From the NCBI GenBank assembly GCA_965216755.1, contig CBDCGL010000011.1, positions 1,856,001 to 1,920,000 of the forward strand: a DNA stretch of 64,000 nucleotides, given 5' to 3'. A program made the position numbers and the translations under genes. The stretch is from Alphaproteobacteria bacterium (GTDB lineage: Bacteria; Pseudomonadota; Alphaproteobacteria; UBA7887). The notes under the pieces were generated by a model. That model was not told the DNA's origin. It saw only the letters and a program-made list of their open reading frames with translations, and did no database searches. Position 1 is the stretch's first letter, and the number at the start of each line of letters is the position of its first letter. Positions 1-64,000 of the stretch are shown piece by piece.

Positions 1-649
1 GATAGATGCCGGCCGCCGCCGGGCCGACGCCTATGGCCGACAAACCTCCATCGGCAAGATCGTTGTTGCGTAGCGCCGTCAACGCGGCTTCTTCGACGGC
101 TTCGACCAAAATCACCCAATCTGCGACGGCGTCGGGCTGATCGCGCAACGATTTCTCTTGTGTTTCGAAGTGACTCGCCGCCTCGTCGCCAACTAAATGA
201 TGCGCGCCAACGATACCCTGGCGAGTCAGGAGTTCTGGGAACAGTTTGGTGTCCAACATGTCCTGCAATTCGGCGCGGCGCTCCAGCGTTGGCGCACATT
301 GAAGCGTCAGCATCGCAGACCCAATGCCACGACCGTGGCTTGCCGCCACCGCGCACAGGGTCCGATTGGCGTTCCGAAAATTGGCCAAGGACGCGCGCGT
401 CCACGGAGTCGGGTCATTCAGCCGAGCCAGATAAGCATCCGACGTCAATATCGCCACTGACTCTGTTTCATAGAAATTAAAGAACTTCGGCTGGGCCGTA
501 TCTGACACATACCGGCGTCCACGCAAAAACCCGGGAATTCCGACACGCTCGGGAACATGTTCGAAAACGTGCCAGTGATGGAAGTCTGCCTCGCCGCCGG
601 GCGCAATGTCATTCCAAAACGCCATAACCCCTTTGCCTCGCAATGTCAT
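1..649 (-). CDS. Conserved hypothetical protein (DUF4286/EthD-like), 3' end runs off the window
   Basis: Absent from the ORF track because there is no stop in the window. Manual translation from ATG 649 gives MTLRGKGVMAFWNDIAPGGEADFHHWHVFEHVPERVGIPGFLRGRRY...YLARLNDPTPWT, open to position 2. The EHxPERxxIPGF motif is typical of this family. Confidence 0.75.
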   Translation of the reverse strand, partial: MTLRGKGVMAFWNDIAPGGEADFHHWHVFEHVPERVGIPGFLRGRRYVSDTAQPKFFNFYETESVAILTSDAYLARLNDPTPWTRASLANFRNANRTLCAVAASHGRGIGSAMLTLQCAPTLERRAELQDMLDTKLFPELLTRQGIVGAHHLVGDEAASHFETQEKSLRDQPDAVADWVILVEAVEEAALTALRNNDLADGGLSAIGVGPAAAGIY

Positions 650-794
650 TTCGGCACCTTTCCCCGGACAATCCGGCATTTGTCAGCGACCCGGCCTCTT
701 AAGCTACGGTTGACACAGCCCACGGACGATGGCAACCACCGAGCGCGACCCAACATCGGACTTTTGACCATATTCCAGCGACGAGAGCCCTCCC

Positions 795-1985
795 ATGGAA
801 ATCCTCGACGGCATTCGCATTCTCAGTTTCAATCACTTCCTGTTAGGGCCCGTGGGCGTGCAAGTGCTCGGGGATCTCGGCGCGGACGTCATCACCATCG
901 AACCGGTCGGCGGTAGCTTTCAACGCAAATGGGGCGGTGCCAATCGCAAAGTGGATGGCGAGTCGGTACTGTTTCAATGCGGCAATCGCAACAAACGCAG
1001 CCTGGCGCTGGACCTCAAAGCGCCTGACGGCCAACGGATTGTCCGCAGCCTGATCGAACGAACCGACGTGATAACCGAGAATTTCCGACCCGGCGTCATG
1101 GACAAGCTCGGATTCGGCTTTGATGCCGCGCGAGAGCTCAACCCGAAAGTGATCTATGCCTCGGCGTCGGGTTACGGCCGCGACGGCCCGTATCGCGACC
1201 GTCCTGGACAAGATTTGGTAATCCAGGCCATGTCTGGCCTGGCCAATATCACGGGTTCGGTGGACCAGCCGCCAACGCCGGTTGGCGTTTCGGCCGCCGA
1301 CCATCATGGTGCGCAAATTCTCGCCATGTCCGTCCTCGCCGCCTTGTTTCGTCGCGAACGCACGGGCAAAGGTTGCCGGGTCGACGTGAATCTGTTGTCG
1401 GCCAGCTTGGATCTCCAAATGGAATCATTAGTTTGCTATGCTAATGGTGCGCCGGTTTCGCAGCGTGCGCCACGGCATATCGGCGGCTGGCTTTATCCAG
1501 CGCCCTATGGGTTCTACGCGACCAGAGACGGACATGTGGCGATTTCACTGGGCTCACTCAAATCCTTGGCGGCCGCGCTCAATTGCCAACCGCTCGAAGC
1601 ATTTGATGACGACCAAGCATTCGAACGGGCCGGTGACATTGCATTGCTCATTCAAGAAGCCGTGCGTGACTTCACGACCGCGGAACTTGAAGAACGATTA
1701 GCGAAACATAAACTGTGGTACTCACGGGTAAACGACTACGCAGCGGTCATGGAAGATCCGCAAGTCGAACACAACGGCTCGTTTGTTACGATCGAGGGCG
1801 CGCGTGGCGCGCCTGTGACCCTCTTGACCCACCCGGTGCGCTATGATGGCGAAGTGCCACCAATTCGGCTGCCGCCGCAGCCCTTGGGTGCACAAACCAA
1901 GGAAATACTTCTGGAGCTTGGTTACGCCGCAGACGAAATTGACCGCTTGCGCGACGATCGTGTTATCGGCACGGCAGATGACTGA
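795..1985 (+). CDS. CaiB/BaiF family III CoA transferase
   Basis: LDGIRIL..., LGDLGADVITIE, NRNKRSLALDLK, ENFRPGVMDKLG and GQDLVIQAMSG motifs. Confidence 0.93.
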   Translation: MEILDGIRILSFNHFLLGPVGVQVLGDLGADVITIEPVGGSFQRKWGGANRKVDGESVLFQCGNRNKRSLALDLKAPDGQRIVRSLIERTDVITENFRPGVMDKLGFGFDAARELNPKVIYASASGYGRDGPYRDRPGQDLVIQAMSGLANITGSVDQPPTPVGVSAADHHGAQILAMSVLAALFRRERTGKGCRVDVNLLSASLDLQMESLVCYANGAPVSQRAPRHIGGWLYPAPYGFYATRDGHVAISLGSLKSLAAALNCQPLEAFDDDQAFERAGDIALLIQEAVRDFTTAELEERLAKHKLWYSRVNDYAAVMEDPQVEHNGSFVTIEGARGAPVTLLTHPVRYDGEVPPIRLPPQPLGAQTKEILLELGYAADEIDRLRDDRVIGTADD

Positions 1986-2007
1986 GGCGACCAATATGTC
2001 ATGACTT

Positions 2008-3606
2008 TCAGGGACGGCCGTCCCACCAAGCCTGCCACGCCGCGATATCATAGCCAAATCTTTGGCCCGTGACCGCGGTCAACGCACCGACGATGTCACC
2101 TTTGATCCAGTCGGGACCATTGGACGATTGTAGACGCGCCAACAATCGGTCGATCGTCGCCACATCGGATTGCGCCAGGCGCCCGATGGCCCATGCCGCC
2201 GCCGGCGCGGCCTCTAGGTATTTCTCTGACTCGTGCTGTTTTGTGCGCCATGGTTCGGCAAGAATGTCCGGCGGTACATATCCGCCCCCAACCATCCCGA
2301 TCGCCCACAATAGGCCCCATCGAGCGATATCGGCGGCCGGCACCGTGCGCGCCCCGAAAAGCGGGACTTGAAGATCCGGAAAGCCGCGCGCCAAATGCGC
2401 GGACAGAACAGCGCCGCTTGTCGGACCGGGGCAAGCCACGATGTCGGCCAAATTGGCACGGAGACCGGCGCCAAATTGCTCATATGAAATCCGATCGGCG
2501 AGTACCGCGCCCAATCCGTGCACCGCGCGCGCGCCCCGACCGTCGGCGCACAATGCTTCATTGCGGAGCGATGGCCAGGCGGCCGCCTGAGTATTTCTTT
2601 CCGGTTGAGCCAGCGCCGCGCGGTCCGGCCCCCACAACGTGCCGCGACCGTCGGGACCAATCGTGCCGACATAGACATCGCCCATAACATCGGCGACATC
2701 GACGGGCCGGGCGCCGTCGAAGGCTTGGTTCTTCTGCCAAACAGCGCCGTCCTGACTGCGCCACAGGGCGCCGCCGCTGTCTGACCGGACCACCACGGAA
2801 AGTGATCTCGCGCCCGCCGCCATCGCGCCCAAATACTGATCGTCAAATTTGCCGACACGCTCGCTCATGATGCCGTCCGTGCGCCATAGTGAAGTCATGC
2901 CATCACGTTCATTGATACCGTACACCCAACCATCGAACACAGTGACATCGCGGACCCGCCACCCATCCGGCCAATTGGGCGCGGCGGCCATAAGCCCGTC
3001 CCTCCACATCAGGAGCTTGGGCCCGCCGTCACCGCCATAGGTCAGGCCGGCGAAAACCGTGACGTCCAGCGATGCCAACGACGTTATGCGGCTGACACGC
3101 CCCTCGGAGGTCGGGTGGTCGTAGATGACGCGCCATGTCGCGCCGCCGTCATCCGACCGCTGCAGCAGCGCCCGCCATGCCGAAGATGCGGCGACCAAGC
3201 CGCCGTCATGTGGGATCATGGCGTGGACATGGAACGCCAAGCCATCTTGCAGAACGCGCCATTGCCAGTCACGGCCATCGCTGACCATAAATTCGCCACG
3301 CCCAGTGCTGGCGCGCGGGTCTTCAAACGGCCAGTACATCATGCCGTTGTGAACAAGTGGCAAACCGGCATCTTGGCTAAACAAATGCTGTTCGTAGCGT
3401 GTTTGCCGGGTGGCCGGATCAAAGCTGTAGATGTCGGCGGCGTTGTGGTTCACGAATTTGACGCTGTTGGCGAACCAGATACGACCGTCATAGCCGATGA
3501 TTCGCGACACCGCGGACCACGGCCCCGGCTGTGCCAACGGCACCAAACGATCGGTGATTTGCGCAACCGCGGGACCAACAAGTCCGATCGCCAGAACCAA
3601 AGCCAA
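2008..3606 (-). CDS. Secreted hypothetical protein, probable beta-propeller plus helical C-terminal domain
   Basis: Signal peptide (AVA-Q), BNR/Asp-box-like repeats (SDDGGATW, SQDGAVW, SDGRDW) and C-terminal TGQRFGYDIAAWQAWW. Start uncertain. Confidence 0.7.
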   Translation of the reverse strand: MALVLAIGLVGPAVAQITDRLVPLAQPGPWSAVSRIIGYDGRIWFANSVKFVNHNAADIYSFDPATRQTRYEQHLFSQDAGLPLVHNGMMYWPFEDPRASTGRGEFMVSDGRDWQWRVLQDGLAFHVHAMIPHDGGLVAASSAWRALLQRSDDGGATWRVIYDHPTSEGRVSRITSLASLDVTVFAGLTYGGDGGPKLLMWRDGLMAAAPNWPDGWRVRDVTVFDGWVYGINERDGMTSLWRTDGIMSERVGKFDDQYLGAMAAGARSLSVVVRSDSGGALWRSQDGAVWQKNQAFDGARPVDVADVMGDVYVGTIGPDGRGTLWGPDRAALAQPERNTQAAAWPSLRNEALCADGRGARAVHGLGAVLADRISYEQFGAGLRANLADIVACPGPTSGAVLSAHLARGFPDLQVPLFGARTVPAADIARWGLLWAIGMVGGGYVPPDILAEPWRTKQHESEKYLEAAPAAAWAIGRLAQSDVATIDRLLARLQSSNGPDWIKGDIVGALTAVTGQRFGYDIAAWQAWWDGRP

Positions 3607-3799
3607 GAGCCAATATCGAACAAACCAGAAAGTGGACGCGTGAAACAGGTCTGCCTCCCTGCGATCCTCGCCGCCACCCTAGTCTGGCCGCCACCGCGCG
3701 ATGCGAGCAAGGGCAATGTCCGTGGATCGACGAGATCGCGGGTTGTCGCGCGGTTCATATTGGGACTAGATTTTCAGTTGGCTCAGTTGGGAGCGTGCC

Positions 3800-4108
3800 A
3801 TGACGAAGCCGATGACATTTGACGGGTTCAAGGCCTCTTTGCGCAATCCGTCCCCACCCGACGCGCTGTCGTTGCCCTTACAAGCCCTGTGGTACGAGTC
3901 CACCGGCGATTGGGACCAGGCGCACACAGCCGCGCAGCAGGCGGACAACACCGACGGCGCCTGGGTTCATGCCTATTTGCATCGGGTTGAGGGTGACCTC
4001 AGCAACGCGCGGTATTGGTATCGACGGGCGGACAAACCGGAATCGACGGCCACGCTCGCCGAGGAATGGTCGGCAATTGTTCGAACACTGCTGTCGTCGG
4101 CAGTGTAG
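3800..4108 (+). CDS. Conserved hypothetical protein (102 aa, helical/TPR-like)
   Basis: GDWDQAH...WVHAYLHRVEGDLSNARYWY motif of a widespread small family; GGGAG RBS upstream. Confidence 0.85.
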   Translation: MTKPMTFDGFKASLRNPSPPDALSLPLQALWYESTGDWDQAHTAAQQADNTDGAWVHAYLHRVEGDLSNARYWYRRADKPESTATLAEEWSAIVRTLLSSAV

Positions 4109-4698
4109 GATAACCGCGCGCCGTCATCTGAGCAAAGTATCGCGGGAAGCGCTGCTTCTTGCGTATTGCGTCACCAGGCTCCGGATGGACAAGGCGAGCA
4201 CCGACAAACAAGCCACACCTGCGCAGTTAGCAACAAGTCAATCACTTGGGCCAATCATTCTCTAGAACTATCAATTGGCGCATTTCCTTTCGGCTTACTC
4301 ATGATGACCAAAAAATATCCAATTGGTTCCGTCGGGGCGGTCGCCATTTAGTTGCATAGTACTATTTCCTCTGCCCATACGGACCGATTGCATATGCAAG
4401 TGTGGCCCGTATTTGTCCACAACACGAATGTGGGAATTGAGGGCTCGGTGTAGTGGTGACGAGAACCGGGAACGTCCCGTTCAGCGATAGACGGAAGGCA
4501 AACTCGGTTGGTTTCCAACCACGCTCGGACAGGCGAGCTCGCCGGTCTGGCCAGTGCTGCCAAGTCGCGACGACGCTTCCAGGAAACCCAACAAACCTTC
4601 ATCGTCAAGAGCCCGCCCTAGGCCCAAACGTCGGCAATGTCTATTGCGAGTAACCCAGACCACTCGGTGATGCTGTTGAACCTAGAGGACCTCGTGCC

Positions 4699-7038
4699 AT
4701 GAACGCTCCGGAAGCGAGAAACGCGAAATCTGCCGAAAACACAAAAGAACGGACTTCGGGCGTTCATGACGCCGGCGCCAAACTCAGATCTTCAATTGCC
4801 GGCCGGCTTTCCGCACTCAAATTGCGGACGAAGATCCCCGCGATCATTATCGGCGCAGCACTTATTTCAGCCGTCGTCGTGGGTATATTGAGCACGAACA
4901 GGGCAAGCCATGCGTTGCGCGTCGAGGCGGAGAAAAAGTTCCAAGCGTTGGTGGAAGCCAAAAAGAATAGTCTGAGTGATTACTTAGAATTTATTCGCCA
5001 AGATCTGCGCATTATCTCCGGCAACGCCACCGTCCGCGCGGCCCTCGCCGACTTTCGTCGCGGCTGGCAAGATATCGGAATCAACCCCACCCAAAAACTG
5101 CAGCGCCTGTACATTGAAGACAACCCGCATCCGACCGGCAAAAAAGATGATCTGGATTTCGCCAATGACGGCTCGATCTATAGTCGGGCTCACGCCCAGT
5201 ATCACCCATGGATCCGCAGTTTTCTGCGCGAGCACGGCTACTACGACATCTTTCTCTTCGATCCGGATGGCAATCTTGTCTACACAGTCTTCAAGGAACT
5301 TGACTACGCGACCAACTTAAGACGGGGTCAATGGAAGGACACCGACCTCGGCAATGCCTTCCGCGCGGCGCGATCGAGCGGCGTTGCGGGAGAACATTTC
5401 TTTTTCGATTTCAAGCCTTACGCGCCGAGCCACGGCGCGCCCGCCAGTTTCATATCGACCCCAATTGTTGATGACCGGGGCACGCTTGAAGGCGTTCTGG
5501 TTTTCCAAATGCCCATAGATAGGCTCAATGCCACAATGCAGCAAACGGCCGGTATGGGCGAAACCGGCGAGACTTTCATTTTTGGGATTGACAGTCTCAT
5601 GCGGAGCGACTCGCGATTTGCTGCCGAGTCGACGATTTTGGCCAAGAGCGTCGACACGGAAGCCGCCAAACGAGCGCTTGCCGGCGAGCAAGGTGTGTTG
5701 GTGGGAACCGATGCCAGCCGCGGTGAAGTTCTCTCGGCCTATGACTACATTGACTTTCTCGGCACACGGTGGGGGCTGGCGAGCGAAGCGTCGACCGATG
5801 AGGTTTTCGGGCCGATCCGCAGCATGGTCAAGTTCAACGTTCTATTTGGGCTCTTGACACTCGTTGGCGTTTCCGTCCTTGGCTTCTTGTTCGCGCGCAC
5901 CATTGTGCGACCCATGAGCGCACTGTCGACCGTGACAACAGAGATCGCCGAGGGCAACAAATCGGCCGACGTACCTGCACGCGTGCGTCAAGACGAACTC
6001 GGTGACATGGCGCGCGCGGTCGAGATCTTCAAGGCCAACGCCATCAAGATGGAACAATTGGCAGCTGAACAACTTGAAGCTGAACGGCAGGCCGCCGAGG
6101 ATCGTGAAAAGGCCCAGCAGGAGCGTGAGACGGCACGTATCCAACGCGAACACGAAATGAAGGAAACGGAAGAAGCCGCCGAAGCTGAGCGCAAGGCCGC
6201 GCTTACAGCGATGGCCAATAGCTTTGAACAGGCCGTCATGGGTGTGGTCAGCGGGGTCGGCGATTCAGCCAAGGAACTCGAGGTAACGGCCAAGGCGATG
6301 AACCAAACCGTCGATGTCACCAATGAACAGGCCCTGAGCGCGTCATCCGCCACCGAGCAGGCATCGACAAACGTGCAGACGGTGGCTAGCGCTGCGGAAC
6401 AGCTCGCTGCGTCCATTCAAGAGATCACACGCCAAGTCAATCAATCGGCCGACAATTCCAGAGCGGCCACCGGCCTGGCCGAGCGTACGAATGAAACCGT
6501 CGGTGCCCTATCTGAGGCCACCCAACGTATTGGCGAAGTCGTTACCTTGATCAATGACATCGCCAGCCAGACCAACTTGCTCGCGCTGAATGCGACCATC
6601 GAGGCGGCGCGCGCCGGCGATGCCGGCAAAGGGTTTTCGGTCGTCGCCGCGGAAGTCAAAGAACTGGCGAGCCAAACCGCCAAAGCCACCGACGAAATCA
6701 GCCAGCAGATCACCGCAATTCAGCAGACGTCCTCCGGAGCCGTTGATGCGATCGGCGAAATCGCCACCGCCATCGCCGGCATCAACGACCTGGCGACCGG
6801 GATCGCCGCCGCGGTTGAAGAACAGGCGGCGGCCACGAACGAGATCAGTCGCAACGTTCAGGAAGCCGCTTCCGGAACCTCTGTGGTCAGCAGTAATATT
6901 TCGCAGGTCTCCAATGCGGTCGGCGAAACCGGCAGCGCGGCGCAAAGCGTCCTCACCGCCGCCGGCGACCTAACCACAAAGTCCGAGAACTTGCGCCGTG
7001 AAGTTGACGCGTTTCTGAGAGACGTCCGTGCCGCGTAA
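4699..7038 (+). CDS. Methyl-accepting chemotaxis protein (dCache-type sensor, HAMP, MCP signal)
   Basis: Two TM helices flanking a YYDIFLFD...[12 protein letters not shown] sensor; HAMP ([11 protein letters not shown]); signalling hairpin [30 protein letters not shown]. Confidence 0.96.
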
Positions 7039-7044
7039 TACGTG

Positions 7045-7803
7045 TCAGCGCCGCAATTGCCGCTCGAACAGCGCGAACATACGCTCCCAATGGCGTTCGG
7101 CGGCAGGTTTGACGTAGACAGGTCGCGCTGGAAACGCAAAGCCGTGCTCGGTGCCGGGATAGATCTCAACCCGATGCTTGACACCCGCCGCGGTCAAAAT
7201 CCCGGGCAGTGAATCGACCACAGATTGCGGCACGTATTGATCGTTCTCGGCAAACGCCAAGTACAGTTCACCCTTGATCTGTTTGGCCGAAAGATGCGGT
7301 GAATTTTCACCGTCCGTGACGATGCCCACGCCGTAATAAGAGGCGATGGCAGCCATATCGTCCGGGTAGGCAGCCGCCACCGAGACGACATACTGGCCGC
7401 TCATGCAATACCCAACGCAACCAACAGGCCCCGCGGCGGCGGCGGGTGCGGTGCGAATGTGGTCCAGTATGGATTTGGTGTCGTCGACTACCCGGGCATT
7501 GGTCAACGTGTGCATGACCTTGAACATCTTCTGACGCTCATTGTCGTCGCTGCGTATCGTCAGCGGGTCGAAGCCATAAGCGCCTTCCCGGCCGGTTCGA
7601 TAATACATATTCGGCAGCATCACGTAGTAACCGACCGTGCCGATACGCCGCGCCATGTCGCGCAGTTCCTCGCGGATTCCGGGTGCGTCCATGTACATGA
7701 TCACGGCGGGAAATACCCCGCCTTCGTCCGGATGACAGACAAACCCATCCATCATACCATCGGCCGTTGGCATCTCGATTTCATGCTCAATCATCGGCTG
7801 CAT
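7045..7803 (-). CDS. Dienelactone hydrolase family protein
   Basis: GCVGYCMSG nucleophile, AENDQYVP acid and YPGTEHGF His. Confidence 0.92.
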   Translation of the reverse strand: MQPMIEHEIEMPTADGMMDGFVCHPDEGGVFPAVIMYMDAPGIREELRDMARRIGTVGYYVMLPNMYYRTGREGAYGFDPLTIRSDDNERQKMFKVMHTLTNARVVDDTKSILDHIRTAPAAAAGPVGCVGYCMSGQYVVSVAAAYPDDMAAIASYYGVGIVTDGENSPHLSAKQIKGELYLAFAENDQYVPQSVVDSLPGILTAAGVKHRVEIYPGTEHGFAFPARPVYVKPAAERHWERMFALFERQLRR

Positions 7804-7854
7804 TCCCTCCCCGTTGCGCCATGTGATTCCGGTCTTGCGACCGGACCTTGATTT

Positions 7855-8262
7855 CTAATCATCGGGCCAATCGACTTCGTCTTCGCTGACCAGCTCGCCA
7901 CGCATCGACGGTCCGTGGCTATGAACACGCTCGGGATCGCCGCACACGAGATGGTGCCACTCCGGCAAATCATGTCCAAACGCAACCAAACGATACGCGC
8001 AACTATGGGGCAGCCAATCGAGTTTGCGGATGTTTTTCGGCGTGATTTTCACGCAGTCAGCAACGTTACCTCGGCGATTGGCATAGTCCATGCAACGGTG
8101 TGTATCCAGATCGAGATATCGACAGGCGGCGTCGGTCAGGGCGATCTCATCTGTATCTTCGTCGACCACACGAATCTGGCAGCAAAGGCCGCAGCCGTCG
8201 CACAGCGATTCCCATTCCCGAGGACTCATTTGATCGATCTTCTTGTCGCGCCAAAATGCCAT
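7855..8262 (-). CDS. YcgN/UPF0260 cysteine-cluster protein
   Basis: EWESLCDGCGLCC and WLPHSCAYR motifs. Confidence 0.92.
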   Translation of the reverse strand: MAFWRDKKIDQMSPREWESLCDGCGLCCQIRVVDEDTDEIALTDAACRYLDLDTHRCMDYANRRGNVADCVKITPKNIRKLDWLPHSCAYRLVAFGHDLPEWHHLVCGDPERVHSHGPSMRGELVSEDEVDWPDD

Positions 8263-8396
8263 ACGGGCCTCGCGCTACGTCGCAGTCTGGGCACCAGCGC
8301 CAACAAACCACACGAGGATTGCGGGAATATCGTCCATCCGGCAAAGTGCGGTCATCTGCTTAGTGAACAGTACACGATCAACGGGAGGTTTTGAGA

Positions 8397-9122
8397 ATGG
8401 CGACCACCGCGCGTGATATCGATGGTGACCGAGGTCCCCGCGATTGGTCGGTTCAACCGCCTTATCTTCACGCCGCTTACAAGTCCACCGTGGCCCGCGC
8501 GCCGACAAAACCGCTGTTGCCGCTGCCGCAAACCGTCTCGGAAATGACGGGGCCGCTGTTTGGCGACGATACCGTGGCGGACATCGACAGCGATCTGACG
8601 CGCAATGCTGCCAAAGACGGAGAGGCCATCGGCGAACGCATTATCGTAACCGGTCGAGTCATGGACGAAGCCGGTCGACCGGTGCCGCGAACATTGGTCG
8701 AAATCTGGCAAGCCAACGCCGCTGGCCGGTACGCCCACTTGAAGGACCTCCATGATGCGCCGCTCGATCCCAATTTCTATGGCGCCGGGCGTTGCATGAC
8801 CGACGACGACGGCGTCTATCGGTTTACCTCTGTCCGACCGGGCGCCTATCCCTGGCGCAACCACGAGAACGCCTGGCGGCCCGCCCACATACACTATTCC
8901 TTGTTCGGTCCCTGTTTGCTGACCCGGCTGGTCACGCAGATGTACTTTCCCGGTGACCCTTTGTTGCCGCTCGATCCGATCTACAACAGTGTGCCGGACG
9001 AAGCCGCGCGCGCGCGCTTAATCGCCGATTACGCGCACGATGTCAGTCAGCCGGAATGGGCGCTCGGCTATCGTTTCGATATCGTATTGCGCGGCCCCAA
9101 GGCCACACCACGGGAGGCGTGA
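8397..9122 (+). CDS. pcaH: Protocatechuate 3,4-dioxygenase beta subunit
   Basis: YKSTVARAP, VEIWQANAAGRY, PGAYPWRNHENAWRPAHIH and LVTQMYFPGDP; RBS GGGAGG before ATG 8397. Confidence 0.96.
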   Translation: MATTARDIDGDRGPRDWSVQPPYLHAAYKSTVARAPTKPLLPLPQTVSEMTGPLFGDDTVADIDSDLTRNAAKDGEAIGERIIVTGRVMDEAGRPVPRTLVEIWQANAAGRYAHLKDLHDAPLDPNFYGAGRCMTDDDGVYRFTSVRPGAYPWRNHENAWRPAHIHYSLFGPCLLTRLVTQMYFPGDPLLPLDPIYNSVPDEAARARLIADYAHDVSQPEWALGYRFDIVLRGPKATPREA

Positions 9123-9123
9123 C

Positions 9124-9699
9124 ATGCCCACACAAACCGCCAGCCAAACGGTCGGTCCTTTCTTTCACTACGCGTTGATCCGCGAGGGTCAGAATGTCTT
9201 GGTCAACGAGGCCACCGCTGGCGAACGCATCAGGATCGAAGGTACGGTCCGAGATGGCGAAGGCGCGCCGATCCCCGATGCCATGATCGAGATTTGGCAG
9301 GCCAACGCCGCGGGCCGCTACAAGCACCCGGTCGATGTTCAGGATAAGCCGCTTGATCCCGCGTTCAACGGCTATGGTCGGGCACCGACCGATGACGACG
9401 GTCTGTTTTGGTTCGAAACCATCAAACCTGGTGCGGTCCCCGGCAGCGGCAATATGTGGCAAGCCCCCCACATCAATGTCACCGTTTTCGCACGCGGTAT
9501 GCTCAGCCACGCCATGACCCGACTCTATTTTTCCGATGAGACCGACGCGAATGGCGACGATGCCGTCTTGACCTCGATCGAAGACCCCGCGCGGCGCCAA
9601 ACTTTGGTGGCTGAGCGCGAAGATCGCGACGGTCGTCGCGTATACCGTTTCGATATCACGTTGCAGGGCAGCGAAGAAACGGTGTTTTTTGATGGTTAG
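9124..9699 (+). CDS. pcaG: Protocatechuate 3,4-dioxygenase alpha subunit
   Basis: TASQTVGPFFH, EIWQANAAGRY, QAPHINVTVFARG and C-terminal ETVFFD; directly follows pcaH. Confidence 0.96.
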   Translation: MPTQTASQTVGPFFHYALIREGQNVLVNEATAGERIRIEGTVRDGEGAPIPDAMIEIWQANAAGRYKHPVDVQDKPLDPAFNGYGRAPTDDDGLFWFETIKPGAVPGSGNMWQAPHINVTVFARGMLSHAMTRLYFSDETDANGDDAVLTSIEDPARRQTLVAEREDRDGRRVYRFDITLQGSEETVFFDG

Positions 9700-9732
9700 C
9701 ATAAACAGCTATCGATCTAGTTTGCGCTGACT

Positions 9733-11079
9733 GTGAGTGATCCGCTTTATGCTCAGCCGGCAATGGCTGCGTTGTTCGATAGTCGGGCGCGCTTACAGGG
9801 TATGCTCGATTTCGAGGCGGCTTTGGCGGCGGCTCAAGCTGATGTCGGATTGATCCCGTCCAAGGCCGCCAAGGAGATTGCCCGGCAGTGCCAGGGCGGT
9901 CTCTATGATCCCGACGAGATATTCGCCGCCGCGGCGCATGCGGGCACGCCAGCCATTCCTCTGGTGAAGGCACTCACCGCACGTGTCGGCGATACGGCGC
10001 GCGGATATGTGCACTGGGGGGCCACCAGCCAAGATGCGGTCGACACCGGTTTGATGCTTCAAATGCGGCGGAGTATCACGCTGTTGGTAGAGCAGTTGAT
10101 TGGCCTTGGCGCGTTGGCGTCAAAGCTCGCCGATCGTCATCAGAGTACGCCGATGGTGGCGCGGACCCTACTGCAACAGGCCCTGCCGATGCCGTTCGGC
10201 CTGAAAGCCGCCCACTGGCTATCGGCCGTGACTCGCGCCATTATCCGCTTGCGCCGCGACAGTAGAGACTCTCTGTGTGTCCAACTTGGTGGCGCCGCCG
10301 GCACGGCCGCCGCCCTCGGCCAGGACGGCGCGCAAATCGCGGCTTTGATGGCCGACCGGCTTGGCCTCGCGACACCCTCCCTGCCCTGGCACACCGAACG
10401 CGATCGAATCGGCGTGGTGACATCGGCCGTGGGCTTGGCGGCAGCAGCCGCAGGCAAGATCGGTCATGACATTGCCGCGCTGATGCAAACCGAAGTGGGT
10501 GAACTGCTGGAATCCGCAGGACCCAATAAGGGTGGTTCGTCAACGTTGCCTCACAAGCGCAACCCGGTCTCTAGCGTGCTTGCCCAAACAGCCACGCGCT
10601 TGGCGGTCGGCCACGCACAAGCGTATTTCGGCACTTTGATCCATGAGCACGAGCGTGCCGTCGGCGCATGGCACGCCGAATGGTCGATTGTTACCGACTT
10701 GTTCTGCACAACATCGGCGGCGGTCAGCTATGCCGCGGACAGCCTAACCAACATTGACGTCGACGAATCGCGGATGCACGAAAATCTTGCGCGCAGCAGC
10801 GGATTGATCATGGCCGAATCGGTCATGATGCATTTGGCAAACCGGATGGGCCGAGCCAACGCCAAGGCTCTGGTGTCCGAACTCTGTCAGTCAGTCGCCA
10901 CGTCGGGAAAGCCCCTGCGTGCACAGCTCGCGGCGGACAAGCGCGTGACCGATCAGGTGTCTGAGCAAGAGCTGGATGCACTGATGGCGCCGGAAACCTA
11001 TTTCGGAAGCGCGGGCATTTACATCGAAAACGCGCGCCGTGACTTTGATCGCGCCGTCGCGGACGAGACGAAACCGTGA
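9733..11079 (+). CDS. pcaB: 3-carboxy-cis,cis-muconate cycloisomerase
   Basis: Fumarase/ASL superfamily motifs HWGATSQD, RTLLQQA, GGSSTLPHKRNP and HERAVGAWHAEW; pca context. Confidence 0.93.
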   Translation: MSDPLYAQPAMAALFDSRARLQGMLDFEAALAAAQADVGLIPSKAAKEIARQCQGGLYDPDEIFAAAAHAGTPAIPLVKALTARVGDTARGYVHWGATSQDAVDTGLMLQMRRSITLLVEQLIGLGALASKLADRHQSTPMVARTLLQQALPMPFGLKAAHWLSAVTRAIIRLRRDSRDSLCVQLGGAAGTAAALGQDGAQIAALMADRLGLATPSLPWHTERDRIGVVTSAVGLAAAAAGKIGHDIAALMQTEVGELLESAGPNKGGSSTLPHKRNPVSSVLAQTATRLAVGHAQAYFGTLIHEHERAVGAWHAEWSIVTDLFCTTSAAVSYAADSLTNIDVDESRMHENLARSSGLIMAESVMMHLANRMGRANAKALVSELCQSVATSGKPLRAQLAADKRVTDQVSEQELDALMAPETYFGSAGIYIENARRDFDRAVADETKP

Positions 11080-11912
11080 GTAAGACCAAACTGGCCGGCA
11101 AAGTCGCGCTGATCACGGGCGGCGCGCGCGGCCTGGGACGCGGTTATGCGTTGCGCTTGGCCGGCCTCGGCGCCGATATCGCCATTATCGATCGTAACCT
11201 CAAGGCGGCCGACGTCTACGCGTTCGAACGGGCCTTGCTCACAGCAGACACGGTGATGGAGGAGTGTGAGGCTCTGGGCGTGCGGGCGACCGGCCTGGAA
11301 GTCGATTTGATCAATCGTGGCGCGACCGAGGCGGCGGTCGCCCAAATTGCCGCAGATCTGGGGCGCATCGATATCGCGATCTGCAATGCAGGCGGCGGCA
11401 CTGTGAGGTTCGCTGACGAGCACCCCACACAAGCCGGCGCCAATGCCGTCATGGACGAAGTAACCACGGGAACTCCGGCTGATTGTCCGGACACCATGCT
11501 CGAACGCGTCATGGACCTCAACATCAAAACCTGCATGCACACTTGTATGGCTGTTGCGCCCTATATGAAGCGCCAAGGGGGCGGCAAAATCATCACCGTA
11601 TCGTCGACTGCCGGTGTCGGTGCCCGGGGCAGCTATCATCCCTATGGCACGGCCAAGGCCGCGATCATTCATTACACGCGGGCACTCGCCCAGGAGCTGG
11701 CGCCGTTCAATATCAACGTCAATGCAATTGCGCCGGGAATCATTCGAACCGGGCGACTCGGTGATCGTGCAAGAATGGCCGCGGAACGCGTGCCGTTGGG
11801 ACGCGAAGGCACGATCGATGATTGCGCCGGCGTGGTCGAGTTCCTGGCGACCGACCTGTCCGACTATGTCACCGGACGCACAATCATCATCGACGGTGGA
11901 CTCGAACCATAG
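11076..11912 (+). CDS. SDR family oxidoreductase
   Basis: TGGARGLG, CNAGG and YGTAK catalytic motif; GTGA overlap with the pcaB stop. Confidence 0.93.
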   Translation: MSKTKLAGKVALITGGARGLGRGYALRLAGLGADIAIIDRNLKAADVYAFERALLTADTVMEECEALGVRATGLEVDLINRGATEAAVAQIAADLGRIDIAICNAGGGTVRFADEHPTQAGANAVMDEVTTGTPADCPDTMLERVMDLNIKTCMHTCMAVAPYMKRQGGGKIITVSSTAGVGARGSYHPYGTAKAAIIHYTRALAQELAPFNINVNAIAPGIIRTGRLGDRARMAAERVPLGREGTIDDCAGVVEFLATDLSDYVTGRTIIIDGGLEP

Positions 11913-11919
11913 CGCACCC

Positions 11920-13653
11920 TCACCCGTGTGCGAGTGGCGAGGTGACATCGCGAAACGACGGCTCGAACGACGTCACCACGTCGACCACGGTCGGCTTCTC
12001 AGTCGCGAGCGCCTCGGTCAGGGCATCTGCGATCCGGTCCGGGCTCTCGACCCGAATGCCGTTCACACCCATCGCTTTCGCAATCTCGGCGAAGTTCATC
12101 GCCGCAAACGTGCTGGCGATGGTGCGGTTGCCTTGGCCATGCTTGACCCAGCCCAACGCACTGTTGTTCAGGACCACTGCGACAATCGAGATGTTCTCGT
12201 CACGGGCGGTCATGATGCCGTTCATCGCCATGCCGAAACCGCCGTCGCCCGTCACCGCAATCACTTGTCGGCCGGGAAATACAAGCTTTCCGGCCAACGC
12301 CGCCGGTATCGCATAGCCCATGGCTCCTATCCCGGGCATCAGCAATGTGCCCGGTGCTTTGGTCTGAAAATAATGCACCATAAACAGGCGATTCTCGCCC
12401 GCATCACAGGTGAATAACGCATCCGCATCTGTTGCCGCGATGAGTTCTGAAAACAAGCGCTGTGGCATGATCGGCACGTCGCTCGAACTATATCCGACGT
12501 CCTCAAAAAAGCCGTGCGCGGCACGGGCTGCATTCAACGCCTGCTTGCGCGCGGCGATTGTCTCGCCCGTTCGTGCTCCGGTCGCCCTCACCGCATCCGC
12601 GATCTGTGTCAGTGCATCACCGGCGTCCCCAACGACCACCGTATCGCAGGGAAAGGTCCAACTGGCGTTTTTCGGTTCGATATCGATCTGCACCAGCGTC
12701 TGCCTCGCCGGATCAATCAGTGCCGGATTCTCGTTGGCGCTATCCGCGGGACCCAAGCGGGTACCGACAGCCAACACCATGTCCGCGTCGCCGATGACTG
12801 CGTTGGCTGTCGCCTGACCAAAGTTTCCGCAGACGCCCAGCGCCCAATCGGCCGTTTCCGCAAAAACGCCCTTTCCGGACGCGCTAGTGGCGACCGGCGC
12901 GCCGACCAAAGCGGCGAGCGCGGCCAGTTGATCGTAAGCCTGAGCAATGCGCACGCCATTGCCGGCAATGATGACGGGCTGCCGCGCGGCGCTCAACGCG
13001 CGCGCCGCATCCTTGATGCTGTTCGGATCCGCCGCCGGCTTGGCCGGAAGATAATGCGACGTCGGATACAGGAATGGCCTTTGCTTGGGATCGATCGTCC
13101 CCTGAAAACAACCGGAATGATAGATCACACCGACCGGGCCGCGTTCGCCGCTCAGGGCATGCTTAATGGCAAGCTGCGTGGCGTGGACGGCCTGCGCTGG
13201 CTGATGCGCTACCGACGTATATTTGGTCACCGCCGCCAAGGCTTGTTTCGTGTCCACAGCGCCATAGTCGCCGGTGCCACTCTGATAGGGCGCGTGCTGC
13301 GAGTACGGATGAACATCCGACAAATCAGTCAAGACCAGCATCGGTGACGATCCGAAATGTGCCTCGAGGGTGCCGAGAAACCCATTCGCGAGCATAAAGA
13401 TGCCCTGGCCGGTGCACACGCCGGGCTTACCGGTCAGACGACCGTAAACCTCGGCCATTACGCTCGCCAACTGCTCGTGGCGCACCAAAACTGCGCGGAT
13501 GGTCGATTGATGGTCGTATAGCGCGTCGTATAAGCGGCCCATATTGCCGCCCGCGATTCCAAAGACCATGTCGATGCCAGCTTCTTCCAAAACCCGCACA
13601 ATACCTTCGGCGCCACGGATTTCGTCCCGCAAACCAACACTTGTAGTTGCCAT
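11920..13653 (-). CDS. Thiamine pyrophosphate-dependent enzyme (acetolactate synthase-like)
   Basis: VRHEQLA and TPP motif GDGGFGM...NN; start taken at MATTSVG (13653). Confidence 0.9.
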   Translation of the reverse strand: MATTSVGLRDEIRGAEGIVRVLEEAGIDMVFGIAGGNMGRLYDALYDHQSTIRAVLVRHEQLASVMAEVYGRLTGKPGVCTGQGIFMLANGFLGTLEAHFGSSPMLVLTDLSDVHPYSQHAPYQSGTGDYGAVDTKQALAAVTKYTSVAHQPAQAVHATQLAIKHALSGERGPVGVIYHSGCFQGTIDPKQRPFLYPTSHYLPAKPAADPNSIKDAARALSAARQPVIIAGNGVRIAQAYDQLAALAALVGAPVATSASGKGVFAETADWALGVCGNFGQATANAVIGDADMVLAVGTRLGPADSANENPALIDPARQTLVQIDIEPKNASWTFPCDTVVVGDAGDALTQIADAVRATGARTGETIAARKQALNAARAAHGFFEDVGYSSSDVPIMPQRLFSELIAATDADALFTCDAGENRLFMVHYFQTKAPGTLLMPGIGAMGYAIPAALAGKLVFPGRQVIAVTGDGGFGMAMNGIMTARDENISIVAVVLNNSALGWVKHGQGNRTIASTFAAMNFAEIAKAMGVNGIRVESPDRIADALTEALATEKPTVVDVVTSFEPSFRDVTSPLAHG

Positions 13654-13907
13654 GTCACCCCCGCCGATATGGTGAGATTTCGCGCGATCGTAACAGCTCG
13701 TCCGTCGCAACCAACGTCGCGCTGCACATGGCACGCCCGCATTGCGCGCCGGGCTCCGCCCTACCCGTATCCGTAACCTTTGCCAGGTCCAGGGATAGCG
13801 CCTCTAAGCACCCATTTGAGGAATCTGCGATGCCGTGGTGATCTTGTCGGCGCACTGGCACGTACAAATCCTCTGTAAGCCACGACTGGCAGGAAGTTAT
13901 CCAGAAC

Positions 13908-14760
13908 GTGAACCGCGATGTCGTCATCATCGGCGCCGGGCCCGGCGGCCTCGCCGCTTCGTTGCTCCTGGCTAATGCCGGATGCAATGTCACCATCCTC
14001 GAGCGCCAACCACGGGTTGGCGGGCGATGTACAGCATTGGAAATCGACGGATTTCGGTTTGATTTGGGTCCAACCTTCTTTTTGCATCCGCGGACCCTAG
14101 AAGAGATTTTCGCGGCCTGCGGCGCGCGCTTGGCGCGGCATTTCACTGATGCGCGAATTCGCCTCGCCTTTTCGTTTCAGAGTAAATATCTCGGTATGTC
14201 ACCATTCGATTGCCCGAATTTGTTTACCATACTATCTTTCATTGAATACGCATTCGGTATCTTTCACCCAATTGGCGGCTGCGGCGCCGTGAGCGAAGCG
14301 ATGGCCGAACTGGCGCGGTCGATAGATGTGCGGATTCGTCTCAATGAGCCGGTCAAGCACTTGGTTTTTTCGGGGCGGCGCGCGGTCGGCGTCGAAACAT
14401 CGGCCGCTCGTTACTGCGCCGATGGCGACCCGCCCGGCTTGAGAAAACCGACTTATCCTGCTCAACCTTCATGATGAACCTCGGCATCAAGGGGCGCATC
14501 GATTCGCTTCAACATCACTCGACCCTGATTGCCGATGACTTTGCCAACGATATGTCCGATGGTCCGAGCGCGGCGGTTTTGCCGGCGCAACCGTCGCTTT
14601 ATGTTCAAAACGCGCGTGTGACCGATCCCGGTCTCGCGCCGACGAATTATAGTCCACTATATGTTTTGGCGCCGGTGGGGAGCTTGCGCGGCGGCACTGA
14701 TTGGCGGCAACAGCGACATCGATTCCGCGAAGTAGTCCTCGACCGGCTCGCTTGCAGATC
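13908..14760 (+). pseudogene. crtI: Degraded phytoene/diapophytoene desaturase (CrtI/CrtN family)
   Basis: GAGPGGL FAD motif, FDLGPTFF, FSFQSKYLGMSP and SLYVQNARVTDPGLAP are recognisable. The gene is split by a frameshift near 14470, has large internal deletions and lacks the C-terminus. Confidence 0.8.
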
Positions 14761-14811
14761 GGCATCTTCTTCGTCCACAGCGAACTGCCCACCAGACTCG
14801 CACAGACCAAC

Positions 14812-15786
14812 TCACCGAACCCGGCCGATCCATAGGAACGGTCGCCGGGTTGGGCGATCCATGAAGGCGGGCCAGCGCGCCACGGCCGGCGGGATCTGAA
14901 TTGGCACCATGGCCTCTTGTTTGCCGAGCGCGACCAGTTCCGCGACGCGATCCTCCGTACGTGGATGGGTACGCAGAAGGCTTGAATCGACCTGGCGTTG
15001 CCCGGGTCGCAGCACCCTTTGCCACCACTTGGTCTGTGCACCTTCGATACGCAGCAACGCCGCAGCCAAACCGGCCGGATCGCCGGTCAAACGCGCCGCT
15101 TCCGTATCAGCGGCGAACTCGCGTGTCCGCGACAAGGCCAACTGCAATAGATCGACGATCATCGGCGCGGCGATCAGCAAGGCGATGACCGCCCAGGACA
15201 CTGTATCCGCCCCGCCGCCAAGCAAAGGCAAGGCGAAAAAGGCAGCGATCAAGCCGACGAACGACAGGGCGCGGGTCATCCGTCCGATCATCGCCGCCAG
15301 CATCATGACACCGATGTCGTTGTGGCGAATGTGACTGATTTCGTGCGCCATGACACCGGCGAACTCGCGCAAAGGCATGCTCCTGAGCAGTCCGTCAGTC
15401 ACGGCGATGGCGGCATTACCAGGTTTGCCGACCGTTACCGCGTTCATCGTCGGGCTGGGCAGGTAATACAGGGCCGGCAGCGAGTCCAGCTGCGCGCGCG
15501 CGGCGAGCGTGGATACGACCTTGTAGATTTCCGGCGCATCGGCCGCGCGCAGCGGCATCGCCCCCGACAATCGCAGCAAGACCCCGCGTGAGACCCATCG
15601 TGCGATCAACACGCCGAACGCGCCAATCACCGCAAGCCACAAAACGCCCTTCGCGCCCGCGACGATCCAGCCACAGGCGGCCAGCAGGCCGACCATGGCC
15701 AACATCAACGCCCCGGTTTGCAGGGCATTCTGGAAAGCGCGCGCGCGGCGGCGCTCATGATCGATCGGTACAAAGTAAGACGTCAC
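14812..15786 (-). CDS. Zinc metalloprotease, HtpX/M48 family
   Basis: AHEISHIRHND (HEXXH), LSRTREFAAD and RTHP motifs with TM helices. GTG 15786 taken as the likely start; the ORF extends to 15894. Confidence 0.9.
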   Translation of the reverse strand: MTSYFVPIDHERRRARAFQNALQTGALMLAMVGLLAACGWIVAGAKGVLWLAVIGAFGVLIARWVSRGVLLRLSGAMPLRAADAPEIYKVVSTLAARAQLDSLPALYYLPSPTMNAVTVGKPGNAAIAVTDGLLRSMPLREFAGVMAHEISHIRHNDIGVMMLAAMIGRMTRALSFVGLIAAFFALPLLGGGADTVSWAVIALLIAAPMIVDLLQLALSRTREFAADTEAARLTGDPAGLAAALLRIEGAQTKWWQRVLRPGQRQVDSSLLRTHPRTEDRVAELVALGKQEAMVPIQIPPAVARWPAFMDRPTRRPFLWIGRVR

Positions 15787-15913
15787 AGTACTCTCATAGG
15801 TAGGAAGCATTCGCCGACCCGACAAGCCGACCATACCCGGTCCGGTAATCGCGACTTTGGGGCCGCCCTGGGGTACCATAGACCCAACGAGCAATGTTCA
15901 AGAGGGGGCGGCG

Positions 15914-16835
15914 ATGACCCTGGCGCGATCGGTCCAAGACCTCAAGACACCAAGTGTGTTGAACAGCGAAGAATGGGCTTTGCGCGTCCGTTTGGCCGCG
16001 GCCTATCGGGTTGCGGCCCACTTGGGTTGGACCGAGTCGATTTACGGCCATATCACCCTGCGCGTGCCCGGGCCGGAACGCCATTTTCTAATCAACCCTT
16101 GGGGCTTGCGGTTTGATGAAGTGACCGCATCCAGTCTGGTCAAGATCAACGCCGATGGCGCGGTGGTCGGCGACAGCGCGTACGGTGTCAATCGCGCCGG
16201 CTTTACCATCCACAGTGCCATTCATGAAGCGCGCGACAATGCCCATTGCGTGTTTCACATTCACACCACGGCCGGCATGGCCGTCGCCGCGCAAGCCGAC
16301 GGTCTGTTGCCCGTCAGCATGCCCGCCACCGGATTTTATCAGCGCGTGGCCTATCATGACTATGAAGGACCGAGCCTGAAACTGGATGAACGTGCGCGCC
16401 TGGTGGCGTCACTCGGCGACAAAAATGTACTGATCCTGCGCACACACGGGCTGTTGACCTGCGGCCACACCACAGAAGAAGCCTTTATTCGCATGTTTCG
16501 TCTCCAGCGAGCCTGCGAAATCCAAATCGCCGCCCTTGGGAAATCTCGTATCCGGCGGCACGCGTTTAACCGTACCGTCGGAAACTTCTTTGCGAAGCTC
16601 AAGGAATTCAAAGCGGTCGTCTGTGCGCCGCGTCATCAATTCTCGATGAAGAATCCAAATCGCCGCCCAATCCGGCGGAACGCGTTTAACCGTACCGTCG
16701 GAAACCGTCTGTCGAGAAGCCGCAGTTCTGACCGATGATTTTTTGTCAGGGAATGACGGCGAACCGGTCGGCGCCCTGGAATTCAACGCCTATGTGCGTT
16801 TGATCGAGCAACAAGACGCGTCATTCCGCGAGTAA
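15914..16835 (+). pseudogene. Class II aldolase/adducin family protein interrupted by a 133-bp insert (frameshift)
   Basis: HITLRVPG, AGFTIHSAIH, HIHT and LRTHGLL motifs. The native C-terminus (...ALEFNAYVRLIEQQDASFRE*, TAA 16833-16835) is in another frame and is restored by removing 16536-16668. Confidence 0.8.
16536..16668 (+). mobile_element. Mosaic insert with IS5-family transposase C-terminal fragments and duplicated host sequence
   Basis: NFFAKLKEFK and VINSR* pieces match the C-terminus of IS5 (IS427-group) transposases as I recall it. Direct repeats lie at 16519-16535/16652-16668 and 16550-16585/16670-16705. Confidence 0.55.
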
Positions 16836-16854
16836 CCAAGGACACGGGGGCAAA

Positions 16855-17346
16855 ATGACCTGCCGCGCGGCTCTATTCCTTGTCAGCGTTGTCGCGATGC
16901 TCGCCAGCACGGCCGCGAGAGCTGACTACCAGGCTGGCGTCCGACAATTCGACCGTGGCGATTATGTCGGTGCCGCCGATGCATGGCGCGATGCCGCCCT
17001 GTCCGGCGATCTGAACGCGCGTTTTCAACTGGGTCGGCTTTATGAGGAAGGACTCGGCGTGCCACAAAGCTATGTGCATGCACATGCCTGGTACAACCTG
17101 GCCGCGGCTCTCGGCCATCCAGAAGCACGAGCGGCGCGCGACACGCTGGCCGGCGGCATGACCGGAGAGCAAATCGCGGCCGCGCAAACGTTGGCCGTCC
17201 AAATGAGCAGCGGGGCGCCTGCGTCTTCAGATCCAAGCGTTGTGGCGGCGCCAACGGGCGTCGCAAAATCACCAGCACCGGCGCGAAACGGCAATGACAA
17301 TCCCAACTTGGTACCAAACGTCTATCGGCACACCAACTGGCGCTAG
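16855..17346 (+). CDS. Secreted Sel1-like repeat protein
   Basis: Signal peptide (ARA-D); ARFQLGRLYEEGLGVPQSYVHAHAWYNLAAALG Sel1 repeat. Confidence 0.85.
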   Translation: MTCRAALFLVSVVAMLASTAARADYQAGVRQFDRGDYVGAADAWRDAALSGDLNARFQLGRLYEEGLGVPQSYVHAHAWYNLAAALGHPEARAARDTLAGGMTGEQIAAAQTLAVQMSSGAPASSDPSVVAAPTGVAKSPAPARNGNDNPNLVPNVYRHTNWR

Positions 17347-17473
17347 TCAATTGACCGTCAAAGTCACCCATTGGCCGGGCGCCTCGGGCTAACCCTTTCC
17401 CAATCCGCCGCGCTTTGCCAAGATAGTCGCCACAAATATGACCGGGTGCATGAAGCGCGGGGAGGAAAGAAAC

Positions 17474-18547
17474 ATGAAACGGCGCGCATTCTTGAAAGGC
17501 GCGGCCGCCGGCGCGGCCGCCGCCGCGATGGTTTCGGCCCCCGCCATCGCCCAACAGAAGTTCGAATGGCGCATGGTCACCACCTGGCCGCGGAATTTTC
17601 CGGCGCTGGGCACCGGCGCCCAACGCATGGCCGACAACATCACGGCGATGTCCGGCGGCCGTCTCACGGTAAAGCTTTACGGCGCCGGCGAATTGGTGCC
17701 GGCGTTTGAAGTCTTCGACTATGTGCGCGAAGGCAACGCCGAATGTGGCCACGATGCGCCCTACTATTGGATCAACAAGCACTCGGCCGTGCCGTTCTTT
17801 TGTTCGGTCCCGGCGGGCTTGACGCCGCAAGAACATACCGCCTGGATCTACGGGGGTGGCGGCCAAGAGCTGTGGGACGAACTTTACGATGAGTTCGGCT
17901 TGATCGCCTTTTTGGCCGGATCTGGCTGCCCGAACATGGGTGGTTGGTTTCAGCGCGAGATCAATTCGCTGGATGACCTCAACGGCTTGAAAATGCGGAT
18001 ACCCGGCCTGGGTGCAGAAGTATTTGCGCGCCTTGGCGTCACGACATTGAACCTTGCCGGGGGCGAAATCTTACCATCGCTACAGACCGGCGCGATCGAC
18101 GCCACGGAATGGGCGGGGCCCTATTTGGATCTGGCGTTCGGGTTCTACAAAGTCGCGAAATATTACTACGGCCCCGGGGTTCACGAACCGGGTCCAGGCC
18201 TGTCTTTGGTCATTAACAAGGAGGCATACGAAGCTCTGCCCGACGACCTGAAACTGATTGTCAGAACCGCGGCCGGTGACGAAAATGGCCGCATGATCGC
18301 CGAAACGACCGCATTCAATGCCTCAGCGTTGGAGACGTTGATCCAGGAACACGGCGTCGATGTGCGTCATTTTCCGGACGACGTGTTGCAAGCGATGTTC
18401 GAAATATCAGAACAAGTACTCACCGAAACGGCGGCGAAGACCGAGATCGGCGGCCGCATTTTCGACAGCTGGAATGCATTCCGCGGACGCATGGCAAGCA
18501 ATGCGGCATTCAGTGAACTTGGCTACATGGGTAATCGTGCTGCCTAG
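17474..18547 (+). CDS. TRAP transporter solute-binding protein (DctP/TakP-like), Tat-exported
   Basis: KRRAFL Tat motif, WRMVTTWP, GLKMRIPGLG and IDATEWAGP; RBS GGAGG upstream. Confidence 0.93.
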   Translation: MKRRAFLKGAAAGAAAAAMVSAPAIAQQKFEWRMVTTWPRNFPALGTGAQRMADNITAMSGGRLTVKLYGAGELVPAFEVFDYVREGNAECGHDAPYYWINKHSAVPFFCSVPAGLTPQEHTAWIYGGGGQELWDELYDEFGLIAFLAGSGCPNMGGWFQREINSLDDLNGLKMRIPGLGAEVFARLGVTTLNLAGGEILPSLQTGAIDATEWAGPYLDLAFGFYKVAKYYYGPGVHEPGPGLSLVINKEAYEALPDDLKLIVRTAAGDENGRMIAETTAFNASALETLIQEHGVDVRHFPDDVLQAMFEISEQVLTETAAKTEIGGRIFDSWNAFRGRMASNAAFSELGYMGNRAA

Positions 18548-19826
18548 TCACAAGATTGAACGGCTTCGCGCGGCACACCGTCGTGTCGCCGTGGCGCTGT
18601 GGCTCGTTTGTGCCGGGAGTCTTCTTGCCGCCTGCTCCGAAACACCGGAGGAACGGGCCCGTGCCGCCTACGACAGCGGCGATTTTGAAGACGCACGCCT
18701 GTTAGCGGCCAAACTTGCCGCGCAAGACAATATTGTTGGCCTTGAGCTGCTGACCTTGATCCATCTGCAGGGCCTTGGCGGTCCGATCGACTACGTGCAG
18801 GCCATGGACTATGCCGAACGGGCCGCGCGGGTCGACCAATCCTATAAGTCCCTCGATCGCACCATCCGCCTGCGTATCGGCGAAGCCGTTGGCGCCTCGC
18901 AGCGCGCCTTCAAGCGTGAAGACTATGAGCGCGCTTATGATATTGCGGAACCACTCGCCCGATATGGTCACGAACAAAGCGCCGCGATCGTCCAGATGAT
19001 GCGCGATCAGCAATATGTCCGCCTCGATGGCTCTGACATGTCGTGGCAATTTTTTTGGCAGGATTGCAGCGGCAATACGCGGTACGATTCCACCGACGGT
19101 GACCGCGATCCGTTTGCCGAAAAATGCGTGGGCCGCAGGGCGATTTGGGATGGCTTGGTGACGCGCGTTGTGCGCAACGACGTCTATATTCGCATGACAC
19201 CGGGGCGCCCGCGTGCACGCGACGACCTGGTCCTGAAATTCGATGATGACAAAATCGATCGCAGTCTTGCCAGCCCGGGCAAAAAGATTCGCTTTCGGGG
19301 CGAAATCAACACGCGCGGCAATCCCAACGAACCCGACACATTGATCCATGCCGCATTGATCGGCCCAGCGCCCCTGACAGCCCAAGAAGAAGCCGCGGCG
19401 ATCGCGAGAAAAGAAGAAACTCTTCTGCGCCGGGTCATGCAAGGTTGCCAAACGCTGGTCGAACGCCAGCTGGAAGCAAGCCACATGCCGGATTGGGCGC
19501 TGAGCCTGCCCGAAGAAATCCGTGCAGTAACCAAGCGTGGCCGAAATTTCTTTGTCGCAATCGGAATCACAAGCAAGGAGAACGCATTTCGCAAACTGGA
19601 CGACGGCAGTTGGACGTCGGAGTTCACCGGCTATTTCTCGGTGCAAAGTTCCGTTGCACGCATGGCGTCAACCGCTGATTTCATTGCCCACTGTGAAGCA
19701 GACAGTTCCTTTGAATCGAATTCGCCGTTTGAGGAGCACATTGCGGTTGAAGTGGTTCAAGTATCCGCACCGCGCATGCTCCAAGCGCCGGCCGCACGAC
19801 GCGGTCGTAGTACGGTGACCCGATAG
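18537..19826 (+). CDS. Hypothetical lipoprotein with a Sel1-like N-terminal region
   Basis: GTG start overlapping the end of the DctP gene; lipobox LLAAC; HLQGLGGPIDYVQAMDY Sel1-like segment. Confidence 0.7.
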   Translation: MLPSHKIERLRAAHRRVAVALWLVCAGSLLAACSETPEERARAAYDSGDFEDARLLAAKLAAQDNIVGLELLTLIHLQGLGGPIDYVQAMDYAERAARVDQSYKSLDRTIRLRIGEAVGASQRAFKREDYERAYDIAEPLARYGHEQSAAIVQMMRDQQYVRLDGSDMSWQFFWQDCSGNTRYDSTDGDRDPFAEKCVGRRAIWDGLVTRVVRNDVYIRMTPGRPRARDDLVLKFDDDKIDRSLASPGKKIRFRGEINTRGNPNEPDTLIHAALIGPAPLTAQEEAAAIARKEETLLRRVMQGCQTLVERQLEASHMPDWALSLPEEIRAVTKRGRNFFVAIGITSKENAFRKLDDGSWTSEFTGYFSVQSSVARMASTADFIAHCEADSSFESNSPFEEHIAVEVVQVSAPRMLQAPAARRGRSTVTR

Positions 19827-19828
19827 GC

Positions 19829-20776
19829 TCACTCCTCGAGCGGACGCGGCGCGTAACGCAGATCAGTCTCCTGTATCGCTGTCCACAAACGCGCGGCCGT
19901 GGCTTTGTGACCGTCTCGCGTTTGATGGCGGTCATCGCAATAGTTCGTCTCGTCCGCGTGCCGAATATCGATCAGCACGCTACGTGGATGGTTTGCAAAA
20001 TTGACCATCCGTTCATGAACGGCGCGCGACCAACCCTCGGCTGGGCCACGCGCCGGCAATGACATCAGTGCAACTTGGAAGTCGAACTGCTCAGCAAGCG
20101 CAAAAACGCTTTCAAGCCGCGCGTTGAATCGTGCCAACGCCATATCCAGCGTTGCTTCGTCGATGTTACGCGGCACCTCGCGGTCGCGGGCACCAGCAAT
20201 GCGTTCGAAGGCATGCTCGACCGTGACGGCAATCAGTTCGTAGGCGAGCGATTTCTCGCGGACAGCGGTGTGCCACCGCTGCACCTCGCTCGGCGTGGCC
20301 AAGTCGCCCGTGCTTGCGGTCCAGAACACAAGATCGGGTCGTCCGATATGCAGAGCGCCGGCTAAAGTGCGTGCTGCAAATACGCTGTCAGACCCCGCAC
20401 GGGCGAAATTTCGAATCACACCGCCGGCAATGAGAACCAACTCATGCGCCCATGACGACGAGTCGTCTGTGCAGTAAAATCCGCCGGTCGCACCGTCACC
20501 GAACGCCCACGCGACAAACGGCCGCCGGCCATCATCGCGTCCCATGGCCAACGCGCGTGTGACGCCTTCACGTGCCGGCAGCGCCGTGGTTCGCGGTACG
20601 CCGTCCGTGTAAACATAGGCACGTTGCTGCGACACGTCGTGCACATGCACACGCACACGGGGATCGATTCCGTAAAATACCGCGCCCCAATCGTTCGCGA
20701 ACTGCCGCATGCCGAAGCGGGCCGCGACTTCCAACAAAATCAGGGCAGCAATGACAATGAACAAAAACCGTCTCAT
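19829..20776 (-). CDS. Membrane-anchored SGNH/GDSL-fold-like protein
   Basis: N-terminal TM (LLEVAAR), block I-like AFGDGATGG and block V-like DDRHQTRDGH. Confidence 0.6.
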   Translation of the reverse strand: MRRFLFIVIAALILLEVAARFGMRQFANDWGAVFYGIDPRVRVHVHDVSQQRAYVYTDGVPRTTALPAREGVTRALAMGRDDGRRPFVAWAFGDGATGGFYCTDDSSSWAHELVLIAGGVIRNFARAGSDSVFAARTLAGALHIGRPDLVFWTASTGDLATPSEVQRWHTAVREKSLAYELIAVTVEHAFERIAGARDREVPRNIDEATLDMALARFNARLESVFALAEQFDFQVALMSLPARGPAEGWSRAVHERMVNFANHPRSVLIDIRHADETNYCDDRHQTRDGHKATAARLWTAIQETDLRYAPRPLEE

Positions 20777-21056
20777 GGCGTCACAACCATAACATTGGTT
20801 TTTGTCGCCTCTTGTTTTTCTAGTCCCGCATGTTGAATGGCAACCATAGGACCTTGCCCCAAGATACGCGACTACATACCAACAGGCATCGCCTTTTCGG
20901 GCTCCCTTTTTTTGGACTTGGCAGCAAATAGGGCATGGCGTCGAAAGCGGACACAGAAGTACCCGTGCGCCAATCGAACGTCATGCTCAAAAATCCGGAT
21001 TGGTACGTTGGGATGCGGACAGGGTGGTCTGCGCCACCACTATCCTAAATGACAAA

Positions 21057-21097
21057 TGAAAAGGCCACGTGGCTTATTCACCACGTGGCCAGTTTCA
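21057..21097 (-). terminator. Intrinsic terminator after the Mo-hydroxylase operon
   Basis: GGCCACGTGG-loop-CCACGTGGCC stem followed by a T-tract on the minus strand, just downstream of the stop at 21120. Confidence 0.7.
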
Positions 21098-21119
21098 TGA
21101 GCCGCAACCGCGTGTATCG

Positions 21120-23585
21120 TCACACTTTGCGCATTGCCGCCATAATCGCATCGGGTGTGATCGGCATGTGCCGCACCCGCGCACCGACCGCATTGAATAT
21201 GGCATTGGCAACCGCTGGCCCGACCACCGTTGACGACGGTTCCCCAACACCACTCGGATGATGCCCGGATTCCACGATCTCCACATCGATCTTGGGAACT
21301 TGGCGTAAACGGATCGGCACATATGTGTCAAAGTTGTGCTGTTCAAATGCGCCGTCCTTGATCGTCAGTCGTTCCGAAAGCACTTGGCTGGCGCCCCACA
21401 GCGCCGCGCCTTTCACTTGGGCCTTGATGTTCACGGGATTGATCGCGATTCCCATGTCCATGGCAATCGTCAGCTTTTCAAGCGTCACAGCCCCCGTATC
21501 GGGATCGACACCAACTTCCGCGACGCCGGCGACCCAGGTTGGGCTTTGGCGTTCCTCCGCTGATGAAACGGCGATGCCCATGCCATGGTTCTTGGGCATC
21601 GATTTACCGTAGTTGGCCTTGCCGGCCGCCACGCGCAGCACATTGGCCAGCCGCTTCGCGCCGCCAACCGTCGCAGATTCGTACGGGATCCACGACCCCT
21701 CTTGCGTCCAAGGCAGTGATATCCAAAGGCGATCCATGTAATAGTCAGACCCCGTGCCCGCCGGATAGCCGCTGTTCGGGATACCGCGGCTGCCACCTTC
21801 GCCGGACAGCAAGGCGAGTCGCATTTCCAACGGGTCTTTGCCCAAACGATGGGCAATTTCATCGATGAACGACTCGACGACGAAGAAGTTGTACGAGTTC
21901 GACACCGTGCGTAGCGCGGACGCTTGCACAGCCCAGGTGGTCTGATCGTGATTGATTCCGCGGACACGGTGATTGGCGACCGAATACCAGTGATCACTGC
22001 CACCGATCGACCATTGATCGATGTCGCGGCCCGATCCGTCGGCCGCATCGAGCTGGAGCCAATCGGTGCCAAATTCTTCACCAACGCTGAACCGCGGCCC
22101 CATCCAGCCGCACACGATGTCGTGCTCCATGGCGCTGAGTTCACCATCTTTTAGGCCGGCACGGAGTTTGTGGAAGGTTGGTGTACGCGGGAAGCTTGTG
22201 GCGAAGTTCGTCTCGCGTGTTTGGATCAATTTGACCGGTCGGCCGGCTTGCATACTGCAATAGGCGGCCGCCAGGATTTCGTCATAATCTTGCTTGCCAC
22301 CGAACCCACCGCCAAGCACAGATTGGTGAATAACTACAGAAATCTCTTCCGCCGGTTTGCCTGTCACATGCGCCATGTAGCCGGTCAAGGTCATGCGCGC
22401 GAATGACGTGCTCTGAGTCCCGGTATACACATGCCACGTGCCATCGACCTCATGCGCGGTGGCGTTCAGTGGCTCCATCGTCGCATGACACACCATGTCG
22501 GTGGTGTATTCCATTTCCATGGTTTCGTCGGCTGCTGCCATCGCCCCGTCGACGTCGCCGTCTTGTACCCACGGTGCACCGGCATTCGGGTCCTTTTGTA
22601 ACTCCCGATATTCGACAAGCAGCTGGTCGAGGCCAACATCGCCGTGGGGGCCAGGATCCCATTCCACATTCAACGCTTTGGCAGCTTTCATGGCGGCAGG
22701 AAAGCTTTCCGCGATAGCGATAACCCAACCCGTGCATTTGCCAAACGAGTCATCGACAATCACGGCCTGGACGTATCCGGGAATTGACTGGGCCGCCGAA
22801 TCATCGACCGACAGCGCTTTTGCGCCGTATCGCGAGCGCGGCATGACCAGCGCACCATAGGCCATGTTGGGCAAGAACGTATCAATGCCATACTTGGCCT
22901 GTCCGCTGGTTTTGTCAGGGATATCGAGCGCAGGGACCGACTTGCCGATGATCCGATACGCGTCTGGCGACTTGCGCGGCACATCGCGGAAGTCATCCGG
23001 ATAGGCGAACATCCGGTCGATTGTCGTTTGCTGCAAGATCGTCGCATAACCGATAGAGCGCCGGGTCGTCTGATCGATGACTTCGCTTTGGCGCGCGATG
23101 CAATCCGCAGGCGACGCGCCCAAAATCTTCGCGCCCGCCTCGATCAATGTGATCCTGCCGGCCGCACCGGCCCGCGAGATACGATCGAACTCGGTTGTGA
23201 CACTGCCGCTATTGACCGTATAGGCCAGACCATATTTTGCGAAATTCTCGACACTGCCCTCAGGGTAGTTCAGTGTCACCTTGTCCCAATCGACCTCCAG
23301 TTCATCCGCGATAATCTGTGCCAAGGCGGTCCCGATATGCTGCCCCATTTCGGCCTTAACGATGTTCATCTTCGTTTCGCCCGAGGGCAACATTGTGAAC
23401 CAAATCGACGGCGTGAATGGGACTGGCGCCGCGGTCGCTGTCCGGCCCGCCGCACCGAGAACCGGCAAAATCCCGATGCCGAACGCCACGCCACTGGCGG
23501 CGGCCATGCTGCGCACCAAGACGTCGCGGCGCGAAGGCGCCAAATCATCGACGGTCCGCGCTTTGCTCGAGCTGTTCTTAGACAT
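21120..23585 (-). CDS. Molybdopterin-binding subunit, IorB-type aldehyde/N-heterocycle oxidoreductase
   Basis: SRRDVL Tat-like motif, KAEMGQHIGT, HATMEPLN, LGGGFGGK and GVGEP catalytic Glu. Confidence 0.92.
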   Translation of the reverse strand: MSKNSSSKARTVDDLAPSRRDVLVRSMAAASGVAFGIGILPVLGAAGRTATAAPVPFTPSIWFTMLPSGETKMNIVKAEMGQHIGTALAQIIADELEVDWDKVTLNYPEGSVENFAKYGLAYTVNSGSVTTEFDRISRAGAAGRITLIEAGAKILGASPADCIARQSEVIDQTTRRSIGYATILQQTTIDRMFAYPDDFRDVPRKSPDAYRIIGKSVPALDIPDKTSGQAKYGIDTFLPNMAYGALVMPRSRYGAKALSVDDSAAQSIPGYVQAVIVDDSFGKCTGWVIAIAESFPAAMKAAKALNVEWDPGPHGDVGLDQLLVEYRELQKDPNAGAPWVQDGDVDGAMAAADETMEMEYTTDMVCHATMEPLNATAHEVDGTWHVYTGTQSTSFARMTLTGYMAHVTGKPAEEISVVIHQSVLGGGFGGKQDYDEILAAAYCSMQAGRPVKLIQTRETNFATSFPRTPTFHKLRAGLKDGELSAMEHDIVCGWMGPRFSVGEEFGTDWLQLDAADGSGRDIDQWSIGGSDHWYSVANHRVRGINHDQTTWAVQASALRTVSNSYNFFVVESFIDEIAHRLGKDPLEMRLALLSGEGGSRGIPNSGYPAGTGSDYYMDRLWISLPWTQEGSWIPYESATVGGAKRLANVLRVAAGKANYGKSMPKNHGMGIAVSSAEERQSPTWVAGVAEVGVDPDTGAVTLEKLTIAMDMGIAINPVNIKAQVKGAALWGASQVLSERLTIKDGAFEQHNFDTYVPIRLRQVPKIDVEIVESGHHPSGVGEPSSTVVGPAVANAIFNAVGARVRHMPITPDAIMAAMRKV

Positions 23586-23586
23586 G

Positions 23587-24051
23587 TCAGGCCTCCCCTC
23601 GCGCGATTTCCGCAGCACGTTTGACTGCGTCGACAATGCGAAAATAGGTGGCACAGCGGCACAAATTGCCATCCATCCAATCGACGATCTCTTCGTCGCT
23701 GGGATCGGGATTGCGGTCAATTAACGCTGCCGCTTGCATGATTTGCCCAGACTGGCAATAGCCGCATTGGGGGACTTGTTGCTCGATCCACGATTGCTGC
23801 ACCGGATGGCGATCGGCGTGATGAAGGCCTTCTATCGTCGTGATCAGGGCGCCATCCGCATCGCCAACGTTTGTTTGGCAGGATCGTACGGCCTCACCAT
23901 TAACGTGCACGGTGCAAGAGCCGCACAGGCCAATCCCACAACCGAATTTGGTGCCGGTAAGCTGCAGGGTTTCTCGGATCACCCACAGCAGTGGCGTGTC
24001 GTCCGGGACATCAACGAAGTGACTGTGCCCGTTGATGGTCAATTGGGGCAT
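23587..24051 (-). CDS. (2Fe-2S)-binding subunit, IorA-type
   Basis: [23 protein letters not shown] and NLCRC motifs; RBS GGAGG. Confidence 0.95.
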
Positions 24052-24144
24052 TTTCAGCGGCCTCCTTTCTGGCTTGCCGAATCCGCAGATCCACGCAGAT
24101 AAAGCCAGCGTGAAAGATGCGTGCAATCCCATGCGCGCCATCCC

Positions 24145-24182
24145 TATCCGAATCGTGCCACGTTCGCGCGCGATACTTGACA
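24145..24182 (-). promoter_or_regulatory. Putative tandem AraC/XylS-type operator upstream of the IorA-type gene
   Basis: Minus-strand TGGCA-N6-GGATA (24160-24145) resembles the XylS TGCA-N6-GGNTA box; a weaker TGTCA half-site lies 22 bp upstream. Confidence 0.4.
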
Positions 24183-24280
24183 CCGCGCGACATGTCGCGC
24201 CAAGCTTTGTGGCTCAACACTGCATCGAGGGTGCAACAGACGCCAGGAGCGTCGCGGACGGGCGTGCTGGGGAGGTTGAT

Positions 24281-25297
24281 GTGGTGGCGGCAGCCACGAA
24301 AGGGTTAGGTTTCGGCCCGCTTTCACGGTACCAGGTTGCTTTGACGAATAACCCGGATGAAGCAACCGACATCATTTCGCAGACCTATTGCGGCCATAAG
24401 GTCCGAGTCCTAAACTCGTCGTCAGCGCTACGCTTCCGCTTTTGCGAGGCCCAACTTCGCCGCACGACGATTGGAGCCATGTCGTTCAATGACGATTTCC
24501 ATTACGACCTTGGTGAAACAGAGTCCTATTATTTGATACAGATCGCAGATTCTGGAGCCATTCAGTATGTTAATGGTGGTGAACTCTGTGACGTAACGAC
24601 GAAGCAAGCGATGGTGACATCGCCGACGCGACCTCTGCGCATCTGCTATAGCGCGAAATCGCGCGGATTGATCTTCAAAATCTCGAAAAGCGCGCTCTGC
24701 CGCCATCTCAGTGCCTTGATCGGCGCGCCCATTGGCAAACCCCTGATCTTCCAAGCGTCCGTGCCCGCGGCGGCGCCGTTCAGCGGCCGCTACCAAAGGC
24801 TGCTCGCTTACATATTGGACGAGCTCGACGTGGACGGCGGACTATGCCATGCGCCCCTGTTGGTCGCACATGTGGAAGACATGTTGATGACGGCATTGCT
24901 GACCGAGCAGCCGCACACATACACGCATTTCTTGGAACGACCGCTATCGGCGGCGAACTTGCGGGCAGTGGAGAGGGTCGAGGAGCATGTCCGAGCTGAT
25001 CCGGGACTTCGCCACACGATTGAGGACTTCGTGGCATTGACCGGGGTTAGTGGACGGTCACTTTATCGAGCCTTTCAGATTCACCGTGGCTACTCGCCGA
25101 TGGCATTTGTGCGCCATGCCCGGCTGAGCTTGGCTCATGATCGCCTGTCTGCGCCCCGCGCGGGCGACACGGTCACCCGCATCGCGCACGATTGCGGCTT
25201 CGATCATCTTGGCCGCTTCGGCAAGGATTACCGCTCTCAATTTGGTCGAACACCTTCTGAGACACTTAAGTCCGCTCGACACGCACTGTTCGGCTAG
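24281..25297 (+). CDS. AraC family transcriptional regulator
   Basis: C-terminal double HTH (GVSGRSLYRAF...CGFDHLGRFGKDYRSQFGRTPSETL); GTG 24281 follows GGAGG; divergent from the iorAB-like genes. Confidence 0.92.
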   Translation: MVAAATKGLGFGPLSRYQVALTNNPDEATDIISQTYCGHKVRVLNSSSALRFRFCEAQLRRTTIGAMSFNDDFHYDLGETESYYLIQIADSGAIQYVNGGELCDVTTKQAMVTSPTRPLRICYSAKSRGLIFKISKSALCRHLSALIGAPIGKPLIFQASVPAAAPFSGRYQRLLAYILDELDVDGGLCHAPLLVAHVEDMLMTALLTEQPHTYTHFLERPLSAANLRAVERVEEHVRADPGLRHTIEDFVALTGVSGRSLYRAFQIHRGYSPMAFVRHARLSLAHDRLSAPRAGDTVTRIAHDCGFDHLGRFGKDYRSQFGRTPSETLKSARHALFG

Positions 25298-25534
25298 ACG
25301 ACAAGAGCGCGCTGGCCATTCCGGGATCCATTTCGAGGGTTTGAAAAGTTCGGCCGCACGGTCTTGCATGGATCAAACCGGAACGCTTGACCGATCCGGA
25401 ATTTGCGGAGCAAGCTAACAAGTTCCGAAGATCACACGGCATCCGGCTTTTGGACCCTTTGAGCCCTGTAAAGCAATGCGCCAACATCGACGATGACCGA
25501 TCCCCGGGACTGATCGGCGGACGCGGAGGGAAAT

Positions 25535-26941
25535 ATGACGACAATGGACCTGTGCATGCTGTCCGCGACAGAGCTGACGAGCCTCTATCGCACGCGTCAA
25601 CTTTCTCCGGTTGAGGTGACACGCGCCGTCATTGATCGGGTCGAGAAATATAACCCAACTTTCAACGCATTCTGCATCATGGATGCGGAACAAGCGTTGG
25701 TACAGGCCGGCAGATCGGAAGATCGCTATCAAAATAGTGCGCCGCTTGGTCCCGTCGATGGTATTCCGACGACCGTCAAAGATTTGATTCTTGCGAAGGG
25801 TTGGCCAACGCGCCGCGGCTCCCAAACGATTGATCCGGACAGCCAAACGTGGGACCAGGACGGACCACCTGTCGCGCGATTGCGGGCCGCCGGCGCGATC
25901 ATTCTGGGCAAGACGACAACGCCCGAATTTGGCTGGAAGGGCGTTACCGATAGTCCACTGACCGGCGTCACAGGCAATCCGTGGCGCGTCGACCTGACGC
26001 CCGGGGGCTCCAGCGGCGGCGCGGCCGTGGCGTGTGCCCTTGGCATGGGCCATCTTCATGTCGCGACAGATGGCGGCGGCTCCATCCGCATTCCATCTGG
26101 TTTCTGCGGTTTGTTCGGATTCAAACCCACATTCGGCTTGGTTCCCGTGCACCCCCATTCGCCGACCGGCAGCCTATGGCACCAAGGACCGATCGCCCGT
26201 TCGGTCAACGACGCGGCACTGATGCTATCTGTGATCGCCAAACCGGATGGGCGCGATTGGGCGGAAATCCCTCTTTCTATTGATTTCGCGCGGTCGTCTC
26301 GAGGAATGGAAGGGCTCCACGACCTGCGCGTCGCCTATAGTCCGGATCTCGGTTATGCAACGGTCGACCCCGAAATCGCCCGCGCGGTCGAAAGGGTCGC
26401 CGATTGGTTCGAGGAAAGTGGTGCCATTGTTGAAAAAGTTACGCCGGGATTTGATAACCCTCTCGCGGCAATGGTCGATCTTTGGTCGGTTGCCTTGGCT
26501 ATGGCTGTCGACGGTTTTGACGACAACAAACGCGCCTGCCTCGACCCGCCAATTCTTGATATCGCCGAGCATGGCCGAACTTTGGGCACGGTCGGTTATC
26601 GCAAGGCCGAACGCCAAAGAGAGGTTTTGGGCACCCGCATGAGCCAATTTCATCTGAGCCATGACGTTCTTCTGACACCGCAGTTACCCATACAAGCATT
26701 TCCGGTAGGTCACGAAGTCCCTCCGGATAGCAACATGACCCGTTGGTGGGACTGGTCGCCATTTACCTATCCTTTCAACATGACCCAACAACCGGCGGCG
26801 ACCCTTCCGTGCGGCATGTTACCAAATGGCATGCCAGTGGCCGCACAACTCGTCGCGGCACGCTTCAATGATATGCTGCTCATCGACGTCGCACGAAACT
26901 ACGAAGCCGAACATCCGATTGCATTACCACAAATAGTGTGA
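25535..26941 (+). CDS. Amidase signature family protein
   Basis: TVKDL, GKTTTPEFG, TPGGSSGG and ATDGGGSIRIP motifs. Confidence 0.95.
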   Translation: MTTMDLCMLSATELTSLYRTRQLSPVEVTRAVIDRVEKYNPTFNAFCIMDAEQALVQAGRSEDRYQNSAPLGPVDGIPTTVKDLILAKGWPTRRGSQTIDPDSQTWDQDGPPVARLRAAGAIILGKTTTPEFGWKGVTDSPLTGVTGNPWRVDLTPGGSSGGAAVACALGMGHLHVATDGGGSIRIPSGFCGLFGFKPTFGLVPVHPHSPTGSLWHQGPIARSVNDAALMLSVIAKPDGRDWAEIPLSIDFARSSRGMEGLHDLRVAYSPDLGYATVDPEIARAVERVADWFEESGAIVEKVTPGFDNPLAAMVDLWSVALAMAVDGFDDNKRACLDPPILDIAEHGRTLGTVGYRKAERQREVLGTRMSQFHLSHDVLLTPQLPIQAFPVGHEVPPDSNMTRWWDWSPFTYPFNMTQQPAATLPCGMLPNGMPVAAQLVAARFNDMLLIDVARNYEAEHPIALPQIV

Positions 26942-27218
26942 TATTCATTTTGTTGACACTCATCCTATACATATATTTTGCTGATCGTATCAATGTCTTA
27001 CCACTGAATTGTTATATAATATGTAGTATAGTAATTTTTGTCTGTGTATACACTCGTGCCACTGGCACCAAGACGAAACAAAGGTTGAACAGATCCCCGC
27101 TACGTTTCTTGTTTTGTTCTAAGGCTCGCCATCGGGTGTAGACAGCGCCAAATCCCGGAATAATTCTTAATACACGTGGCGCATGACGGTCATGCCGCCC
27201 AAAGAAAGGACCATCGCG

Positions 27219-27527
27219 ATGCATCCGGTCACCGACAAAGCCGAAGTCTCCATCGACTTCCCGGAAAAGTTCTATATGGGGTCGTTTGGCCGCGACTCGA
27301 CTTTCGAAGCGCGCGCCGAAGACGACGGCTTGGTGATCAAGTTGCTCCGCCCCGGCGACAAAAAGCGTGCCGTCGGCGTGCACCTACACCATCACCTTCT
27401 CGCGGATATTCTGACAGATTGGGCCGAATCCCTTAGCGCGCAGCCGCCCATGCCGGAAGACCATCGCGAAACCCTGCTGTCCGCGCTCGCCGCAATCGAA
27501 AAAGCGCTCAAGAACAGCGCGGGCTAA
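27219..27527 (+). CDS. Conserved hypothetical protein
   Basis: RBS GAAAGGA and typical codon usage; YMGSFGRDS...HLHHHLLADIL. Confidence 0.7.
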   Translation: MHPVTDKAEVSIDFPEKFYMGSFGRDSTFEARAEDDGLVIKLLRPGDKKRAVGVHLHHHLLADILTDWAESLSAQPPMPEDHRETLLSALAAIEKALKNSAG

Positions 27528-28366
27528 TACGGCTCTTCACCTTCAATCAGCAATCGATGGAGAAGCCGTTTCTGGCCTCGTGGATAGTCGTCATTGGCAT
27601 GATGCATGGAACACCGATTGTCCCACACCACCATGTCGCCCATCCGCCAAACATGATGATATTCGAATCGCGGCTGGGTCGCGTGAGCCATAAGCTCATC
27701 GATTAACGCATCGCTTTCAGTGTGCGCCATGCCCTCGATTTGTTCTAGGCGCGTGGTGCTCAGGTAAAGCGCCTTTTCGCCCGTCGGCGGATAAGTCCGC
27801 ACAAGTGGATGCACAACATCCGGCGTCGCCGCGATTTCTTCGGCCGATCGCTTGAACATCGGTTTTGGTGTCCGGCTGCTCTCATAAACGTGTCTCGCGC
27901 GCAACCCATCGATTCGGTTCTTGGTTGCGGCCGGCAAGCTGGCATAGGCCGCGCGCATGTCGCAAAAGCTTGTGTTGCCGCCATGATCGGGCAATGCGAC
28001 CGCATAGAGGATCGTTGCATTTGGTGGCCGCGCCACGAACGAATGATCGGTATGCCAGGCCGTGCCCTGCGGCAAGCGCTTGCCATCGCCATGCACATCG
28101 GCCGCCTCGCTCGAGACGACGCCGATTTCTGGCGCCAAACCGAGTGTCAGATGCTTATTCACCTGCGTTTCCAAAGTGCCAAACAGGGCACCGGCGCGCA
28201 TGAACTCATCGGGCGATAAGTGCTGGTCGCGAATGCAAATGACGGTGTGCGCGTAAAGCGCCTGGTTAAGCGCATCCAGGTCCGCTGGTCCCACGGGTTC
28301 GCGCAAATCGATCCCCGTGACTTCGGCCCCCAAACTTTCACCAAGACGCCGCACGGACACGGACAT
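27524..28366 (-). CDS. TauD/TfdA family Fe(II)/2-oxoglutarate dioxygenase
   Basis: WHTDHSF (HxD), GGNTSF and WDNRCSMH motifs. Confidence 0.95.
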   Translation of the reverse strand: MSVSVRRLGESLGAEVTGIDLREPVGPADLDALNQALYAHTVICIRDQHLSPDEFMRAGALFGTLETQVNKHLTLGLAPEIGVVSSEAADVHGDGKRLPQGTAWHTDHSFVARPPNATILYAVALPDHGGNTSFCDMRAAYASLPAATKNRIDGLRARHVYESSRTPKPMFKRSAEEIAATPDVVHPLVRTYPPTGEKALYLSTTRLEQIEGMAHTESDALIDELMAHATQPRFEYHHVWRMGDMVVWDNRCSMHHANDDYPRGQKRLLHRLLIEGEEPY

Positions 28367-28607
28367 GACCCCTCACCTCGTTGCCTGTTTCCCCAGCGGC
28401 CCCACACTCGCGACCGAGACTTCCAATTGCGTCGCGATTATAGCGCGATCCGAACGGTCCGGCGAACCAAACTCAGTGCCAAACAGGCGCCACGCAATCG
28501 TTCAGCGCGTACCAACCGGCGCTCTCAAGCCATCGCGACTGACGCGGCGTCGGGTCTTTCTCGTCGACCATCAATTGTCGAAACATCCGAGATTGTCCCG
28601 GCTTGGG

Positions 28608-29555
28608 CTACGGATTAATCGCGCCAGAGCGCGTGGCCATCGTTGCGGCGTGGATGACGCTGCTGACGCCCAGTTTTTGCATCGCATTCCTTAAGTGAAA
28701 ACGGACTGTGTTCTCGCTAACGCTGAGTATCCGCCCCACTTCCCACTTGGTTTTGCCACGGGCCGCCCAGAGTAAGCACTCTGCTTCTCGATCTGTCAGC
28801 ATGGGCGTCGATGAATTGGTGGATCGATCTGGGCGGACGCGCGCAATGGTCTCGTGGATATGATAAGACATCGCCTGCAGTTGGAGCCGATGTCTAAGCC
28901 AAAAGTCGCCACGCGGGTCGGCCGCAATGTCGGTGGCAAACGTAAAAGCGGCGAGCGATCCTTCGGGCCCATGAATCGGAATCGGAATGGCCGAATGCGG
29001 GCCACAGGCAGTGAGTTGATCAAGTACCGGTTTGTGTGAGGTCGTCGACCGACCGCGTTTGATCAGCAGCTCCCATGTCACGGGCACCACCGAAAACATC
29101 GCGTGCCGACGAGCGAACCCAAAATTGGCAAAATGGTAATCCGGATAGCCCTCAGCATAATATGATCGATCGTTAGGATCTTCTCGCTGCGCCAACGACC
29201 GACACCGCGGTCGGATCTGATGATAGGCGAATGTTCGGACGCCGATGTCCAATACCGCCGTTTGTATCGCCGCACCGAGAGCCTGCAGGGACGAAACGTC
29301 GTCCAATCTCAGCAAAAAATCGTCAAAATCTGGTGTCGCGCCGCCACCGCAGTTGTCGGACTTCTTCGGGCTCCGGATGGCTCCGTGTTTACCACGCGTC
29401 GATACGGCTTCGCGCGCTCGTGATTCGTTGTCGCACTCACGATTCCGCCATTTGCGTGCTTGCTCAGCAATAGCGCTATTTCGTGCCGCCAAATCGCGCT
29501 CTTGCGCTGCTGGGTTTGAACGCTCTGTCGCAAAACGCCGGCTTCGAACAGACAT
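28608..29555 (-). CDS. LuxR-family regulator (autoinducer-binding-type domain plus HTH), LuxR solo
   Basis: LTDREAECLLWAARGKTKWEVGRILSVSENTVRFHL HTH plus PVTW and IPIHGP segments. True start uncertain; the domain begins near 29330. Confidence 0.8.
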   Translation of the reverse strand: MSVRSRRFATERSNPAAQERDLAARNSAIAEQARKWRNRECDNESRAREAVSTRGKHGAIRSPKKSDNCGGGATPDFDDFLLRLDDVSSLQALGAAIQTAVLDIGVRTFAYHQIRPRCRSLAQREDPNDRSYYAEGYPDYHFANFGFARRHAMFSVVPVTWELLIKRGRSTTSHKPVLDQLTACGPHSAIPIPIHGPEGSLAAFTFATDIAADPRGDFWLRHRLQLQAMSYHIHETIARVRPDRSTNSSTPMLTDREAECLLWAARGKTKWEVGRILSVSENTVRFHLRNAMQKLGVSSVIHAATMATRSGAINP

Positions 29556-30559
29556 CTCGCTTGGCTGACAAAATAATTGGTCGCGCCTGCCGTTTCCCTC
29601 TGCCCCTGGCGTCAAGTGCCAGCGGCTTGCGGATGTAGGCGGCAAAGTCTGCAAGCCACTCACTGCGGCGTACGATCCACGTTTGGCCAAGATCGCGGCA
29701 TTCAAACTCATCTCCCGAAATGTCGGTTCAAGCTGGCCCCGCGACCACGCGATGAGTCTCGAAGACGGACCGCTGAGTGAGTCTATGTGTGAATTTGGGC
29801 CTCCGGCGAAATCGTCAATCACTTCCCGTGGCGACGACCGGAAACCGCGCTTGTGATCGGATTTGCGATGCATCGCCCATGGGACGCGCCAATCGCGACC
29901 GGCCCACATCTCGCTGTTCAGACAGATCACAACAAAATCGGCTATAGCGTTCCAAAACGGCTCGCCAGTCTCTTGGCGCCAGTCAAAAAAAATGACCCCG
30001 TTGCCGACCCTAAACTGACAAATCCTAAATCCCCACGCCTGGCCCGTGCCTCCATGAGCCATCGGGGTGTTTGGTGCGAACCTGGAGGATCGTCGTAGCT
30101 TGTCGAACGCGCCCCCACCACAGATCGCAAAGATCGGGGTTTCTTGCGATACGGCCATCTCGACTTCCCCCAAAAAGCTCCAATAGCCACGAATATCTCG
30201 TTACGCTTTAGTAATAAGCGTCCGACAGTACCTTCAGGTTGTCAATCGGCAATTTCCATACAACCAAGTTGCGGCCATGCGGGAGAGGAGCAAATGAAGC
30301 GGAGGCTGGGTTGGCAGGCTTCGGGGTCTCGCCGCGCAGTTGTCGCCGTAGAACCGGAACGCCTTGGGGTTTCGTGATGCCGTCATCCTGCTCATCGAGA
30401 AAAGCCAGCCGGGACGGAACGGGCGCGTCCAGCTGGCTCAGACCGACGTGCAAGCAGGGATCTTATCAACGCGGGCCGCCCGCTCGCGCCGTGGCCATGC
30501 GGCCAGAGCGGATTGGTGCCCGCCCCGGTCATTTGCCGCCGCTGACGCTAACTGTTTCT

Positions 30560-30926
30560 TCGAACCAATGACCGCGACCTTGCCGTCATGGCCAAAGCGC
30601 CCTCTTTTTTTGCCAGCCGTCGCCAACGAAACACCAGATTGGCGTCAATCCCATGACGGCGGACCAAAACCAAAACACACGCTCCGGGCACAAGAATGTC
30701 CCCGACGCCGACCAGATCTTGTTTGGCCGCCCAACATCATCGACGCTCCGCTCCTGCGATGACTTTTTTCCGCCGCAATTCATCAGACATATGCAATTGC
30801 CTAGGGCCTGCCTAGCAGAGTGCTGAAAAACGGTTCGCGTTGGGCGGTGTATGGTGAGTCTCTGTGGGAGCGGGATTGGGAGATGTGATGCGTGGTCAAG
30901 ACGAGCGCAGCGGCGACCGACGGTAC
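30560..30926 (-). mobile_element. IS66-family relic (left end plus degraded tnpA)
   Basis: From ATG 30790 the minus strand reads MSDELRRKKVIAGAERR*...LVPGACVLVLVRRHGIDANLVFRWRRLAKKEGAL. A left-end-like GTACCGTCGG...CTCGTCTTGACC starts at 30926. Confidence 0.7.
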
Positions 30927-31412
30927 TTGCTATCCTAATGAGTCCGAATAGGACACGTGATGCCCAGCAGAAACATTGCACCACAGACAATCGGGTCTTC
31001 CGCCCGCAGTTCATTGTCCTGCCACGCCAGTAACTTGAACGATTCTCCATGCTTGACAAGGTGCGCGAATCACTCTTGGCGGAATCAGGGGCCCAGACAT
31101 TGGGATAGGAATTCGTACACCCGATCCGTGGCAAACCTTGATGTTAGCGCCCCGACCAAACTATCTGAAAAGACCGACATCTCTCAGACCGGAAATGTTG
31201 TCGGCTCAATATGACTTGGCTGTGCGCCCGTTACCGGCGATTTCCCCACGATGTCAGTCTATTGGTTGCGATACCATCGCACCTTCCGATTTGCATTGGA
31301 CATCCCGATCAGTTCGTATATTTGTTCTATAACATTCGATAGCACCACTCGCCGGAACCATTCTGATCTGCGACTCAGTTTTGTTACGGCCTTGCATTTT
31401 TCCGGTCGTCCA

Positions 31413-32972
31413 ATGTCGGATCAAGACGGACAACGTGAACCGTTTCGGTACTCGAACGAAGAACCTTACGGTCATGCATATGCTGGCGAGCTGCCTTGTG
31501 AGATTGATCCAGCGCACGAACCTCAGCTCTTTGAGCCAAAACGCCGTCCGGGCGTAAGATGTTCGACAATATTAGATCTACTGAGGATCTACGAAGGCGT
31601 GGCCATCGCAACAGCGGGGCTAATTTCGTTTGAGTTGTACATTGTCATGGGCGTAGGGGTATTGCGCGGTCAAGAAGTTTCGGGCGTCGAGAAATACCTT
31701 GCAGTTTCCCTCGTCGCAATGGCGTTGGCTGGTGCGGTCTTTCATGGATCTGGCGTGTATCGAGCGGAACTGCTGTGGCAACCGTCCGCGGCGATGCGGC
31801 GGCTCTTGGTGCGGCTTCTTTTGGTTTTTCTTTTTCTGGCTACGGTCGCATTTCTCTCAAAGTCATCTCATTTGTTCTCGCGAGGTTGGGGCATAACGTG
31901 GCTCATATTATGCGTGCTCCTATTGGCCTTGGGTCGCTACGGCGCCTTTTACCTCGCCCGCCGACTCAACAAGTCAGGATACCTTGATCAGGCGGTGGCG
32001 ATCGTCGGAGATCGCGCCTTCGGGGCGGACCTTTGGTTGCGCTTAACCAGTGACACCAAGAACGGAATCGATGTGGTTTGCACTTGCCTTGGTGTAAACC
32101 AACATCAGGGCTCAAAAGACGTCTGGGATTTTCAGAAGAAGCTGCACGATTTCCGTGAATTTGCACGCAATAACCCGCTCGATCAAGTCATCATAGCCTC
32201 AGATTGGTCAAACACGCGTGGCATCCAGAGAATTGTTGACGCACTGAGCGAGTTGGCACTGGATATCCGTTTGGCGCCGACCGGCAGCATATTGGATATC
32301 GCGGGTCATTCGTTTGGCGTTGTCGGTGGTATTCCCATGCTCAACCTTGGGAAAAAGCCCCTGGACGACTGGTGGCGCTTTGGCAAATCAGTCGGAGATC
32401 GCTTTATTGCGAGTTTCTTATTGGCTACATCCACACCAACAATAGTACTAATCGCAATATTGATAAAACTCCAAAGCCCGGGACCGATATTATTTCGGCA
32501 AGCTCGCTATGGTTTTCACAAGAAGTTGTTTCGTGTCTATAAATTCCGCACAATGTACGTAGAGAATCAGGACCTCGCTGCAGAAAGGCTTGTGACGCGG
32601 GACGATTCGCGTGTCACGCCTCTGGGGCGTCTCTTGCGACGTTATAGCCTCGACGAACTACCCCAACTTTATAACGTTATTCGGGGTGACATGTCGCTTG
32701 TCGGACCTCGGCCACATGCGCCGGCGGCGAAAGCCGGGGACCGCCTTTATCAAGACGTCGTCAGCGACTACGCTAAACGCCATAAAATGAAACCTGGGAT
32801 CACCGGCCTGGCGCAAGTTAGAGGATGGCGCGGCGAAACGGATAATGAAGACAAGATTCTTGGCCGCGTGAAGTGTGACTTGGAGTACATTGATAATTGG
32901 TCGATTTGGCTTGATTTAAAGATCCTTGTCAGAACAATTATTGTGGTGGTCCGAGGTACTAATGCCCATTGA
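31413..32972 (+). CDS. Undecaprenyl-phosphate glycosylphosphotransferase (WcaJ-type priming glycosyltransferase)
   Basis: N-terminal TM helices, YKFRTM, SLDELPQLYNVIRGDMSLVGPRP, KPGITGLAQV and DLEYIDNWSIWLD. Confidence 0.94.
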   Translation: MSDQDGQREPFRYSNEEPYGHAYAGELPCEIDPAHEPQLFEPKRRPGVRCSTILDLLRIYEGVAIATAGLISFELYIVMGVGVLRGQEVSGVEKYLAVSLVAMALAGAVFHGSGVYRAELLWQPSAAMRRLLVRLLLVFLFLATVAFLSKSSHLFSRGWGITWLILCVLLLALGRYGAFYLARRLNKSGYLDQAVAIVGDRAFGADLWLRLTSDTKNGIDVVCTCLGVNQHQGSKDVWDFQKKLHDFREFARNNPLDQVIIASDWSNTRGIQRIVDALSELALDIRLAPTGSILDIAGHSFGVVGGIPMLNLGKKPLDDWWRFGKSVGDRFIASFLLATSTPTIVLIAILIKLQSPGPILFRQARYGFHKKLFRVYKFRTMYVENQDLAAERLVTRDDSRVTPLGRLLRRYSLDELPQLYNVIRGDMSLVGPRPHAPAAKAGDRLYQDVVSDYAKRHKMKPGITGLAQVRGWRGETDNEDKILGRVKCDLEYIDNWSIWLDLKILVRTIIVVVRGTNAH

Positions 32973-33092
32973 CATTTTTTTTCGAAACTTGAACGGCCTG
33001 CGGAATTGATGCGACTCTCTTGTTGAAAGCGCAGATCGGAACGGATTTGATCGTTTTCTGAATTAGGTTCGATTCGAACAAGCTATTTGTAA

Positions 33093-34457
33093 ATGGTTTT
33101 TTGGGTCCTCGTTGCCGCTGTACTGCTAACACCCTTGGCAATTGGCTCAGTTGTCATGATGGCGTGGGCAATGTTGGCGTGTCTCGTTGGCGTATTGCTT
33201 CTGGTCTGGTGTTCTTGTCTGTTTGGTGGTTGGGATAGCGCAAGCCTTCGTACGCGGTTGTCGCCATGGTACGTTGTACCTTTCGTACTGATCTGTTTTT
33301 GGATCGGAATCCAACTGTGGCCCACCAATCTGCAAAGCCCCACCACCGAATTCTGGCAAGGAGCGTTCGATGCATTGGAAATGATGCCACGACCGGCTCC
33401 GTTGTCGATCAATCCCTTCGAAACCGTGTCGGCCCTTGTCCGACTCTTAACTTATGCGGGCATTTTTTGGCTTGCAGCTCAATATTGCTATTCCACTCGG
33501 CGTGCGGAACAAGCTTTCGTTTCAATAGCCGTCACCGGGCTCGCATACGGTCTTTACGGACTCGTAGTACAGTTTGGCGGTTTCGACAAAGTCCTGTGGT
33601 TGGACAAAGCGGCCTATGCAAACGTTGTCACGTCGACGTTCGTCAACAGAAACAGTTACGCCACATTCGCTGGAATCGGATTGATTTGCACCATAGGCGT
33701 TTTGGTCAAACGATATGTCGACAGTACCGACTTTGACGCGAGCCTTCGGCGAAATGTCTTAAATGTTATTCGCCTGGCCATGGAAGAAAATCCGGTGCTC
33801 GTTCTGGCTGCACTGGTCATATTGACATCGCTGACCTTGACTGCTTCGCGTGCGGGGATCCTTTGCACTTTTGTTGGGCTCGCTGCGTTCTTTCTTACTT
33901 TTCGTCCAGCGGGTGCGATGACGTCCCGCAATCTTGGAAAAGTCGCTTTTGTGGTGGCACTGTGCATCGTCGGCGTGGCGACCTATAACGGTGCAAAAGT
34001 CCTCGATCGCATGACCACAGCCGATGCCGACATGGACGAACGGCTGAAGATCTACCAGGTGACCTTAGAGGCAATTAAAACAGCCCCGCTAACCGGATTC
34101 GGGTTTGGCACATATGCTGACGCGATTCCACGTTTTCGCGACGAACGCATCGACGGACCGTTCGATAAGGCACACAGCACTTACCTAGAAATGGCCGTTG
34201 AGGTCGGTTTGCCGGCGGCGGCTCTTATATTACTTGCGCTGGTGGGACTGATTCGCCAGTGCGCGTCAGCAATACGGACGCCCAATACGGCCTCAGCATA
34301 TCCGGCGATCGGACTGGGTGTTACCGCGCTCGTCGCCACACATTCTCTTGTGGATTTCAGTATGCAGATTCCTGCGGTAGCGGCCCTCTATGCCATGGTC
34401 ATGGGCATTGCGGTGGGGCAATCTGTGCGTTGCCGGGAATCAGTTCGGGACCTCTGA
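33093..34457 (+). CDS. O-antigen ligase/polymerase (Wzy_C) family membrane protein
   Basis: Multiple TM helices, TFVNRNSYA, TASRAG, GFGFGTY, KAHSTYLE and HSLVDFSMQIPA. Confidence 0.9.
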   Translation: MVFWVLVAAVLLTPLAIGSVVMMAWAMLACLVGVLLLVWCSCLFGGWDSASLRTRLSPWYVVPFVLICFWIGIQLWPTNLQSPTTEFWQGAFDALEMMPRPAPLSINPFETVSALVRLLTYAGIFWLAAQYCYSTRRAEQAFVSIAVTGLAYGLYGLVVQFGGFDKVLWLDKAAYANVVTSTFVNRNSYATFAGIGLICTIGVLVKRYVDSTDFDASLRRNVLNVIRLAMEENPVLVLAALVILTSLTLTASRAGILCTFVGLAAFFLTFRPAGAMTSRNLGKVAFVVALCIVGVATYNGAKVLDRMTTADADMDERLKIYQVTLEAIKTAPLTGFGFGTYADAIPRFRDERIDGPFDKAHSTYLEMAVEVGLPAAALILLALVGLIRQCASAIRTPNTASAYPAIGLGVTALVATHSLVDFSMQIPAVAALYAMVMGIAVGQSVRCRESVRDL

Positions 34458-35204
34458 TGGCACGACGATCTGACCCTGCAAGATTCTGTTGAACGCCGCG
34501 CTGTCTTCCGCGTTGTCTCCAATCGCACGAATCGCGATATCCGCCCGCGCCAAATGATGTGCGAGGGCGACAACACTCCGACGATCATCATGTTTCCAAG
34601 CCAGACGAATTTCGCTTAGAACAGCGTCGCGTGCAAAAGTGCTGAGATGATCCCAAAGCGCAAGGCCAAGCTCAAGCCGGGGGAACGACAAGTCACGTTC
34701 GTGGGGGGCGGATGTGAATGACATTTCGAGTGCTTCGGCCGCGTGCGGCGTCGGTCCATTTATCACCGCCTCCGCAAACGACAGACGCGCCCAAGCAAAC
34801 GGGCGCACCGGCGATAGGGACAGTCCGCGACGAAGCGAAGCAATTGCGGCTCGTCCGGACGTCACATCGATGACCCCCTCACCACCCAGCAGCTCGCCCA
34901 ATGTCAGGTGCGCAGATCCCAAATCCGTGTGGACGCGCCCCGAGGCGACGTACCGCGCCATCGCGGTTCGTGATTCGATAAGCTCTCTGAGTTCGGAAAC
35001 CGTTGGATCTAGACCGGCACGCATGACAGCCAGCGTCGGTTCGCCCGGCAACCCGATAACTGCCGCCACGAGGCGCGATAAGCCACAATACACCAGGAAC
35101 ACGCCAACAATCGCCGGTACGGAAACGGAAACGACACCGATTACGCCGAGCGGCTGTTTTATTGAGTTCTTCGATGTCTTATGGAGCCGTTGCCACACAT
35201 CCAA
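34440..35204 (-). CDS. Hypothetical membrane-anchored helical (TPR-like) protein of the EPS cluster
   Basis: One N-terminal TM; LSLSPVRPFAWARLSFA TPR-like segment; converges on the ligase gene. Confidence 0.7.
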   Translation of the reverse strand: MDVWQRLHKTSKNSIKQPLGVIGVVSVSVPAIVGVFLVYCGLSRLVAAVIGLPGEPTLAVMRAGLDPTVSELRELIESRTAMARYVASGRVHTDLGSAHLTLGELLGGEGVIDVTSGRAAIASLRRGLSLSPVRPFAWARLSFAEAVINGPTPHAAEALEMSFTSAPHERDLSFPRLELGLALWDHLSTFARDAVLSEIRLAWKHDDRRSVVALAHHLARADIAIRAIGDNAEDSAAFNRILQGQIVVPSEVPN

Positions 35205-35240
35205 TCAAAGCTCCAAAGAGATCTCCACCCGGAGGACGAG

Positions 35241-35669
35241 CTAAAAAACCAGCCTGCGCGGCGCGTGGCCAAACCTTCGCCCTCTCAAATACATACTATG
35301 CTTCTTGTGATTGCCGCCGTAGGCATATGCAAAGTGATGGCGCCTCTTTTTCGCCAGTCTCTGGCGGATCAATCTTATGCGCTCTCTGATCTGTCGTTTT
35401 AGGTGCCTTATTCTCTTAAGTTTCTTTTTGAGTATGTCCGGGATGGTCGGGCTCTTCATCTTGTGGCCGCCATGTCCCGACATATACTTCGACGAAACAA
35501 AGTAATTTGTCGGTACGAAATATCTGGCAGGTTGCTCATGCCGGTGCCGCTCCGGCATTCCCCAGCCGTCATCCGCAGACGCCTCGCCAACGTCAAAGCC
35601 GACCAACGCCATAAAGGCGATGACCATCGTGAAAGCCGTCGCGGCTTTGAAAAAAACTTTCACAATCAA
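35241..35669 (-). CDS. Secreted, highly basic Lys/Arg/His-rich hypothetical protein
   Basis: RBS GGGGGA, signal peptide ending ASA-D, then a K/R-rich helix. Confidence 0.55.
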   Translation of the reverse strand: MIVKVFFKAATAFTMVIAFMALVGFDVGEASADDGWGMPERHRHEQPARYFVPTNYFVSSKYMSGHGGHKMKSPTIPDILKKKLKRIRHLKRQIRERIRLIRQRLAKKRRHHFAYAYGGNHKKHSMYLRGRRFGHAPRRLVF

Positions 35670-35889
35670 ATTCCCCCGAGCTTAAGCTCCCACAAACGCA
35701 CGCTGGACGTACATACAGTTAATATTTGTCGGCTTCCTGTCAAATTCACCACCAACAATAAAGAAAGAATATTTATAGCACAATGCTAACGACACGAGGG
35801 ATTCTTTTGGCCTGGGATACTGTGCAAATCATCGGCACATCAGCGGTAACGACCATGGCGAACCCGGCGCGGACAAGCGACAATGCCAT

Positions 35890-38184
35890 TTAGCTCGTGT
35901 AGTAATTTTTGCCATATTTGGATTTGTAATATACACCAGCCTCGCCGGATCGGTATGCTGCAAGTCTTCGTACATCGACACGCGATAGTAACACACCGGC
36001 AATGTCGCCACCGGCGTCCTGCAGGCGTTTCGTCGCCAGTCGTGCGGTCTCCCGGCGTGTTTCGGCCCAACGCACAAGAAAGACAATTTTGTCGGCCCGC
36101 TTCGCGAGGATCTGCGCATCTGATACGGCCATTACGGGCGGCGTATCGACAACAACGTAGTCAAATGACTTGCGCAGCTGACGCAATAAGTTCGCGAACT
36201 TCTCGGAACGCAATAGATTGGGCGGATTGACCGTCGGCATACCCGCGGTGATGAAATGTGTGCCACTCTTGGCATCCCGCTGCAAAACCACCTCGGGTCC
36301 CGCATCCTCGATCAGATAGTCCACCAAGCCCGGTTTCCGTGTCGAGGACAGGAGCATGTGTACCATGGGGCGGCGCAGGTCGCAGTCAACGATGACAACA
36401 TTCTTGCTAACCGCCGCCAACGCGCGCGCGAGGCAAACGGCCACCGTGCTCTTACCTTCGCCCGCGACCGACGAGGTCAACATTATGGTTTTGGGTTCTT
36501 GATCCAAAGCTGACAGCATCAAATTCGTATGCAGTGTGCGAATCGACTCGGCAAAGGCAGATGCCGGCTTGTCCAACGAATAGTCTTGCGGTGAGATCCG
36601 GCCAAAGCGGCTCAACGACGGCACCAACCCAAGATTGCCGACGCCCAATTGAGCCTCGATCTGCTCTCCGTTTCTGAAGCCGCTATCAAGGGTTTCTACC
36701 AGGAAAGCAAGGCCGACCCCCAGCACGCCGGCCCCGACAAACGCCAGACTCAACAATAGCTTGACCTTCGGAAATGATGGTTCGAGGGACTCGGTCGCCT
36801 CGGTTATTATTTGGCCTTCGGCCCTATCAAATCCTTCTTGGCTACCGATTTCTTTGAATCGCGTTAGGAAGCGCGCAAACAGGGCCCGATTTGCTTCGGC
36901 TTCCCGTTCCAAGGCACGCAACTTGACCTCAGAGCCTTTAAGGGCTGCGGCCTGCGTGTTCAAACGCGCCACCTCGCCTCTCAGATACCTTTCGCGTGCA
37001 GCGGCGACGTCCAGATTGGTTCGCCGCCGCTGCAGCTCCTTCCGTATTTCGTTTCCGATCTGCGCATTCAGGTCGTCGATCTCCGCGGCGACACTCAGCA
37101 TTTTCGGGTGACGCGGCCCATATTCTTGCGCCATGTCGGCGACCCGCCGGGTCAATAGTGCCTGCTCGCTACGCAAGTCTTGAATAAGGCGCGAGTCCAA
37201 GATCTCCGCCGCTGCGGGTAGCCCGCCGGTATTGGTGATCGATTCCAATTGGCGCACCTCGGCTTCGGCCTCGGCTTTGGCGCTGTTCGCCAGTACAAGC
37301 TGTGTGTTCAACTCCGAAATCTGTTCGGCCGCCAGCGACGAGTCCTTACCCTCGAACAAGCCGGAGGCGGCTCGGTACTCCTCCACCGCACGATCCGACA
37401 CCAGCGCCTTTTCGCGCAATTCTTCCAGGCGCTCGCCGAGCCACTGGCTCGCCCGTTCGGTGGCTTCAAAGCGTTCATCGAGTTGCGAGACGATATAAAG
37501 ATCGGCGATCTTGTTCGCCACCGCCGCCGCAGTGGCAGGTTCGGCAGATTTGAACGAGATTTCGATCGCCCGCGACAACCCCTTTTGCTTTACGGTAATC
37601 GAATCCAAGACTCTACTAACAACTTTAGCGCGTGTATGTGCGGCTTCCTCGGCCACATCTTCAACCAGCTCATCCTCTGCGCCGACCGTGCTCAACCACG
37701 CCGTTGGAACCAATTGGGACAGATCAAGCAATTTTTTCGCCGGATGCGGATCACGCAACGCGTCGTTAAATTCCGGATTCGCCAGCAATCGCAGGTCGTC
37801 GACCGCGCGGCCGATCAACTTTGTCGATGTTATCCGTTGAATTTCGCTCTGCACCGCTTGAGCATCGCTAGGCAAACCGCCAACGACGGCATCAATGTCA
37901 ACAACCGATCGCTCACGCGGGTCAAGCATGATCACCGCCGTCGCGGTGTAGATCGGCGTCAATTGAAACAATATTAGGGCGGCGATCGTGGTGCATATGG
38001 CCGTCATACCGGCGATTATCACCTTGCGTCGCCAAATCATGTTCAACAACGCTTTGAAGTCGACCAGCTCGTCATCGGGCCCAAGGCCTGATGCGGTCGC
38101 AAGCGGCTCCAAATTCTCTATTGTCGCGAAACGCGACCCGAGAGCTTCATCTTTTCTCACTAACACGTGTGCCATATCGGCCAT
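35890..38184 (-). CDS. Polysaccharide co-polymerase / tyrosine autokinase (Wzc/ExoP/GumC)
   Basis: Wzz-type N-terminus, YGPRHP, Walker A GEGKST, DCDLRRP, VVDTPP and Tyr-rich tail YYKSKYGKNYYTS. Confidence 0.95.
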   Translation of the reverse strand: MADMAHVLVRKDEALGSRFATIENLEPLATASGLGPDDELVDFKALLNMIWRRKVIIAGMTAICTTIAALILFQLTPIYTATAVIMLDPRERSVVDIDAVVGGLPSDAQAVQSEIQRITSTKLIGRAVDDLRLLANPEFNDALRDPHPAKKLLDLSQLVPTAWLSTVGAEDELVEDVAEEAAHTRAKVVSRVLDSITVKQKGLSRAIEISFKSAEPATAAAVANKIADLYIVSQLDERFEATERASQWLGERLEELREKALVSDRAVEEYRAASGLFEGKDSSLAAEQISELNTQLVLANSAKAEAEAEVRQLESITNTGGLPAAAEILDSRLIQDLRSEQALLTRRVADMAQEYGPRHPKMLSVAAEIDDLNAQIGNEIRKELQRRRTNLDVAAARERYLRGEVARLNTQAAALKGSEVKLRALEREAEANRALFARFLTRFKEIGSQEGFDRAEGQIITEATESLEPSFPKVKLLLSLAFVGAGVLGVGLAFLVETLDSGFRNGEQIEAQLGVGNLGLVPSLSRFGRISPQDYSLDKPASAFAESIRTLHTNLMLSALDQEPKTIMLTSSVAGEGKSTVAVCLARALAAVSKNVVIVDCDLRRPMVHMLLSSTRKPGLVDYLIEDAGPEVVLQRDAKSGTHFITAGMPTVNPPNLLRSEKFANLLRQLRKSFDYVVVDTPPVMAVSDAQILAKRADKIVFLVRWAETRRETARLATKRLQDAGGDIAGVLLSRVDVRRLAAYRSGEAGVYYKSKYGKNYYTS

Positions 38185-38419
38185 CGGCGACGGAACGTTG
38201 CGTTAAGCGTTAATCATCTCGCCTGAGTGGTTATATCAACGATCTGGCCCGTATTCCTCCGTGCCCAGAGGTGGCGGCCATGGTTGATCTCGATCGATCC
38301 CATTCCCTGTGGCGCGCTCTTTGTAGCCTTCGATCCAAGAGAGAGACCTTGGTTGATGTAATGCCCGTTTCGGGCGTTGGTTGCAATAGCAATTGATTTA
38401 TTTTGCAGGCCTGCGGTGT

Positions 38420-39010
38420 TTGCCCTCCTAACGATGAATGGAGCCGAACATGGTTTTGATCTTATTGCCAAAGTGAAATGGCCGCGCGTGCCCGTTCTAA
38501 AGACGAGAACGATGCCTCTTTCACCGATTCGCCTGGGAGATACCGGATAGAGCATTCGGCCCGTGCACCGGCATTTCTTAAACGTGATACACCGTTTGCC
38601 AAAAAACTGCATCACCGCCGAACGAACGACAGATACGCCATATTTATTCTTCCGACGCTCGGCGACCTCCGAAAGGTTGGCGCCCGGTTGTGCCGGCCCC
38701 AGGCCGATAAGAATGTCTCATGCTGGTCCCACATAAAACCGTATGGTTGACCCTGCTTGGGTCCACCCATCTGGCCGTAACCTCGATAGCGACGAAACCA
38801 TATTCCCGCTGTCGATATACAAGTCCCAAATCGATTCGCCGTCCGACGGGTCGACTGGCAGTATTCTATCACTCCAATCACGCGTGAACGCCAATCCGAA
38901 CTCTTGCTCCCAGCCACGATCGTCTCCCGGTGCGTCGACAAGAAGAGTGATTCGCATCTTGAATCATACGAAAATCGCCAAACGACTCTGTTGTCACCAG
39001 AGCCGCTCTA
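38420..39010 (-). mobile_element. IS630-family relic
   Basis: Left end TAGAGCGGC at 39010; degraded OrfA (SDWRSRVI...STRRTANRFG..ISTAGIW..KQGQP), FFGKRCITFKK, and decayed DDE-region fragments. Confidence 0.75.
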
Positions 39011-39291
39011 GCCCCCTTCGCACCCTCTTTTTGCCCCGGCACAGATCGGTTCCTTGCCGGCCCTTTTGTAGTCCGTGGTTGATTCCCGAACAGGCAGCGA
39101 CCTGCGCGGGGATCATTGGAACCTGGCGATTTCACCACATCGATGGATATTCTTGCCGCAAGCAGGGCATGTCGATTGTGGTTGCAGATCTGCATCCGTT
39201 GCACGCAACCACGTTTTTCGCTGTGCTATCTTTGCGGGAGCCAGTGCCGAAACGCCACTTGCGATGGGAAACAGCTCGGAAGCGAGGAAAG

Positions 39292-40353
39292 ATGTCAGAA
39301 TCAAAATACAAGGTTGTTGTCCAAAAACAGAAAGGCATCTCATTCGATCTGGCCGACTCGGCCTATGAGATGGAACGCGAAGCGCTGGATCCCATCGGGG
39401 CAGAGATCGTCGAAGTGGCGGCGGAGACCGAAGCGGACTTCATTGCCGCTGCACGAGACGCCGATGCGCTGATCGGGCGCGGCCGCCGGATCACGCGTCC
39501 GATTATCGAACGCCTTGAGAAATGCGTGGCAATCGGTCTTGGCAGCGTTGGCGCCGATACGGTCGACGTGGACGCAGCGACCGAGCACGGCATCGTCGTC
39601 ACGAACGTGCCGGATGTGTTCATTGAAGAGGTCGCGGATCACACCATGGCGCTCTTGCTGGCCGCGTTTCGCCAACTGCCGGCAATGCATACCTTGACTG
39701 CCGAAGGGCGCTGGGCCGAAGGCCGGCCACAGTTTGCCAATCTGCCGCGTCTATGGGGACAGACGATCGGGCTGATCTCGTTCGGCAACGTCGCGCGTGC
39801 TGTCGCGCGCCGCTGTCCCGCCTTTGGCCTGCGGGTTCTCGCCCATGACCCTTATGTTGGCGAACTGGAGATGACCGAGGCGGGCGTGGAGCCGGTGACC
39901 AGCCTGATGGAGTTGCTCGATCGGTCCGACTTCGTTTCCATGCACGCGCCCCTCAACGCCGAAACGCGCCACATGCTGACCGACCGACATTTCGAACGGA
40001 TGAAACGCACCGCTTTATTCATTAACACCGGCCGCGGCCCAACCGTCGATGAAGCTGCTTTGATTCGGGCGTTACAACAAGAAGCCATTGCCGGTGCTGC
40101 CCTCGATGTGTTTGAGACGGAACCCCTGCCCACGGACAATCCCCTGCTTCAAATGCCGAACGTACTCTGCACGCCGCATATTGCCTCGGCCAGCGCGCGA
40201 ATGGCACCGGAAACGCGGCGCCGTCTTGGCCGAGAACTCGCCACCGTCTTGCAAGGTCGTTGGCCGCGCAGTGCCGTCAATCCATCCGTCTTGCCCCGCA
40301 TGCCGTTGCTTCGCTGGCAACCCTACGCGCAGCGCCGCGGCCCCAATCGCTAA
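39292..40353 (+). CDS. D-isomer 2-hydroxyacid dehydrogenase (CtBP/SerA-like)
   Basis: VTNVPD..EEVADH, SDFVSMHAPL, INTGRG, LDVFETEP and TPHIA; ATG 39292 after GAGGA. Confidence 0.93.
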   Translation: MSESKYKVVVQKQKGISFDLADSAYEMEREALDPIGAEIVEVAAETEADFIAAARDADALIGRGRRITRPIIERLEKCVAIGLGSVGADTVDVDAATEHGIVVTNVPDVFIEEVADHTMALLLAAFRQLPAMHTLTAEGRWAEGRPQFANLPRLWGQTIGLISFGNVARAVARRCPAFGLRVLAHDPYVGELEMTEAGVEPVTSLMELLDRSDFVSMHAPLNAETRHMLTDRHFERMKRTALFINTGRGPTVDEAALIRALQQEAIAGAALDVFETEPLPTDNPLLQMPNVLCTPHIASASARMAPETRRRLGRELATVLQGRWPRSAVNPSVLPRMPLLRWQPYAQRRGPNR

Positions 40354-40356
40354 CCT

Positions 40357-40450
40357 TATTTCGGTGACAGTTTACTAAATACACTACGCTTAGTAAGCGC
40401 TTATATGAACATACAATTATTAGTGTATTTAGTAAACTGTCACCGAAATA
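40357..40450. repeat. Perfect 30-bp inverted repeat (REP doublet/REPIN-like hairpin)
   Basis: TATTTCGGTGACAGTTTACTAAATACACTA (40357-40386) is the exact reverse complement of 40421-40450; AT-rich 34-bp spacer. Confidence 0.9.
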
Positions 40451-41409
40451 GCGCAACTTGCAACTCATCCAGCAATGCCCTTGCCTGCTTCAAATCGGCC
40501 GTGTCGAAACCTTCGCTGAACCAGCCATAGACGGGCACGAGAAAATCGTACGCCTGCTTATGTTTGTCTTGCTGATGCCACAAACGGACAAGCGTGGTGG
40601 CGGCCCGAAGTTCCCAAGATTTCGCTCGCTGTGACCGAGCAACCTCAAGTGCCTTTAAGTAGGCCGCCTCGGCCAGTGCGTGTGGACTTGGAGTTCCCCC
40701 GGTTTGATGGACACATTTTGACCGATAGGAGAAAGTGTGCGAATGCTGCAAACAAGAAACCCGTATCCCACGGAATTTGGGGAGCAGATAATTTCGTTGA
40801 CCCGAGCAGGGCGCAGTGCTGAGAGCTTTGCCCGCGAGTTTGAGCCATACGCGGCAACGGGCCATCGAGCGCAAAGCGATCGCCAACGTTGGCCGGCAGG
40901 GCCTTGCCACCTGTCACCTTGTCCACCAACGCCGCGCCATCCCTGCGGCCCAAGCGGTTGAGGGTCAGCGTCGTGACATGGCCACGACCGGTCCACGGCG
41001 GGTCGAACGCCAGCCGAACGGTGATCAGCACCGGCCCGCCCGCGGCCAGCGCCGCGATCAGGGCAAAGGTCTCACCCATGTCATCGGCATTGCGTAGCAG
41101 CCGTGCCCCCATCTTTGCGCGCTTGGTCAAGTGTGTCGTCACGGCCAAAGCCAGCGCTCAAGGCGAACGGCTCGATGATCGGATAGAACGCCGAATTGGT
41201 GTGATGCGGCTTTTGCCGATACCTGGCTCGCCGGATAGCAGCAACACTTGGCGTTCCCCATCCTGGGCTTGGTTCCAACGTCGCAACAGCAGGCCGATCT
41301 CTTCTTCGCGGCTGACCAAGGGTGTCAAAGCGGCGCTATGTGCGGCCTCGAACGCCTCGGCATATTCGCCCACGTCCTGCTCCCGCAGCCACGCCCGGAT
41401 ATCCGACAT
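40440..41409 (-). pseudogene. Relic of a SAM/adenylate cyclase/AAA/TPR gene
   Basis: RBS GGAGG, SAM-like start MSDIRAWL, TPLVSREEE, GEPGIGKSRI, VTGGKALP and C-terminal KSWELRAAT...YGWFSEGFDTADL, spread over several frames with large deletions. Confidence 0.85.
40689..40866 (+). mobile_element. IS3-family relic (left IR plus start of orfA) inside the cyclase pseudogene
   Basis: TGGAGTTCCCCCGGTTTGATGGACAC IRL-like end, RBS AGGAG, then MLQTRNPYPTEFGEQIISLTRAGRSAESFAREFEP. Confidence 0.8.
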
Positions 41410-41673
41410 CCGTTTCCTCCACGCGTAAGACCACGCGCAGCACAACCAACATGCAGCTGTCAGGTCAAAAGCCGATTGCCCGGCGAAGACTGTGGGTCGG
41501 CGCACAAATCATTGAAAAGTTGAAGATAATGTCCAAAGCACGGGCGGGCGAACGATGTCGTCCACCAAGAATGCCACAGCATGTTCGCACCGCCCGTGAC
41601 CCTATTCTGGCCAAGTGCACGTGTTAACCACTGCCCCGGACGCGCAACCGGCCACACATCACCGAGAGAGACG

Positions 41674-41949
41674 ATGCAAAGAACCATGATCCCGTTTTTT
41701 GCGGCTCTGCTTTTGAGCGTTTCCGCGACCGCCCAGCAGGCGGCAGCCATGCCCCTCGACAACACGAATTCAACGATCCATAGCGTGGGCTATGCCAACG
41801 ACGCACCGGTTCGCTGTGCACTGCCATCCAAAGTGAAGCGCATGGGCCGCAATCTAACCGTATTGGCGGCCCGACAGGTTGTGGGGGCCACAGCGCCGCA
41901 TTGCTCTGAACGCGGCGGCACGCAGCTCGTCCGGACCACATATCGGTAG
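41674..41949 (+). CDS. Small secreted protein with a Cys pair
   Basis: RBS GAGAG, signal peptide (FFAALLLSVSATAQQAAA), then CALPSKVKRMGR...CSERGG. Confidence 0.65.
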   Translation: MQRTMIPFFAALLLSVSATAQQAAAMPLDNTNSTIHSVGYANDAPVRCALPSKVKRMGRNLTVLAARQVVGATAPHCSERGGTQLVRTTYR

Positions 41950-42094
41950 AAGGCGAACCATGATTCCTAAGACCTCACAAGGATATCAGCGTTGAACCGA
42001 ACCTTGGCGGCTTCAATGCCACGCCCTGGTGGGAATCAACGACGGGTCGTGATACCTGTATGCGTCGCTTTATGGTGCCGCTAGGAGGGACGCG

Positions 42095-43039
42095 ATGTGC
42101 TCTGATGTCTTGACTTCCAGGTTAAACGTGTCTGCTCGGATCAGTATGGCCGTTACTTTTCTGGTGACGCTGACAGCCTCAACCGGCAATGCCGTGGCTC
42201 AGGATCGTGATTTCAGCACTGTCGAAATCAAGACGCATCAAGTTGCCGAGACGATCTACATGCTCGAAGGCGCCGGCGGTAATATTGGCGTGTGGGCTGG
42301 CAATGACGGTGTATTCTTGATTGACGATCAATACGCGCCACTCACCGACAAGATCCTCGCAGCGATCCGTGAGATCTCAGACCAAGGCGTTCGTTTTCTG
42401 ATCAACACCCACATTCATCCCGATCATGTGGGCGGCAATGAGAATCTCGGTCGTCACGGAGCCGCGATCATTGGCCATGAGAATATTCGAAAGCGGTTGA
42501 TGGAGGGTGTGTTCGGCAATCCGCCCGCGCCAGCAATTGCCTTGCCTGTCATCACTTTTGAGCACGACCTCATGTTCCATCTTAATGGCGAGGACGCACG
42601 CGCCTTCAAAGTGCCGGATTCACACACGGATGGCGACACGATCGTGCATTTCCAGGGATCAGACGTCATTCATACCGGCGACGTATTTCGCACCACAAGC
42701 TATCCTGTCATTGACACGCGCAATGGCGGCACGTTTCGCGGCACGATCGAAACCCTCGATATAATTCTCCAGACCGCCGGTCCCAATACCAAGATCATTC
42801 CCGGCCATGGAATGGTGACCGATAGAGCCATGGTCCAGACATTTCGGGATATGGTCGCGGATATCGGCGCGCGGATTGCTGCACGCGTCGACAAAGGACA
42901 GTCGCGCGACGAGGTCGTGGCGGCGAAAGTGACCGCCAGCTATGACGCGCAGTGGGGTTATCCGGAAGGCTTTTTCTTTACCAACGATCGCTTGGTCGAG
43001 ATCATTTACGATGAACTGGCGGGTGACGGCCAACGGTGA
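42095..43039 (+). CDS. Secreted MBL-fold metallo-hydrolase
   Basis: THIHPDHVGGN, SHTDGD, HTGD and IPGHG motifs; signal peptide AVA-Q. Confidence 0.92.
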   Translation: MCSDVLTSRLNVSARISMAVTFLVTLTASTGNAVAQDRDFSTVEIKTHQVAETIYMLEGAGGNIGVWAGNDGVFLIDDQYAPLTDKILAAIREISDQGVRFLINTHIHPDHVGGNENLGRHGAAIIGHENIRKRLMEGVFGNPPAPAIALPVITFEHDLMFHLNGEDARAFKVPDSHTDGDTIVHFQGSDVIHTGDVFRTTSYPVIDTRNGGTFRGTIETLDIILQTAGPNTKIIPGHGMVTDRAMVQTFRDMVADIGARIAARVDKGQSRDEVVAAKVTASYDAQWGYPEGFFFTNDRLVEIIYDELAGDGQR

Positions 43040-43076
43040 AGCCGTCCCAATGCCATCAGCCCAAATACCGGTCTAC

Positions 43077-43739
43077 CTACCGAGGCAACAGCTCGCTCGA
43101 CGCGATTAGTTCCGCGTGGCTTGGATGCTGCGCATAGGCGCTGAAGTCGTCTTGGGCGACCACATGCGTCCAGCGAACGATGCCGCTACGGTCTATCAGA
43201 AAATAGCTAATTAATGGTGATACATCGTCCGGCGGGCCTTCCTCCGACGCGTCTTGTGCTTTGAAGCCGTCCTCCGCATCAATGCGCTTGCCGGCTTCAA
43301 GAACCGTGACCGGCTCGCTGAAGTCGTCGCTATCTTTGAGTAAAGTGCGCCCAAAATCGGCGACATTCAGGACTTCGGGCCAAGCTGTCGGTTGGTCTTT
43401 CGAGAACCGATATATTGGTACGCCGTATCTACGATGAATACCGAGCGTCGGGTCGGCCGCCAGTGGCAATCCTGGTTTCCGATATTTCGTATATAGCCGC
43501 GCCGCCGCGATGGATGTGGTGGTGACAGCCAACGTCTCGACCCCCTGCGTATCCAGTTCCTTTGCTGTATAGGCGAGCGCCGCCAAGTTACGCCGACAAA
43601 ATGGACATTCGAAGCTGCGTAACAAGGCCAGCAACAAGGGTGCGCGTTCGAGGTAGTCGGTCAACCGTACCCGATTGTCACCATTCACCAATGGCAAATC
43701 GAAATCAGGCGCTCGCGCGCCCGGCGCAACCATTGTCAT
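43077..43739 (-). CDS. AhpC/TSA-like redoxin (CPFC), paralogue A
   Basis: PGARAPDFDLP, ECPFCRR, LAADP..IHRRYG and FLIDRSGIVRW. Confidence 0.88.
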   Translation of the reverse strand: MTMVAPGARAPDFDLPLVNGDNRVRLTDYLERAPLLLALLRSFECPFCRRNLAALAYTAKELDTQGVETLAVTTTSIAAARLYTKYRKPGLPLAADPTLGIHRRYGVPIYRFSKDQPTAWPEVLNVADFGRTLLKDSDDFSEPVTVLEAGKRIDAEDGFKAQDASEEGPPDDVSPLISYFLIDRSGIVRWTHVVAQDDFSAYAQHPSHAELIASSELLPR

Positions 43740-44034
43740 TTGAGCTGATCCCTTTGTCGCAACACCTTCCGCTCTCCGCCGCAATATGGGCGTGCGCGCG
43801 CGGATCTTCAATCACATTGCTCAACAGCCGCGGCGCATCCGCCCACGACATCCGGAACCGCTCCAGATGACCGTGGGAATTGAGTTCCGCCCCACGTGCC
43901 AGCGCGGTCAATCAGAGTTCGCCAGCGGAGTAAACGCCTTGCGCAAGTCGTGTTGATTCGTCGCATATGATAGGTTTCGTGGAAGTGTGTGTGGAAACGC
44001 AACGAGGAAACGCGCCGGTGCGACCAACCGTAAG

Positions 44035-47000
44035 ATGAACTGCTCGACTTGCCAATACGAGCTCGAATCTGAATTCCGGTTTTGCCCGAAATGTGGGTCG
44101 AGACAAGCGCGAACTTGCGCGAGTTGCGGCACCGAATGCGCACCGGATTTCTCTTTTTGCCCGCGCTGCGGCAATACCCTCGATAGCCAGCCATCCGCGA
44201 CGGCATCCAAGCCTGCCGCAAACCTGGAAAAAGAGGCTGATCGTCGGCCTGTGACGGTCATATTTGCGGACTTGTCCGGGTTTACCACCCTGAGCGAGCG
44301 TATGGATCCCGAGGAAGTGCGCGCCCTTCAGGATGACTTCCACCACGCAATCCGTGATGTGGTACGTGAATTTGACGGTTTTCTAGAGAAGTTTGTTGGC
44401 GATGCCGCGCTCGTCATATTTGGCGCCCCAATCGCCCATGAGGATGATCCGGAACGTGGGTTGCGTGCCGCCCTTGCCCTGATGGAACGGATAGACACGC
44501 TCAACGAACGCTGGCAAGCCCGCGTAGGCCAGCCGCTTCGACTCCACATCGGCGTCAATACCGGACCGGTGGTGGCCGGCGCACTTGGGGCCGCGGGGGA
44601 CGCTGCCTACGCGGTCACCGGCGATACCGTCAATACGGCAGCAAGATTACAGTCCGCGGCTGGACCGGGCGAGATCCTTGTCGGCCCGCAAACCCATAGT
44701 CTGACCCGTCAGCTGTTCACATTCGAGCCTGTCGGCGAAATAAGCATGAAAGGGAAGTCCGTACCGATATTTGTCTATCGGTTATCAAACCAAGGACTGG
44801 CATCCGGTCTCGGTCCGGCCCGCGGCCTGGCAAGCTTTGGTCTTTCGGCGCCGCTGATCGGGCGAGTCAAGGAAATGACGCAGCTCAAGACTGTCTATGC
44901 GCGCGCTATCGGTGGTCGCGCCCAAATCGCGCGCATCGTGGGCGATGCCGGCAGCGGCAAGACCCGCTTAGTTGATGAATCGCTGGGCGAATTCGCCGAC
45001 GAAATGGAACAATCGAACGCGACAGTTCATCGGACATCTTGTTCCGCCCTCGGCCGTCAGGGTTTTGGTGTGTTGGCACAACTCGTTCGAAACGCCTTCG
45101 AACTCGATGAAACAGACGATTTTGAGAGTGCCCGTAACAAGATACGCCGCGGGCTTGTTGCGGCAAGCGCAGATGGTGATGTGCACCATATTGTGTCATC
45201 ACTCGGCCCCATCTTAGGGTTGGCGTCACAAGACGGCGACCCCAATACCGTGCCGCCTGAGCAGCTGAAACGCCAAATATTTGTAGCTGCCCGCGACATG
45301 CTTGAGACTTGGTTGAACGCCGGCCCAGTGATCATCGTGATTGAAGACCTACACTGGAGCGATCCGGCATCAGTCGAAGTATTGCGGTACATGGTCGAAC
45401 ACGTCTCCCAGCAACGCGTTCTTCTACTCGTAAGCCACCGCCCAACGTGGGATGCCGCTGCGTTACACACAGAAAACACGCCGCAAACGATCGTTAGGTT
45501 GTCGCCACTTGATGAGACACATTGTCACGCGCTATTCGATTGCTATTTCGGCGCGTCAACGTCGACTATTTCGGACAAGGTGCGCAGCTTCGTCGCGGCG
45601 CGTGCAGGTGGTAATCCGTTCTACCTTGAAGAACTCGTTCGCAGCCTAATTGAAAAGAAACTCATCTATCGGGAGGAAGGCATTTGGACCTCCGCCCACG
45701 CGGATGCGCCGGTCGATATCCCGATGACAATCCAAGGTCTGCTCATTTCCCGCCTTGATCGGCTTTCCGATGAGCTGCGGGCGCGGATCCAGGAAGCGGC
45801 CATATTGGGGGTCGTGTTTCGCCGCAATTTGCTTGCCACCCTGGCCGGTCCCGAAGCCGATGTCGAAAGCGGTCTGGCGGCGCTGTGCGAAGCGGAAATC
45901 GTTGAGCGGATCGACCAGCCTGGCATGCCGTACGATCGCGACGGAGACCCGCAATTTCGATTTACGCATGCCATCGTGCAAGAGGTGATCTACGAAAATC
46001 TGCTGATGCGGCGGCGGACAGAACTTCACGGTTTAGCCGGTGAGGCACTCGAAAAACATTGTAGTGGCACGCCACAACGTTTGGAAGACGCGGACGCACT
46101 GGCGCGTCATTTCAGCCGCTCCGCTGACCAAACGAAAGGGCTCAAATATCTCGTTGCCGCAGGAGATTGGTCGCGACGCAGTTTTGCAGCGGAGAATGCC
46201 GCCAGTCACTTTCGCATCCCGCTTCAATTGGTGGAAAGAAACGGGCGCAACTCTGCTCTCCATTGCGATATATTGGAACGCCTCGCTGACACGCTTGGCG
46301 CACTCGGTGAACGTGATGCCGCTTTGGCTTACTATCGCACCCTTTTGGAGATGGTGACCGCGCCAGATCACGCGATAGTGCGGGCGCGTACGCTGCGCAA
46401 GATGGCGGGTTTGCACTGGGAGGCTGGCGAACGCGACACATCGTTTGCGAATTTGCAGGCGGCGCTTGGTTTGGTTGGCGAGCATGAATCGTCAACCGAG
46501 CGTGGATACCTTTGCCAAGAGATGGGGCGACTCGCCTTTCGCAGTGGTGACAACGAGAAAGCCATTGATTGGGCCGGTCGGGCGCTTAGCGCAGTGGATC
46601 CAGCGGTTACCGCTGCCGCGACAGCCCATGGGCAACCGAATGGGGATGCTGCACGTATTGTTGCCGAAGCATATAACACGATCGGCGTTGCAAAAGCGCG
46701 TCTCGGAGAGTTTACTGATGCCGTTGCCGATGTTGAACGGAGTCTCGAAATTGCTGAATTCAATGAGCTCCACGATGTCTCTTGTCGCGGCTATACAAAT
46801 CTTGGGGTTCTTTACAGCACGCTTGATCCAAGACGCGCGATCGACGTGTGTCAGCGCGGTCTCGCGGTGGCGATCAAAATTGGCGACTTAGCATATCAAT
46901 CACTGCTCTACGCAAATCTCGGCGTGTCATACTGTACATTCACCGGGCGTTGCGAGGGTGAAGGTGTGGATGCCGTGCGCCGCGCCATCGAACTCGACCG

Positions 47001-47292
47001 ACAGCTGGGCCTGGTCGACCATCTACCGGTATCGCTCATCGCGTTGGGGCAAATCTATCAATGCCACGGCCAACCGCGTATGGCGATTGAGTTCTACCAA
47101 GAGGCGCTTGAGCTGGCAGTTGATTCAAACGAACCGCAGCTCTTGTTTCCTTGTTACGACGGACTGGCCACCGTTCATCTTGACATCGACGATTTGACCA
47201 GCGCTGAGAAATACATGGAGCAAGCGCAAGCGGTGTGCGAGCGCGCGGGCCTGGATCCGGATTCGTTGGTCGTCATGCCATTCCTGTGTTGA
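44035..47292 (+). CDS. Double zinc ribbon - class III nucleotide cyclase - STAND/AAA16 ATPase - TPR protein
   Basis: Four CxxC pairs, FADLSGFT, EKFVGDA, GDTVNTAARL, Walker A GDAGSGKT, Walker B IEDLHW, GGNPFYLEE and a TPR array. Confidence 0.94.
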   Translation: MNCSTCQYELESEFRFCPKCGSRQARTCASCGTECAPDFSFCPRCGNTLDSQPSATASKPAANLEKEADRRPVTVIFADLSGFTTLSERMDPEEVRALQDDFHHAIRDVVREFDGFLEKFVGDAALVIFGAPIAHEDDPERGLRAALALMERIDTLNERWQARVGQPLRLHIGVNTGPVVAGALGAAGDAAYAVTGDTVNTAARLQSAAGPGEILVGPQTHSLTRQLFTFEPVGEISMKGKSVPIFVYRLSNQGLASGLGPARGLASFGLSAPLIGRVKEMTQLKTVYARAIGGRAQIARIVGDAGSGKTRLVDESLGEFADEMEQSNATVHRTSCSALGRQGFGVLAQLVRNAFELDETDDFESARNKIRRGLVAASADGDVHHIVSSLGPILGLASQDGDPNTVPPEQLKRQIFVAARDMLETWLNAGPVIIVIEDLHWSDPASVEVLRYMVEHVSQQRVLLLVSHRPTWDAAALHTENTPQTIVRLSPLDETHCHALFDCYFGASTSTISDKVRSFVAARAGGNPFYLEELVRSLIEKKLIYREEGIWTSAHADAPVDIPMTIQGLLISRLDRLSDELRARIQEAAILGVVFRRNLLATLAGPEADVESGLAALCEAEIVERIDQPGMPYDRDGDPQFRFTHAIVQEVIYENLLMRRRTELHGLAGEALEKHCSGTPQRLEDADALARHFSRSADQTKGLKYLVAAGDWSRRSFAAENAASHFRIPLQLVERNGRNSALHCDILERLADTLGALGERDAALAYYRTLLEMVTAPDHAIVRARTLRKMAGLHWEAGERDTSFANLQAALGLVGEHESSTERGYLCQEMGRLAFRSGDNEKAIDWAGRALSAVDPAVTAAATAHGQPNGDAARIVAEAYNTIGVAKARLGEFTDAVADVERSLEIAEFNELHDVSCRGYTNLGVLYSTLDPRRAIDVCQRGLAVAIKIGDLAYQSLLYANLGVSYCTFTGRCEGEGVDAVRRAIELDRQLGLVDHLPVSLIALGQIYQCHGQPRMAIEFYQEALELAVDSNEPQLLFPCYDGLATVHLDIDDLTSAEKYMEQAQAVCERAGLDPDSLVVMPFLC

Positions 47293-47382
47293 AAGAAAAA
47301 AGCTATGACAGATGAAAGCGTGGGTCTGATGGCAGCATTGCACGCGCCCGCGACGACGCCCCACCTAGCCTTTGGCCGATAG

Positions 47383-48072
47383 ATGAACGCAGTCATGTCG
47401 AACGAGCCCCAAATCAACGAGCCGCTGCGGATCGGCGATGCCGCGCCAGACTTCACATTGCCGGCAGTGAATCGCGAAGGTGAAATAGGCCTCGCCGACT
47501 ACGCTGGCCGGCATGCCCTATTCCTGGGGCTGTTCCGTGGTCTCCACTGCCCTTTTTGCCGGCGCCAAGTTGTGCAGATGAATGGACTGGCAGCAAAACT
47601 CCGTGAGCTTGGCATCGAATCCGTCGCGGTCGTCAACACCACATTGGCGCGGGCGCGTCTCTACTATGGGCGTCGCGCGATGAATATGGCTCTGGCCGTC
47701 GACCCCGAATGGGACACGCACAGGCGCTATGGCCTTGGTCGGCCCACATTGACCGAAGGCCAATCAGATTGGCCGCGCACGATGAATTTGAACGAGTTTC
47801 TGGCGATGCGAACCAACCCAACCGGGGAACTGCCAGAATCGCTTTCGCCGCTCGACGCGAACGAAGCCCTTAATCAACACGATGGCTTCGAGCCGACCGA
47901 AGTTGACCGACAGATACAAGCGGACCACGGTTTGACAGGCGCCGGCTATACACTGATCGGTACCGACCGTCGCGTCCATTGGACTTGGTTGGAAGGCCAA
48001 ACCGGCATGGCCGACATCGCCAAGTTTCCATCCGAAGACGAGATATTCGGCGCGGTCAAATGCGCCGTTTAA
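47383..48072 (+). CDS. AhpC/TSA-like redoxin (CPFC), paralogue B
   Basis: IGDAAPDFTLP, FRGLHCPFCRR and LAVDP..THRRYG. Confidence 0.9.
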   Translation: MNAVMSNEPQINEPLRIGDAAPDFTLPAVNREGEIGLADYAGRHALFLGLFRGLHCPFCRRQVVQMNGLAAKLRELGIESVAVVNTTLARARLYYGRRAMNMALAVDPEWDTHRRYGLGRPTLTEGQSDWPRTMNLNEFLAMRTNPTGELPESLSPLDANEALNQHDGFEPTEVDRQIQADHGLTGAGYTLIGTDRRVHWTWLEGQTGMADIAKFPSEDEIFGAVKCAV

Positions 48073-48104
48073 GGCGCATATCGAGCGCGCGCGGCACCAA
48101 GCGC

Positions 48105-48566
48105 TAGAGCGCTTTCCGACCATATTGAACCATTCTGTCGGAGCGACTTTGTGACAAGATCAAGTCGATGTCCGCAGGCCGTATCGGGCATACGGCTACG
48201 GACAGCGTCGTCGCGATTGTCACAAAATCGCCCGGCCCTGCGGGTTTGCGACCGGCAGGCGTCCCCCAATGGGAATCCATGTGGACGACCACATTGGTCG
48301 GCCGACTTGCCCGATGCGCGCGTGCGGTGGATCGGACGTTCGCTTGATCTCGCAGCGAGCACCAGAGCGAACGTTCGATCCGTGAACCGCACGAGATCCA
48401 AATATTCGGCTCGTGTCCTGACGAAACCGAAGTTCGTAAGGTGCCTGGGGTCAGACGTGACCAACTGCGGTTTCGGGACACGAGCGGCGCGTTGCGGCGC
48501 CCTTTGTGTGGACCACCGCGCCGGACCGCAAACAGAATTGATTCAATATGGTCGGAAAGTGCTCTA
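48105..48566. mobile_element. 462-bp non-autonomous element (IS630-type MITE) with a highly structured interior
   Basis: Terminal inverted repeats TAGAGCGCTTTCCGACCATATTGAA / TTCAATATGGTCGGAAAGTGCTCTA (1 mismatch in 25) with TA ends; no convincing ORF; several long internal hairpins. Confidence 0.8.
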
Positions 48567-48577
48567 ACACCGGCAGC

Positions 48578-49315
48578 TCAAGACTTACGCTGGCGCCGGA
48601 ATTCCTCATACATCTCGGGCGAAGGCGGATAGTAGCGGCCCGGTGGCACCTGGTCGCGAACGATCCTTTCTTTGACGTACGCCTCCACCGCTTCATGTTC
48701 CTCAACAATCACCACACATTCTTCGGCGAACCACGACGGAACCACAACAACACCGTCCCCATCACCGACCAACACGTCACCGGGGCGCACCAGCACGCCG
48801 CCGCACTGAATTTGCACGTTCTCCTCGGCAGGTTCAGCCCAAGGCTCGGACGCATAAGGCGTCCGGCTCCGCGCATAGACGATCAAGTCGTATCGCTCCG
48901 CGGCCATGACGTCGAGATCACGCATGCCGCCATCCGTGACGATACCGTCGGCGTTGTTCATTTTCAGTTGCAGTGCCTTGACATCACCAAAAACGCACGC
49001 CCGCGTCTCACCCATCAAGTCACACACCAATACGTCGCCGGGGCCGCACCGCGCCATGGCGCGATATTCGGGCGAATCCTCCCCCTTCCTGACTTCGGCA
49101 ATAAGATCTGGTCGAGGCGGCAAAAACCGAAGCGTGCGGGCCCGCGCCGCCAGTCGCTCTTGTTCCCGGGTGTAAAGTTCGAGACCTTCGATGAAAGGCA
49201 ACGCCACGCCGGCATCGTGAACAACATGATGCCAAATCGTCGCGACCGGCAGTTTCTTGAAGCGGTCAAGAATTTCCTGCCCGATAATCCGCGTTTCGAA
49301 CGATGATCGAGACAT
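48578..49315 (-). CDS. RraA-like / HMG aldolase family protein
   Basis: ARTLRFLP, GDVLVCD, FGDVKA, VTDGGMRD and VRPGDVLVGDGDGVVVVP. Confidence 0.9.
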   Translation of the reverse strand: MSRSSFETRIIGQEILDRFKKLPVATIWHHVVHDAGVALPFIEGLELYTREQERLAARARTLRFLPPRPDLIAEVRKGEDSPEYRAMARCGPGDVLVCDLMGETRACVFGDVKALQLKMNNADGIVTDGGMRDLDVMAAERYDLIVYARSRTPYASEPWAEPAEENVQIQCGGVLVRPGDVLVGDGDGVVVVPSWFAEECVVIVEEHEAVEAYVKERIVRDQVPPGRYYPPSPEMYEEFRRQRKS

Positions 49316-49362
49316 CAGCTTCGTTCCCTCCGAAAGCTCGACACGCGCAAGCATAGGCGCGA

Positions 49363-49474
49363 GGTTACGTCGATCTTGAACAGAGAACCCTGCAACCCCT
49401 CGACAACCCGTTCGGCGCGTGGTTGTCACCCATGTCTTAGGTACAAACTGTTACCTATGTCTCCGGGCTGGACC
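49363..49474 (+). mobile_element. IS481-family right-end relic
   Basis: Encodes GYVDLEQRTLQPLDNPFGAWLSPMS* (IS481 transposase C-terminus as I recall it). Repeated TGTCACCCATGT/TGTTACCTATGT end motifs abut the tRNA. Confidence 0.8.
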
Positions 49475-49484
49475 AAGAGAAGAA

Positions 49485-49561
49485 TGGTAGCGGAGGAGGG
49501 ATTTGAACCCCCGACACATGGATTATGATTCCACTGCTCTAACCAGCTGAGCTACTCCGCC
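49485..49561 (-). tRNA. tRNA-Met (CAT), elongator type
   Basis: 77-nt cloverleaf GGCGGAGTAGCTCAGCTGGTTAGAGCAGTGGAATCATAATCCATGTGTCGGGGGTTCAAATCCCTCCTCCGCTACCA with encoded CCA. Confidence 0.96.
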
Positions 49562-49615
49562 CCAGGCTGACCGTCCGCATATACGGGGCCGATCAGACGC
49601 TGTCAAGAAACTGCG

Positions 49616-50749
49616 CTAGGGCCGTGGTGTTGCCGGGGTGCCAGCATCATCACGGGCAATCCAGCCACCACCCAAAAGGCGCGTGCCTTGGTAAAAGACC
49701 GCCGCTTGCCCGGGCGAAATCGCCCCAGCCGGTTCGGCCAAAGCGACGTAAACCTGGCCATCATCATCGATGCGGATGGTGGCACGCGCGCCGGCGTGCG
49801 CCGATCGAACTCGGACCGTCGCCGCGCGCGCCGTACCCGGCCGCATGGTGCGATCGAGCCAATTGGTCTCGCGCACCGCAAAGACCGTGCGCGCCAGCGC
49901 TGCCTTGGGACCCACCACGACGCGGCGCGCCTCAGGTTCCAAACGCACAACGTAGAGCGGCGCCGCACCCGCCACGCCCAGCCCGCGGCGTTGTCCGACT
50001 GTATAGTGGACGACGCCATCGTGCCGCCCCACGACGTCGCCAGACATGGTCACAATCTCTCCCGGCTCGACGGCACCAGGACGCAGTTGCTCGATCACGC
50101 GCGCATAATTTCCATTAGGCACAAAACATATGTCTTGGCTATCGGGTTTGTCAGCCACGGGCAGATCAAAGCGCGCCGCCAAATCCCGCGTATCCGATTT
50201 CTCCATGTCACCAAGCGGAAACCAGATAAAGTCCAATTGGTCGGGTCGCGTCGCAAACAAGAAATAGCTTTGGTCCCGCGCAGCATCACGGCCGCTATGC
50301 AATTCAGGGCCGTCCGCCCCCTCGATCCGACGCGCATAGTGGCCGGTTGCCAGCGCGTCCGCGCCCAAATCACGCGCGCTCCGCAAGAGATCTCGAAATT
50401 TGGTTCGCTGATTGCATCGAATACACGGGATCGGCGTTTCACCAGCGACATAGCTGTCAACAAAATCATCAATCACATCGGACTTAAACCGATCTTGGTA
50501 GTTCAGCACGTAGTGGGGAATATCCAACGTCTCGGCGATGCGGCGCGCATCATAGATATCTTCGCCGGCACAACATGCGCCTTTCCGGCCGACCGATGAC
50601 CCATGATCATAAAGTTGCAGTGTCGCGCCAATTACATCGTAACCCTGTTCGACCAGGAGCGCGGCGGTCACCGCGCTGTCGACACCGCCCGACATGGCGA
50701 CCATAACACGCGTGGCCTTGGACGGCTTGTCATATCCTGGGCTGTTCAT
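49616..50749 (-). CDS. mnmA: tRNA-specific 2-thiouridylase MnmA
   Basis: [41 protein letters not shown] and PGQAAVFY. Confidence 0.97.
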
Positions 50750-51417
50750 CGGCGTCCTGCATCCCAACCCATTTGCCAAAATGCGGTCTCTAAGCGCGTC
50801 GCCTGTTCAAACATGGTGCGTAAACCCGGATAACGGTCTTGACCGCCGCGCCGCGCGGCCAATCGGTCTAGTGTTTCAATCGCACTCTGCGCAACGGCTT
50901 GATATTCGTCGCCCGCATACATCTTTACCCACGACGCATACATGTTCTCATCGTCGAGCGCACCTGGCCGCGTTGCCAATTCCCGACCAATTTCGGCATA
51001 TCCAATAACGCATGGTGCCAGCGCAACATGAAGCTCCAACAAGTCTCCGGCCATCCCGCAATCCAGCACATAGCGCGTGTAGGCGACCGTCTCCAGCGTC
51101 TCGCTGGCGCCGGCCAGATCGGTCTCGGTCAACCCCCAATCGGCGCAATAACGCACATGCAATTGCATTTCGACGTTGAGTATCGCATGCATGATCTCCG
51201 CTGCGGCGCGCATGTCTTCCAACCGTTCCGCCTTATAGCTCGCCAAGGCGTACGCGCGCGCAAACTGGATTAAGAACAGATAGTCTTGGACGAGGTAATG
51301 GCGAAATGCTGGCTCTGGCAGTGACCCATCCGCCAGTCCGTCAACAAAAACATGCCCAACATGTTTTCGCCACGTCGGCTCCACATCGGCACGCAATTTA
51401 TCAAACAACGTCGTCAC
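50746..51417 (-). CDS. tenA: Thiaminase II / TenA family protein
   Basis: [23 protein letters not shown] (catalytic Cys) and RLETAFWQM. Confidence 0.92.
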
Positions 51418-52182
51418 GTTTGTACCTTGCTTGGCTCGTCGTTATTGATCTGATGATCATCTTGCTTGCTATTTTCTGATTCCGCCGCGGCAGCCACCTC
51501 TGCCGCTTCGCGTTCGTGCCGTTCTTGTATCTGAGCACGCAGTGATTGCAATGCCGGCAAAGCGAACTCGTCCCCCCATTCCGGCACAAAATGGCCCGCC
51601 TGTTGTAGGAACATGGCGTCAGCCCCGCCGCGGATCTGGCTGTGTCGTCGGCGCATCGCCGTGTGGCCGACCACCGAATCACGACCGCCAACCAATCACA
51701 CCATCCGGCAAAGGCCGGTCACCTGTCGCCAACCAGCAATTCATGATCAACAACCCGACATAGCGCGCGGGATCGTCCATGGGCAGTGTCAATCCTATGG
51801 TGCCGCCCCAGTCGTGCATCACAAGTACAATATTCTGTAAAGACAAATGGGTAACCAGCCCGTGCGCACACCCACGCAGAACGTCGAAACTGAACGCCGC
51901 CTCGTCGACCGGCTTGTCGGAGCGACCAAAGCCGGGCAGGTCCGGCGCCACCACTCGGCATCCCGCCGCAACCCACACCGGTATGACGCGCCGATACAGA
52001 TGACTCCAACTCGGATGGCCATGGAGACACAAGAGCGTCACGTCGGCATCGTGATCGCCTTCGTCCACATAGTGAATCCGGAGACTGGGAAGGCCCGGCA
52101 ATTCATCAACGTAATGCGGCGCATACGGGAAATCCTGCAATCCCTCGAAGCGCTCGTCTGGCGTACGCAGTATCTCTGTCAT
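51414..52182 (-). pseudogene. Haloalkane dehalogenase (DhlA-type) with internal deletion and frameshift
   Basis: LRTPDERF, LHGHPSWS, GFGRSDKP and HDWGG are in one frame; GGRDSVVG and AGHFVPEWG are in another; the cap region is missing at about 51690. Confidence 0.85.
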
Positions 52183-52354
52183 CAGCGGCAATCGAACCTT
52201 TCGGCGGATTTGTTCGCGTCAATCAACCTATTAGCATGCCGTCCTTGGAGTGTGAACGTGTGCCGATGGCCCAACCGCCAACGGCCGGCTTGACGCGCGC
52301 GGGCCGTTAGGCCTTGTTAGAGCCCCGTAGTCAGTGCCGTGCTGGGAGCCCACA

Positions 52355-53146
52355 ATGCGTGTCGAACAGATCTTTACCGAGAACGCCTATCGCAACTTCA
52401 ACTATCTCATCGCCTGCGACGAGACTGGTGAGGCCCTTGCCGTAGATCCGCTCGATCATCGTAAATGCCTGGCCGCGGCCAAAGCCCATGGCTGGGACAT
52501 CACATTGGTTCTCAACACCCACGAACATGGTGACCATACCGGCGGCAACAAGGCGATGATTGCCGCGACCGGCGCCAAGCTCCTCGCCCACGCCGGCGCG
52601 AAAGAAAAGATTCCGGGAATTGATCGTGGTCTTGTCGCGGACGATGCCATACGGATCGGCAGGACGGTGGAGCTGCAAGTGCTCGATACGCCGGGCCACA
52701 CAATGAGCCATGTGTGCGTTTTGGCGCACGCCGACGGTCCAGCGCTATTTTGCGGCGACACGCTCTTCAATGCCGGGGCCGGCAACTGCCATAATGGCGG
52801 CCATCCGGAAGAGCTTTTCGACACATTTGCCGAACAGTTGGCGCAGCTGCCAGACGATACCAAGATTTTTCCCGGACATGACTATATCGGCAACAATCTC
52901 GAATTTACGCTGGACCGCGAACCAGACAATCAGCGCGCGCGCGCGTTGCTCAAAGACGTCAAGGACCAAGACCCGCACTGCCCGCTCGTGACAACGATCG
53001 CGTTGGAAAAACAGGTCAACACGTTTTTCCGACTCAGCAACCCGGCGGTGATCGCCGCCCTTTGCGAAAGATTTCCGGATTTGCCGGACACGCCGACGCC
53101 GAAACAGGTCTTCCTGAAACTACGGGAGTTGCGTAACAGCTGGTAG
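52355..53146 (+). CDS. gloB: Hydroxyacylglutathione hydrolase (glyoxalase II family)
   Basis: NTHEHGDHTGGN, TPGHT, CGDTLF, PGHDY and C-terminal LRELRNSW. Confidence 0.88.
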   Translation: MRVEQIFTENAYRNFNYLIACDETGEALAVDPLDHRKCLAAAKAHGWDITLVLNTHEHGDHTGGNKAMIAATGAKLLAHAGAKEKIPGIDRGLVADDAIRIGRTVELQVLDTPGHTMSHVCVLAHADGPALFCGDTLFNAGAGNCHNGGHPEELFDTFAEQLAQLPDDTKIFPGHDYIGNNLEFTLDREPDNQRARALLKDVKDQDPHCPLVTTIALEKQVNTFFRLSNPAVIAALCERFPDLPDTPTPKQVFLKLRELRNSW

Positions 53147-53153
53147 GCGCGCG

Positions 53154-53486
53154 TCAACCCATCAGGGCGTTTCTGGCGTCGCTGGGCACGTGCACAATCA
53201 GTCCGTCAAGCGCTTCGCTCAACACGATTTGGCAGCCAAGCCGCGAGGTCTTGGTCAGGCCGTAAGCCAGATCAAGCATGTCTTCCTCGTCTTCGCTCGG
53301 CGCAACGAGGCGATCGAAGAATTCGTTTTCGACGATAATGTGGCATGTCGAACACGCCATGGATCCCTCGCAGGCACCCTCTAGATCGATGCCGTGGCGA
53401 TGCGCAACTTCTAAGACCGACCACCCGACCGGTGCCTCAACCTTCAGGCGGGAACCGTCTGGATTGACGAACGTTATCTTCGGCAT
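53154..53486 (-). CDS. fdx: 2Fe-2S ferredoxin (adrenodoxin/ISC type)
   Basis: [21 protein letters not shown] and SRLGCQI. Confidence 0.96.
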
Positions 53487-53491
53487 GGGCC

Positions 53492-54721
53492 CTATGAACC
53501 TGAAAGGACTGCGTGGCTGGCCGTGTTGGATACCGCATCTGACCGAATTGTGTTAACCGCGCGAACGACACTTGCGATCACCGCGTCGACCTCTGCCTGC
53601 GTCGTGAAGCGCCCGACGCCAAACCGGATTGAACTGCGTGCGACAGCCTCGCCAACACCAGTCGCCTGCAACACGTAGGACGGCTCGACCGCCGCAGATG
53701 TGCACGCCGAACCAGTTGATACGGCAATTTCCGGCATCAATGTCATCAGATCCTCCGCATCGACACCGAGAAAACTTACGTTGAGATTGCCGGGCAATCG
53801 ATCTTCCATGTCTCCGTTGACTACCAGGTCCGGCAGTGCGTGCGACAGGCCATTCAGCAAACGATCACGTAACGCACGCAAACGGGACGATTCCTCGCCT
53901 AGGGCAGCGTCGGCTATCGCACAAGCTTGGCCCAAGCCGACGCACAGGGCCGGTGCGACCGTGCCGGATCGCAACGTTCGTTCTTGACCACCACCGCTCA
54001 TCTGCGCGGCAATGCGGGCGCGTGGACGGCGACGCACGAATAACGCGCCAACGCCCTTTGGGCCGTACATCTTGTGCGCTGATATGCTCAACAAATCGAT
54101 CTTCATCATGCCGACGTCCAGCGGTATCTTTCCGGCCGCTTGGGCACAGTCGCTATGAAATAGCACGCCCGCGGCGCGGCATAATGCCCCGATTTCCGCG
54201 ATCGGCTGGATCACACCGATCTCGTTGTGTGCGGCCATGATGGAAACCAAAACCGTCTCCGCCGTAAGCGCCGCGCCGACGGTCTTTGGTTTGACCAAAC
54301 CATTGCGCGCGACCGGCAAATAAGTGACCGCAAAGCCCTGTTGTTCCAGCCATCGGCAACTTTCCAAAACGCATTTGTGTTCGGTCTCGAGGGTTACAAT
54401 GTGGTTTTTCTTACCACGGTGAAACTGCGCCGCGCCCTTGATCGCCAAATTGTTTGCCTCGGTGGCACCCGAAGTGAACACGATTTCGCGTGGCTCCGCG
54501 CCAATCAGCGCGGCTACTTGACCTCGTGCACGCTCGACCGCGGCCGCCGCTTCGCGCCCATAGCTATGGCTTTGCGAGTGTGGATTGCCATAGCACTCGG
54601 TAAAGAATGGCATCATGGCTTCCAAAACCCGCGGATCGACAGCGGTGGTCGCCTGATTGTCCAAGTAAATGGGCTTGCGGGTCATGCCTGTGTGGACCGT
54701 TTTGCCGGTCGCTTCGTTCAT
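53492..54721 (-). CDS. iscS: Cysteine desulfurase IscS
   Basis: [32 protein letters not shown] and STGSACTS. Confidence 0.93.
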
Positions 54722-54743
54722 GCGTCGACTTCCAACTAAATCC

Positions 54744-55862
54744 CTATGCTGCGCTTTGTCCGTGACGCGCGCGCGTTCGTCGATAGAGCGCCAACCATGC
54801 GGCGACAGCTCTATCTATATCGCTTTCGGTCGTCGTCCAACCAAGACTAAATCTTATCGCCCCACCAGCTTTCGCGTCATCGGCGCCCATGGCACGCAAG
54901 ACGTGACTTGGCGCGACAGTCCCAGAACTACAGGCAGCACCGGCACTGACCGCGATTTCACTGATGTCCATGGCCATGACCTGCACGTCCGCTCGCACGC
55001 CCGGCATACCCACACAGCTGGTATTTTCGATCCGGGCGGAGTCGGCCCCATATATCGTGGCATCCGGTGCCGCAGACCTGATGGCGTCCTCTAATTGTGC
55101 GCGCAGCTTCTCAACTATTTTCCACTGCCCAAATTGCTGTTGGGCCACTGTGGCGGCGACCCCAAACCCGATAATCCCTGCAACATTCTCGGTGCCCGCC
55201 CGGCGGCCGCGTTCTTGACCCCCGCCAAGTATGATCGGCTCGACATCCAATGTGTCGCGAATGACCAATGCACCAATGCCTTGTGGGCCGCCAAGCTTGT
55301 GCGCCGAGACCGTCACCATATCGGCACCGCTCTCGCGCAAATTGAACGGACGTCGACCAACCCATTGCACGGCGTCGCAATGATAGATCGCGCCAAATTC
55401 GTGTGCCGTGGCGGCAATCTCTGGCACCGGCTGGATAACCCCGGTTTCGTTGTTGGCCGCCATAACCGATACCAACGCCGGCATGCTCGACGACCGCAGC
55501 AGCGCGGCCAATGCGTCAAGCATCACGATGCCTTTGGAATCAACGGGTATGTGGGTAACACCTGTTCGCGCGGCCAGAATCGAGGGGTGTTCCACGGAAG
55601 ACGCGAGGACCGCGCGCGGCGTCCCATTGACGGCCATGGCGTTGGCCTCGGTGCCACCGCTGGTGAAGACCACCTGACGCGGATCCGCCTCGACAAGGGC
55701 GGCAATTGCGGCGCGCGCCCTCTCAACCCCCTGCCGTGCTTCGCGCCCAAATCGGTGAACCGAAGAAGGATTGCCCACCCGGGCCAGCGCCACGTTCATC
55801 GCTTCGCGAACTTCCGGCCTTAGCGGCGCGGTGGCGTTGTAATCCAAATAACCCTTTAACAC
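54744..55862 (-). CDS. Cysteine desulfurase family protein (second NifS/IscS-like)
   Basis: YLDYNATAP, FTSGGTEAN, SAHKLGGP and SAGAACSSG. Confidence 0.93.
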   Translation of the reverse strand: MLKGYLDYNATAPLRPEVREAMNVALARVGNPSSVHRFGREARQGVERARAAIAALVEADPRQVVFTSGGTEANAMAVNGTPRAVLASSVEHPSILAARTGVTHIPVDSKGIVMLDALAALLRSSSMPALVSVMAANNETGVIQPVPEIAATAHEFGAIYHCDAVQWVGRRPFNLRESGADMVTVSAHKLGGPQGIGALVIRDTLDVEPIILGGGQERGRRAGTENVAGIIGFGVAATVAQQQFGQWKIVEKLRAQLEDAIRSAAPDATIYGADSARIENTSCVGMPGVRADVQVMAMDISEIAVSAGAACSSGTVAPSHVLRAMGADDAKAGGAIRFSLGWTTTESDIDRAVAAWLALYRRTRARHGQSAA

Positions 55863-55994
55863 GATGCTTCGGTCGCGCCGCCCATGGCAAGTTGCATCAG
55901 TGCCAGAACAAATCGGCCAAATCGAACCTCAACCGAGCAGACAAGATCAGCGCGATCCGAAATGGCCGCGCCGACCAGAGGCATGTGTCTCGTT

Positions 55995-56513
55995 CTAACG
56001 AAGACCGACAACAACCTCGTCCATTGGCGCACAGGGATTACACGGAGCGCTTGGTGAACAGGGACTCGAAGGCGTTCCCGCCAGTCGCGCCGCGCCATTG
56101 CCCAATCGGCGATGACACACATCATCCAGCGAAACTGAGCTCAAATAGTCCAGAATTTGATTGCCCAGCTCTTCCCACAGATCATGGGCCACACATCGTG
56201 ACCCGTCACTCATACATCCCCTATCGGTCTCCGGCGAACAACGCGGGACCCGCAATGGTTCATCGACGGCAACCACAATTTCGGAGATCTTTACGTCCAT
56301 CGCCGGCCTGGTCAGCATGTAACCCCCGCCCGGACCTCGTACGCTCTTTACCAGCCCCGCGCGCCGCATGCGGCTAAATAGTTGCTCCAAATATGACAAC
56401 GAAATTTCCTGTCGCGCGGCAATATCTGACAAAGCTGTCGGCCGGTCTGCCGCGTTCCGCGCCAAATCAACCATGGCCATGACTGCATAACGACCTTTGG
56501 TACTCAGTCGCAC
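55995..56513 (-). CDS. iscR: Rrf2-family Fe-S cluster regulator IscR
   Basis: MRLSTKGRYAV, ISLSYLEQLF, SVRGPGGGY and ligands C...C...C..H. Confidence 0.92.
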   Translation of the reverse strand: MRLSTKGRYAVMAMVDLARNAADRPTALSDIAARQEISLSYLEQLFSRMRRAGLVKSVRGPGGGYMLTRPAMDVKISEIVVAVDEPLRVPRCSPETDRGCMSDGSRCVAHDLWEELGNQILDYLSSVSLDDVCHRRLGNGAARLAGTPSSPCSPSAPCNPCAPMDEVVVGLR

Positions 56514-56622
56514 AACCTCGATCTCCTCGACAATTGATCCCCTCGCCGTGCGTTGCTCACACGGCGTCTACCGTCGTATCCGCGCGTTTGCGACACCGCC
56601 CCGATGCACACGTGGCCACGGC

Positions 56623-57390
56623 TCAATCCGGCGGAAGGTGGGAGCTCAATCGGTCGCCCGAAATCTGACGCTCGCTACCTGACTCTATGCGCGTTGCCGG
56701 AAGCTGCGCCTCGTCTTGAACGGATTTCGATTCCAATTCCACGATCCGAGCCCGCAAACTACTGACTTCATCCAACAAACCGTCCAGCGCGCGCGCCACC
56801 GGATCCGGAATGTCGCCCGGTGTGCCGTACGCCATAAAACTCTGCTCTTTGGGCTGACTTCGTCGCTTGCCCACCTCTCGCCCAGGGACGCCGACGATCG
56901 TTGCGCATGGCGGTACGTCCTTGATGACCACCGCGTTCGAACCGATGCGTGCGCCGGCGCCGACAGTGATCGGGCCCAAGACCTTGGCGCCCGCGCCGAC
57001 GATGACACCGTCTTCCAAAGTTGGATGCCGTTTGACACCTCGGTCTAGGGATGTTCCGCCCAATGTAACGCCGTGATATATCGTCACTTCGTTCCCAATT
57101 TCGGCGGTTTCCCCAATCACGACACCCATGCCGTGGTCGATGAAAAAGCGATCACCGATGGTCGCACCTGGGTGGATCTCAATGCCCGTCAGCACGCGTC
57201 CCAAATGCGATACAAACCGACCCATGAGATACCATTTGTGACGCCAGAAAAAGCGCGCCAGTCGATAAAACAAAAGCGCATGCAAGCCGGGATAGCACAA
57301 CAATATCTCAATCCGAGAACGTGCTGCCGGGTCGCGCGCCACGATCGTGGCTATATCGTTCCTAAGTCTCTTGAAGGTCATCGGGGCCAT
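56623..57390 (-). CDS. cysE: Serine O-acetyltransferase
   Basis: [28 protein letters not shown] and KRHPTL hexapeptide region. Confidence 0.96.
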
Positions 57391-57478
57391 CGTGCTATCA
57401 TGGGTTTCGAAACCTCGCAGGAAGAACTAAGAACTAAGAATATTCCGTCAGTCGTCATCATCCCAGCTCGAATTCTAG

Positions 57479-57503
57479 ATCTCTGACTATTTTAGTCAAC
57501 ATT
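57479..57503. promoter_or_regulatory. Putative IscR (type 1) operator upstream of the cysE-iscR operon
   Basis: Palindrome CTGACTATTTTAGTCAA resembles the IscR type 1 box GACT-N5-AGTC. Confidence 0.65.
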
Positions 57504-57588
57504 ATTGCTCTCGGGTCGGGCGATGTGTCAAAGACATGTGCGGCCGTTGTCCGGAAACCAGTGTCAGAGTAGTGGGGTGGAAATTACC

Positions 57589-58230
57589 GTGCCAGAGGTA
57601 ATCTTTAACGGTCCCGAGGGCCGCCTGGAAGGGCGGTATCATCACAGCCCGAGCCCGAATGCGCCGATTGCGCTGGTGTTGCACCCACATCCGCAGCACG
57701 GCGGAAACATGAATAATAAGGTTGTCTACAACATCTTCCACACATTCACCCGTATGGGTTTTTCCGTATTGCGATTCAATTTTCGCGGTGTTGGTCGCAG
57801 CCAAGGTGTCTATGACAATGGCCAAGGCGAACTCAGCGATGCGGCTTCCGCGCTCGACTGGATGCAAACCTACAATGCCGACTCCCGTGCTTGCTGGATA
57901 AGCGGCTTTTCGTTCGGCGCATGGATCGCCTTTCAACTCTTGATGCGGCGCCCCGAAATAACGGGATTCGTAACGATCGCGCCGCCGGCGAACATGTTCG
58001 ATTTTTCGTTTTTGGCGCCCTGCCCCGTGTCCGGCATGGTGATTCACGGTGAAGACGACCGGCTCGTACCGGCCGCCTCGGTCGCCAAATTAGCCCATAA
58101 GCTATCGTCCCAAAAGGATGTCGAGATTGACTACCGCCGACTCGCCGGCGCCGACCACTTCTTTGAAGGCTATCTCGAAGAATTGCGGCGTCTGGTTGAG
58201 GAATACGTCGGCGCGCGCATGGTCGCCTAA
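57589..58230 (+). CDS. Alpha/beta hydrolase (conserved neighbour of alphaproteobacterial Fe-S operons)
   Basis: GPEGRLEGRY, HPHPQHGG, RFNFRGVGRS, GFSFG and ADHFF. Confidence 0.93.
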   Translation: MPEVIFNGPEGRLEGRYHHSPSPNAPIALVLHPHPQHGGNMNNKVVYNIFHTFTRMGFSVLRFNFRGVGRSQGVYDNGQGELSDAASALDWMQTYNADSRACWISGFSFGAWIAFQLLMRRPEITGFVTIAPPANMFDFSFLAPCPVSGMVIHGEDDRLVPAASVAKLAHKLSSQKDVEIDYRRLAGADHFFEGYLEELRRLVEEYVGARMVA

Positions 58231-58241
58231 GGCGGCTAGTT

Positions 58242-59345
58242 TCACTGCCCAGATTTGTTGCGATGTTGGCGCGCGTAAAATCGCCGACCGCCTGTGGCAG
58301 GCGCTGTGACCCCGGTCGTCGCCGGTAAACTCAGGGGCAGGCCACGGGCACCGCGCACCGCCAAATAGGCAAATGCTTGTGCTTCAAGCGCGTCACCTTG
58401 CCAGCCGACTGCCTCGACTGGATCGACCGCCACCTGCAGAACGCTTCGAAGCGCCGCCATCATCGCCGAATTGTGACGGCCCCCACCGGTGACCAAGACC
58501 CGCCGCGGCGCCGCTGAAAAGAACAACATCGCACGCTTGACAGCGACCGCCGTGAATGCCGTCAGCGTCGCCGCACCGTCTTCCACGGATAAACCCTGCA
58601 ATACCGTCTTGGTCATTTCACTGAAATGGTCCCGATCCAGGGATTTCGGCGGCGGCAGCCTGAAAAATGCATCTTCGAGCAAGCGATCGACTCGGCTGCT
58701 GTCAACAGTGCCGGCGCGCGCCGCAGCGCCGTTTGTGTCGCGTGATTGCCCCGTACCAACGCGCATCCAGTCGTCCAGCAATGCATTGCCTGGACCTGTG
58801 TCGCAAGCCACGATCTGTCCGTCCTTTCCGACCCAGGTGGTGTTGGCAACGCCACCGATATTCAGAACGACAATCGGACCGGATAATTCGCGACACAATG
58901 CCTGATGAAACAAAGGCGCAAGCGGCGCGCCCTCGCCACCGGACGCCACATCCGCGCTGCGAAAATCGGCAATCACATCAATGCCAATCGTGTCCGCCAG
59001 ACGCTGGGCGTTGCCGATTTGTATTGTCACCCCACGTTCCGGCGCGTGCACAATCGTGTGCCCGTGGAATCCGACCAATTCAACATGCGCGTCGTTCGGT
59101 CCGGCTTCGGCCAACAATTTTTGGACGGCGGCGATATGCACATCTGTCACCGCGTTGGCTGCGGCTTCAAACTCGGTCTCGCGCCCCAGCGCCTCCCGAA
59201 TTGTGGTTTGGTCGGCGGCGCTGTACGGCATTGTCAAATGCGGACCGAACCCGCCGATGACTTCGCCGTCGGTGGTTAGGATTGCGCCGTCGACGCCATC
59301 CATTGACGTGCCGCTCATCAATCCAAGTGCTTTCACTGCCGCCAT
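58242..59345 (-). CDS. anmK: Anhydro-N-acetylmuramic acid kinase
   Basis: GLMSGTSMDGVD, GGEGAPLAP, NIGGVAN, DTGPGN and EAQAFAYLA. Confidence 0.96.
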   Translation of the reverse strand: MAAVKALGLMSGTSMDGVDGAILTTDGEVIGGFGPHLTMPYSAADQTTIREALGRETEFEAAANAVTDVHIAAVQKLLAEAGPNDAHVELVGFHGHTIVHAPERGVTIQIGNAQRLADTIGIDVIADFRSADVASGGEGAPLAPLFHQALCRELSGPIVVLNIGGVANTTWVGKDGQIVACDTGPGNALLDDWMRVGTGQSRDTNGAAARAGTVDSSRVDRLLEDAFFRLPPPKSLDRDHFSEMTKTVLQGLSVEDGAATLTAFTAVAVKRAMLFFSAAPRRVLVTGGGRHNSAMMAALRSVLQVAVDPVEAVGWQGDALEAQAFAYLAVRGARGLPLSLPATTGVTAPATGGRRFYARQHRNKSGQ

Positions 59346-59492
59346 CTTCCCGTTCCAGTTACCAATATGCGCATCGATGATCCGCGCGACCATGCCACTG
59401 GGTCCGATCAGGCGCCATTGCCGCGTGCCGAGTGGTTGTGCTAAGTGGCATCTCCGAAGCGATCACGCCGCGATATAAGGCCCCGCATTTTC

Positions 59493-60746
59493 ATGACAAA
59501 TGCTGAATCCGAATTTCTCCGCACCGTCATCGAACGCGGCTATTTGCACCAATGCACCGACCTTGAGGGGCTGGATCGTGCACTGAACGCTGGCGTTGTC
59601 TCCGCATATATTGGTTTTGATTGCACGGCCGACAGTCTGCACGTCGGTAGCCTGCTTGTGATCATGCTTTTACGGCGACTGCAGCAATGCGGCCATAGAC
59701 CGATCGTGCTGATGGGTGGCGGTACGTCGCGTATCGGCGATCCGTCGGGTAAGGACACGGCACGTCAACTGCTCGGCGATGACCAAATTCGGCGCAATAT
59801 GGAAGGTATTCAGACCGTCTTCCAACGGTTCCTAGATTTCGGCAATGGCCCGACGGGCGCCATCATGGTCAACAACGCGGACTGGTTGGATCAGATCAAC
59901 TACATCGATTTTCTGCGCGACTACGGCCGTTACTTTTCGGTCAATCGCATGTTGTCGTTTGACTCCGTGAAAATTCGTATCGATCGCCAGCAGCCGCTGA
60001 CGTTTCTTGAGTTCAACTACATGGTTCTGCAGGCTTATGATTTTGTTGAATTGGCGCGCCGCGAGAATTGCCGACTGCAAATGGGTGGTTCAGATCAATG
60101 GGGAAACATTGTCAACGGTGTTGATCTGGCGCGACGCCTCGATAACCAGACCCTTTTTGGCCTGACCGCGCCGCTGATGACGACGGCGTCGGGCGCCAAG
60201 ATGGGCAAGACCGCGGAAGGCGCCGTTTGGCTCAACGAAGATCGTTTGTCCGCCTACGACTATTGGCAATACTGGCGCAATACCGAAGACGAAGATGTCG
60301 GCCGTTTTCTGCGGATGTTTACCGACCTGCCAATCGATGAAATCTCACGTCTGGAAGCGTTGCGCGGCGCCGAGATTAACGACGCCAAGAAAGTCTTGGC
60401 GGATGCGGCGACGACCATGTGCCGCGGCGACGCAGCGACACGGCAAGCGGCAGAAACTGCGCATCGGACCTTTGAGCAAGGCGGCCATGGCACAGCGCTG
60501 CCAGTTTTTGAGTTTCCGCGCGCAGATTTTGACGCAGGCATTCCCGTTTTTGACGCCATCCACAAGTCTGGATTATGCGCTTCGAAAGGCGAAGCGCGGC
60601 GATTGATCCGCGGTCGCGGTGCTCGGATCAACGATGCGGTGATCGAGTCCGAAGACCGACTTGTCGATGCAAGTGACTTGAACGCCGACGGCCTGGTCAA
60701 ACTGTCGGCCGGTCGCAAACGGCACGTCTTGATCCGGCCGGTGTGA
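59493..60746 (+). CDS. tyrS: Tyrosine--tRNA ligase
   Basis: [31 protein letters not shown] and a C-terminal S4 domain. Confidence 0.98.
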
Positions 60747-60763
60747 GCGCGCCGAGGCAAGGT

Positions 60764-61192
60764 TTATTCGAACTGATCGGCCCGTAGCGCCTCGTTCAAC
60801 GTGACCCCTAAGCGGTCTTCGACAACAACGACCTCGCCCTGGGCGACACGCCGTTTGTTGACGTAGATGTCGACCGGATCGCCGACGGTTCGATCCAATT
60901 CCAAGACCGCGCCGCGGCCCATCTTAAGCAATTGTGAAACTTGAATCTGCGCCGATCCCAAGACACAGGAGATTTCGACCGGGACCTCGAACACGGCACT
61001 TGAATCATCGGGCACGACAGTCGCCGACTTGGACATATTGACCGTTTCGGGATGGCTGGTATCGCCCTCGCTTTCGGTCAGATTGCCTTGATCCGATCCG
61101 GCCTCAGTTGGAACCGATTCAGTGCCAACCTCGTCGTCCTGATCGGCACTCTCAGCGGCCGCCTCGGTCTGTTCTTGATCGTCGTCCGACAT
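60764..61192 (-). CDS. fliN: FliN/SpoA-family flagellar switch protein
   Basis: VPVEISCVLGSA..VSQLLKMGRGAVLELDR..GDPVDIYVN..GEVVVV; acidic N-terminal extension. Confidence 0.85.
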   Translation of the reverse strand: MSDDDQEQTEAAAESADQDDEVGTESVPTEAGSDQGNLTESEGDTSHPETVNMSKSATVVPDDSSAVFEVPVEISCVLGSAQIQVSQLLKMGRGAVLELDRTVGDPVDIYVNKRRVAQGEVVVVEDRLGVTLNEALRADQFE

Positions 61193-61222
61193 AGCGCTTC
61201 GCCCCTTTGACCAAACGTTCTC

Positions 61223-64000
61223 TCAGCGTGAGATCGGTGCGCCCGGCTGCGCCCGACGCGGATTTGCGGCGCCGTCGGCACTCGTCCCGTTCGTCGTCTG
61301 ACGGTCGCCAAAGGCGGAGAACAGCTCGCGCAAGATCCCTGGTGCCAGCGCCGTAAGTGGATTGACCGAAACGTCGGGCTCTTCCATGGTGCCGGTAACC
61401 CGGTAAGTTGCGGCGAACACGCCGCTGCCTTCGCCGCCCGTCAGAATATCGCCGATCAGCGGTATTCTTCCGATCAGACTGTTCAACATATATGCCGGCA
61501 CTATGGTGCCTTTCAGATTAAGATTTTCTTCACTCAGAAGCACACGTCCGTTCATGGTCAGCCCGATTGAAATGCCACTGGCGCGGGCACGCTCGATCGT
61601 CAGTACGTCGCCCCGTATGCCAAACGGGGCTTCGAGAGAGTTGAACGCCAATCCCCCGCCGTCCAACATCTCCAATGCACCGGTCAGCGTTGCCGCGGTC
61701 AGAACGCGGGCCAACAGCGGCGCGTCAACAACACGAAAATCGTCGACCCGAACAAAGCCCGTAACATCCGCGTCATCCGCTTCGTCGTGCAAGAGCGCTT
61801 CGACGTGCAGAGCACCGCCGACCATGTTTTGACTGAGACCGAAAGCGCGCGCCACGGCACCAGCGTCCGGCCCGCTAAGCGTGGCCAAACGATTGCTGCC
61901 GCTGGGTTCGACCCGTAACGAGAGATCGGAGCCGGCGTCGACGCTGGCATGAAATCGCATCTGGCTTAGTTTTTCGCCGTCGTACCAGCCGGACACATTC
62001 GCATCACGCACGACAATTTCGTCGGACAGGACCAATTCATCGACTTCGCCTTCGAATGTCGCTGTCACCGGCGTTGCATCAGGTTCCGTCCGATCGACGC
62101 CCAGCGAGTCGCCAGCCTCGTCTGAGTCATCTAGTATAAATGGTCTTAAATCCAGTATTTTACCGGAAAAAGTTAAATTTATGTTTGAGCTATCCCTGGC
62201 CACCAACTTCACAGACAATTCGCTGCCGCGATGAGACAAACGTTGAAATGTGATGGTTCTTCGACCGTCATCGCCGGGTTCCAATGAAGCAGCACCAAAA
62301 CCCTTTATCTCTGTCCCTTCGATCTCGAGGTCCGAAATGTCGAGCCTGCCGTCGGGATCTAAACGAATGGTCGATAACACGGATAGATTTTCAGCTGCGG
62401 GTTTGGTCCAACGCAGCATGGGCATGAAGACATCTGCAGCATCGAGATTCAGGGCCAACTGCCCCACCCACGACCCGTTAGCCCTACCAGTGATTTCTCC
62501 GTCAAGGTCGATCGGACCGGCAACACGCGGATCTGCCAGCCGGATCGCGCGACGTGCGGTCTCTGTCACACGCCCGGCCACGGTAATCTCGCGTACAATA
62601 CCCTCTGGCGCGGGTTCAAAGATCTCGTGCCACGAAAGATTGACGGTCTCACCATCGACATCGGCGGCACCGCCAAGATGGAACCCTGAAGTATTGAGCA
62701 CCAAGGAGAAGTGACCATTCCGCGCGCTGACCTCGCGTCGCGGTACGCCCGCAAAGCTGTAGCGCGTCGCGACGCCCGACAATTCAGCCAGGACATCAAT
62801 ACTCCATTGTCCGGGCCCGGGGTCGTCGCGCAACGGCGTAACAAGACGAAACTCCGAAACAAACTCGCCGCCCACCGCATCGGGATCCAGTCCCATGGCC
62901 TGCGTGTATCGAAACCGCGGTAACGAAAGCAGAGCAAGTGCCTCGGAAATGGGCCCTTCGACCGCGATATCGAACTCACCTTGTTCCTGGTCACGACCCA
63001 AATTGCGAAGTCTGACGGAACTTGGCCCCATTTCGAGTACCCCGCTCGACGCCATAGCGACGTCAATGCTCAGGTCGATGGGATCAAAGGTTCCTTGCAG
63101 TTCGATATTCTCAATTGCTGGCATCCCATCCAGATACCGCGTCGCGCCATTCGTAATCGTGAACGCACCGCGAACCCGATCGCGCGCCAAATGGCGCTTT
63201 GACCAGTCGTCACCGGCGAGGTTCAAGCTCAGCGTTAAGCGCTCGAGGTGGCCACCCTGAATATTCTCACGGACCCAACGCAATCCGCCGGGGGCCACGC
63301 CGCTAGGCCAATAATGCGCAACCTCCAGGGCCGGCACATTGCCGACAAGAACGTCACCGCGCACTTCGGGCATCGACCACGGCGCCTTCACAATCCCGGA
63401 GAACGCTGCCGTGGGGCCTTCAAAATCAATGAATGCATCGTCGATGCGCAGGGTGTCTTTGGCGGCATCGTACACCCCCTTCACTTGCGCCAGCCCGACC
63501 TCGAACAATGGTCTTTCCGGGTCCAATTCCGGCAAATTCAATGTTCCGGCACCGGATGACACGTCAAATGCCGCCCGCATCACCCGGCCATCGGCCCCCG
63601 TTGACATCTCCACGTTGGCCGACACGGGCAAATTTATCGACGCCAGTCGCGCTAACTGTGGCGACATCTCCGCCAACTTCGATGGCCAGACGTCTGCAAA
63701 ATTCACAGCCACATCAAACTTGCGCGTGTCGTTGTCAAAACGCATTGTCGCGGTTGCCGACCAAGGCATCCCGCCGACATCGACTGTCAGATCGGCATCG
63801 CCACTCAATCCGCGGTCATCGCGGTAAACCGCGATTGTTGCGCTTGGCGCGACCCACTGCGTGTGCAGTTTCATATCGTCCACGGTCACACGCGCGCGCG
63901 CGATGCTCAGGCCCTCAAGGTATCCTAAGGTCTGGCTTCGATCGGGCGTATCCAAGAGCTCTGCCACGACGCGCTCAACCACGACTTCGTCGCCTGCTGC
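61223..64000 (-). CDS. YhdP/AsmA-like (DUF3971) envelope protein, 5' end outside the window
   Basis: HYWPSGVAPGGLRWV motif, beta-rich body and C-terminal GTIVPAYMLNS..IPLIGDIL..VSVNPLTALAPG; usual neighbour of tyrS. Confidence 0.9.
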   Translation of the reverse strand, partial: AAGDEVVVERVVAELLDTPDRSQTLGYLEGLSIARARVTVDDMKLHTQWVAPSATIAVYRDDRGLSGDADLTVDVGGMPWSATATMRFDNDTRKFDVAVNFADVWPSKLAEMSPQLARLASINLPVSANVEMSTGADGRVMRAAFDVSSGAGTLNLPELDPERPLFEVGLAQVKGVYDAAKDTLRIDDAFIDFEGPTAAFSGIVKAPWSMPEVRGDVLVGNVPALEVAHYWPSGVAPGGLRWVRENIQGGHLERLTLSLNLAGDDWSKRHLARDRVRGAFTITNGATRYLDGMPAIENIELQGTFDPIDLSIDVAMASSGVLEMGPSSVRLRNLGRDQEQGEFDIAVEGPISEALALLSLPRFRYTQAMGLDPDAVGGEFVSEFRLVTPLRDDPGPGQWSIDVLAELSGVATRYSFAGVPRREVSARNGHFSLVLNTSGFHLGGAADVDGETVNLSWHEIFEPAPEGIVREITVAGRVTETARRAIRLADPRVAGPIDLDGEITGRANGSWVGQLALNLDAADVFMPMLRWTKPAAENLSVLSTIRLDPDGRLDISDLEIEGTEIKGFGAASLEPGDDGRRTITFQRLSHRGSELSVKLVARDSSNINLTFSGKILDLRPFILDDSDEAGDSLGVDRTEPDATPVTATFEGEVDELVLSDEIVVRDANVSGWYDGEKLSQMRFHASVDAGSDLSLRVEPSGSNRLATLSGPDAGAVARAFGLSQNMVGGALHVEALLHDEADDADVTGFVRVDDFRVVDAPLLARVLTAATLTGALEMLDGGGLAFNSLEAPFGIRGDVLTIERARASGISIGLTMNGRVLLSEENLNLKGTIVPAYMLNSLIGRIPLIGDILTGGEGSGVFAATYRVTGTMEEPDVSVNPLTALAPGILRELFSAFGDRQTTNGTSADGAANPRRAQPGAPISR

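Follow-up and report, generated by a model that had tools for sequence, protein, structure and literature searches.

Conserved pairing of a redoxin with a cyclase-STAND ATPase points to a candidate redox-controlled switch

To our knowledge, soil bacteria and rhizobia very commonly encode cyclase-STAND-TPR proteins, and the input signal is known for almost none of them. The 64,000-nucleotide stretch of alphaproteobacterial DNA analysed here (the window) raises the question in a concrete form: what does such a protein sense when redoxin genes lie on both sides of its own? The cyclase gene, P0002, has one redoxin gene upstream (P0001) and another downstream (P0003), and the original prediction held that the redoxins control cyclic-nucleotide synthesis through the thiols of the TPR sensor. 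The reading that we favour, with a probability of about 0.4, is that redoxin and cyclase-STAND protein form a conserved two-gene module in which the redoxin reads or sets the sensor thiols and so gates its partner; contact, thiol exchange with its direction, and the nucleotide are what we infer from the evidence below.

Architecture of the locus and of the cyclase protein

ORF calls and Pfam searches recovered the three genes where they had been predicted and with the domains ascribed to them (Table 1). P0002 likely starts at Met17 (position 44035), which gives the 1085 residues originally proposed, and P0003 begins 90 bp past the cyclase stop. Scanning positions 42900-48700 for promoters and terminators gave no excess over chance; one promoter site was found in the divergent intergenic region against 2.4 expected by chance, and no promoter is claimed there. 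Overall identity of P0002 to its orthologues is 44-48% in 23 full-length loci and 35% in locus L042.

Table 1. Features of the locus, in positions of the window.
Feature	Position	Strand	Details
Relic cyclase fragments, frame-broken	40458-41352	-	Match a gene of the SAM-cyclase-AAA_16-TPR type
MBL hydrolase	42095-43039		Pfam
Upstream redoxin P0001	43077-43811	-	244 aa from TTG; likely start Met25 at 43739; divergent
CPFC motif of P0001	43596-43607	-	Translation
Divergent intergenic region, P0001 to cyclase gene	43740-44034	.	Sequence read
Cyclase gene P0002 (zinc ribbon, class III cyclase, AAA_16 STAND NTPase, TPR)	43987-47292	+	1101 aa from GTG
Double zinc ribbon	44041-44172	+	Pfam DZR, residues 19-62
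Class III nucleotidyl cyclase catalytic domain	44245-44763	+	Guanylate_cyc PF00211, residues 87-259
AAA_16 P-loop NTPase core of the STAND module	44851-45426	+	PF13191, residues 289-480
Terminal TPR module TPR2, Cys/His-bearing	46657-47289	+	Residues 891-1101, the last 211 residues
C-terminal tail LVVMPFLC	47266-47289	+	Family pattern hydrophobic-hydrophobic-LPFL-x-COOH
Downstream redoxin P0003	47383-48072	+	229 aa; co-directional
CPFC motif of P0003	47548-47559	+	Translation

P0002 has the profile of a class III cyclase (PF00211, 102.3 bits; cutoff 21.9), and its catalytic domain is on average 61% identical to the orthologues. In an alignment of 25 sequences, an orthologue set that includes many near-identical Rokubacteria-type rows, the motifs are conserved as originally described (FADxxGFT, EKFVGD, YAVTGD and VNTAxRLQ), with D95 of FADxxGFT, D139 of GDA and the Asn and Arg of VNTAxRLQ; we take the two aspartates to be metal-binding and the Asn/Arg to be the transition-state pair. 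The alanine in YAVTGD is also genuine, since 24 of the 25 orthologues carry it and L042 alone has threonine. Of the pair that specifies adenine, the lysine (EKFVGD) is thus kept and the Asp/Thr position is occupied by this alanine, so that the cyclic product is not readable from the sequence. A class III cyclase domain is the predicted output of P0002. The second zinc ribbon (C44, C47, C58, C61) is kept in 22-23 of the 25 orthologues; the first is mainly peculiar to the P0002 of the window (2/25).

The PF13191 match (67.2 bits, cutoff 32.6) and the Walker A motif GDAGSGKT in the translation place the NTPase in the AAA_16 clade. By Pfam, TPRs reach about residue 1087, TPR_12 scoring 91 bits and TPR_MalT 43.8 bits, slightly below its cutoff of 45, as befits a MalT-type sensor arm. 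The order of effector, AAA_16 NTPase and TPR arm is that of the MalT/AfsR clade of STAND ATPases, in which cyclase, Ser/Thr kinase and BTAD effectors all occur, as they do among the relatives of P0002; AfsR/SARP regulators, M. tuberculosis PknK and Rv0386-type cyclases are presumably examples of this clade. The TIGR03903 model of a kinase/cyclase fusion also matches residues 60-742, at 243.6 bits, far under its cutoff of 705.75. P0002 is a MalT/AfsR-type STAND ATPase with a cyclase as output and TPR2 as presumed input; it differs from the clade in its near-invariant Cys/His residues in TPR2, its fixed LPFLx C-terminus and its redoxin gene partner.

The terminal TPR module and its conserved residues

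Conservation along P0002 is uneven. TPR2 is on average 59% identical to its orthologues, about as conserved as the catalytic domain, against 38% for the remaining TPR arm and just 38% for the NTPase region. Its AF2 model is an all-helical TPR (pLDDT 88) that matches domain III of MalT (1hz4, TMq 0.73). Among 34 diverse relatives, representatives of 50%-identity clusters, H1012 and C1026 are present in all 34, C1056 in 32 and C983 in 30; C933 (27/34) and C1084 (24/34) are less constant. Both this set and the orthologue alignment bear out the TPR cysteines named in advance as real and conserved. Moreover, TPR2 with its cysteines is also found behind Pkinase (Ser/Thr kinase) and BTAD heads: because it is shared among three kinds of head, it has the character of an input module, and we presume it to be the sensor of P0002.

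The C-terminal tail is fixed, the protein invariably finishing in LPFLx; 42 of 43 family representatives stop exactly one residue past PFL or PFF, and the loci behave alike. The terminal cysteine, on which the prediction had laid weight, is not conserved (7/25 orthologues, 14/34 cluster representatives) and its occurrence is independent of gene orientation; it was discarded as a relay point. A disulfide between C989 and C1084 was also rejected: 9 of the 13 relatives without C989 have lost C1084 too, which was read as common ancestry, and the secondary structure puts the two residues at opposite edges of the stacked repeats.

The conserved Cys and His of TPR2 could serve as metal ligands or packing residues. 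It seems to us rather unlikely that the signal is itself a ligand held by these residues, whether a metal (Zn, Fe or an Fe-S cluster) or some other small molecule, with the redoxin just keeping the thiols reduced or repairing the site. The most conserved set consists of three cysteines and one histidine, which would suit such a site, and by the inferred repeat register these four (C983, H1012, C1026, C1056) stand at or near what we take to be the groove-facing TPR positions. Engineered [4Fe-4S] clusters are possible on TPR scaffolds, according to one report (PMC6484676). However, in the AF2 secondary structure H1012 and C1026 occupy opposite ends of one 14-residue helix and therefore cannot share one metal site, the classical CxxC/CxxCH metal motif is absent from TPR2, and a bound ligand alone would leave unexplained why a specific CxxC redoxin lies next to the sensor gene in three orientations.

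The redoxins and their pairing with the cyclase gene

Both redoxins match the Pfam families AhpC-TSA (51-57.5 bits) and Redoxin (41-44 bits; cutoffs about 26), P0001 itself with 57.5 and 43.8 bits. They are paralogues, as proposed (33% identity over 208 aa, E 1e-38), and they sit in separate clades of the family tree, so that the duplication must be old. P0001 lies on a long branch beside the downstream redoxins of L050 and L062, two loci that, like the window, bear an extra divergent redoxin. The insert of about 55-60 residues and the CPFCRR motif are real, and both are shared by a large family (1718 matches in our search), occurring in 24 of 24 aligned members; the insert is thus not unusual, as had been thought, and was set aside as a speciality of the window's locus.

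C56 and C59 of P0003 are invariant, the CxxC motif being found without exception in the aligned redoxins. The AF2 model of P0003 (pLDDT 90) has a thioredoxin fold: Foldseek returned DsbE, ResA, Bcp and Prx structures with TMt about 0.77 and TMq about 0.5, the latter so low because the structured insert of about 60 residues (about 120-185) has no counterpart in the solved chains. The best matches in sequence and fold are 3gl3 (DsbE), 4nmu and ResA, and Bcp1. With TlpA/ResA/DsbE and with Bcp/Prx the redoxins share the fold and a CxxC at the active-site position, and many family members contain PF13911, as do PRXL2-type AhpC-TSA_2 proteins. In contrast to TlpA/ResA, they carry no signal peptide and, unlike peroxiredoxins, they have a cysteine (HCPFC) in place of the Thr of PxxxTxxC. 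NCBIfam peroxiredoxin models score far under their cutoffs, and the position of the catalytic Arg falls beyond the insert, where the alignment is uncertain. Judged from these features, the small partner is predicted to be a cytoplasmic thioredoxin-fold CxxC protein of a 'peroxiredoxin-like' family.

Conservation of the redoxin-cyclase linkage and of the TPR cysteines had been singled out beforehand as the point on which the original prediction would stand or fall, and both are conserved. Among the best 80 of 467 loci of redoxin relatives, 37 have an orthologous cyclase-STAND-TPR gene or its remnants directly beside the redoxin, in co-directional, convergent or divergent order: a TPR2-bearing cyclase-STAND gene (whole, frameshift-split or cut by a contig end) lies within a few hundred bp in 33, and remnants are found in 4 further loci. 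The cyclase gene precedes the redoxin in 27 of the 33, the two are convergent in 5 and the redoxin comes first in 1. From the sensor side, tblastn with TPR2 matched 23 plasmid or chromid records, and a redoxin adjoins the sensor gene in all nine examined (Sinorhizobium, Phyllobacterium, Mesorhizobium, Variovorax), the annotated gap measuring 18-23 bp in the last three genera. Among proteins of 402-2000 aa, no redoxin-sensor fusion turned up at E 1e-10, which is weak evidence against the module, and no conserved electron donor gene was found near the redoxin loci, a further point against it; a literature search yielded no account of a redoxin paired with a cyclase-STAND-TPR protein. A dedicated functional pairing of redoxin and cyclase-STAND is well supported.

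The pair itself is the extent of the conservation, the other neighbours not being conserved in related loci. The MBL hydrolase reported alongside exists and was rejected as a part of the system, no copy being found in 89 related loci (80 redoxin loci and 9 plasmid loci). What had been called a relic second cyclase is a set of fragments from which the cyclase domain has gone; it is not conserved with the pair, and a role for it in the system is not supported.

Adjacency might also reflect a common regulon or joint transfer, the redoxin being a co-regulated or co-inherited stress enzyme and the cyclase input something unrelated. The redoxin does have an existence of its own, since the sensor gene is absent beside it in 43 of the 80 loci (best 80 of 467) and it survives beside decayed cyclase copies (L015, L023, L024, L078 and S. 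fredii). Within the same 80 loci, the redoxins nearest P0003 (L001-L009, L014) do not adjoin the orthologous cyclase, and the genes of a convergent pair cannot share a transcript; these points, too, weigh against the two-gene module. The redoxins without a cyclase, the decayed copies and the changing surroundings of the pair fit co-inheritance, yet we consider it unlikely: the adjacency spans alpha-, beta- and gammaproteobacterial and Rokubacteria-type genomes and four redoxin clades, it occurs in three orientations, it holds in all nine records examined from the sensor side, and other cyclase-TPR or cyclase-STAND architectures, unrelated cyclase-TPR genes among them, likewise stand beside redoxins of the family (L002, L043, L070, L046).

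Defence against phages in the manner of Avs/Pycsar systems, in which the STAND protein would sense a phage protein and the cyclase would signal to a killing effector, is very improbable. Defence systems often use STAND NTPases with a TPR sensor, and the cyclase domain matches the PADLOC PycC models (best 61.8 bits), but this similarity is generic and to be expected of class III cyclases at large, and the two redoxins have no PADLOC match. The sensor end of P0002 is highly conserved, unlike defence sensors, the surroundings are ordinary chromosomal genes, and none of the 62 greedy ORF calls of the window gave a cNMP-binding domain in Pfam scans, so that Pycsar/Avs membership was rejected. A candidate cNMP receptor is present in one related locus only, that of Variovorax PBL-E5, and tblastn with it gave no match in the other loci or the window.

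A possible thiol relay and its meaning

In the two-gene module that we favour, the redoxin would read or set the thiol state of TPR2, either as an oxidant relay or as a reset reductase. The altered TPR arm would free the NTPase, which would then oligomerise and bring cyclase domains together; class III cyclases require dimerisation to build their active sites, and the joined domains would synthesise cyclic nucleotide. Complex predictions for the TPR arm (721-1101) with the redoxin scored 0.57, 0.00 and 0.00 in separate runs and are counted neither for nor against. The redox-gating interpretation from which we started is partly supported.

The proposed logic is that of yeast Orp1/Gpx3-Yap1 and of Tpx1-Pap1, in which oxidation passes from a small thiol enzyme to conserved cysteines in its signalling partner; in the present case a STAND ATPase would take the receiver's place, with cyclic nucleotide as its output. 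Thioredoxin-fold and TPR domains are reported to cooperate in the chaperedoxin CnoX (YbbN; PMC6282202), where they are fused in one protein and act in proteostasis; in our case they are encoded by separate genes and the TPR part belongs to a signalling ATPase. It is possible, though doubtful, that TPR2, the LPFLx tail and the insert-bearing redoxin make up a general cytoplasmic cassette through which STAND ATPases sense redox state, the redoxin passing an oxidant signal to the thiols of the TPR groove and so triggering oligomerisation, with cyclic nucleotide, Ser/Thr phosphorylation and SARP-type transcription as interchangeable outputs. If true, it would be the first STAND switch gated by a redox relay.

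All together, the pairing, which recurs in many soil bacteria, and the cysteine-lined sensor point to a candidate redox-controlled switch of an undescribed sort. For the cyclase-STAND-redoxin subfamily, the conserved sensor end, the near-invariant cysteines and a redoxin kept in several bacterial classes provide a concrete lead on the input. The hypothesis is directly testable, since Sinorhizobium medicae WSM419, Phyllobacterium zundukense, Mesorhizobium sp. WSM1497 and Variovorax sp. PBL-E5, all of which have the pair, can be cultured and are amenable to genetics. A thiol relay, if true, would be a mechanism new for STAND ATPases: it would couple cyclic-nucleotide signalling to the redox state of the cytoplasm and, via the relatives with kinase and BTAD heads, would extend this coupling to phosphorylation and transcription.

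Three clustered genes and the redoxin family

ORF calling and translation recovered all three genes of the original prediction at the positions proposed: a cyclase-STAND-TPR gene (P0002) flanked by a divergent upstream redoxin gene (P0001) and a downstream redoxin gene (P0003). Pfam places a double zinc ribbon at residues 19-62 of P0002, the class III cyclase domain at 87-259 (102 bits) and the AAA_16 STAND core at 289-480, with TPRs reaching the protein end. Against TIGR03903, the NCBIfam model of TOMM kinase/cyclase STAND fusions, it scored 243.6 bits, below the cutoff of 705.75. The cyclase motifs are as first described: conservation covers the metal Asp residues, the EKFVGD Lys and the Asn/Arg pair, and Ala occupies the position usually held by Asp or Thr in 24 of 25 orthologues. 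The cyclic nucleotide product cannot be called from sequence.

Locations of the features in the window and in related loci
Feature	Location	Strand	Remarks
Redoxin P0001	43077-43811	-	ORF; likely start, Met at 43739
Cyclase-STAND-TPR P0002	43987-47292	+	1101-codon ORF; 1085 aa counting from Met at residue 17
Redoxin P0003	47383-48072	+	ORF; 90 bp past P0002 stop
MBL-fold hydrolase	42095-43039	+	signal-peptide-like N-terminus
Decayed SAM-cyclase-AAA_16-TPR type gene	40458-41505	-	frame-broken; NTPase and C-terminal matches within 40458-41352
D-2-hydroxyacid dehydrogenase	38743-40353	+	536 codons open; enzyme domains from ~residue 210
Polysaccharide cluster	31251-38184		sugar transferase, Wzy-type ligase, Wzz with tyrosine-kinase-like ATPase
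72-codon ORF, L035	2682-2897		between tandem redoxin copies
72-codon ORF, L039	2163-2378		between tandem redoxin copies
72-codon ORF, L044	4817-5032		between tandem redoxin copies
Cyclic nucleotide-binding protein, L082	2466-3176	-	236 aa; N-terminal half hydrophobic
Small cyclase, L084	7422-8492		after redoxin(s)

P0001 and P0003, both AhpC-TSA/Redoxin proteins by Pfam, are 33% identical across 208 residues (E = 1e-38). P0003 has 1718 relatives of similar length at E ≤ 0.001, the named ones being labelled 'peroxiredoxin-like family protein' or 'redoxin domain-containing protein'. The CPFCRR motif was invariant among 24 aligned family members. An insertion of some 60 residues (W, NP, LP and DGF landmarks), thought to set the two redoxins apart, does exist, but all 24 members have it, and it therefore marks the family as a whole rather than this locus. 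In an AF2 model of P0003 (pLDDT 90) the insert is structured, a sub-domain built from two short strands and three helices; Foldseek matched the thioredoxin-fold core only (DsbE 3gl3, ResA, Bcp and Prx; TMt ~0.77, TMq ~0.5). Since P0003 lacks a signal peptide, it should be cytoplasmic. The redoxin tree contained four clades: P0003 grouped with Rhodospirillaceae-type redoxins, which do not adjoin an orthologous cyclase, and P0001 formed a long branch beside the downstream redoxins of L050 and L062, two loci that repeat the window layout with an extra divergent redoxin upstream.

The other neighbours suggested for the system fared less well. The MBL-fold hydrolase gene is real, but no copy was found in 89 related loci and it is thus probably unrelated to the cyclase pair; its similarity to SoxH-related 'quinoprotein relay' hydrolases is weak (91.8 bits, cutoff 280). 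The relic second cyclase is indeed a decayed cyclase-type gene, most similar to those adjoining the redoxins of L002 and L003, but its cyclase domain is gone: what survives, spread over different frames, is a SAM-like start with a P-loop piece, more NTPase fragments and the last 70 residues. Further upstream, the polysaccharide cluster may have been acquired horizontally, local GC being lower at 32-34 kb (0.506, ~0.58 elsewhere), and the true start of the dehydrogenase probably lies far downstream of its first ATG.

Linkage between redoxin and sensor genes

Conservation of the redoxin-cyclase linkage across genomes had been set beforehand as a check, and the linkage was seen from both sides. 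One scan of species-representative genomes gave 467 redoxin relatives, the best 80 of which were kept as loci. A gene with the terminal TPR module, whole, frameshift-split or cut by a contig end, adjoins the redoxin in 33 of the 80, and remnants alone were present in 4 more (L015, L023, L024 and L078); as the 80 were kept for their closest similarity to P0003, 37/80 is not a family-wide rate. Among the 33, the order was cyclase then redoxin in 27, convergent in 5 and redoxin then cyclase in 1. The other 43 loci had neither gene nor remnant, several (e.g. L001, L019, L025, L033 and L061) with a flank too short to judge; in four a different cyclase adjoins the redoxin (SAM-cyclase-AAA_16-TPR in L002, cyclase-TPR in L043 and L070, ZnR-cyclase-AAA_16 in L046).

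Starting from the last 211 residues of P0002 (TPR2), tblastn matched 23 plasmid/chromid records, and a redoxin adjoins the sensor gene in all nine examined. The genes are co-directional, with annotated gaps of 18-23 bp, in Phyllobacterium zundukense, Phyllobacterium sp. A18/5-2, Mesorhizobium sp. WSM1497 and Variovorax sp. PBL-E5, and convergent in Sinorhizobium medicae WSM419 and ml29 and S. meliloti LMB1. In S. fredii NGR234 (pNGR234b) and CCBAU 83666 the sensor gene is reduced to its last ~110 residues, directly followed by a redoxin matching residues 11-204; this megaplasmid copy of the pair has decayed.

Four redoxin loci belong to MAGs labelled delta proteobacterium, Dormiibacterota, Limnocylindria and Verrucomicrobiia (L011, L013, L026 and L027). 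Their redoxins are nearly identical to those of Rokubacteria/Methylomirabilota (end-branch lengths 0.012-0.072), so binning errors, which may account for the last three labels, probably make the pair look more widespread across phyla than it is. In L035, L039 and L044, the final ~30 residues of the 72-codon ORF repeat the sensor C-terminus, including ...LTVLPFLL and the stop; evidently the tandem duplication of the redoxin took the end of the cyclase gene with it.

The sensor end and its output heads

Mean identity of P0002 to 24 full-length orthologues was 61% for the cyclase domain, 38% for both the NTPase and the first TPR half, and 59% for TPR2. Searching 1.84 billion cluster representatives with a TPR2 profile gave 416 matches below 1e-30; among the best 150 listed, 43 span the module to its end, 42 of which terminate exactly one residue past PFL/PFF. 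Cys/His conservation was counted in 34 sequences aligned over the whole of TPR2 (33 representatives and the window), a safer basis than the 25-sequence orthologue set, which is dominated by close relatives. The predicted Cys conservation held for C1026 (34/34), C1056 (32/34) and C983 (30/34) but not for the terminal Cys, C1101 (14/34); H1012 was invariant (34/34), followed by C933 (27/34), C1084 (24/34) and C955, C989 and H1027 (21/34 each). Residues 721-1101 were modelled by AF2 as an all-helical TPR solenoid (pLDDT 88) resembling LGN TPRs and MalT domain III (TMq 0.73). By our own repeat register, C983, H1012, C1026 and C1056 would lie at or beside what we take to be the usual groove-facing TPR positions.

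Pfam heads were surveyed in 21 of the longer TPR2 representatives. Cyclase-AAA_16-TPR proteins, mostly with a zinc ribbon, made up 14; two carried a Ser/Thr kinase (P0134, P0141), two a BTAD head (P0127, P0139), and three, which look N-terminally cut, had no recognisable head. The kinase and BTAD forms retain the Cys set, so TPR2 behaves as an input module, which argues that whatever signal is sensed is sensed there.

A possible redoxin-gated cyclase

Proteins of both types are already known: STAND ATPases of the MalT/AfsR clade, headed by a cyclase, kinase or SARP domain, and redoxins resembling TlpA, ResA and Prx. In the part of the literature covered by our searches, we found no report of a redoxin/cyclase-STAND pairing or of a redox-gated bacterial STAND cyclase. 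The pair occurs in three orientations and several bacterial classes, the sensor end is strongly constrained with near-invariant Cys/His, the partner redoxin has an invariant CxxC, and the sensor is reused modularly. We tentatively favour, with a probability of about 0.4, a STAND cyclase gated by its redoxin: the redoxin would read or set the thiol state of the sensor, the STAND core would thereby be freed to oligomerise, and oligomerisation would join the cyclase domains into active dimers. Counted against such a relay, the redoxin is often solitary and outlasts decay of the cyclase; moreover, a search of proteins of 402-2000 aa (E 1e-10) found no redoxin-sensor fusion, which is weak evidence. 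The same near-invariant Cys/His might instead form a site for a metal or small ligand that the redoxin maintains, which we consider rather unlikely; that the redoxin is merely co-regulated with the cyclase seems slightly less probable again, and a defence system is very improbable.

Additional cyclic-nucleotide genes accompany some related loci. In Variovorax sp. PBL-E5 (L082) a protein annotated as cyclic nucleotide-binding divergently adjoins the cyclase; neither the window nor the other loci yielded a counterpart. In Burkholderiales- and gamma-type loci (L025, L029, L032, L034, L036-L039 and L072) the redoxin(s) are directly followed by a convergent small cyclase, ~380 aa long and bearing a response-regulator receiver domain, after which L032 and L038 have a ~2100-aa histidine kinase with nine GAF domains; in Mesorhizobium a small cyclase at the equivalent place precedes a Rab-family GTPase and an OmpA protein. 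Such an arrangement may be a second input into the same cyclic-nucleotide circuit.
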